20,000 nt of DNA, taken from an uncultured virus (IMG/VR IMGVR_UViG_3300047554_000670). Taxonomy: Duplodnaviria > Heunggongvirae > Uroviricota > Caudoviricetes. The position numbers and the translations under genes are program-made. Positions 1 to 20,000 of the stretch are shown piece after piece. Each line of letters begins with the position of its first letter. Position 1 is the stretch's first letter. The stretch lies in the IMG/VR virus record IMGVR_UViG_3300047554_000670, one strand, 5' to 3'. The notes under the pieces were generated by a model. That model was given only the letters and a program-made list of their open reading frames with translations. It ran no database searches and was not told the DNA's origin.

Positions 1-157
1 CAAGCTTAGACAAATAGATATTCAATTTCCAATAAGGAAACTCACTTCGAGATACCCAAGCTTGATGTGTAGGAGTAGACTTGAGAATTAGCGTGTCTGT
101 ATTGGGAAGAAGAATTAGGTACATAAGCATGATGATAGACAACGAAAGGAGAAACAT
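1..157 (-). CDS. Partial hypothetical protein, runs off the left edge
   Basis: Open frame from ATG at 157 (MFLLSLSIIMLMYL...) to the window edge, on the same strand as its neighbours; the start could be a later ATG. Confidence 0.4.
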   Translation of the reverse strand, partial: MFLLSLSIIMLMYLILLPNTDTLILKSTPTHQAWVSRSEFPYWKLNIYLSKL

Positions 158-166
158 CAGAGGATA

Positions 167-589
167 CTAATTCTGATTCTGATTTAGTTCATCCAGAATA
201 CTTTGAAGCTTTTTGCGCTTATCATGTACCTTAAAGAGGTCATCAAGGCATTCTAGGAGAGCGATTACGGTGTTCTTCAGAATCTCAATTAGTTCTTCTT
301 CTGAGTAATTAAGAAGATTAACTTTCTTAATTGCAAACTCTAGAAGTTGAGGTTCAATAAGGATGGAACAAGTTGCATTTCGAGAAGTTGCTTGGATATA
401 AGGAGTCCCTTCATTAGTAATTTGAGAAGTGACTGTGAGAATCTCATCTTCTGATTCTCCTAGAAACACACCATAGCTACCGGAAGAGTGAAAGTGAGTA
501 AAACACTTAGCCCAATCCGCCTTAGGAATTAGGTTAATAAGTTTGATTCGTTCTTGCAGAATTTGATACTTAGTTTGAAGTTCTTCCAT
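167..589 (-). CDS. Hypothetical phage protein (140 aa)
   Basis: ORF track; ATG start; part of a compact minus-strand array. Confidence 0.75.
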   Translation of the reverse strand: MEELQTKYQILQERIKLINLIPKADWAKCFTHFHSSGSYGVFLGESEDEILTVTSQITNEGTPYIQATSRNATCSILIEPQLLEFAIKKVNLLNYSEEELIEILKNTVIALLECLDDLFKVHDKRKKLQSILDELNQNQN

Positions 590-635
590 TGTTTTTACCT
601 AAAATTGAGTAAGAAGGAGAAACACAAGGAACAAG

Positions 636-1007
636 CTACTTAGACTTCTTAGATGCTTTAGAAATAGATGCCCCTAAAGCCAAGTAATAACCTAAGTCAT
701 ACCATCCACCGTTATTGTTAGCATTGTAGATACTAACATTAGGGTTAAACCAAGAAAGGATAAGGTTGATGACACAGAGAAACCCATCCAAGAAACCGTT
801 AAAGAATCCGGCAACTTTACCGTTAACCGGAACCCCTTGCATAGCATTAGCAGGAGGATGCCACCCTGTAGCCTGAACAACCCAAGCTACCAGTCCAACA
901 AAAGTAACTAGAAATCCTACAACCACAATAGTTGCAACAAAAACGTTAACACTTTTACTCTTCATACGGTTTTTCTTTTTCATGTGAGAGGTCAATGGTT
1001 TTTTCAT
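636..1007 (-). CDS. Conserved-type hypothetical membrane protein
   Basis: Basic N-terminus, hydrophobic helix, then AGFFNGFLDG...SIYNANNNGGWYDLGY, resembling a widespread uncharacterised bacterial membrane family (AGFWxGLWHG...IYExxNxGxWYxxGF); ATGA overlap with the upstream ORF. Confidence 0.75.
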   Translation of the reverse strand: MKKPLTSHMKKKNRMKSKSVNVFVATIVVVGFLVTFVGLVAWVVQATGWHPPANAMQGVPVNGKVAGFFNGFLDGFLCVINLILSWFNPNVSIYNANNNGGWYDLGYYLALGASISKASKKSK

Positions 1008-1204
1008 AGAAACACACGAAAGAAACTGACCAGTTCTTCATAGGAAGAAACCACACACAAAGGAGTGTCTTCAGTTTCATCCTGAATCTTAATAAAAGCG
1101 GGGTATACAACACTGAATGTATACCCCTTCATTGAGAAAGTCTCATAGTCACCTGCTAGGACAGATGCCCATAGTTGTTTGACAAATAAGGAAATAGGGG
1201 GCAT
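1004..1204 (-). CDS. Hypothetical protein (likely start ATG 1204)
   Basis: ORF track 1004..1288; ATG at 1204 lies just after the stop of 1209..1523 and avoids a long overlap. Confidence 0.6.
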   Translation of the reverse strand: MPPISLFVKQLWASVLAGDYETFSMKGYTFSVVYPAFIKIQDETEDTPLCVVSSYEELVSFFRVFL

Positions 1205-1208
1205 AACA

Positions 1209-1523
1209 CTATCCTTTGTAGTCAAAGAACTTCCCAAAATGTTCTTCTGTCTGAACTCGTGCTCGTACAGCCTTACAGAAGATATCAACTACAGTACGGG
1301 TTGGTAGACTTTGGATGTACTTATAACGAACCTCATTGCACATAGCTAAGTACTTAAGTCCTAGGGCGGATGTTTGCAATAGGGCTTGATACTTAGGTGT
1401 ATAGGGAGAGGATGATACTTCCATAACAATAGACTGACACAAATCAGCTAGTGTTAAGCCAGAGGGTAGTCGCTTGACCTTCAACAAAGTCTTAATTTCA
1501 GACTTGACATCGTAATTCATCAT
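1209..1523 (-). CDS. Hypothetical protein (104 aa)
   Basis: ORF track; fits the operon tiling. Confidence 0.7.
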   Translation of the reverse strand: MMNYDVKSEIKTLLKVKRLPSGLTLADLCQSIVMEVSSSPYTPKYQALLQTSALGLKYLAMCNEVRYKYIQSLPTRTVVDIFCKAVRARVQTEEHFGKFFDYKG

Positions 1524-1582
1524 TATTGTTGACTATGTAAGTGGACTGTATGAAAACTTATCCTTGGGTATAAGGGCAGTTC

Positions 1583-1708
1583 TTACCCTTGGGTATACAG
1601 GTGAACTTCATTAAACACACCCAATTTCTTCACCATATGAGGCATAATTCCAGCCTCACGTAAAGCATCAGGGATATTACGACTGTATTCCCCGGTAAAG
1701 CTGAGCAT
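1583..1708 (-). CDS. Small hypothetical protein (41 aa, MLSFTGEYSRNIPDALREAG...)
   Basis: Read manually, below the ORF-track cutoff; fills an intergenic gap; preceded by ACAACGAAAG, which also precedes the ORF starting at 5453. Confidence 0.55.
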   Translation of the reverse strand: MLSFTGEYSRNIPDALREAGIMPHMVKKLGVFNEVHLYTQG

Positions 1709-1746
1709 AGTTGTTTCTTTCGTTGTTAAGTTGTAGATTTCAATCA

Positions 1747-2064
1747 TTAGGTCTCCTTTGTGGAAATAATAAATACGAGATACGCTAGGAAGCCCTCTAG
1801 GTTATACGAGGGAAATACCACATTACTATCTGACAAAGTAGGGTGGATATAACCTAGAGGAATGGGGGAAGAAAATGTATCAGAGGGGAACTTATATGTA
1901 AGATATACGAACCCATCTTCACGGATACTAAGGTAGAATCCCACACTAGGTTTATGTGCGAACTTGATTGTAATAGTGCCCATATCTCCATAGATATCGA
2001 CAGAATAACCAAAGTATGTGATTTGGACGTGAGATGAACGAAAAACAAGAGGGGTAACATTCAT
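1747..2064 (-). CDS. Hypothetical protein (105 aa)
   Basis: ORF track; ATGA overlap with 2061..2324. Confidence 0.7.
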   Translation of the reverse strand: MNVTPLVFRSSHVQITYFGYSVDIYGDMGTITIKFAHKPSVGFYLSIREDGFVYLTYKFPSDTFSSPIPLGYIHPTLSDSNVVFPSYNLEGFLAYLVFIISTKET

Positions 2065-2324
2065 GGTTGAAGTAGGTGATGAACAAGAAAGATGACATCA
2101 GAAAACCACAGTATGAGGTCTTCATTCACTTGCCCTACTATATGGCCAGAGCAATAAACAAGACCCTCATGGGTATAAAATTCAATTTGTCGATAATCTC
2201 TTTCACGAGATAACCGTTCAACAATTACTTTTCCTTCATCAACAGAAAGAATGAAGGAATCTTTTATCTGACAAGGGGACTTATTGTAAGTAAGCCCAAA
2301 AAGACTATAGATTTGGTCAAACAT
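2061..2324 (-). CDS. Hypothetical protein (87 aa)
   Basis: ORF track; coupled stop/start. Confidence 0.7.
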   Translation of the reverse strand: MFDQIYSLFGLTYNKSPCQIKDSFILSVDEGKVIVERLSRERDYRQIEFYTHEGLVYCSGHIVGQVNEDLILWFSDVIFLVHHLLQP

Positions 2325-2333
2325 TTTTTGGTG

Positions 2334-2561
2334 TTACTTCTTACTCATCTTTGCCCAAGCAATCATAAGAGACGGCCCTTCCCCTGTATTGATGTTATCT
2401 TGAGCATACCAAGAGCCACACAGATAAGAAATGACATAATCCTTCTCCGTATACAGAGAGACAATGACCTGGTGTGTGTTAGGGTCAGGAATCATAAGCT
2501 GATATCCCGACCCAAAAGTATCTTGGCAAAAGGATTCAACTTCGGACAGAAATGTTTTCAT
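2334..2561 (-). CDS. Hypothetical protein (75 aa)
   Basis: ORF track; ATGA overlap with 2558..3100. Confidence 0.7.
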   Translation of the reverse strand: MKTFLSEVESFCQDTFGSGYQLMIPDPNTHQVIVSLYTEKDYVISYLCGSWYAQDNINTGEGPSLMIAWAKMSKK

Positions 2562-3100
2562 GTTCTAGGTCTGATAGGGTATGGGTGAATAACATCATCA
2601 ACCTCCTTAATATGGTACTTAGTAAGAGGTTGACAAATCTCATAAGACTGAGTTCCTATGAGATATTGGTTGCTAGGCTCTAAGTCCCATAAATCATTGA
2701 CCATCTGGTATTGGTGGTCAGGATGGAGAAAAGCTTCTGGGTGATCCAGAATAACTACGGAGTCCTTAATCCCTTTATCCTGAATGGTCTTGAGGATAAA
2801 GGCATCAGGTCTGCCCTTATACCGGAACATATGAGGAGATAATGCGGTATTGAAGTGTACAGAATGAGTAAATATGTAGACACTTCCTAGATTGGAGAAA
2901 CGACAGTCAATTTCAACATCAACCGTAATCTCATCATCCAATACCGCATCTGGTAAGGGATGAAACTTTAGAAAAACACGAAAGAGAAACATCGATATGT
3001 CATCACTATATAATCCACCAATGGGATATATAGCTCGGAACTCATTGAGGTCAAACTTCATGACCCCATATCGACAAGATATATGTGTGATTTTCATCAA
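2558..3100 (-). CDS. Degenerate AAA_21/ABC-type ATPase C-terminal fragment, predicted inactive
   Basis: SVVILDHPEAFLHPDHQ matches Walker B/D-loop hhhhDEPExxLHPxxQ with E->H; QYLIGTQS matches the H-loop QhhhxTHS with H->Q; no Walker A in the ORF. Confidence 0.7.
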   Translation of the reverse strand: MMKITHISCRYGVMKFDLNEFRAIYPIGGLYSDDISMFLFRVFLKFHPLPDAVLDDEITVDVEIDCRFSNLGSVYIFTHSVHFNTALSPHMFRYKGRPDAFILKTIQDKGIKDSVVILDHPEAFLHPDHQYQMVNDLWDLEPSNQYLIGTQSYEICQPLTKYHIKEVDDVIHPYPIRPRT

Positions 3101-3327
3101 GGAAGCTCCAAGAAAAAGTGATTATACAGATACACCCCATTGAAGTCCCCACTAGTGAAGAGACTAAGGGACTTGAAATCAAAATCAACTACGGCTTTGA
3201 TGTCAAACTCAAACCACCAACGTTTTGGTGCTTGAGGAAATAAATTCAGTGACACAAGTAGCATCACTGATTTATCCGTTTCTGAAGCGGGACTAAAATC
3301 CCAGTTGAAATCAACCATGTTAATCAC
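3097..3327 (-). CDS. Hypothetical protein (76 aa)
   Basis: ORF track; GTGA overlap with the cysS stop and ATGA overlap downstream. Confidence 0.65.
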   Translation of the reverse strand: MINMVDFNWDFSPASETDKSVMLLVSLNLFPQAPKRWWFEFDIKAVVDFDFKSLSLFTSGDFNGVYLYNHFFLELP

Positions 3328-4598
3328 CTATCCTGAACTTCCACCCCTAATGCTAACAATTTCTGATGTATGAGGTCAGCTTCAGCCCAGTTCTTAGCTT
3401 TACGAGCTAAGTTTCGAGCCGAAATAAGTTGTAGTACATGCGAACTAAGTGCCTCATCTTCAATTGCCATAGCTCTTAACCCTAATACATCTGCCAAAAT
3501 CAACAGCGTAATGCTATTGCAAGGAGTTAAGTTCTTGGCTAACTCAAATAGAACTGCTAGAGCTTTGGCTGTATTAAGGTCACAGTCTAAAGCATCGTTG
3601 AATCGGGCAACAAAATAAAGGTCAAATTGACTATCTTCGGTTATATTCTCCTTAGCTTTAATCAAAGCTTTATTCAGAGATTTCCAACTATTTGATGCGG
3701 ATTCAAGAGCCTCCGTGGTAAATGCTAAAGGTTTACGGTAGTGAGCTTGAAGCACAAATAACCGTAGTGCCATGGGAGAAATACCCTGGAGGTCTAGCAA
3801 GTCTCTGATAGAGGTAAAGTTCCCCTGAGACTTAGACATCTTATCCCCATTGAGGGTTACAAATCCATTGTGGAGCCAAAACTGAGATAACATATGTCCC
3901 GTAACAGCCTCAGACTGTGCAATCTCATTCTCATGATGAGGAAATACGAGGTCCGCACCTCCACAATGAATATCGATACGGTCTCCTAAAGTATCTCGAA
4001 TCATGGCGGAGCATTCAATATGCCATCCAGGTCTTCCTGGACCCCATTTAGAGGGCCAGTTAGGTTCTTCGGGTTTTGCGCTCTTCCAAAGAACGAAATC
4101 ATTTTCTTTCGTTACCTCGATATTTCGTTTTGAAAGCTTACCATAGCCTTCAAACTTACTTATGTCAAAGTAAACCCCATCATCTTTAACTTCATAAGTG
4201 TATTCTTTCTGTTCTAGCTCATGAATTAGTCGTTTAATTCCATCAAGGGTATGAGTAACACGAGGGTAGGCATCAGCTTTCATAATGTTAAGCCTTTCCA
4301 TATCCTCAAAATATGCTTGGATGTATTTCTCCGCTATGTCCTCCATAAGTACATTTTCTTGTTTGGCCCGGTTGAGAATCTTGTCATCTATATCAGTGAA
4401 GTTCTGTACATACTTCACCTTATAACCTAACCAAAGAAGATATCTGCGTAGGGTGTCCCAGACAATATAGGAGCGGGCATGGCCAAGATGACAATAATCA
4501 TATACGGTTACACCACAGCAATATATACTAACTTGCTTTGGTGTAAGAGGTTGAAAGAGTTCTTCGCGACGTGTGAGGCTGTTGTAGAGGTATAACAT
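3324..4598 (-). CDS. cysS: Cysteinyl-tRNA synthetase (class I), cyanobacterial-like, shortened
   Basis: YCCGVTVYDYCHLGHAR (HIGH), NFTDIDDKI, GRPGWHIECSAM, DIHCGGADLVFPHHENE, KMSKS, and a C-terminal ARKAKNWAEAD anticodon helix. Confidence 0.97.
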   Translation of the reverse strand: MLYLYNSLTRREELFQPLTPKQVSIYCCGVTVYDYCHLGHARSYIVWDTLRRYLLWLGYKVKYVQNFTDIDDKILNRAKQENVLMEDIAEKYIQAYFEDMERLNIMKADAYPRVTHTLDGIKRLIHELEQKEYTYEVKDDGVYFDISKFEGYGKLSKRNIEVTKENDFVLWKSAKPEEPNWPSKWGPGRPGWHIECSAMIRDTLGDRIDIHCGGADLVFPHHENEIAQSEAVTGHMLSQFWLHNGFVTLNGDKMSKSQGNFTSIRDLLDLQGISPMALRLFVLQAHYRKPLAFTTEALESASNSWKSLNKALIKAKENITEDSQFDLYFVARFNDALDCDLNTAKALAVLFELAKNLTPCNSITLLILADVLGLRAMAIEDEALSSHVLQLISARNLARKAKNWAEADLIHQKLLALGVEVQDR

Positions 4599-4606
4599 AA
4601 ACTAAC

Positions 4607-4813
4607 CTACAAGAATGGAGTCATATCGAGGTATAAGTTTCCTCGACGGTTATCCTGTACAGGATAATAGTTATCGTTCACTTTTGTAGGAACGAGAGTG
4701 ACAAAGTGATATTCAGTACCGTCATGATACCAACCCACGTAATTACCGTTATCACCCCATGGCTCTAACCCGTAAATCGTTACCATCGGTTCTTTCATAC
4801 AATCTTCTCCCAA
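4607..4813 (-). CDS. Hypothetical protein (68 aa)
   Basis: ORF track; internal ATG at 4798 gives an ATGA overlap. Confidence 0.6.
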   Translation of the reverse strand: MGEDCMKEPMVTIYGLEPWGDNGNYVGWYHDGTEYHFVTLVPTKVNDNYYPVQDNRRGNLYLDMTPFL

Positions 4814-4980
4814 TCAGGGTGCTGGTCAATAATGTTAAACAGCCCTATAAGCCATATATCGCTAGGCTGATTACTCCAATCCCCATCTTCACAGAAGAAG
4901 ACAGGCCAGCCTTGGATAAACACGAAAGAAATTAGGCTTACTCCGCTTCTATGGCGGAAAATGACAAGACCTGTATCCAT
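4795..4980 (-). CDS. Hypothetical protein (61 aa)
   Basis: ORF track; fits the operon tiling. Confidence 0.6.
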   Translation of the reverse strand: MDTGLVIFRHRSGVSLISFVFIQGWPVFFCEDGDWSNQPSDIWLIGLFNIIDQHPDWEKIV

Positions 4981-5048
4981 GGCTATTCTAAATGAGTGTG
5001 AATTAATTAGGGGTGAAGAAGAAACATCTAGGGATATACCTTATAGGG

Positions 5049-5453
5049 TTAACGAGTAAAGCCCATACAACCTAAGACTAGACTTCCATTAGAGAAAGAT
5101 CGAACTACCTTGTAGGGACTAACCATACTCAAAGCTAGAGGACTACCACTCTGCTTAGCCATGGAGAGACATGGCAAAGACACAATTAGAATACCAGAAG
5201 GACCAACATCATCAGGAACTCCCGTAAGCTCCCCATATGTGGACTCAACAATGGGAATCCCATCAATCGGATTTGCTTCAACTGTAGAAACAGTAATTCG
5301 CGCATTACCCATTGAAGGCAATGAAAGAATGGGTGAAACACCTTCTTTTAGCCCCTCCGCGTTCCAAGTAGTAGGGTTAACCTGTGTCAGATTGATAAAG
5401 GCATCTTCCCTGTATACTTCAATTGAGTGAGGTGTTAAGTTGATGAAGGCCAT
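5049..5453 (-). CDS. NLTPH-motif protein; candidate Crn4-like cyclic-oligoadenylate ring nuclease
   Basis: Strong SD (AAAGGAGA); motif string INLTPH...G.ARI...DGIPI...YGE..G.P...LIVS...P..VVR...G...GC..F of a conserved virus-associated family; the Crn4 assignment is from memory and unverified. Confidence 0.55.
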   Translation of the reverse strand: MAFINLTPHSIEVYREDAFINLTQVNPTTWNAEGLKEGVSPILSLPSMGNARITVSTVEANPIDGIPIVESTYGELTGVPDDVGPSGILIVSLPCLSMAKQSGSPLALSMVSPYKVVRSFSNGSLVLGCMGFTR

Positions 5454-5510
5454 AATACAATTCTCCTTTCGTTGTGTACAAAAAACAAGTAGTCATTCGT
5501 TGGGCTAGGG

Positions 5511-6026
5511 TTAAATCAACTCATACCCGATTTTCACCTCATCTTGAATCCACCAAACCCAGCGAATAAGCTTTTGTTTGTCAATGCGTGGGTCAATACC
5601 TTCTAGAGCTAGCAGAGTTAGCTCAGAGAGTAACCGTTCTTTCGTATTATATCCCCGTAAGAGAGTATCTTTAATCACTTCAAATTCAAGACTGTCTAAG
5701 TCCAGCCCTTCTCGAAGAGATTTATACCAGATGTAAGCAACATCGCTGTAACGGGAGGGCCGCCGGATTTTAAGTCGCTTAAACGTAAATTGTTCAGGTT
5801 CAGTCTCCTGAAAGAAGGGTTCCTGAATCCATTCACCTGTTGACTCACTAACATATTCTGCATTCCAAGGAACCTCTTCTACCTGGAAGTTAGTCCCTTC
5901 CGGTTTTTTATCATAGCCATCTTGCTCCGAATGAACCCACATATGCACTACTTTCTCTGCCCCTGGGAGAGAAGTATTGTTGTCAGTAATTGCCCACTGG
6001 GTACGGAAACGGGGGAGAGTATACAT
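5511..6026 (-). CDS. Hypothetical protein (171 aa)
   Basis: ORF track; SD-like AGAGGA upstream of the ATG. Confidence 0.8.
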   Translation of the reverse strand: MYTLPRFRTQWAITDNNTSLPGAEKVVHMWVHSEQDGYDKKPEGTNFQVEEVPWNAEYVSESTGEWIQEPFFQETEPEQFTFKRLKIRRPSRYSDVAYIWYKSLREGLDLDSLEFEVIKDTLLRGYNTKERLLSELTLLALEGIDPRIDKQKLIRWVWWIQDEVKIGYELI

Positions 6027-6094
6027 GAGATGATTCCTCTATAGTAATGAACAAGCCTTTTATAGACATACTTAGGTCTATCACAACTAATGAA

Positions 6095-6286
6095 CTAATC
6101 CAAATCTATACGATCAATAGTTAACCATGATTCGGATTGGTCTCCGTGGTCCCATACACCATGGTCATGGGAGATCAATACTTCACGAGACTTATCAGGA
6201 GATTGAATCCAAATTTCTCCTACATCAATACTAATAACAGTCCAGCCTATGAACTGTTGGACTTTCTGCCAAGTTTCTTGAGTCAT
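6095..6286 (-). CDS. Hypothetical protein (63 aa)
   Basis: ORF track; fits the operon tiling. Confidence 0.65.
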   Translation of the reverse strand: MTQETWQKVQQFIGWTVISIDVGEIWIQSPDKSREVLISHDHGVWDHGDQSESWLTIDRIDLD

Positions 6287-6294
6287 AGTATATC

Positions 6295-6759
6295 TCAGTG
6301 GTATGTACGAGACTTATCCCATACCCCACAAGGGGATAGGTTGTATATGACTCTAACCACCTCCAAGGGGAGGGGCATAGAGTCAAGAGAGGATACTTTA
6401 AGAACAGAGTCAGTAGATTCTAACTTACAGTTCTTGTTCTTAAGAACTCTCCTTAGAGTTCTTGTCTCACGTTCATCATTAGTCTCATACCCGTAATAAG
6501 TCCATCCCCATTGATTCAGGGTGAACTTATTAATGGGTGTAGGCTTAAGGCTATCCTTTCTAAGCTTAAGCAATTTCTGCTTAGCTAGAATATTGCAAGC
6601 ATGTTCAAACTTTATATTTTGTTTTGTACATAACTGAACTATGGAAATCCGGTCTAGTTTAATCAGGATACTCTTACCATCTTTGGTCTCTCCTACCTTG
6701 TGATGATAGAAAGGAGAAGATGACGAAAGGAAAGACTCACACCAAGTTGAGTAGGTCAT
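6295..6759 (-). CDS. Hypothetical protein (154 aa)
   Basis: ORF track; ATGA overlap with the upstream ORF. Confidence 0.75.
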   Translation of the reverse strand: MTYSTWCESFLSSSSPFYHHKVGETKDGKSILIKLDRISIVQLCTKQNIKFEHACNILAKQKLLKLRKDSLKPTPINKFTLNQWGWTYYGYETNDERETRTLRRVLKNKNCKLESTDSVLKVSSLDSMPLPLEVVRVIYNLSPCGVWDKSRTYH

Positions 6760-6959
6760 AGGACTTCAATCTTGATATAGGGACGTGGAGGGGGAGTAAG
6801 AGACACTATTGCATATTCAACCCAACCATCAGGGGTTTCTTTCCAGATGGTCTCAGGGACATGCGTATTTCTGACTTTATCTATTGCCGCATCCTGAACT
6901 TGGACTAAAGTTCTAGAAAACAGCCCAGAATCTTTCATTTCAGTGGTAGCGTATCTCAT
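6756..6959 (-). CDS. Hypothetical protein (likely start ATG 6959)
   Basis: ORF track 6756..6992; the TTG at 6992 lies in a terminator U-tract, so the in-frame ATG is preferred. Confidence 0.65.
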   Translation of the reverse strand: MRYATTEMKDSGLFSRTLVQVQDAAIDKVRNTHVPETIWKETPDGWVEYAIVSLTPPPRPYIKIEVL

Positions 6960-6990
6960 TTGTTTACTCTGTGTAAGATGAAAGACAAAC

Positions 6991-7024
6991 AAAATAAAAC
7001 CCCTAAGATTTATATCCTAGGGGT
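6991..7024 (-). terminator. Intrinsic terminator
   Basis: Minus strand ACCCCTAGGA-TATAAA-TCTTAGGGGT followed by TTTATTTT. Confidence 0.65.
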
Positions 7025-7110
7025 ATAACCTGACTTAACCGATAGTTTAGAGTCATTTCGGACTATAAGGTATGGGCTAAGATGAAATAAGTGATAACGA
7101 AAGATATACT

Positions 7111-7635
7111 TTATCTTTCTTCATCCCATTCTTCACACTGCAATGGTGTGGGGGATGTAACGACACACCCTTTATATAACTTAACTAAGGTATGTGTTCG
7201 GAAAAAAGCGGATTCAAACCACCCTTCCTGTACATATCCTGCCCGACCAACCGATGTGGTCCGGCATAATCTGAAATCATCAGTGACCTCCCCACTGAAG
7301 TCTGGAATTCTGTATGACAAATTCCCGTGTCCACGCCACTCCATTAACTTTTCCCAGCTTTTAGGAATAGGAGATGAAGAGTTATTTAAGTAAATCTCTA
7401 CAAGTTCTTTCCACAGGTGTTGGGAAAGATGATGATGACGAGCTTCTATAACAGACCCATCAACACTGAGTTCAATTTCCTTATCTTCATTAACGGAGAT
7501 TAAGAAACCAGGTAATACATAGTCGGCGGGTAGGAAACCCTCTGGGAAATTTTCAACCCCTAGTAGAATATCTTTCTCAATCTCATCTGCTTCCCACGAA
7601 AGGAGAGCTTCATCAGTGATAAGAATATTAACCAT
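7111..7635 (-). CDS. Hypothetical protein (likely start ATG 7635)
   Basis: ORF track 7111..7656; GAGG precedes ATG 7635. Confidence 0.75.
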   Translation of the reverse strand: MVNILITDEALLSWEADEIEKDILLGVENFPEGFLPADYVLPGFLISVNEDKEIELSVDGSVIEARHHHLSQHLWKELVEIYLNNSSSPIPKSWEKLMEWRGHGNLSYRIPDFSGEVTDDFRLCRTTSVGRAGYVQEGWFESAFFRTHTLVKLYKGCVVTSPTPLQCEEWDEER

Positions 7636-7663
7636 TATTAACCTCAAGATGAACAAAACAACT

Positions 7664-7730
7664 AAGTAGGGGCATAATTCCCTAGTATAGAAATAAGAAG
7701 GTTGAACTTATTTCTATAATTGGAAATCAT
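7664..7730 (-). repeat. Conserved intergenic stem-loop element, copy E1
   Basis: AAGTAGGGGCATAATTCCCTAG is identical to 11895-11916; 12-bp perfect inner stem TATAGAAATAAG/CTTATTTCTATA. Confidence 0.85.
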
Positions 7731-7741
7731 GACGAAAGAAA

Positions 7742-7945
7742 TTAAGGAAAGACTGATGTGCATTCAATAGCACCAGTTAAGACTACTCTCCACCCCTCCT
7801 TAATGAACTTCATACAGTCATTCTCTTGGATAGCTTTAGTTGTAGCTTCTTGTTCTGAGTCAGCTTTTATATTGTGGGAATTAATTAACTTGATGGTTAA
7901 GGTTTTATCCCAACATAAGGCTGTTGTAACTAAGTAGGTTTTCAT
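7742..7945 (-). CDS. Hypothetical protein (67 aa)
   Basis: ORF track; ATG start. Confidence 0.65.
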   Translation of the reverse strand: MKTYLVTTALCWDKTLTIKLINSHNIKADSEQEATTKAIQENDCMKFIKEGWRVVLTGAIECTSVFP

Positions 7946-7952
7946 AGTTATA

Positions 7953-8255
7953 GGGGGGGCGGAAACAAATATAAAGAAAAGATTAAGACCCCATAGAGGA
8001 TATAAGATATTAAGACCCTATATGAGGCTATAGGTTATTAAGACCATATAAGGAGGGTATAGCTATATTCCTATATGAAGGGGAGTATAGGCGGGTATGA
8101 AGGGGGGGGGTCCAGGCTGGGTAAAAATTTTATAAGTTTACCTTATACCATATGAGTAAGAAAATAAGAGTACCTTATGGGTAAGGGAATAAGAACACTT
8201 TATGTGTAAAGAAATAAGATAAACCTATGTAAAAGAAATAAAGTAGACCTATGCG
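7953..8255. repeat. Non-coding block with two degenerate tandem arrays and G-tracts
   Basis: ATTAAGACC at 7982, 8009 and 8037; TATG..AAG..AATAAG units starting at 8151, 8176, 8201 and 8226, with a further TATG at 8250; G7 at 7953 and G9 at 8102. Confidence 0.8.
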
Positions 8256-8294
8256 TCAAATCTAATCTATAGCTATATAGTAATATAAATAGAC

Positions 8295-8329
8295 AAAAAA
8301 ATACCCTAGAAGATAACTCCTAGGGTATT
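8295..8329 (-). terminator. Intrinsic terminator after the 550-aa ORF
   Basis: Minus strand AATACCCTAGGAG-TTAT-CTTCTAGGGTATT plus a run of T. Confidence 0.8.
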
Positions 8330-8362
8330 GGGTTTAAGTCTTGTTACGGTAGCAGGTTAAGG

Positions 8363-10015
8363 TTATAGCATCCCCCGTTTAAGCTTAAACTTCAAATCTT
8401 TAATCTGTTGTTTTGTTAGGTTATCAAGATCATAGCCTAACGAGATTAATTGCTGAGTTAATGGAGAATCAGATAGGGTACGGTCTTGTATTCTGGGTTG
8501 TTGCTGTATACGTCTTAAGGTTTCATCCTGGAAAGATTTAATCTTACTTTCCCCCTTTAACACCCCCTCCCAGATTTCTAGGGGAGTTCTACTATCCCCC
8601 GATAATTTACGGTACTCAGCTATATTATCGCTAGTGAGTATCGCTGGGGGTTGTAGTGTAATATATTCACCATCACAATAAGGGGATAAATAACTATCCC
8701 CATAGCGTAATCGTTTCCATTGTCCTGACAAATCAAGACCTAGAAAATGAGCTTGCATTATTTCACGGGTAAAGTGCGGGATACTGTATTTAGTACCCCC
8801 CAGGATTAGGTTACTTTCCTCTAATTCCTTTACTTTAACGGGCTTAGTTACTTTGTAATACAGCGTTACAAGTTTGCCCATATCTAAAGTTTTCCCTACT
8901 CCGAGGTTAGGATCTAAAGTAGGTTTTAATGGGATAGGGACTAACTTAGGCTGATCATTCTCAATACTTAACCGTGTATTGAGTACCGGGATACTTTGGT
9001 AAGTTTGGTTATTTGTATTCGTTAACTCCAAGTAAATTGTTGTGCCGGATACTGTAAGCCAGTAACTTAGACCTTGGAATGTTGGAGACAATTCTGGGAA
9101 TAACTCAGGATTGCTATATACCCGTGTTCCTACTTTCGCTCCTTTAGGTAAACCTTTACTTTTGAATTTTGCTTTAACTCCTACTTTATCTGGAGCATAC
9201 CCTAGTTTACCGGCTGGGGTTTTCTTACGGGTTTTGTTCTTTAGAGTAGAATATTTTTCTGGCTCAGGACAAACGGGGACGGCTATAGTTTTATGGTCAT
9301 TAGAAACAACCCAGGGAACTTCTGAGGTATAGCCTACTGTGTTTGTTAGCTGAGTATATAGCGCTATAGGGCACAATGAAAGATCATACTGGTAAATACT
9401 ATTGACATTTGCTGCCGCTGGTTCAGGGGATAACCCTACCAGGTTTTGTAATTTGTTACCCTGAATTTTTGCCCCTACCAGGGTTGTGGGTAAAGTATTC
9501 GCCCCATTATTGTATTCCTTTAGGTCAGTTCTACAGAAAACCTGTAGAATAAAACCCTTATCATATTTTTCGGAACCGCCATAATGGGAAAAGATCTGAT
9601 CACAAGACTCTGGATCCTCAATCATTTTATTGATAGGGACAGCTAAAATATTCCCACTAGCAGCTTGGAATAAGGGTATTGGATAGTCAGGGTAAGTATA
9701 AATATGCTGATAATCACTCTTATCTTCTGAAAACTTACGAGATACCCAAAGACCTTGGTTAAGACAGCGATAGAACAAAACTAAGGCTTCTAAACCTGTA
9801 ATCTTTTGTTTCTGAACTACTTTATTTTTTTTAGGTTTAGCGTTATCTTTTTTTTCTTCTGTCCCTAGCTTTTCTTCTAGGAAATTTTTCAGCTTAAAAC
9901 TAGGGGTAACATCGATTAACTCTATTCCATGATAGGCAATTTTGTTTAACGCATAAGGAGTAAAACCTAGTTTTTCTAAACCACGGTAACAGGGGAAGTA
10001 TTGGGTGATGGTCAT
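8363..10015 (-). CDS. Large hypothetical protein (550 aa, Lys/Pro-rich)
   Basis: Long ORF with ATG start followed by a terminator; no motif recognised. Confidence 0.9.
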   Translation of the reverse strand: MTITQYFPCYRGLEKLGFTPYALNKIAYHGIELIDVTPSFKLKNFLEEKLGTEEKKDNAKPKKNKVVQKQKITGLEALVLFYRCLNQGLWVSRKFSEDKSDYQHIYTYPDYPIPLFQAASGNILAVPINKMIEDPESCDQIFSHYGGSEKYDKGFILQVFCRTDLKEYNNGANTLPTTLVGAKIQGNKLQNLVGLSPEPAAANVNSIYQYDLSLCPIALYTQLTNTVGYTSEVPWVVSNDHKTIAVPVCPEPEKYSTLKNKTRKKTPAGKLGYAPDKVGVKAKFKSKGLPKGAKVGTRVYSNPELFPELSPTFQGLSYWLTVSGTTIYLELTNTNNQTYQSIPVLNTRLSIENDQPKLVPIPLKPTLDPNLGVGKTLDMGKLVTLYYKVTKPVKVKELEESNLILGGTKYSIPHFTREIMQAHFLGLDLSGQWKRLRYGDSYLSPYCDGEYITLQPPAILTSDNIAEYRKLSGDSRTPLEIWEGVLKGESKIKSFQDETLRRIQQQPRIQDRTLSDSPLTQQLISLGYDLDNLTKQQIKDLKFKLKRGML

Positions 10016-10054
10016 GATAAGTAATTAAGTGATTAAGTGATTGATAGGGTGAAC

Positions 10055-10080
10055 AAAAACCCCTAGTATAGGCTAGGGGT
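10055..10080 (-). terminator. Intrinsic terminator
   Basis: Minus strand ACCCCTAG-CCTATA-CTAGGGGT-TTTT, just after the stop of 10095..10994. Confidence 0.65.
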
Positions 10081-10094
10081 ATAAATTACATAGC

Positions 10095-10994
10095 TTAGCT
10101 AAAATCGGTCATTAGTTGTTTCATTGACCGTTTGAAGTTTGCCTCAACTTTCACTCCGGGGAGTAAGACTGATTTACGGGCTGTACCTGTAGCTCCCCCA
10201 CTAGCAATATAGTCCTGAAGTTTTTTACCCTCTAAGTTTTTAACTTTCCCATAGGACATATTGAGAGCATTAAAGACATCTTGCGTGAAAACCTGGGGAT
10301 TAAGGATCATCTTCTCGTGAAGACTTAGATCCTTAATGATTTTATCCTTTAAACCCGCTAAAACAGGATTTAGACCCGTTACTAAAGGGATACTTAAAAG
10401 AGTTTGATCCTCCTTAGATTGGATTAAGCGGAGAGCCATGATCAGATTCTTTTCTGACCACTCTAAAAATTGGGTGTAGGTTGTAGCATGACCTACCCCT
10501 AAAGGAATACTGTCGTTTGCGACATATACTATGTCTGGGTGATGGCTGAACAATAACAAGGATACTGTGGTATCTTTAGACAACTTATAGTTATCAATGA
10601 GTAACCATTGATCCTTCACTTTGTCATGCTTAAACTCAGTGATGATGGACTGCTTAGAGAATTCATTTTTGTAAGCAGTTAGGTCTTTGTATCCATAAAA
10701 TTCTAAGAATTTTACGGTAGGGTTAGGTACAGTTTGTCCTAAAGTTAAGATATCAAGGGATTGCAGGAAAGTCTTAACCTGGTCATTTGTATGGTCAGGA
10801 TTAAGGTCAATACTCAATTCTTGCGCAATAGCAAGCAAATTTTGATCCCGTTGTTCTTTAGGGGTTGTCGGGTCTTGTTCTTGCGTGTCAGTTTGTTCCG
10901 TTTGTTCCGTTTGTACTGTATCAGTTTGCACGATATCAGTTTGTTCCGTGGTTGTTTTGGGTGTTGCAGTTTTAGAGTTTTTAGCTGTGGCCAT
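10095..10994 (-). CDS. Hypothetical protein (299 aa) with low-complexity TEQTD-repeat N-terminus
   Basis: SD GGAG upstream; long ORF; repeated TEQ/QTD. Confidence 0.9.
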   Translation of the reverse strand: MATAKNSKTATPKTTTEQTDIVQTDTVQTEQTEQTDTQEQDPTTPKEQRDQNLLAIAQELSIDLNPDHTNDQVKTFLQSLDILTLGQTVPNPTVKFLEFYGYKDLTAYKNEFSKQSIITEFKHDKVKDQWLLIDNYKLSKDTTVSLLLFSHHPDIVYVANDSIPLGVGHATTYTQFLEWSEKNLIMALRLIQSKEDQTLLSIPLVTGLNPVLAGLKDKIIKDLSLHEKMILNPQVFTQDVFNALNMSYGKVKNLEGKKLQDYIASGGATGTARKSVLLPGVKVEANFKRSMKQLMTDFS

Positions 10995-11064
10995 GATAGG
11001 ACTCCAGAATAGGGTGATTGAACTAAAGACCTAACCCATAGAGGGTTATTCAGGATTTACAAAG

Positions 11065-11117
11065 TAATTCCCTAAGCTAGGGTATACAAATTAATATATA
11101 CCCTAGATTTGAGAATC
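11065..11117 (-). repeat. Conserved intergenic stem-loop element, copy E2
   Basis: AATTCCCTAAG-[CTAGGGTATA..TATACCCTAG]-ATTTGAGAATC abutting the stop codon at 11118. Confidence 0.85.
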
Positions 11118-11555
11118 TTAGTTATCTCCAATTAGATAAGAGAGAATCTCTAAGTTTAGTCCAAAATCTTTTAGACAATTTAGAAAATTCTCCTTAGTTA
11201 GTTTTTTCTCATCCCCTATATCACCTTTGTGGAAAATTTGGAAAATTTCTTTATAGGGTAGAAAAGAATGGTGACGATATGAGAAATAAAAACGGTTAAA
11301 GTCTACTTCTATCTTGCATGTCAATCCCTCGTAGAAAACATGCGAAATAGACTTACAATTACAGCATGTGATAGCCTTACAACCACGGCAATCATCATTA
11401 CCAAAAGTAACATGATAATCATAGTTGGAGGGACTTAGAAAACCACTATGTTTAGAACGGTTTTTCAATGCCATATATGCTTTAGCAAGTAAAGGATATA
11501 TGCTGGGGATGAAAGTATCATCTATTTTCATAACACAGTAAGGGATGAATGACAA
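11118..11555 (-). CDS. Hypothetical protein with Cys cluster (CRGC...CCNC)
   Basis: ORF track; start is TTG 11555 or ATG 11531. Confidence 0.75.
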   Translation of the reverse strand: MSFIPYCVMKIDDTFIPSIYPLLAKAYMALKNRSKHSGFLSPSNYDYHVTFGNDDCRGCKAITCCNCKSISHVFYEGLTCKIEVDFNRFYFSYRHHSFLPYKEIFQIFHKGDIGDEKKLTKENFLNCLKDFGLNLEILSYLIGDN

Positions 11556-11601
11556 AATTCCCTAAGCTACCCTAACAATTAATAGGGTAGATTTGAGAAT
11601 C
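11556..11601 (-). repeat. Conserved intergenic stem-loop element, copy E3
   Basis: AATTCCCTAAG-[CTACCCTA..TAGGGTAG]-ATTTGAGAATC fills the whole gap between two ORFs. Confidence 0.85.
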
Positions 11602-11868
11602 TTACATATTTTGGACTTCTAGGGCATTAACATACCCTAGATAGCAGCTATCCACAAATTGATTCCAACAATCCCAACCCTCCCAGTCTACTAAGAAATG
11701 CGCAGACTCACCCCAGCAAAAAGGCTGGTACGTAGATAAACAAATTGCATGAAGGGATAGACTAGGGCTTACATGAAGGGATAGAGTAGGATAGGGATCT
11801 TCAGGGTTAAAGATACCAAAGTTAATGACGGCAATAACTAGAAGACGCTCAAATTCTTGACGGTTCAT
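11602..11868 (-). CDS. Hypothetical protein (88 aa)
   Basis: ORF track; ATG start. Confidence 0.7.
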   Translation of the reverse strand: MNRQEFERLLVIAVINFGIFNPEDPYPTLSLHVSPSLSLHAICLSTYQPFCWGESAHFLVDWEGWDCWNQFVDSCYLGYVNALEVQNM

Positions 11869-11894
11869 AGGGTGATTCCAATGATTTTACTGCA

Positions 11895-11949
11895 AAGTAG
11901 GGGCATAATTCCCTAGACCAGAGAAAATTATCTCTGGTGTTGAGAATCA
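11895..11949 (-). repeat. Conserved intergenic stem-loop element, copy E4
   Basis: AAGTAGGGGCATAATTCCCTAG-[ACCAGAGA..TCTCTGGT]-GTTGAGAATCA next to the stop at 11950. Confidence 0.85.
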
Positions 11950-12198
11950 TTAGATATCGCGGGATAAAAGATTATCAATATAACCGTCAAGCCGATACAT
12001 GATAGGCTTGAAGATTACGGGTTCCTCAGAATTAGCTGTAACAGGACAACCCGTAAGGCGATCAACCATAATACCTACAGGAGTGATATATGGGTGACGT
12101 TCTGTATTAGGAAAACTGAGAACTAAGTCAACCCAGCCATCTTGACGCTGGATTAATTCAATCTTTTTACCGTTAAGGTTATAGGTCATAAAAACCAT
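11950..12198 (-). CDS. Hypothetical protein (82 aa)
   Basis: SD AGGAG upstream of the ATG. Confidence 0.75.
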   Translation of the reverse strand: MVFMTYNLNGKKIELIQRQDGWVDLVLSFPNTERHPYITPVGIMVDRLTGCPVTANSEEPVIFKPIMYRLDGYIDNLLSRDI

Positions 12199-12328
12199 GA
12201 TGTTTGCTCCTAAGATAGTAGGGTTAAGATGTACTTTGCCTGTTCAATTGTCAACTGGGGAAACAGTCTAATTAGCTGGTTTACCGTTGTAGGTCTAAAC
12301 GGTAGACCCTTGATAGAAATCGCTATCT

Positions 12329-12490
12329 CTAGCATTTGACCTCCAACATAGTGGGATCATACAGTCCAGACCGGATAGATAGATTACCTATCCACAAATG
12401 AAAACCCGGATATAATCCTACACTGGAAGACTTAAATTGAATTGGCCCTAATGTAGCAAAAACAGTACCAGATGAGTAGACTTTAAGCAT
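12329..12490 (-). CDS. Small hypothetical protein (likely start ATG 12490)
   Basis: GGAG SD before ATG 12490; the upstream part of ORF 12329..12559 is a heptamer repeat. Confidence 0.55.
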   Translation of the reverse strand: MLKVYSSGTVFATLGPIQFKSSSVGLYPGFHLWIGNLSIRSGLYDPTMLEVKC

Positions 12491-12501
12491 TAGATTGCTC
12501 C

Positions 12502-12572
12502 AAAGATGAAAGACTAAAGATGAAAGATGAAACGAGATGGGATGAAAGACGAAAGACAAAAGATGAAAGATA
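12502..12572. repeat. Heptanucleotide tandem repeat (AAAGATG-like), STRR-style
   Basis: aaagatg aaagact aaagatg aaagatg ... aaagacg aaagaca aaagatg aaagata. Confidence 0.85.
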
Positions 12573-12582
12573 TCAATTAAGG

Positions 12583-12629
12583 CTTGATATCGTATAGCCT
12601 AACAATACGATAGGCTATAAGTTATCAAG
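12583..12629 (-). repeat. Intergenic stem-loop E5: same architecture, different sequence
   Basis: Minus strand: stop, CTTGATA-ACT-TATAGCCTA-loop-TAGGCTATA-CGA-TATCAAG. Confidence 0.7.
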
Positions 12630-12920
12630 TTAGTCAGGATACTCTAGGATTAGGTCTTCTAAGTCATCTAAGGGATCAGAATCTAGATATTGCTTTACTA
12701 GGGCTAAGTTGTTTTGAGCCTCAGTAAGCTTGTCCAATATAATATTTTCCGGTTTTCTGTTTTTTCGCGTGTACAGAATATCTATCATCCCCTGATACTT
12801 ACTAACCTCCTGACTGAAAAACTCAACTAAGACACTGTAAAGGGTTTCTGAATTAACTGGAGGGATATAATCCCTAATTTGAAAAGTAGAGTCTTGAGAC
12901 GATACCTTAACCCTGCCCAT
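12630..12920 (-). CDS. Hypothetical protein (96 aa)
   Basis: ORF track; ATG start. Confidence 0.7.
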   Translation of the reverse strand: MGRVKVSSQDSTFQIRDYIPPVNSETLYSVLVEFFSQEVSKYQGMIDILYTRKNRKPENIILDKLTEAQNNLALVKQYLDSDPLDDLEDLILEYPD

Positions 12921-12992
12921 ACCGTCAAGAATTAAGTAGTAGGTATGATTAGGTTTTAGGGGATAAGCTTCTATGTAGGATAGAATTAAGTT

Positions 12993-13382
12993 TTAACGTA
13001 AACCCATTAACTTAACGATTTCATCTCTCAATTCTTCCAATAAGAGAGTATCACGGTCACTCGGATTTAGGTCACTCTGGGTAAAAAACTGGGAATATAT
13101 TCTACTTAAGCAAAATCGTACATAAAAACCCTCCTCTCCATATATGTGGAGGTCAATAAACCAAGAATCCCCCTGGGTTGTGTTGTAGTGTGATATATGA
13201 AGACCTAAGCCCACACCGTAGGAATACCATTTATTGGGGTAGTAGTGAGATGAATCATTGATTGATTTAAGATCTTCAGTTAGATGAAAAGCTAGGGTTC
13301 TAATATATTTTGGAGATCCCGTCTTTTTGATGAAAATCTGTTGAATTAGATCCTGTATAGTTTGGGTTGTTTGGGTTGTCAT
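12993..13382 (-). CDS. Hypothetical protein (129 aa)
   Basis: ORF track; GAGGG SD-like sequence upstream. Confidence 0.75.
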   Translation of the reverse strand: MTTQTTQTIQDLIQQIFIKKTGSPKYIRTLAFHLTEDLKSINDSSHYYPNKWYSYGVGLGLHISHYNTTQGDSWFIDLHIYGEEGFYVRFCLSRIYSQFFTQSDLNPSDRDTLLLEELRDEIVKLMGLR

Positions 13383-13471
13383 AAGGTTTGTATCCCTCTA
13401 CTTGTAGACAGTACCCTAGACACAATGGACAATGGACTAGGGTAATGTATAAAGTTAAGGGTTAAACTTTA

Positions 13472-13666
13472 TTAATCATCATCTTCTAGTGCTTCTAGAC
13501 TTTCCCAGCCATCCTGGGATTGCTTAGGGGTATTCATTAGCTTATTAATAGCGTCAATAGCTGTTTCTTTACAACTAAATTGACAACCACAGCATGAAGT
13601 TAGTGTATAACCCTTTATAAATTGAAAAACCCCATTTTCATCTAAAGTTTGCCAGTCTTTAGTCAA
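13472..13666 (-). CDS. Hypothetical protein, start uncertain
   Basis: ORF track (TTG start); the frame stays open upstream to 13792. Confidence 0.55.
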   Translation of the reverse strand: MTKDWQTLDENGVFQFIKGYTLTSCCGCQFSCKETAIDAINKLMNTPKQSQDGWESLEALEDDD

Positions 13667-13803
13667 ACTTAAAGACCAGTCGAAAGGTTGCCCTAAACCA
13701 AGAAAATTAATTTCAACCCACTCTAGCGCAACAGTTACGTCAAGACTAAAACCGTTAGCTTGTTTAGTGTAGGGTAAGGTTTTAACCCTACCCTATACAT
13801 TTA

Positions 13804-14079
13804 TTAATCGAATCTATGTGTTTCGATTTCTACTGTAATTTTCTCATCTTCTAGCGATAGGAAAACATTAGTGATACGTGTTACCGTTTCATACATCACA
13901 TAGATAGAAAAATCCGTATCATAGTGAGGATAGAACTGGCAGGGTCTTAACATCCCTTGACGTTCATAGAAACGTTTTGGTAAGGGAAAGATGCAATAAT
14001 CTTTAGGGTAGGATATTTGCTTAAAGGCATCTGGGGATCCGTATTCTTTAAGGAGATGAGAGAAAAGACGATCAAACAT
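13804..14079 (-). CDS. Hypothetical protein (91 aa), probably the first gene of the minus-strand block
   Basis: GGAG SD upstream of ATG 14079. Confidence 0.75.
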   Translation of the reverse strand: MFDRLFSHLLKEYGSPDAFKQISYPKDYCIFPLPKRFYERQGMLRPCQFYPHYDTDFSIYVMYETVTRITNVFLSLEDEKITVEIETHRFD

Positions 14080-14259
14080 CTTAATAACTCCAGTGTGTTA
14101 GGTCTATTTAGAATCATCATCAACCATAAGCTATGGATGGGATGACTCAAGATAGACCAGGATGAAAGTAACATATACAGTTTAGGTATATGGCACTTTA
14201 GGGGTTAAGTTAATCTACTTTGTTTGTACGGTAAAGATGTTAGACTGTGACCCGTGTTA

Positions 14260-14665
14260 GAAAGGCGCTTTAAGCAATGCCTCCTGGGTGTGTGAATCAT
14301 CTTCAGAGATACGGTAGATTTAGAGCATACTGCCAAGATATAGGGTTTAATTGTAACCCTATGGCGTAACCCTAACCTTTACGGTAGGGTTTGGGTTTGT
14401 AGCGTACTGCTTAACACCTCCCACCCCCTATAAGTCACAGGGTGGGCATACTGCCCAACATTTAGGCTTGTTAGGTAACCCTTACGCTTATGGTAGGTTG
14501 CGTAAGTACCCTTAGAGTTAAGGCTCTAAGACCTAGCCGGTTTTGTACTACAGGTTTTCTACCGACTGAACCATTAAGTTGTCAAGGTACGCGGGCTAGA
14601 CTGTACCAGAATTAAGCCTAAGCTTAAACTGGACCAAGTTGAAGCCTAACCACAGCTTCAAGACT
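14260..14665 (-). ncRNA. Candidate structured ncRNA or long structured leader
   Basis: About 10 closely spaced hairpins; informative G-U pairs favour the minus strand; three GCAGTAYGC motifs; no convincing ORF. Confidence 0.55.
14573..14590 (-). promoter_or_regulatory. boxA-like antitermination element (cyanobacterial type)
   Basis: Minus strand GTACCTTGACAACTTAAT resembles cyanobacterial rrn boxA (GAACCTTGAAAACTG..), preceded by two hairpins. Confidence 0.6.
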
Positions 14666-14713
14666 TTGGGACTACAGCGCAATCGCACCGTTTCCCTTAT
14701 CTCTGATGCCAAT

Positions 14714-14742
14714 AGCATAACGTGAACGAAAGTAAATGACCA
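14714..14742 (-). promoter_or_regulatory. Possible sigma70-type promoter for the minus-strand block
   Basis: TGGTCA-17 nt-TATGCT on the minus strand, ~125 nt upstream of boxA. Confidence 0.3.
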
Positions 14743-15118
14743 GAATGACCCGAACAAACGAGATTTCAGGCAGAAATTGGTCAAATTTGGGTGTATTGGG
14801 TATGGTCTCACCAACCCAAACAAAAACCCACCTATACCCCACATATACAAAACTCAGTCTTATCAATCCTTAACGATGAATTCCTAAGAAAATTGCAAAT
14901 CGCAAATCAAAGAACATATCATGGAAATTTAGACCCCTAATTACAAACCCCATATGATGAATTTAGGGGTATCTGATAACCCATAAATTTCTAAGGTAGA
15001 ATTGGATATGATAAATCACAAACAGAACCTATATAAAATCTGTATATATCGTATATATGATATGTGTGTATGTGTATATAGGTATCTCTCATATCTTTCA
15101 TTTAACGAGGTCATTTCT

Positions 15119-15901
15119 GTGTCTAACATCGCCAAATACGACTGGGACCAAATCCGTAACGAATACATCATGGGGAATCTTCATACAGACCCTAAAACTG
15201 GTTTACGCAAACACACCTACCCTACGCATAAACAAATTAGTGCCAAATACGGAGTAAATCTCTCATATCTACAAGATAAGTCTTGTGCTGAATTCTGGGG
15301 ACAACGTAGAAAGGCCCTAAAAGCCAAACTTCATAACAGATTTGTAGACTGGAAACTTGGTGCATTCATAAGTGAATCTGCACAAGTAGATGCCTTGACC
15401 GTAGATAAGATTAAGAAAATTCATCAAGTTATGGACCTATATCTAGAACAAGCACTAAATCCCTTAGAAACCACAAATGAACAGGGGGATACGAAGGTAG
15501 AATTTAACGTGACACCAAATGAGTTACAAAGCATCGTGACCACATTGGAGAAATGCCAGAAACTTATGAGATTAAGTAACAATGAACCCGTAGACGCAGC
15601 ATCCGTAGCAAAAGAACTTAAAAAAGCTCTATTACAGGACTATGAAAAACCCACAAACACATATGGTAAGAACGAAAACTCATATGGATATGGGAAAAAC
15701 CAATCTTCCATACCCATTGGGGTACAACAAGAAATAGACCAAAAACTTAAATCAGTCTATGGAGATATCATTGATATCGAACATACAACAGTAGAAGATC
15801 AAAATCAAACTCTATCTACATTGCAAAAGAAAGAAAAGAATCTTGATAAAGTGATGAAAAAGATAGAAGAAGAGATTGAAGAACTTAAGAAAGACCCATA
15901 A
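15119..15901 (+). CDS. Terminase small subunit-like HTH protein
   Basis: GAGG SD then GTG 15119; KYDWDQIRNEYIMG...THKQISAKYGV...LQDKSCAEFW fits the DW..I...Y..G...KYGV...E.W HTH pattern of many TerS; helical/coiled-coil remainder. Confidence 0.65.
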   Translation: MSNIAKYDWDQIRNEYIMGNLHTDPKTGLRKHTYPTHKQISAKYGVNLSYLQDKSCAEFWGQRRKALKAKLHNRFVDWKLGAFISESAQVDALTVDKIKKIHQVMDLYLEQALNPLETTNEQGDTKVEFNVTPNELQSIVTTLEKCQKLMRLSNNEPVDAASVAKELKKALLQDYEKPTNTYGKNENSYGYGKNQSSIPIGVQQEIDQKLKSVYGDIIDIEHTTVEDQNQTLSTLQKKEKNLDKVMKKIEEEIEELKKDP

Positions 15902-15954
15902 GATGAAGGATTTGAAACGACCAGGGTGTAGGGTATAAGGACGTACGGAGTTTA

Positions 15955-16130
15955 CCTGTATCCTCATATCACACATATCTTATGTACCCCATATCAGATG
16001 ACCCATATCCCGTATCATACGTATCCGATACCCTCATACCCTCATACCCTATGATTCCTTATCATACGTATCATAGGGTCTCATATCATTCATATCTTAG
16101 GGGTTTACGATACCGTACGTATCATATGGA
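15955..16130. repeat. Low-complexity CATA/TATC-rich repeat patch
   Basis: TATCATACGTATC at 16013 and 16060; ATACCCTC-like unit x3 from 16029; lies between convergent genes. Confidence 0.65.
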
Positions 16131-16177
16131 CGATAGGTTAGATATCAAGATTAATCTTTATTTAATTCTATTGAATA

Positions 16178-17389
16178 TCAATCTGTATTTAACTCTATCG
16201 GAGTAATATCAAACAAATATTCCAATATCTTATTCTCTATAAATGGATTTGTTAATCCTAACCAACCTACGATAATAACAGTGAGGGTCTTTATTGGCAA
16301 ATTGGTGCTGGCCCAAGAACACATTCTAAATAATGCATTAAGGTCTTTTAGTGGAGCCATCGTAATCTGTACATCCTCTATAGCGCCCTTCATATCCCTT
16401 ATATCCAATAGCACTGTATCTAATCGACTTACCACACTATCCTTGTCTTCAAATACTCGTTTCTGTAATCTAATAACATCACTCTCTAGATTATTAAGTA
16501 GTAATCGACTTCCTGAATCCTCTAATGAAGCTAATGCTGATTCTTTCGTTGCCTCTATATGGTCCAATCTAAGTTCACACAACACATAATTCAATGAGGT
16601 TGTCTTATCTCCTAAATAAGGTGTAAAGAAGAATTCTCCAACCTTCATAGGAACCTTACTACTACCTTTATAGAACTCTCTAAGCCTCATCATGTCACTC
16701 TTATCAAAACAAGGTAAGTCCCATACATAACCTTTATTGAGACCTAACGAAAAATTATACTCATATTTAGTTAATAGATGAGCATAAAATCTCCTATTAA
16801 ATTTGATAATTGACCCATCCAGCGTAGTGATGACCAAAGCATTAAAGCTACTTTCAAATAATCCTTCCAATAAATTCTTACTCTTCTTAATATCCTCATT
16901 TCTACAATAATGTTCTGTAATATTTCGTATCAACAACACATAATACTTGGCATTCATTGGATACCCATGTATGTATAGATATTGAGTGAGAGTACAAGAT
17001 GAAGGAGTTAAATCATTTATAGATATATTGTTATGGGTATAGGGGATATTACTTGTGCTATAGGGGTTTGAACTTGTGTTATTGGGAGTAACTAAGCTAT
17101 CAATTAACTCTTTGCTCGTATGAGATGTGACATCAATATTAAGTTGTATCTCTTTATGCACCACAGTCCTTTCATATATCGCATATAGAATAGGTTCTTT
17201 ATCTTCATCACTAAGAGATGATAAGTCGAAGGGTTCCTTAAGACGTTGAGGTAACAAAGACTGTATTTTCGTCAAATAACTCGGATTATAATACACAACT
17301 CTATATGCCGTATCTTCGGGGTCTTTATGAAGAACTAATATAGGGTCATCACTAGAGTCAATAAACTGATTAAGAAGGGACTTATGCAT
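16178..17389 (-). CDS. Tandem PAS-domain protein with C-terminal coiled coil and hydrophobic helix
   Basis: FIDSSDDPILVL...YRVVYYNPSY (PAS start), VLLIRNITE (PAS-terminal DIT-like motif), helical linker, LFESSFNALVITTLDGSIIKFNRRF (second PAS); ends IKTLTVIIVGWLGL. Confidence 0.75.
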   Translation of the reverse strand: MHKSLLNQFIDSSDDPILVLHKDPEDTAYRVVYYNPSYLTKIQSLLPQRLKEPFDLSSLSDEDKEPILYAIYERTVVHKEIQLNIDVTSHTSKELIDSLVTPNNTSSNPYSTSNIPYTHNNISINDLTPSSCTLTQYLYIHGYPMNAKYYVLLIRNITEHYCRNEDIKKSKNLLEGLFESSFNALVITTLDGSIIKFNRRFYAHLLTKYEYNFSLGLNKGYVWDLPCFDKSDMMRLREFYKGSSKVPMKVGEFFFTPYLGDKTTSLNYVLCELRLDHIEATKESALASLEDSGSRLLLNNLESDVIRLQKRVFEDKDSVVSRLDTVLLDIRDMKGAIEDVQITMAPLKDLNALFRMCSWASTNLPIKTLTVIIVGWLGLTNPFIENKILEYLFDITPIELNTD

Positions 17390-17603
17390 AAGATGTAGAT
17401 GTAGGGTGATGATATGAATATAAGAGGGTAATATGACTCTTATAGTAGGGATTTATATAATACTCTGATGATGTATGAATCTATTCTATCGAAAGAAAGT
17501 TTTATAGACTTTAGTTTAACTATGTATATATAGATGTATATAAACGTAGATATCTGTATGTATATGTATACATAGATTATCACGCATTTAAGGATGATTT
17601 CAG

Positions 17604-18202
17604 ATGTAACTTTTTCTAACATAGTGTTCTCTAATTTATACAAACAGTTGTACAAAAAACGTTACATATCAAAAAATGTTGCAGTTAAAAAATCATACTA
17701 GGGAATATTCATAGTTTGTAGACCTGCAACCGTTTTTGATCAAAAATGTTTCATCTATAGCTAAAATATTCCAAAAAACGTTGCATCCAGAATATGACAA
17801 AAAACGTTGTACCTTATATATTTCAAAAAAGGTTGTACCTAGAATAATCTAGAAAACGTTGCACTTTATATGCTAGATTTATAAAAATGACCTTAAATAC
17901 CGTGATAAGTTCTACTCCAATTGTACATTTTAGCTGCAAAAAAAATTTGCACAATTTCTCTTTCTATAGCAATAAATCCCAAAAAAATTTTGCAGGTATA
18001 TACTTTTTCGTCAAGATATCTTGAATCTATCTTAGTGTGTAACTTATTTGTGTGTAACTTTTTTTAGTAACGTCTTCTAGTGTTTATACAAACAGTTATA
18101 CAGAAAATGTTACTCTCCCTGATAATTTCTTAGTTTATTCATTTTTCATATTTTTATGACTAAAAATTTAAGTCTCATTTAATTATACAAAAAATGTTAC
18201 AT
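17604..18202. repeat. AT-rich iteron-like region, candidate replication origin
   Basis: More than 12 copies of (C)AAAAAA(C/T/G)GTT(G/A)(C/T)A in both orientations; four in tandem at an exact 26-bp period (17772, 17798, 17824, 17850). Confidence 0.75.
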
Positions 18203-18205
18203 TCA

Positions 18206-18214
18206 TGTTATACT
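18206..18214 (+). promoter_or_regulatory. Extended -10 promoter element (TGnTATACT) for the helicase-like gene
   Basis: TGTTATACT ~30 nt upstream of ATG 18244; a repeat box sits immediately upstream. Confidence 0.45.
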
Positions 18215-18243
18215 AAGAATGTACTTACAGAGAAATCTTATTC

Positions 18244-19938
18244 ATGTTTTATTCTGATTGTTTTAATTCTATCCCCGAAGGTATTGTTAATAAAAAGGTA
18301 TGTGGTTGTGGCATCACATCCTATGCATTAGAGAACGCATCTCCAATAATTCTCTGTGTTCCTACAGTAGAGATTATTCGCAACAAACTCTCTCAATACC
18401 CCAACGAAAGAAGAAAAGAAGAAATCCTTGGCATATATGAAGGAAAGAACAAACACAGTTATCAGATTGAATCCTACCTAGATAAGGTAGATGTTCCTAA
18501 AATCCTAGTTACTTATGATAGTCTCCACTACCTAACTCCCTATCTTAATATGTTTCATTTGGTGATTGATGAATTCAGCGAATTACTTGATTGTTATTCC
18601 TTTCGTTCTAATGCCATTAACAGTCTAGTAGAAATTATTAAAGCTAAACGTTATCAAAAGTTATCTTTAGTATCCGCAACACCTATATCCTCTGAATACC
18701 TCCCTGCTTATTTACAGGAGCTTCCTTATACAGAACTAGATTGGAAAGAAGATGATTTAATCAAAGTTAATGTTGTACCGATTCAAACTTCTCGTACAGT
18801 AACTTCAGTTCTAAATATTATTAAAAACTATAAGCGTGGTCTTGTTAAAGATTCTAATCAAGCATTTTTCTTTGTTAATTCCTTAAGCTTAATCACTAGT
18901 ATCTTAGAAAAGTCAGACCTTACTACTAATGATGTTCATGTTGTCTGTAGTAATACAAGAGCAAATAAAAATAGACTTGATTACTTCTCCATCTCAACTA
19001 CAACAGATGTAAATAATACTCCTCGGATGTTTAACTTCTTTACCTCTACAGCATTCAAAGGATGTGATATTTACAGTGAGTCAGGTATGAGTTATGTAAT
19101 TAGTAACAATACCAATATAAATACACTACTTACAATTGACACAGATATCTACCAGATTGCAGGACGTATCAGAACTCCCCATAACCCTCATCGTCACACC
19201 TTATACCATATTCATAATCAAAATCCACTTGCCTTAGCTAAGGAAGATGCTGATAACTTAAGAGACTCAATTAAACAAGAAACTTTAAGCTTAATAGCTG
19301 CATTCGATAAAGCCTCTCCAAAAGAACGGAAAGACCTTATTAATATTTACCTTAAAAGTAATATTGATAAGACCACATATAGTCTTATTGATAAAGAAAA
19401 TACAAAACTTATCTATGATGAATTAAAAGAATTATTAGATAAAAGAGTGTATGAGACCGTGATTAAGGTTTATCAATCAGGGTTGTCTTTAATAAAAACC
19501 TATGAGGATAATAACTACATTGTAAAAGAAACCATAAAGTCTAATGTTATTAGAGATGATTTCTCTACGGTGTTTAAGCTCTATTACCAAAATCCTAATT
19601 GTAATAATGAAGATATCTTTACTAGATTTCCCTTAATAGAAGAAGCTTGTACTAAATTAGGTTTGGAAAGATGTAAGACTCTTGCCTTTAGAAAAGATAG
19701 AATTACAGAAGAACTTTCTTTCGTCAATAACCAAGAAAGTATTAAGAACCTCTTGAGAAATAGGTTGAAAAAAGAATTCTATTCCTTAGCTGATATCAAA
19801 CTTCTACTAGGTAAGACCTATAAAGAACTTGGTATTAATAAAAAAGCTAAGGCTAAAGATATAGAGTTATTCTTACCCCTATCCGAAACAACACTTCAGA
19901 TTAAAGGTAAAAGAGTTAAAGGTTATAGAATTAAATAA
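18244..19938 (+). CDS. SF2 (DEAD/DEAH-like) helicase-domain protein, putative origin-binding/replication initiator
   Basis: Motif I-like KVCGCGITS, Ia CVPTVEII, II VIDEFS, III SATP, IV FFVNS, V TSTAFKGCD, VI QIAGRIR; basic C-terminal domain. Confidence 0.8.
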   Translation: MFYSDCFNSIPEGIVNKKVCGCGITSYALENASPIILCVPTVEIIRNKLSQYPNERRKEEILGIYEGKNKHSYQIESYLDKVDVPKILVTYDSLHYLTPYLNMFHLVIDEFSELLDCYSFRSNAINSLVEIIKAKRYQKLSLVSATPISSEYLPAYLQELPYTELDWKEDDLIKVNVVPIQTSRTVTSVLNIIKNYKRGLVKDSNQAFFFVNSLSLITSILEKSDLTTNDVHVVCSNTRANKNRLDYFSISTTTDVNNTPRMFNFFTSTAFKGCDIYSESGMSYVISNNTNINTLLTIDTDIYQIAGRIRTPHNPHRHTLYHIHNQNPLALAKEDADNLRDSIKQETLSLIAAFDKASPKERKDLINIYLKSNIDKTTYSLIDKENTKLIYDELKELLDKRVYETVIKVYQSGLSLIKTYEDNNYIVKETIKSNVIRDDFSTVFKLYYQNPNCNNEDIFTRFPLIEEACTKLGLERCKTLAFRKDRITEELSFVNNQESIKNLLRNRLKKEFYSLADIKLLLGKTYKELGINKKAKAKDIELFLPLSETTLQIKGKRVKGYRIK

Positions 19939-20000
19939 TACATATATATCTTCATATACCCTTATATCCAGATACACATATTCATACATATACATATACA

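Follow-up and report, generated by a model that had tools for sequence, protein, structure and literature searches.

Five hairpins (E1 to E5), each following a stop codon between small genes, form a non-random and strand-specific family on the minus (coding) strand, and all five stem-loops described in the first-pass annotation were found at their positions on that strand. With about even confidence, we interpret them as cis-acting intercistronic hairpins that would process or stabilise mRNA in the manner of RNase III sites. The hairpins and the neighbouring features are as follows (all on the minus strand):

7676..7728, minus: E1 core hairpin, found by pattern, fold, covariance model and descriptor
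7664..7675, minus: E1 3′ tail, part of a 22-nt identity with E4 together with 7676-7685
11066..11117, minus: E2 hairpin, found by pattern, fold, covariance model and descriptor
11556..11601, minus: E3 hairpin, found by pattern, fold, covariance model and descriptor
11907..11948, minus: E4 hairpin, found by pattern, fold, covariance model and descriptor
11895..11906, minus: E4 3′ tail, identical to the E1 tail
12583..12629, minus: E5 hairpin, found by fold and descriptor, with only 14.7 bits in the covariance model
12569..12576, minus: alternative partner of the E5 3′ arm, UUGAUAUC, which pairs with 12584-12591
11118..11531, minus: single ORFan gene between E3 and E2 (ORF, domain scan, codon usage)
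11602..11868, minus: single ORFan gene between E4 and E3 (ORF, domain scan, codon usage)
10059..10080, minus: canonical intrinsic terminator (stem and T-run) closing the gene run E5-E4-E3-E2-299-aa gene
6999..7024, minus: canonical intrinsic terminator (stem and T-run) after the gene that follows E1
8300..8329, minus: canonical intrinsic terminator (stem and T-run) after the gene for a 550-aa ORFan protein

Architecture and copies of the hairpins

The same build is present in all five elements: a 7-bp basal stem, an A.A mismatch, one or two base pairs, a Y.C mismatch (U.C in four elements and C.C in one) and an upper stem of 8-12 bp. The layout of stem, internal loop and stem given in the first-pass annotation therefore stands in its overall build, but its "internal loops" are these two mismatches around 1-2 pairs, and its 7-bp basal stem is the core of a helix that reaches 9-10 bp in E1, E3 and E4. 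In E1, the basal stem GAUUUCC/GGGAAUU (7 bp; the extended stem spans 7673-7731) is followed by the A.A mismatch, an A-U pair, a U.C mismatch, a 12-bp upper stem and a 9-nt loop. E2 combines GAUUCUC/GGGAAUU with the A.A mismatch, two A-U pairs, a U.C mismatch and a 12-bp upper stem, and E3 has the same flanks around an 8-bp upper stem, its extended stem (11553-11604) taking the stop codon itself into pairing. E4 carries GAUUCUC/GGGAAUU (extended 11905-11950), the A.A mismatch, an A-U pair, a C.C mismatch and an 8-bp upper stem, while E5 is built from CUUGAUA/UAUCAAG (7 bp), the A.A mismatch, a C-G pair, a U.C mismatch, a 9-bp upper stem and a 9-nt loop. With 17-22 pairs and 20-25 stacked positions including the mismatches, each helix amounts to approximately two helical turns; only symmetric mismatches occur in the folds, and single-base bulges are absent from all five.

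The hairpins come from an uncultured freshwater phage-like genome of approximately 136 kb, of which 20 kb were viewed; this whole 20-kb stretch is the window referred to below. All sequencing runs found to contain the sequence are recorded as DNA. What E1-E4 have in common is GATTYYC...TAGGGAATT around upper stems that are unrelated in sequence yet fully paired. The pattern GATTYYC-N15-45-GGGAATT matches four times in the window (7676-7728, 11066-11117, 11556-11601 and 11907-11948) versus 0.05 matches expected, all four on the minus strand, and four matches were reached in none of 200 shuffles. A covariance-model scan of the window, of the kind proposed in the first-pass annotation, returned four copies at 62-74 bits (E1 71.3, E2 74.3, E3 63.4 and E4 62.7), the next match scoring 14.7 bits. 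A sequence-free descriptor of the build found exactly E1-E5 on the minus strand and nothing on the plus strand of the window; since it was written with the five elements already known, this recovery is by construction and only the zero background is independent, namely no match in 60 shuffles or in other natural DNA totalling 2.39 Mb (1.36 Mb + 1.02 Mb). Rfam cmscan at E values up to 1 gave no match at the hairpins and two chance-level matches elsewhere in the window, and no further copies were present among the matches listed for IMG/VR, GTDB genomes and JGI metagenomes.

Two of the earlier boundaries and one membership need revision. The ranges first given for E1 and E4 had included a 12-nt 3′ tail that lies outside the hairpin. 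This tail belongs to a 22-nt exact identity between E1 and E4, which are 4.2 kb apart, and the identity runs 12 nt past the helix; E2, E3 and E5 have unrelated 3′ tails. E5 remains a member of the family by architecture only, its sequence showing no likeness to E1-E4 (14.7 bits in the covariance model, E 0.33), and its plus strand folds just as well as the minus strand.

Covariation, strand dependence and the RNA level

In the alignment of E1-E4, 90.6% of cells are paired and both sides have changed in 11 of the 22 pairs, a level of covariation that none of 500 shuffles reached; the covariation suggested earlier is thus borne out, as are the freely varying but paired upper stems and the reversal between E2 and E3 (GGG/CCC flipped to CCC/GGG at alignment pairs 19-43, 20-42 and 21-41). 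In addition, E5 has other bases than E1-E4 at most positions of its basal stem, whose 7 bp nevertheless pair. Selection acts on pairing. At the same time, GAUUYYCAA and UAGGGAAUU are invariant in E1-E4, where the upper stems vary freely, and such strong conservation of the basal stem and UAGGGAAUU, which RNase III does not need, could point to a sequence-specific factor.

As minus-strand RNA, E1-E5 fold with -22.0, -24.5, -21.7, -21.7 and -19.5 kcal/mol, respectively (z -4.9 to -6.8), whereas the plus-strand RNA of E1-E4 reaches only -13.8 to -15.5 kcal/mol. With RNA parameters, the coding strand of these four is 6-9 kcal/mol more stable than its complement because the basal stem uses G.U pairs, of which there are 10 in E1-E4 and none in E5. 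The claim that the basal stem GAUUYYC/GGGAAUU depends on G-U pairs and is fully paired on one strand only agrees with these energies. With DNA parameters, both strands of the hairpins fold alike. Both the G.U pairs and a strand bias restricted to RNA point to RNA as the level at which the hairpins operate.

These results bear directly on the possibility that, at the DNA level, the elements are joints at which single-gene ORFan cassettes recombine, in the manner of attC (a folded strand and a recombinase) or of PeSL (homologous exchange). Integron attC sites resemble E1-E5 in their conserved 7-bp ends, unpaired spacer, variable paired centre and strand specificity, as well as in lying directly after promoterless single-gene units. 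Conserved ends around a variable paired centre, directly after cassette-sized ORFan genes, are indeed what such joints would offer; elements mark the exact limits of two genes (11602-11868 and 11118-11531), and the 22-nt identity of E1 and E4 across 4.2 kb resembles a conversion patch. The inverse core and core sites of attC follow the consensus RYYYAAC ... GTTRRRY, however, and the ends here are GATTYYC ... GGGAATT (E1-E4) and CTTGATA ... TATCAAG (E5), with no extrahelical bases. Furthermore, as single-stranded DNA both strands fold alike, the strand bias appearing with RNA energetics only, and G.U pairs have meaning only for RNA. No integrase or recombinase was detected among the 30 ORFs of the window (approximately 20 of the 136 kb), and homologous recombination works poorly on shared stretches of only 7-22 nt. 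The attC-like gene shuffling proposed in the first-pass annotation is not supported by the ends, the extrahelical bases or the folding of single-stranded DNA, and we regard recombination joints of either kind as quite unlikely.

Gene context, stop codons and terminators

The hairpins are closely tied to the ends of genes. E2, E3 and E5 follow the stop codon directly (0 nt) and E4 follows it after 1 nt (11118-11120 before E2, 11950-11952 before E4 and 12630-12632 before E5), as had been noted for four of the five elements; in four of the five, the helix adjoins or includes the stop codon. E1 begins 13 nt past the stop codon, or 10 nt when measured to its extended stem. The genes flanking the hairpins have codon usage that looks coding, and that of gene 11118..11531 in its frame is like that of the long genes of the window. 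No paralogy was found among the flanking genes, and the hairpins appear to have spread independently of them. The 3′ tails of E1 and E4 each supply the AUG of a uORF: that of E1 has 15 codons and runs 4 nt beyond the AUG of the next gene, and that of E4 has 13 codons and overlaps the AUG of the next gene with its UGA.

This arrangement, together with the conserved basal stems, may be read as the mark of another factor. The hairpins would then be operators or cutting sites for an RNA-binding protein or endoribonuclease dedicated to them and perhaps encoded by the phage, which would read the conserved basal stem and the A.A and Y.C mismatches, or else they would couple or insulate translation between neighbouring cistrons, since the 5′ arm has to be melted by a ribosome as it terminates. 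The invariant GAUUYYCAA and UAGGGAAUU beside free upper stems, the mismatch signature fixed in 5/5 elements, the stop codon at or within the helix in 4/5, and the uORFs running from the 3′ arm of E1 and E4 to the next start codon are all consistent with such a factor. However, E5 adopts the same shape with a wholly different basal stem, which argues for recognition of shape rather than sequence; the uORF is found in only two of the five elements, and no RNA-binding or nuclease domain was detected in the 30 scanned ORFs. We consider this alternative unlikely.

Four canonical terminators with a stem and T-run are present on the minus strand, away from the hairpins; the 550-aa protein whose gene precedes one of them has its only relatives, P0003 and P0004 (32-33% identity), on Logan contigs. 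The hairpins themselves were also considered as intrinsic terminators and rejected: the first 8 nt after each helix contain 1-4 T, none of the five elements has at least 5 T there, and no U-tract follows directly. Given the missing U-tracts and the canonical terminators elsewhere on the same strand, the hairpins are not terminators. A wider form of transcription control, in which they would be partial terminators or pause sites lacking a U-tract, or nut/put-like signals for antitermination past the downstream canonical terminators, could draw on the stability of the hairpins (-19.5 to -24.5 kcal/mol) and on two weak terminator-like 5-bp sub-hairpins flagged by the terminator scan within E1 and E2. 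In addition, genes start directly past canonical terminators, such as the one at 6992, 7 nt after the stem 7024-6999, and therefore some control of read-through is needed. Nevertheless, the U-tract is absent in 5/5 elements of a genome that has textbook terminators, three consecutive elements within 900 nt would be redundant for antitermination, and AU-rich basal stems make poor terminator stems, so that transcription control appears decidedly improbable.

The spacers from hairpin to next start codon are 24-92 nt long; because those after E3, E4 and E1 measure only 24, 38 and 40 nt, the downstream genes must be read through. No sigma-70-like promoter was found on the minus strand in 7636-7741 and 10995-11949, which include the four spacers after E1-E4, although the promoter consensus of the host may differ. 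From the short spacers, the lack of promoter-like sites and the terminators standing only at unit ends, we infer that the genes are transcribed as one unit. A different kind of promoter, recognised by a phage RNA polymerase and located in the conserved 3′ half with an incidental hairpin overlap, was also considered. Phage single-subunit polymerases use conserved promoters of approximately 23 bp near gene starts, as established for T7, and the 22-nt exact identity of E1 and E4 that continues 12 nt past the helix would fit this. However, this stretch is found in only two of the five elements, the tails of E2, E3 and E5 being unrelated to it; no RNA polymerase was detected in the 30 scanned ORFs, and the stem covariation would be left unexplained. 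Such a promoter is highly improbable.

Likeness to known systems and a proposed processing role

In phages such as T7 and SP82, hairpins of conserved sequence recur between early genes and are cut by the RNase III of the host. We folded T7 intergenic regions that we take to be the RNase III sites of Dunn and Studier 1983 (R0.3, R0.5, R1, R1.1, R1.3, R4.7 and others), the records of these regions listing no such sites. Their hairpins, like E1-E5, have a lower stem, an internal loop, an upper stem and a small loop over approximately two turns, are intercistronic on the mRNA strand and share sequence among copies within one genome. The conserved part differs, in that T7 keeps the upper stem and loop flanks while the lower stem varies, whereas E1-E4 keep the basal stem and leave the upper one free; also unlike T7, the loop of E1-E5 is made up of a single A.A and a single Y.C mismatch with 1-2 pairs between them, and the elements are anchored to stop codons. 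There is no sequence likeness to T7, which is among the loci without a descriptor match.

REP/BIME elements are likewise intercistronic hairpins after stop codons and can shield upstream mRNA from 3′ exonucleases, but REPs, which are short and imperfect palindromes, number in the hundreds and come with a RAYT transposase, whereas here a longer helix in two parts is present five times within 20 kb. The REP/RAYT assignment was rejected: the window holds four sequence copies and no other, and no RAYT (Y1 transposase) domain. The PeSL cassettes of T4-type phages are also repeated intergenic stem-loops on one strand that flank small ORFans and are possible crossover points. PeSLs combine, in approximately 100 bp, a sigma-70 promoter and a stem-loop terminator with a G/C tract, flank ORFans and mediate their shuffling (PMC2839356, PMC4122927), which would favour exchange at such elements. 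E1-E5, by contrast, have no promoter-like site, spacers of 24-92 nt (those of 24-40 nt being too short for a PeSL-type promoter and leader), AU-rich stems and no U-tract.

It is also conceivable, if unlikely, that the elements are a shape-defined signal for a dedicated factor, a "cut and refold" mark linked to translation termination, with conserved ends that may double as joints for ORFan swaps. In such a scheme, the ribosome would open the helix at the stop codon within it, and the freed 3′ arm would pass to a built-in downstream partner (8 bp in E5 and 5-6 bp in E1-E4). Candidate partners can be recognised in the sequence. In E5, UUGAUAUC is a perfect 8-nt complement of the 3′ arm and a near-repeat of the 5′ arm, and the refold helix has -7.9 kcal/mol (z -3.6). 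In the E1 tail, CCCUA (7667-7671) is able to pair with UAGGG (7680-7684) after loss of the 5′ arm; CCCUA in the E4 tail (11898-11902) is likewise an alternative partner for UAGGG (11911-11915). For E1-E4 the refold helices have 5-6 bp, and the fragments do not exceed shuffles in stability (z -0.3 to -1.3).

Among the features of RNase III substrates that were tested, we found a length of approximately two helical turns, a helix interrupted by mismatches in 5/5 elements and a position between cistrons on the mRNA strand in 5/5. According to PMC1540722, which covers the biochemistry of R1.1, two helical turns are typical of the substrates of E. coli RNase III, and cleavage is restricted to a single bond by internal loops, so that a protective 3′ hairpin remains. 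The first-pass suggestion of an mRNA-processing signal, whose placement in an early region is an assumption, gains from the strand-specific G.U pairing of the RNA, the two turns, the intercistronic site, the missing U-tract and the T7-like build, while the cutting itself is a prediction by analogy with T7. Under the RNase III-type reading, a multi-gene mRNA would carry E1-E5, each starting at or just past the upstream stop codon, and the shape of the hairpin would be recognised by an RNase III-type endoribonuclease specific for double strands. The two mismatches may limit cutting to one strand, the upstream message would keep a protective 3′ hairpin, and the freed 3′ arm could pair anew with a short complement located downstream, at the 5′ end created by the cut. 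Segments of the message would thereby differ in stability and adjacent cistrons in expression, as they do around the early sites of T7 and SP82.

Hairpins behind stop codons and their shared build

Five RNA hairpins anchored at stop codons form a real, strand-specific and covarying family in the window. As the first-pass annotation had claimed, all five are present when the minus (coding) strand is read:

E1, 7676-7728, minus strand: intergenic hairpin, basal stem GAUUYYC/GGGAAUU
E2, 11066-11117, minus strand: intergenic hairpin, basal stem GAUUYYC/GGGAAUU
E3, 11556-11601, minus strand: intergenic hairpin, basal stem GAUUYYC/GGGAAUU
E4, 11907-11948, minus strand: intergenic hairpin, basal stem GAUUYYC/GGGAAUU
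E5, 12583-12629, minus strand: intergenic hairpin, basal stem CUUGAUA/UAUCAAG

The pattern GATTYYC-N15-45-GGGAATT has four matches in the window, where 0.05 would be expected; all four are on the minus strand, and none of 200 shuffles reached that number. Each of its two 7-mers alone shows no or mild enrichment, and it is their paired arrangement that is special. Folded as minus-strand RNA, E1 to E5 reach -22.0, -24.5, -21.7, -21.7 and -19.5 kcal/mol, respectively (z -4.9 to -6.8), whereas E1-E4 on the plus strand reach -13.8 to -15.5 kcal/mol at best because of ten G.U pairs, two per conserved basal stem; the earlier proposal that E1-E4 are strand-specific through G-U pairing thus holds. Under DNA parameters this strand difference disappears (e.g., E1, -10.3 vs -10.0). 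The elements very likely function at the RNA level, on the coding strand.

Covariation, which the first-pass annotation had proposed to check, was found in the alignment of E1-E4, in which 90.6% of the cells are paired and 11 of the 22 pairs have changed on both sides, including the flip of GGG/CCC between E2 and E3 noted previously, which is real. None of 500 shuffles reached any of the five covariation measures, and pairing fell to 37-53% when the partner was slid by 1-3 columns. A covariance model built from E1-E4 (R1) recovered these four alone in the window at 62-74 bits, with their reverse strands at 23-29 bits; the next match was E5, at 14.7 bits (E 0.33). Among dispersed DNA repeats, just one involves the elements, a run of 22 identical nucleotides on the 3′ sides of E1 and E4.

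E5 is not a member of the family by sequence; it is a member by build. Folds of all five elements contain a 7-bp basal stem, an A.A mismatch, one or two Watson-Crick pairs, a pyrimidine.C mismatch and an upper stem. The helix is accordingly interrupted where internal loops of 3-4 nt had been described, but the apparent 3x3 or 4x4 loops are in fact A.A, one or two pairs, and Y.C. MAFFT misaligned E5 with E1-E4, and a script descriptor of the build without sequence (7 pairs with G.U allowed, A.A, 1-2 pairs, Y.C, at least 8 pairs, and a loop of at most 12) was used in place of a five-member covariance model. In the window it matched exactly E1-E5, all on the minus strand, with no match on the plus strand or in 60 dinucleotide shuffles. 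Since the descriptor was written after sight of all five elements, this complete recovery is by construction, and its independent content is the empty background: no match in 1.36 Mb of natural DNA (357 loci, T7 included) or in a further 1.02 Mb from 80 loci anchored on cysteinyl-tRNA synthetase (CysRS). A relaxed descriptor allowing any two mismatches had three matches in the same 1.02 Mb. Also independent is that E5, with its unrelated basal stem, keeps the 7-bp length and both mismatches in the same orientation. The fixed A.A/Y.C signature and the one member of unrelated sequence are the distinctive features of the family.

Genomic position and neighboring sequence

The statement that four of the five elements lie within 1 nt of a stop codon is correct: E2, E3 and E5 start at 0 nt and E4 at 1 nt, while E1 starts 13 nt past its stop codon (10 nt to the extended stem). 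In E3 and E4, stop-codon bases are paired within the extended stem. Distances from the hairpin to the next start codon are 40, 71, 24, 38 and 92 nt for E1 to E5. The gene-dense part is 12.6% intergenic and has 16 spacers of at least 45 nt, five of which hold an E-type hairpin. Flanking open reading frames (ORFs) have in-frame codon usage like that of long genes, the exceptions being two tiny, weakly positive ORFs between E5 and E4. None of the flanking ORFs is a paralogue of another, and that reading was rejected.

Several other features were observed around the elements. On the minus strand (7633-7675 and 11866-11906), the 3′ tail common to E1 and E4 contains an AUG from which short ORFs begin (MPLL..., 15 and 13 codons); their stops either overlap the start codon of the following gene or come 4 nt after it. 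Found at two of the five elements only, these ORFs could serve translational coupling. Upstream of E5, two minus-strand intergenic spacers (13383-13471 and 13667-13803) contain long hairpins that differ from E1-E5 in sequence and build and lack T-runs; hairpins punctuate the whole region between 13.8 and 11 kb, unlike 0-7 kb. Between E5 and the next small gene (12502-12571, minus strand), the spacer is taken up by approximately ten copies of a heptamer rich in pyrimidines and UCUUUCA-like in the mRNA, which could be a translation enhancer or protein-binding platform in a 5′ leader. The minus-strand 9-mer TCACCCTAT has three exact copies (10044-10052, 11009-11017 and 11867-11875), each of which either overlaps a start codon or closely precedes one (the genes concerned begin at 10015, 10994 and 11868). 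Allowing one mismatch raises the count to 13 vs 6.6 expected, a number reached by 2 of 200 shuffles; the 9-mer may mark start regions or promoters. In addition, tandem repeats of 26/52 bp (approximately three copies, 17765-17871) that look like iterons or operators occupy the divergent intergenic region between minus-strand genes and a plus-strand gene for a 564-aa helicase-like protein.

Phage-like genome and search for relatives

The window is 37% G+C, dense in small genes and mostly coded on the minus strand, and we read it as part of an uncultured phage-like genome. Among the 30 ORFs scanned, Pfam recognized a shortened CysRS and a few weak domain hits only, and five ORFs had PHROGs matches. 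The CysRS (3324-4598, minus strand) is phage-borne and shortened, with 424 aa (Pfam E 2e-122); four IMG/VR contigs of 36-37% G+C encode full-length matches to it at 50-53% identity. No copy of HIP1, a cyanobacterial marker, occurs in the window. The sequence of the window is present in three freshwater metagenome runs from two studies, all DNA, two of which possibly represent the source sample. Their contigs belong to the same strain and have no variants within the hairpins, and therefore provide no population covariation. In one contig of one run (X2), 13121 is connected directly to 14541, and 1419 bases are missing in between; the shorter side of the junction covers only 23 letters, and the join could reflect either a deletion variant or an artefact of repeats.

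Further copies of the hairpins were sought by pattern and by anchoring on neighboring proteins. The exact 22-mer common to E1 and E4 is absent from IMG/VR, and the E2/E3-type pattern is absent from JGI metagenomes. Looser patterns matched at least 115 stretches in IMG/VR, at least 120 in GTDB genomes and at least 120 in JGI metagenomes, those listed having a single match each; on the 355 loci listed, model R1 gave at best 32.9 bits vs 62-74 for E1-E4, and these loci are therefore chance matches. Two proteins encoded next to hairpins, an ORFan of 550 aa and another of 299 aa, matched only themselves in a word-index search of 5.8 billion protein clusters, with a contig of record of 136,124 bases. 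A full HMMER search with the 550-aa protein detected two distant homologues (32-33% identity), which are found on Logan contigs only (44,669 and 3,643 bases) and not in IMG/VR. A protein-anchored search of IMG/VR revealed no relative of the 550-aa or 564-aa protein, and phage records contain no near relative by DNA or by the 550-aa protein, nor do plasmids. The CysRS-anchored IMG/VR search yielded 80 loci (best, 50-53% identity) that share no other gene with the window; no hairpin was detected by the descriptor in any of the 80 or by model R1 in the 23 searched.

Possible functions of the hairpins

Several known classes of hairpin were considered. Intrinsic termination was rejected, as none of the five hairpins has at least five T in the 8 nt past the helix, while textbook terminators lie elsewhere on the same strand; the same scan also marks, within E1 and E2, two weak sub-hairpins of 5 bp, and these count against the processing-signal reading given below. 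The terminators are:

10080-10059, minus strand: textbook terminator
8329-8300, minus strand: textbook terminator
7024-6999, minus strand: textbook terminator
1127-1100, minus strand: textbook terminator

Around these terminators, two further observations were made. Minus-strand genes start 7 nt and 44 nt past canonical terminators (6992-7024 and 10015-10059), where the gap leaves no space for a promoter and none is apparent, and their expression seems to need read-through of the terminators at 7024-6999 and 10080-10059. The 417-nt non-coding region 7946-8362, between a terminator and the 67-aa gene preceding E1, holds a 25-bp tandem array (approximately four copies) and a 28-bp array (2.7 copies) at 8145-8253 and 7982-8054, as well as two long C-runs, one near 8100 (one metagenome contig is longer by one letter in the 8101 homopolymer). 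It is possibly a regulatory/promoter region or an origin.

PeSL cassettes, described in two reports as a strong sigma-70 promoter joined to a terminator stem-loop (PMC2839356, PMC4122927), were rejected because the 24-40 nt spacers leave no room for a promoter and leader; in addition, the spacers after E1-E4 contain no minus-strand site resembling a promoter by a sigma-70-like consensus, which may not be that of the host. The attC-like sites proposed in the first-pass annotation are unlikely by their defining features: the ends misfit the core-site consensus, there are no extrahelical bases and no strand bias as single-stranded DNA, and the recombinase domain it suggested looking for is absent from the 30 ORFs of the window. 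REP-like elements (few copies and no transposase domain in the window, unrelated upper stems) and MITEs (no consistent target-site duplications, unrelated upper stems) were likewise rejected, and no Rfam family matches the hairpins.

The closest likeness is to phage T7. Six of seven T7 intergenic regions, reportedly the RNase III sites (Dunn and Studier 1983), fold with a lower and an upper stem separated by an internal loop and have a common motif around the upper stem; the seventh (18546-18607) forms no stable hairpin, and the T7 records NC_001604 and V01146 contain no RNase III features among those listed. The architecture is the same as that of E1-E5, but the conserved part is inverted, being the upper stem in T7 and the basal stem here. 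The helices of E1-E5 comprise 17-22 pairs, or 20-25 stacked positions. According to one report, E. coli RNase III substrates typically have two helical turns, and internal loops or bulges can restrict cleavage to one phosphodiester, leaving a protective 3′ hairpin on the processed RNA (PMC1540722).

After such processing a second state might arise: if the 5′ arm were removed, the 3′ arm could pair with a nearby downstream complement, through UAGGG with CCCUA in E1 and E4, AGGGA with UCCCU in E3, and six pairs in E2. In E5 the complement nearly repeats the 5′ arm, and the refold is a helix of 8 bp without a mismatch (-7.9 kcal/mol, z -3.6), whereas the fragments of E1-E4 do not exceed shuffles in stability (z -0.3 to -1.3). 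Refolding is possible, with real support from E5 alone.

Taken as a whole, the best explanation, at about even odds, is that the hairpins are RNase III-type intercistronic processing and stabilizing signals on a read-through message; they form a new sequence family of a known type, namely putative T7/SP82-type intercistronic signals. The majority of the proteins scanned have no match to a known family, and two searched in large protein collections have no near relatives. If the hairpins are processing signals, T7-style punctuation of long messages would also occur in a large, otherwise unrecognizable freshwater phage, and they would offer a handle on its gene expression. Moreover, the fixed A.A/Y.C signature, kept even in the sequence-unrelated E5, provides a concrete and testable rule for how the processing enzyme would read them.

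Follow-up and report, generated by a model that had tools for sequence, protein, structure and literature searches.

What might some 400 noncoding nucleotides, crowded with hairpins, be doing at the head of a long run of phage genes? This question is raised by a 20,000-nucleotide stretch of DNA from an uncultured virus, called here "the window" for the whole of the stretch that was analyzed. The window is phage-like DNA with a G+C content of 37.4%. A minus-strand run of ORFs, most of them orphans, occupies positions 2 to 14079 (14 kb), and a 1-kb gap (14080-15118) lies between this run and a plus-strand gene at 15119-15901. Inside the run, positions 3324-4598 encode a cysteinyl-tRNA synthetase (PF01406, E of 2e-122) whose closest genomic relatives are cyanobacterial. 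A search of sequencing runs found this DNA in freshwater metagenomes only and in no RNA run. The gap and its borders are made up as follows.

13804..14079, minus strand: first ORF of the minus-strand block, 91 amino acids, without a known family; 509 nt 3' of the boxA described below
14260..14665, minus strand: hairpin-dense noncoding block, 45.8% G+C versus 37.4% for the whole window
14706..15118, unstranded: A+T-rich divergent promoter region, conserved in the contigs of relatives
15119..15901, plus strand: divergent gene with a small-terminase-like N-terminal domain; GTG start inferred from alignment with the related contig L001

The N-terminal 70 residues of the 15119-15901 product resemble a protein directly upstream of the large terminase and P22-type portal in a metagenome locus (L003), and in Pseudanabaena phage PA-SR01 a homologue of the same type is found two genes away from the large terminase. 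Cumulative GC skew peaks at the block, the same place at which the direction of transcription switches. No DNA similarity was found between 13800-15100 and 50,697 phage records, and an exact 35-mer search among viral contigs gave no match.

The hairpin array and its repeats

The first-pass annotation, made by eye from the letters, had described the block as a noncoding RNA or leader and listed its stems. All of the stems that it named are real, six of them perfect within 14330-14665 and the others imperfect.

14340-14362 (8 bp), 14368-14391, 14420-14446, 14481-14506, 14511-14530, and 14639-14661: perfect hairpins, stems of at least 7 bp
14606-14632, 14535-14567, 14454-14476, 14263-14285, and the outer part of 14332-14365: imperfect hairpins
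14443-14457: additional small palindromic hairpin (6 bp, 3-nt loop), overlapping the 3' arm of 14420-14446
14332..14530, minus strand: run of abutting hairpins (14511-14530, 14481-14506, 14454-14476, 14443-14457, 14420-14446, 14368-14391, and 14332-14365)
14606..14661, minus strand: two hairpins 5' of boxA (14639-14661 and 14606-14632), in a boxB-like position
14263..14285, minus strand: final hairpin, G+C rich, followed by UUUCU on the minus strand

Counting perfect Watson-Crick hairpins (stem of at least 7 bp, loop of 3 to 15 nt), we found 6 in 14330-14665 compared to a mean of 0.43 and a maximum of 4 in 2,000 dinucleotide shuffles, none of which reached 6. This density is the highest among 984 sliding positions in the window. 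The folding z-score of the whole block was modest (−2.48 on the minus strand and −2.03 on the plus strand), so that the region does fold better than its shuffles, but only modestly and about equally on the two strands. For the part of the leader 3' of boxA (14260-14565), the z-score was −3.34 in the sense direction versus −1.94 in the opposite direction.

Three stems (14454-14476, 14535-14567, and 14263-14285) contain pairs that are G-U on the minus strand and A-C on the plus strand, as had been noticed at first sight. Summed over 11 hairpins that were chosen by eye and partly on the minus strand, the energy was −97.1 kcal/mol for the minus strand versus −85.0 kcal/mol for the plus strand, with the minus strand being more stable in 8 of them. 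A contig variant in a relative alters the innermost pair of 14368-14391 in a way that pairs on plus-strand RNA and not on minus-strand RNA. The stem of 14611-14628 was found again at L001 174-193, with a different loop. The hairpin at 14263-14285 is possibly a weak terminator or attenuator. The loops of the block hairpins have no clear common motif.

The block contains no credible ORF, in agreement with the annotation: each of the six frames is interrupted by stops, and no equivalent of the small ORFs exists in the relatives. Rfam gave no match at gathering scores, in line with the annotation, which had not recognized a family, and with E values up to 10 it returned only chance-level matches to snoRNAs and miRNAs. 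A tRNA or tRNA remnant was rejected as a candidate, with no call by ARAGORN and no tRNA match at E values up to 10. A search for internal duplication of the block found weak 23-nt repeats and short motifs and nothing more.

Two of these short motifs, GCAGTAYGC and TACCGTA, had been pointed out as threefold repeats, and we found both at the places given. The copies of the former are as follows.

14325..14333, minus strand: GCAGTAYGC copy 1, within a 12-mer, GCATACTGCCAA, common to L001 759-770
14402..14410, minus strand: GCAGTAYGC copy 2, with possible pairing to the boxA 5' flank
14446..14454, minus strand: GCAGTAYGC copy 3, inside hairpin 14443-14457

Searched in its plus-strand form, GCRTACTGC, this motif has three copies in the window, all of them in the block (0.06 expected). 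TACCGTA, in minus-strand reading, is present at 14227, 14310, and 14380; the window has 8 copies in all compared to 1.55 expected, 7 of them on the minus strand. Across the window and its two relatives, L001 and L002, the shorter GCAGTAY has 8 copies in a single orientation. GCAGTAYGC is absent from phages PA-SR01 and Pam2.

Host-type boxA in the window, its relatives, and other cyanophages

Between the two upstream hairpins and the rest of the array, the minus strand carries a boxA-like element with hairpins on either side.

14577..14588, minus strand: boxA-like core, reading ACCTTGACAACT; sole match in the 20-kb window
14569..14592, minus strand: extended conserved element of 20 to 24 nt, common to L002 and the T7-like cyanopodovirus contigs
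14586..14607, minus strand: hairpin abutting boxA via its 3' arm, GGUAC/GUACC with a 12-nt loop
14535..14567, minus strand: hairpin directly 3' of boxA, GUCGGU/ACCGGC with one G-U pair on the minus strand

The core lies on the same strand as the first ORF of the block, 509 nt upstream of it. Its 5' flank (14581-14592) may pair with 14402-14415, which holds copy 2 of GCAGUACGC, with a p of 0.27 to 0.97 depending on the folded context; if formed, this modeled helix would sequester boxA. The core includes TTGACA. The sole sigma-70-like match on the minus strand is at 15037-15008, with none within the block, and a sigma-70 promoter reading of GCAGTAYGC and TTGACA was rejected because there is no consistent −10 at the proper spacing.

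We compared this element with the rrn operons of cyanobacteria. In two cyanobacterial genomes, ACCTCGACAAYT precedes 16S by about 150 to 180 nt, in the same orientation, in 2/2 operons, and ACCTTGAAAACT is found between the tRNAs and 23S, again in 2/2 operons. A preprint gives GAACCTTGAAAA as the boxA that is conserved in the spacer between 16S and 23S in cyanobacteria. The extended element equals the leader of the cyanobacterial genome G234 at 17 of 20 positions. NusB-family genes were present in all three cyanobacterial genomes checked.

The motif was also found ahead of tRNA arrays in 2 further host loci. Of 14 host loci inspected around 20-mer near-matches, 10 contained neither rRNA nor tRNA in the 0.7 to 3 kb covered, and a 13-nt pattern searched in 61 genomes gave 233 matches versus 143 for the reversed control (1.6-fold). 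Judged by sequence, these results make the window motif a host-type boxA that also occurs outside rrn operons, with part of the matches due to chance. Some cyanobacterial genomes, including the two whose rrn operons were compared, have 2 to 4 copies of multi-copy 20-mer variants. With up to 3 mismatches allowed, the 20-mer was no commoner in 401 genomes than the reversed control, and only the recurrent multi-copy variants are informative. Host mimicry by the block as a whole (CRISPR repeats or host RNAs) was rejected, as a DNA search of the same number of cyanobacterial genomes gave chance-level matches: 6 of the 401 matched at E values up to 0.01, and the best match (G018) is without the motif.

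Homologues had been suggested as a check on the block. Searches with the flanking proteins found two relatives only: L001, a viral contig with 54% identity to the window in the shared gene, and L002, a metagenome contig of 2.2 kb. The upstream DNA of both, however, does not align with the window. The boxA-like motif is kept at the equivalent place in each. L002 has the same 20-mer as window positions 14569-14588, and L001 has ACCTAGACAATT, with one mismatch, a match for which about 0.7 are expected and which alone is not significant. Like the window block, the upstream DNA of L001 and L002 has a raised G+C (43% versus 30 to 36%). L002 is strongly structured at 20-420, with z-scores of −5.0 and −4.8 on its two strands, and its boxA pairs with an inverted copy in the fold. 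In L001, 100-700 gave −6.05 and −5.6 in a stretch that includes a real gene, and 693-1125 is unstructured (+0.19 and −0.70).

L001 and L002 diverge abruptly 235 nt upstream of the shared gene. Parts of the block are covered by contigs from four DNA runs. In some of the contigs from freshwater runs, the similarity ends at about 14706: the sequence to the left is different, and 14706-15900 is conserved. Position 14706 or thereabouts is a mosaic border.

The motif also recurs beyond these relatives. It is present as one copy per genome, in noncoding DNA, in the two relatives, in four T7-like cyanopodoviruses (S-CBP1, DSL-LC07, and contigs L100 and L101), and in Pam2 and PA-SR01. In 9/9 phage loci compared, the genes downstream have the motif on their sense strand (the ACCTTGACAACT strand). 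A search of viral contigs with the 20-mer AACYATTWAGTTGTCAAGGT returned 2 loci only, both from T7-like cyanopodoviruses (T7-type terminase and ThyX). Both T7-like contigs have the motif in a noncoding stretch of about 900 nt between the terminase/thyX end and small early genes. Among the cultured members, the single copy in S-CBP1 lies about 200 nt from the end of the record, and DSL-LC07 carries a variant of the motif ahead of early genes, one of them an antirestriction gene.

When the T7-like sequences were aligned, boxA was unpaired between a hairpin and a structured segment. The structure 3' of boxA shows compensatory changes in 5/36 pairs (8/41 in a longer alignment) and has invariant sense-strand G-U pairs. 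The L101 leader 3' of boxA gave a folding z-score of −2.55 in the sense direction versus −0.40, and Rfam gave no match on L100 or L101. We built a covariance model of the hairpin, boxA, and helix from the 4 T7-like sequences, with a shortened calibration that makes its E values rough. The model matched the window at 14610-14515 on the minus strand (12.1 bits, E of about 0.05) and L002 (15.8 bits, E of about 0.006); these scores are low and driven mainly by the boxA motif itself. It aligned 14586-14607 to the T7-like helix preceding boxA and 14535-14567 to the helix following it.

Pam2 (143 kb) and PA-SR01 (137 kb) each have one exact ACCTYGAMAAYT, compared to an estimated expectation of about 0.13; reversed-pattern controls gave 0 and 1 matches, respectively. 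Both copies are on the minus strand, which in Pam2 is the sense direction for the leftward genes, and each is located in over 1.3 kb of noncoding DNA that precedes a divergent plus-strand gene. A promoter-like TTGCAA-17-TAACTT lies about 90 nt upstream of the motif, and a small CCCCA/UGGGG hairpin also precedes it. This layout of promoter-like site, hairpin, and boxA parallels the host rrn leader. The leader z-scores were −0.24 for Pam2 and −1.37 for PA-SR01; boxA is thus found without a constant density of hairpins.

Reading the block as an rrn-type leader

The presence of a host-type boxA in the hairpin stretch makes an antitermination leader for a long early operon the most likely role. On the sequence comparisons above, we think it somewhat probable that the block is the structured leader of a long leftward operon of early type, with the core being a host rrn-type boxA that recruits Nus factors for read-through. 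Of the functions offered in the first-pass annotation, the antitermination leader gains support from boxA on the minus strand at 14577-14588, while nothing was found in support of a protein sponge or an anti-defense RNA.

The 14-kb block downstream offers many sites at which read-through could matter. By consensus matching, 1-14700 has 23 terminator-like sites (10.1 ± 3.3 expected), 16 of them on the minus strand, and 22 promoter-like sites (40 expected). Perfect hairpins number 55 in the whole window versus 19.4 in shuffles, with one in nearly every gap of the minus-strand block. A repeated cassette, made up of TGATTCTCAA, a hairpin of varying sequence, and CTTAGGGAATTA, occurs in four of the gaps.

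8329-8300, 7024-6999, 1127-1100, and 10080-10059, minus strand: strong hairpin plus U-tract sites in gaps
7657-7741, 10995-11117, 11556-11601, and 11869-11949: copies of the repeated cassette

The cassette flanks GATTCTCAA and TAGGGAATT are found only outside the 14260-14665 block. TAGGG is 3- to 5-fold over-represented, and CCCTA/TAGGG arms are found in many hairpins inside and outside this block. Cyanobacteria are not known to have Rho, so the targets of antitermination would be intrinsic terminators.

We infer transcription, Nus binding, and read-through by analogy with rrn operons, and the sequence of events would be as follows. Host RNA polymerase would start within 14600-14760, by analogy with Pam2 perhaps at 14660-14715, near the mosaic border. 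It would transcribe one or two hairpins and then a single-stranded boxA (ACCUUGACAACUUAAU). NusB-S10 would bind boxA and nucleate a Nus-factor antitermination complex on the polymerase, as in rrn operons, and the modified polymerase would then pass the rest of the leader hairpins as well as those of terminator-like form that occupy nearly all gaps of the 14-kb block. The other hairpins would most simply be leader structure. The roughly 8 that follow boxA may act as a gate that attenuates unmodified polymerase, may stabilize, protect, or process the 5' end, or may be accumulated punctuation. The antitermination model leaves GCAGTAYGC and TACCGTA unexplained.

Several other accounts of the block were weighed against this leader. 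Only boxA, perhaps with its two flanking hairpins, might be functional, with the rest being punctuation hairpins piled up by recombination or gene loss at cassette borders, in a shuffling like that of promoter-early stem-loop (PeSL) cassettes, and the array as such having no function. The window-wide excess of perfect hairpins, their presence in nearly every gap, the shared CCCTA/TAGGG arms, and the over-representation of TAGGG would all fit such punctuation. So would the swapping of the block among relatives at the sharp border near 14706, the abrupt divergence of L001 and L002, and the lack of conservation of hairpin sequences among relatives. We nevertheless consider this account unlikely. 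The block hairpins are without the cassette flanks, six perfect stems in 336 nt are far above the genome's own background, G+C is raised in the block of all three relatives, and L002 is strongly structured too. It is quite unlikely, in our estimate, that the block works as DNA, as a packaging or terminal region or a replication origin in which GCAGTAYGC would be a protein-binding site and TTGACA a promoter −35. The motif equals the boxA of host rrn operons, an element that functions at the RNA level, and phages with unrelated terminases have it in common. The adjoining gene is small-terminase-like, and the T7-like motif lies where genome ends are expected (in S-CBP1, close to the record end), which would favor a packaging region. 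TTGACA within the core makes a −35 reading possible for the window alone, but 6 aligned phage sequences have no conserved −10 at the proper distance, and the T7-like compensatory pairs begin 12 to 19 nt after TTGACA, upstream of any start from that −35. The GC skew peak at the block would suit an origin, yet it coincides with the switch in transcription direction, and the raised G+C is unlike that of typical origins. The near-equal folding of the two strands, in the window block and in L002, and the 8 same-orientation GCAGTAY copies across three relatives are also in line with a role as DNA.

A free-standing structured noncoding RNA with its own expression, such as a protein sponge or an anti-defense decoy, rather than an operon leader, appears very improbable. 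Beyond boxA and two short motifs, the relatives share no conserved core, the 401 cyanobacterial genomes contain no look-alike other than chance-level matches, no Rfam family fits, and the hairpin loops are without a clear common motif. Such an RNA would be consistent with a hypervariable mosaic block heading the early region and with its raised G+C. Hairpin 14263-14285 with UUUCU could end its transcript, and the first gene could have a promoter of its own in TTAACC-18-TAAACT, a promoter-like sequence picked out by eye near 14200-14170.

Returning to the rrn-type leader, we put forward a wider and more tentative reading, which we hold to be possible though short of probable. Unrelated cyanophage lineages (T7-like podoviruses, the Pseudanabaena-phage group of about 140 kb, and the window's phage) would copy the host rRNA leader signal, in Pam2 and PA-SR01 with a promoter-like site, leader, and boxA, and so obtain a termination-resistant polymerase without a phage N protein, with the field of about 8 hairpins in the window's phage being a gate that admits only Nus-modified polymerases to the 14-kb early block. 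If this is true, ACCTYGAMAAYT in a large noncoding region would mark, in uncultured cyanophages, where early transcription begins and which way it runs. It would also account for how long, terminator-studded early operons are read in hosts without Rho, and it would represent a convergent capture of the host rRNA transcription machinery by unrelated phage lineages. The cultured phages that have the motif (S-CBP1, DSL-LC07, Pam2, and PA-SR01) make the reading directly testable.

Comparison with known systems

Use of boxA by phages is textbook knowledge for lambdoid coliphages. In the literature searched, we found no description of boxA or of Nus-dependent antitermination in cyanophages. The core of the block is of a known kind, and it is the setting, in cyanophage early leaders of at least three phage lineages, that was not found described. 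Since boxA itself has been described before, the annotation went too far in calling the block an undescribed structured RNA.

Published work describes how boxB, boxA, and boxC in nascent pre-rRNA trigger an antitermination complex (PMC10250234) and how, in rrn operons and at lambda nut sites, NusB-S10-bound boxA RNA nucleates a termination-resistant polymerase (PMC10250234, PMC2800207, PMC3177189). Like the rrn leader (boxB-boxA-boxC, with NusB-S10, NusA, NusG, and SuhB), the window has the same 12-nt boxA core, with a hairpin just 5' of it, in sense orientation before a long putative transcription unit. Unlike the rrn leader, its boxA precedes protein-coding phage genes rather than stable RNA and is followed by about 8 further hairpins, with no boxC identified. 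In lambda, whose nut sites combine boxA and boxB with the N protein, an early-leader boxA plus hairpin lets polymerase pass downstream terminators (PMC2800207, PMC2724277). The window resembles the nut sites in having a host-type boxA beside a hairpin in what would be a phage early leader; it differs in that its motif copies the cyanobacterial boxA and its hairpin order is rrn-like. No N-like antiterminator protein was recognized with Pfam and PHROGs among the 22 window ORFs, which are mostly orphans, about 85% of the presumed genome lying outside the window.

In T4-type phages, PeSL cassettes are promoter-early stem-loops set among small orphan genes of the early region, where mosaic exchange takes place at noncoding borders (PMC2839356). 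The window's repeated cassette outside the block, with hairpins between small orphan genes, is like them. As a PeSL cassette, the block itself was rejected: it is a single, non-repeated array of unlike hairpins without a repeated sigma-70 promoter or cassette flanks. The T7-like cyanopodoviruses differ from the window in that their post-boxA structure of about 85 nt is strongly conserved with covariation, whereas the window aligns with them only at the motif and the helix positions. What the two have in common is the same boxA 16- to 20-mer, directed toward early genes, with a hairpin before it and a helix after it.

Intergenic cassettes and transcription signals

A repeated cassette, ordered TGATTCTCAA, hairpin and then CTTAGGGAATTA(TGCCCCTAC), was found at four intergenic sites on the minus strand of the window.

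7657-7741, minus, intergenic cassette
10995-11117, minus, intergenic cassette
11556-11601, minus, intergenic cassette
11869-11949, minus, intergenic cassette

The hairpin arms are wholly unlike from copy to copy, with complementarity nonetheless kept. This cassette is punctuation resembling the promoter-early stem-loop (PeSL) cassettes of T4-type phages, with covariation within one genome. Across window 1-14700, terminator-like sites were commoner than chance (23 versus 10.1), and sigma-70-like promoter matches were rarer (22 versus 40 +/- 6.8 in shuffles). Counts of TAGGG across the entire window are 60 on the plus strand and 40 on the minus strand, compared to ~13 expected per strand; the motif is frequent within hairpin arms (ACCCTA...TAGGGT) and also immediately 5' of start codons (CACCCTATG).

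Repeat arrays and individual genes

7946-8362, non-coding gap of 417 nt whose tandem iteron-like repeats (~21 nt) fall into two families
17656-18243, A+T-rich gap with ~8 copies of GYAACRTTTTTTG on the minus strand
3324-4598, minus, full-length phage-encoded cysteinyl-tRNA synthetase
L001 (viral contig related through a flanking gene) 276-692, minus, basic protein of 138 aa

The iteron-like repeats come after a strong predicted terminator (8329-8300), and their gap may serve either as an origin or as an array bound by a regulator. The A+T-rich gap lies upstream of a DEAD-like helicase gene (18244-19938). The closest genomic relatives of the synthetase are cyanobacterial (48-54% identity full length; 63% in the best segment). 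The basic protein, encoded within the G+C-rich upstream region of L001, has homologues at 93% and 61% identity; no family was found for it, and the window lacks a counterpart.

Putative leaders around boxA in other phages

L100 2960-3215, L101 1995-2250 (contigs), L115 1-250, L116 1480-1680 (S-CBP1 and DSL-LC07): ~85-nt structured segment directly 3' of boxA, the rrn-type antiterminator motif
L129 2431-2560 (Pam2), L130 691-830 (PA-SR01), minus: promoter-like site, leader and boxA

The ~85-nt segment, common to these four T7-like cyanopodoviruses, is almost invariant, contains compensatory pairs and had no match in Rfam; it may represent an undescribed leader RNA in this group. In the Pseudanabaena phages Pam2 and PA-SR01, a conserved promoter-like TTGCAA-17-TAACTT is followed by a ~75-nt leader with a CCCCA/UGGGG hairpin and then boxA, a layout that parallels the host rrn leader.

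Follow-up and report, generated by a model that had tools for sequence, protein, structure and literature searches.

PAS domains commonly dimerise, and PAS folds may also have no sensing role and act simply in interactions or as scaffolds. In LOV proteins the flavin is bound at a GXNCRFLQ-type motif with an adduct-forming cysteine, and the H-box of histidine kinases follows the pattern FLANMSHELRTPL. Few phages are, to our knowledge, equipped with their own sensor for chemical or physical signals; the studied case with a PAS domain is VqmA-Phi. The available parts of two reports (bioRxiv 10.1101/2021.04.15.439952, PMC12802170) describe VqmA-Phi of vibriophage VP882 as a phage-encoded PAS quorum-sensing receptor. 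Two PAS domains in series, with a DIT-type helix between them and a helix after the second, occur in the Brucella LOV-PAS-HK (6pps, 6ph4), in FixL (PAS-A/PAS-B, 8js5) and in DosP, NifL and MmoS.

Among phage membrane proteins, XhlA of PBSX has a short coiled coil and, C-terminal to it, a hydrophobic helix. The antiholin RI of phage T4 responds to phage superinfection and is not known to have a PAS domain. In T4 lysis inhibition, as given in excerpts of PMC11413866, the holin T is paired with this antiholin. Our literature search returned no paper on a tail-anchored bacteriophage PAS protein; none of the papers on cyanophages and PAS domains dealt with a phage PAS protein by its title or the start of its abstract, and the accessible portions of PMC7824862 and PMC10468136 hold nothing on such a protein.

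The locus studied here lies in a stretch of 20,000 nucleotides (the window) from an uncultured tailed phage. An initial annotation had read one of its ORFs as a PAS-PAS sensor without kinase or GGDEF output, ending in a coiled coil and a membrane helix. The product of this ORF, P0001, repeats the arrangement of the bacterial tandem-PAS proteins, and continues into a tail that sets it apart from them.

Results

The gene, its family and its phage

16178..17389, minus strand: whole ORF of P0001, ATG start, 403 aa plus stop (ORF list)

The position of the ORF had been given correctly, and it is a real gene. Three homologues share 38-39% identity with P0001 over 97-100% of its length, and an exhaustive phmmer search with P0001 gave 75 matches, three of them at or below 1e-30. 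The N-terminal pattern M-x-K-x-LL-x-QFIDS opens 4/4 homologues, so the ATG start is correct. The family comprises at least 21 distinct sequences in five clusters at 90% identity, the window's own protein counted. Variants of the ORF in other freshwater metagenomes fall on codon position 3 in five of the six shown, and in the neighbouring gene 30 of 34 do so. No relative with a frameshift or a stop was seen, apart from a stretch left unread (X) in the PAS gene of locus L001, where the near-identical 483-aa P0005 reads through.

The gene is phage-borne, as had been proposed. The 483-aa relative is carried on an IMG/VR phage contig, G001, which also encodes a major head protein (phrog_29, 4.6e-27), TerL (phrog_38, 7e-84) and a DNA methyltransferase. 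A megablast of positions 14000-20000 against plasmids and phages gave no match, tblastn of whole P0001 against phage records gave nothing, and single-protein scans of genome, metagenome and viral contigs returned no relative. PADLOC defence-system models, run against six proteins, matched with 0 families.

The phage CysRS is closest to cyanobacterial enzymes (top five rows at 48-54% identity). All nine listed sequencing runs with window DNA (9/9) are labelled freshwater metagenome, no RNA run being among those listed, and parts of the region also occur on contigs from three further studies. The phages of this lineage are uncultured, live in freshwater and have genomes of about 134-136 kb or larger; the host is probably a cyanobacterium. 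The family of P0001 is well-defined and rare (five clusters, one phage lineage).

Two PAS domains and a DIT-type linker

16922..17389, minus strand: PAS-A, residues 1-156, with N-cap helix, five strands and helices
16988..17140, minus strand: N/S/T-rich insertion in PAS-A, between strands G and H, about residues 84-134 (alignment gap, low pLDDT)
16844..16921, minus strand: inter-PAS linker helix with NITE (DIT-type) motif, residues 157-182 (AF2 helix 158-180)
16562..16843, minus strand: PAS-B, residues 183-276, the most conserved domain

P0001 is built of two PAS folds in tandem, connected by the DIT-type helical linker of bacterial multi-PAS sensors; the PAS-PAS architecture first read from the sequence was borne out by Pfam for PAS-A, and by Foldseek and VIA matches for both domains. 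With the whole model Foldseek returned 111 matches at E<=1e-3. The LOV-PAS part of Brucella LOV-HK came first (1.7e-9), and FixL, DosP, NifL, PpsR and MmoS were further among the leading ones. Atlas models align residues 1-286 with tandem PAS.

PAS-A belongs to the PAS superfamily by sequence model and by fold. It passes the Pfam model PF13188 PAS_8 (E 6.7e-6, 26.3 bits vs a cut-off of 21.8), and its sheet of five antiparallel strands with flanking helices (AF2 strands at residues 17-22, 29-34, 77-87, 132-144 and 149-156; block pLDDT 83-87 for residues 11-80) is superposable on solved PAS domains. In VIA it matched 50 PAS/LOV entries at Z 10-12.7, with 5luv_B, a short LOV protein, at the head (Z 12.7; 125 residues at an rmsd of 3.3 A). 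As modelled, however, the likeness of PAS-A to LOV proteins is in shape only; a LOV photoreceptor was rejected, the patterns NC[RK]F and G.NC being unmatched in 7/7 family sequences. The N/S/T-rich insertion reported for the first PAS was located as well. It corresponds to a 50-column gap in 3/3 close homologues (P0002-P0004), in which it is absent, has a pLDDT below 50 at residues 88-132, and gives way in P0005 to other, K/D-rich insertions.

The "RNITE" linker, described at the outset as typical of bacterial sensors, reads LIRNITEHY (residues 152-160) and does match the junctions of multi-PAS proteins: by BLASTP, residues ~138-218 align with the PAS end, DITE motif and next PAS start of the multi-PAS proteins P0017 and P0012. 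Indeed, 72 of the 75 phmmer matches (E<=1e-3) are long cellular proteins with their best stretch on the NITE junction, and the five of these 72 that were scanned with Pfam were all multi-PAS sensors, two of them with HisKA.

PAS-B, folded without PAS-A as residues 164-403, has invariant columns KFNRRFY.HLL..YE.NF, LPCF and G.F.FTPY. The PAS domain 3bwl was its best match both in Foldseek (E 1.1e-3) and in a PDB sequence profile search (3bwl_A, E 0.051), and a VIA search of 48,161 chains, independent of Foldseek, gave PAS/LOV in 50/50 listed rows (Z 5.9-8.2). Fold and sequence similarity together identify it as PAS at moderate confidence (pLDDT 54-85). The AF2 models rest on alignments of 5-7 sequences, with a pTM of 0.34-0.41 and a tail pLDDT of 50-65.

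For P0001, Pfam listed at E<=10 only PAS_8, PAS_4 and COG6_N, and no HisKA, HATPase_c, GGDEF, EAL or HTH family. No H-box (H[ED][LIMFV][RK]), GGDEF, EAL or LOV motif was found by regular expressions in the seven family sequences, and P0001 ends 23 residues past its hydrophobic helix, HATPase_c finding no Pfam match. Judged from its sequence, the protein is without a kinase, cyclase, phosphodiesterase or DNA-binding domain, in agreement with the initial annotation, which had seen no H-box, GGDEF, EAL or HTH.

The C-terminal tail

16301..16561, minus strand: helical and heptad region, residues 277-363 (AF2 helices 277-288, 292-313 and 319-363)
16448..16492, minus strand: motif NLESDVIRLQ-xx-VFE, residues 300-314, the protein's longest invariant run
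16250..16294, minus strand: proline-bounded hydrophobic helix, residues 366-380 (AF2 helix; candidate membrane anchor)
16181..16249, minus strand: acidic amphipathic C-terminal tail, residues 381-403 (AF2 helix 382-395; D..(I/L)E(L/I) conserved)

A heptad-like region had been proposed on the strength of two strings, and both are present: LESDVIRLQKRV at residues 301-312 and IRDMKGAIEDVQ at residues 330-341. In one register over residues 293-345, L, I, V, M or F occupies 11 of 15 a/d positions, the other six registers having 3-9. The region is modelled at a pLDDT of about 50-65, and against solved coiled coils (PDB sequence profile) it gave weak matches only (TRPM7, VP35, E 0.2-0.9). Within it, N300-Q309 and V312-E314 are invariant in 5/5 and in 7/7 sequences. 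The helix that leads from PAS-B into the tail is broken at residues 289-291 in the AF2 model, and in P0005 about 44 K/D/E-rich residues are inserted between PAS-B and tail, both of which argue against a strict signalling-helix coupling.

The string LLNNLESDVIRLQ in the tail superficially recalls an H-box.

A degenerate histidine kinase was considered and rejected, since hhalign, comparing the tail with 14 H-box/DHp regions of remote matches, gave a probability of 0.2% over 14 columns; these columns lie elsewhere in the tail than LLNNLESDVIRLQ.

Near the C-terminus a hydrophobic stretch was found as announced (residues 366-384); a membrane helix is one interpretation of it. With a Kyte-Doolittle 19-aa mean of 1.46 in P0001 it does not exceed a segment of the soluble CysRS in hydrophobicity (controls, same window: CysRS 1.61; clear membrane ORF 636-1007, 2.83). 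The mean is 1.36-1.46 in four members and 1.78 in P0005. The helix comprises 15-17 residues between prolines; its sequence varies and its hydrophobic character is kept in 5/5 members. A Hessa-type scale gave positive insertion energies. The helix is a candidate membrane anchor of marginal hydropathy. In the acidic segment behind it, E399 is invariant in 5/5, and D394 in the 4-sequence alignment only.

Measured from LESDV, the C-terminal module is 97-105 aa long in 7/7 sequences despite large insertions elsewhere, and this module of ~100 aa, constant in length, is by the following searches specific to the family of P0001. In two members, the last 119 and 132 aa matched no Pfam family and no PHROG family. 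COG6_N (E 0.011-0.024) lay below the cut-off and was read as coiled-coil noise. No stand-alone tail homologue was detected among proteins of 65-209 aa, the exhaustive search did not find the tail outside family members, and tblastn of the tail against 50,697 phage records gave no match even at E 5. The back-translated NLESDVIRLQ pattern hit four metagenome loci, of which only L092 (a close P0005 variant) encodes the peptide, and one locus in viral contigs, which is G001. The analogy drawn with XhlA and holins was reduced to one of layout: neither the whole protein nor the C-terminal parts of two members (119 and 132 aa) matched the Pfam XhlA model, which we take to be PF10779, at E<=10, where HMMER filters may hide very weak matches.

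The neighbouring genes

15119..15901, plus strand: small-terminase-like (TerS-like) protein, convergent neighbour, probable GTG start at 15119
17650..18200, minus strand: divergent intergenic region upstream of the PAS gene, with an iteron-like array
18244..19938, plus strand: DEAD-like helicase-type protein, 564 aa, divergent neighbour (Pfam DEAD E 1e-4, below cut-off)

The PAS gene had been placed between a TerS-like gene and an origin-like region; the left neighbour does look like TerS, and an iteron-like array lies on the right. The TerS-like protein is 54% identical to that of the L001 gene in the same position and has a family of nine proteins; it matches the Terminase_5/DUF1804 cluster (Atlas rank 14, score 0.94), and a distant relative on L095 lies directly upstream of a TerL gene. 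On the right, seven of the eight window matches to YAACRTTTTTTG fall within 17650..18200, all on the minus strand, vs 0.6 expected; sequence at 17758-17863 repeats every 26 bp, and a unit of 61 nt occurs twice. The PAS-helicase spacer of G001 measures 166 bp only, with no such array evident by eye. A promoter and terminator scan of 15800-18300 returned 12 promoter-like sites vs 16 expected, and 0 terminators. A small ORF upstream of the PAS gene (17440-17655, I/Y-rich, hydrophobic) was not taken for a gene, because it overlaps TATACATA-type low-complexity DNA and the contigs of relatives have a 10-nt deletion there.

The helicase-type protein is 46% identical to that of the L001 gene in the same position, and by tblastn it has matches in six phage records, one annotated "DEAD-like helicase". 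The order TerS-like, PAS, helicase is common to the window and G001, these being the only three ORFs shared by both stretches, and the TerS-like/PAS pair returns on L092. Endolysins had been suggested as neighbours to look for; none of the window's 23 larger ORFs was recognised as one.

Discussion

We hold it for somewhat better than an even chance that P0001, with its phage-specific tail of helices, serves as a sensor or adaptor whose output is non-enzymatic and which is possibly membrane-associated, an assignment of function that follows purely from domain logic. The PAS pair would be cytoplasmic, and may bind a small ligand or cofactor or report redox or metabolic state. The protein would probably dimerise, as other PAS-helix proteins do. 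Its output would be non-catalytic, probably exerted by protein-protein contacts via the invariant helical motif, and the hydrophobic helix possibly holds the protein at the membrane, the chances for and against this being about balanced. The phage would thereby couple some infection step to the state of the host cell.

As to the controlled step, the timing of lysis is the leading single candidate, if an unlikely one that is not favoured by the gene neighbours. The tail would then act in the membrane as an XhlA-type holin accessory, holin or antiholin, and the cytoplasmic PAS pair would bring lysis forward or put it off by host state. The layout of cytoplasmic domains, coiled coil and C-terminal hydrophobic helix is the one likened to XhlA, the helix is hydrophobic in all five members, and signal-responsive lysis inhibition is known in phage T4 (excerpts of PMC11413866). 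However, the hydropathy of this helix is marginal, the Pfam XhlA model was unmatched at E<=10, and neither the 24 scanned ORFs of G001 nor the 23 larger ORFs of the window, which takes in 20 kb of its 136-kb contig, showed an endolysin, holin or spanin family. Just one ORF is clearly of the membrane type (636-1007), and it is 15 kb distant. The PAS gene stands alone with a TerS-like gene on one side and a helicase gene on the other; the region next to it is of a divergent promoter type, and it is outside a late cassette. Quite improbable in our eyes is a decoy or inhibitor, whose PAS pair would heterodimerise with a host multi-PAS kinase or cyclase, or sequester a partner, and so block or hijack a two-component or c-di-GMP pathway. 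This would suit a protein without an output of its own whose residues ~140-220 have long proteins as nearest cellular relatives (72 at E<=1e-3), multi-PAS in all five Pfam-scanned cases and with HisKA in two. Identity to cellular PAS proteins is, however, 24-39% over short stretches generic to the DIT junction, a specific host paralogue was not found, and the tail, unlike a DHp dimerisation domain by the hhalign probability of 0.2%, would keep an invariance that a decoy leaves unexplained.

From the conserved gene order one might propose an organiser of replication or packaging, which tethers phage DNA transactions to a membrane or regulates them. Besides the three-gene order kept between the window and G001 and the TerS-like/PAS pairing on L092, PAS and TerS-like cluster members on equal-sized contigs (3,170, 3,764 and 133,901 bp) suggest the same pairing, and an iteron-like array lies directly upstream of the PAS gene. 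Yet the synteny is not independent evidence, because all the contigs belong to one phage lineage; the G001 spacer is just 166 bp, with the array not evident by eye, Pfam finds no DNA-binding domain, and helicase relatives occur in cultured phages without a PAS neighbour. We give this proposal slightly less credit than the decoy. Hardly credible, finally, is the view that P0001 is what is left of a host sensor kinase, once captured and now decaying without a function of its own. The PAS-linker-PAS part is indeed of the bacterial sensor type, but the protein is conserved over its full length in five clusters. It keeps a motif outside the PAS domains invariant and the length of its tail constant, its variants favour the third codon position, and no kinase-derived sequence follows downstream. 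Conserved phage homologues had been named from the start as the guard against the remnant reading; since they exist, in five clusters, the remnant reading is contradicted.

The sensor or adaptor with a helical output remains our preferred reading. In its most far-reaching form, P0001 would be the cytoplasmic tandem-PAS sensor of a probable cyanophage, tied via a phage-only helical module to a membrane. The virus could then make a membrane event, with lysis as the most attractive case, depend on the state of its photosynthetic host, be it light, redox or metabolism. We regard this complete picture as distinctly unlikely. If true, it would amount to a sensor-gated timer, possibly one branch of wider, undescribed PAS-membrane modules in freshwater phages; we know of no counterpart of such a timer among studied phages. 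If the host is a cyanobacterium, infection could through such a sensor be tied to its light or redox state, which bears on the termination of freshwater blooms.

Comparison with known systems

Tandem-PAS modules of bacterial kinases are the best Foldseek matches of the model (E 1.7e-9 to 2e-5), and the tandem matches in VIA span model residues 1-276. Unlike these modules, P0001 has no DHp or H-box, ATPase, GGDEF/EAL, HTH or LOV flavin-cysteine motif, is phage-borne, and carries a helical and hydrophobic tail of its own. PAS proteins of tailed phages are also found in BFVD, namely A0A6J5L941 (uncultured Caudovirales), A0A2L0UZB1 (Agrobacterium phage Atu_ph07), A0A6J5KZZ3 ("PAS domain") and S0A2B2 (Cellulophaga phage phi18:3), which match the P0001 model in Foldseek at E 1.3e-8 to 6e-3 and have in common with it a PAS domain in a tailed phage. 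The best two of the BFVD matches are named kinases and presumably have a conventional output, whereas the short ones are PAS only.

In contrast to XhlA, P0001 has a PAS-PAS N-terminus of 290 aa, its hydrophobic helix is marginal, and no holin or endolysin is adjacent. T4 lysis inhibition may serve as a working analogy only, in that a signal-sensing phage protein shifts the timing of a membrane event; there is no homology.

The likeness to VqmA-Phi is that of a phage-encoded PAS sensor, which in VqmA-Phi lets the phage read a chemical signal. No sequence similarity between the two was detected; in VIA, the VqmA-Phi structure 7dwm_B was found at rank 7 for PAS-B (Z 7.5, rmsd 4.2 A, 120 residues). 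VqmA-Phi is a transcription factor with one PAS and a DNA-binding domain, whereas P0001 lacks an HTH, has two PAS domains and ends in a hydrophobic C-terminus. It would represent a different design, in which the sole output would be a conserved helical, possibly membrane-bound tail.

Results

The PAS gene lies exactly where the initial annotation had placed it. Its ATG start was confirmed, since four of four homologues of the encoded protein open with the same M-x-K-x-LL-x-QFIDS N-terminus.

Features of the window and of compared loci
636-1007, minus strand: ORF matching phrog_30702 (unknown function, 4.7e-8), the window's sole ORF with a clear membrane helix (Kyte-Doolittle 2.83 at residues 22-40)
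3324-4598, minus strand: CysRS, 424 aa (Pfam 2e-122)
15119-15901, plus strand: TerS-like gene
15902-16177: 276-bp spacer separating the stop codons of the convergent TerS-like and PAS genes
16178-17389, minus strand: PAS gene, ATG start, 403 aa
17440-17655, minus strand: small ORF, 60-71 aa, Ile/Tyr/Val-rich, just upstream of the PAS gene, behind a promoter-like TATAAA
17650-18200: iteron-like array region, within the 854 bp that separate the PAS and helicase genes
18244-19938, plus strand: DEAD-like helicase-type gene
L001 (locus on a related phage contig) 5436-6722, minus strand: class-I synthetase-like gene, 428 aa (tRNA-synt_1, 2e-35)
L083 (Acinetobacter phage Phab24) 2971-3901 and L084 (Psychrobacter phage D'Alembert) 2560-3907: gaps before the helicase relatives

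The protein contains a tandem PAS module of bacterial-sensor type, and this assignment is solid. At E <= 10, Pfam returned PAS_8 (E 6.7e-6, 26.3 bits against a cut-off of 21.8, two stretches) and otherwise only PAS_4 (0.27) and COG6_N (0.053). H-box, GGDEF/EAL and LOV motifs were absent from all seven family sequences in a regular-expression search, in agreement with the earlier statement that no H-box, GGDEF, EAL or HTH is visible. LLNNLESDVIRLQ resembles a kinase H-box only superficially (profile-profile probability 0.2%). The RNITE linker was located as LIRNITEHY at residues 152-160, and the N/S/T-rich stretch of the first PAS domain (residues ~84-134) proved to be a true insertion: the three closest homologues all have a 50-column gap there, and its modelled pLDDT is <50.

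AlphaFold2, run on a five-sequence alignment, modelled the whole protein with a mean pLDDT of 63.1 and a pTM of 0.34. PAS-A was modelled confidently (block means 83-87 over residues 11-80), with an N-cap helix (5-12), strands at 17-22, 29-34, 77-87, 132-144 and 149-156 and helices at 36-41 and 61-73. A predicted linker helix (158-180) leads to PAS-B, with strands at 184-189, 193-197, 248-250, 253-259 and 267-273. A Foldseek search of the PDB returned 111 matches at E <= 1e-3; the top rows were tandem-PAS structures, 6pps_B (Brucella LOV-HK LOV-PAS, 1.7e-9) and FixL PAS-A/B (8js5), and DosP, NifL, PpsR and MmoS also led the list. VIA-align superposed residues 1-175 on the short LOV protein 5luv_B (Z 12.7, rmsd 3.3 Å, 125 residues), and its tandem rows cover residues 1-276. 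PAS-B was barely probed by this list, and residues 164-403 were therefore folded alone (mean pLDDT 60.6). With Foldseek, that model matched the PAS domain 3bwl best (E 1.1e-3; none reached 1e-3), and most of the rows listed were titled PAS, LOV or PAS-kinase. A Foldseek-independent search of PAS-B against 48,161 chains listed PAS or LOV domains in 50 of 50 rows (Z 5.9-8.2, rmsd ~3-5 Å, 82-120 residues), 7dwm_B of the phage VqmA-DPO complex among them (Z 7.5). These Z values are middling and the list is uniform; a sequence-profile match to 3bwl (E 0.051) and ESM Atlas rows aligning residues 1-286 with tandem PAS proteins concur with the predicted fold. Conservation is higher in PAS-B than in PAS-A, with KFNRRFY.HLL..YE.NF, LPCF and G.F.FTPY invariant.

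Beyond PAS-B the models place helices at 277-288, 292-313, 319-363, 366-380 and 382-395 (pLDDT ~50-65). Both strings by which the heptad-like region had been described were found, LESDVIRLQKRV at residues 301-312 and IRDMKGAIEDVQ at 330-341, and over residues 293-345 one register has L/I/V/M/F at 11 of 15 a/d positions, against 3-9 in the six others. NLESDVIRLQ..VFE (residues 300-314) is invariant in five of five and in seven of seven sequences, and the span from this motif to the C-terminus stays at 97-105 residues in all seven, despite insertions of 25-50 residues elsewhere in the family. The tail had no PHROG match, no Pfam match beyond the sub-threshold COG6_N and no stand-alone homologue of 65-209 aa; tblastn at E <= 5 likewise retrieved nothing for it from 50,697 phage records. 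Pattern scans gave no new carrier; one of four metagenome loci was real, and the sole viral locus was again the related IMG/VR phage contig G001. By sequence comparison, the tail is constrained and specific to this family.

Of the proposed C-terminal membrane helix, the hydrophobic stretch was recovered (residues 366-384), while its membrane nature was called into question. All five members carry a hydrophobic helix of ~15-17 residues at the same location, flanked by prolines, with an invariant Lys ahead of it, mostly within P-W-K; its sequence drifts between members and its hydrophobicity is retained, which favors a membrane helix. Against this, four members average 1.36-1.46 on the Kyte-Doolittle scale over 19 residues (1.78 in P0005, a 483-aa relative), below the 1.61 of a soluble CysRS stretch, the membrane ORF at 636-1007 serving as the other control; insertion energies on a Hessa-type scale are positive. 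Whether the helix anchors the protein in the membrane is thus about evenly balanced.

A word-indexed search (3,850 candidates) found, besides the protein itself, three relatives (363-371 aa) that align across 97-100% of the query at 38-39% identity. Exhaustive phmmer against 1.84 billion representatives gave 75 proteins at E <= 1e-3, of which just three reached E <= 1e-30: the protein itself, its close homologue P0003 and P0005. The other 72 are 487-3,100 aa long, their best stretch confined to query residues ~103-250; all five that were scanned are multi-PAS proteins, two with HisKA. The four 90% clusters looked up have 8, 10, 1 and 1 members, one member lying on a contig of 133,901 bp; for the protein of the window itself, the recorded contig measures 136,124 bp. 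Contigs of four freshwater-metagenome runs from three other studies partly span the region at ~88-100% identity. Among the variants listed (279 more lie beyond these), five of six in the PAS ORF fall on codon position 3, and the sixth hits position 1 of Leu codon 347, whose third base changes with it; the neighbouring gene has 30 of 34 at position 3. From this bias we infer that the PAS gene is under purifying selection. A dead kinase remnant is effectively excluded: phage-borne relatives exist, contrary to a truncated host gene without phage homologues, and the variants favor position 3.

Megablast of 14000-20000 against plasmids and phages gave zero matches. G001 (24.8 kb, CheckV completeness 18) bears a near-identical P0005 gene (91-98% over matched pieces) together with a major head protein (phrog_29, 4.6e-27), a 1,473-aa protein of head-morphogenesis type, TerL (phrog_38, 7.2e-84), an N6/N4 DNA methyltransferase, an HU-like protein and a class-I aminoacyl-tRNA-synthetase-like gene, in support of the gene being phage-borne. 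Compared with 13.6 kb of G001, the window has only three ORFs in common, in the same order and orientation: TerS-like (54% identity), PAS and helicase-type (46%). A metagenome contig (L092) repeats the TerS-like/PAS pairing. The best five genomic matches of the window CysRS are all cyanobacterial, at 48-54% identity (Phormidesmis 54%, Synechocystis 52%, Nodosilinea 51%, Gloeomargaritaceae 48%, Chamaesiphon 49%), relatives being confirmed in 599 of 600 candidate stretches, and all nine runs listed as containing the DNA are labelled freshwater metagenome. With the phage-contig genes, this points to a freshwater phage, probably of a cyanobacterial host.

As a separate observation, the presence of CysRS in the window and of the class-I synthetase-like gene in L001 suggests that this phage lineage accumulates aminoacyl-tRNA synthetase genes.

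For the TerS-like gene, GTG 15119 is the probable start (MSNIAKYDWDQ...; GAGG ten bases upstream, 15106-15109), because only this start keeps the N-terminus KYDWD.IRNEY conserved in close homologues. ATG 15170 (the recorded 243-aa P0086) and TTG 15002 (the mechanical ORF) are unlikely starts. The family comprises nine proteins. In the Atlas, the closest clusters consist of viral hypothetical proteins (score 0.96), and one of Terminase_5/DUF1804 ranks 14th (0.94); a distant relative lies just upstream of TerL on an 86-kb viral contig, that TerL being 31% identical to the G001 one (E 5e-74). The Atlas cluster and the distant relative's position beside TerL make the earlier TerS reading a reasonable one.

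Relatives of the helicase-type neighbour occur in six phage records, that of D'Alembert being annotated 'DEAD-like helicase'. In the cultured phages Phab24 and D'Alembert (~90 kb), these genes too are preceded by 0.9-1.3 kb of non-coding DNA at a divergent junction, which in D'Alembert adjoins an annotated terminal repeat; phages of this kind may thus share a long spacer upstream of the helicase as a conserved trait. The window's spacer holds the iteron-like array, in line with the origin-like region proposed there: seven of the window's eight YAACRTTTTTTG matches fall in it (0.6 expected), each on the minus strand. It further contains four units of 26-bp period (17758-17863) and, twice, a 61-nt unit bounded by inverted GTAAC/GTTAC (17605-17665 and 18053-18113, 79% identical). 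The array varies in length: 17665-17877 (211 bp) is missing from relatives' contigs of two other runs. The spacer at 15902-16177 is crowded with short CATATC and GTATCATA-type repeats, shows insertions and rearrangements in one relative's contig and, since it adjoins the small-terminase gene, could be a packaging site. The small ORF at 17440-17655 overlaps TATACATA-type low-complexity DNA, has a 10-nt deletion and a 27-nt insertion in relatives and is unlikely to be a real gene. The ~1 kb preceding the TerS-like gene (14080-15118) has no ORF of at least 100 aa (longest listed 84 aa), tRNA or Rfam match. PADLOC, applied to six proteins, returned no family.

Discussion

In our proposal, the PAS pair would act in the cytoplasm as a sensor of a ligand or state, and the invariant helical motif would relay the signal by binding something, possibly at a membrane. 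No catalytic or DNA-binding output was found in the protein. Rigid signalling-helix coupling from PAS-B to the tail is doubtful, because the helix breaks at 289-291, where P0005 inserts ~44 charged residues.

A role in lysis timing is attractive, yet we consider it unlikely: the surroundings of the gene are those of packaging and replication, and the search for neighbouring endolysins came back empty, with no lysis enzyme or holin family matched by the 23 larger window ORFs (the PAS gene and 22 others) or by the 24 G001 ORFs scanned. That the protein acts as a decoy of host PAS signalling seems quite improbable to us. Very improbable, in our estimate, is a role tied to the TerS, helicase and iteron neighbourhood.

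PAS domains on phages are not new. The literature search, covering sources outside subscription journals, retrieved no publication on a phage PAS protein with a tail of this kind in place of an enzyme or HTH. PAS-A resembles LOV domains in shape, yet lacks the flavin-cysteine motif. VqmA-Phi, as reported (bioRxiv 10.1101/2021.04.15.439952; PMC12802170), combines PAS with a DNA-binding domain; it is phage-borne like the present protein, which, however, has no HTH. BFVD includes phage 'histidine kinases' and stand-alone PAS proteins, from which the present protein differs by its phage-only helical/hydrophobic tail and by having no enzyme. Its distinctive trait is thus its output: neither enzyme nor HTH, but a helical and hydrophobic tail confined to this phage family.
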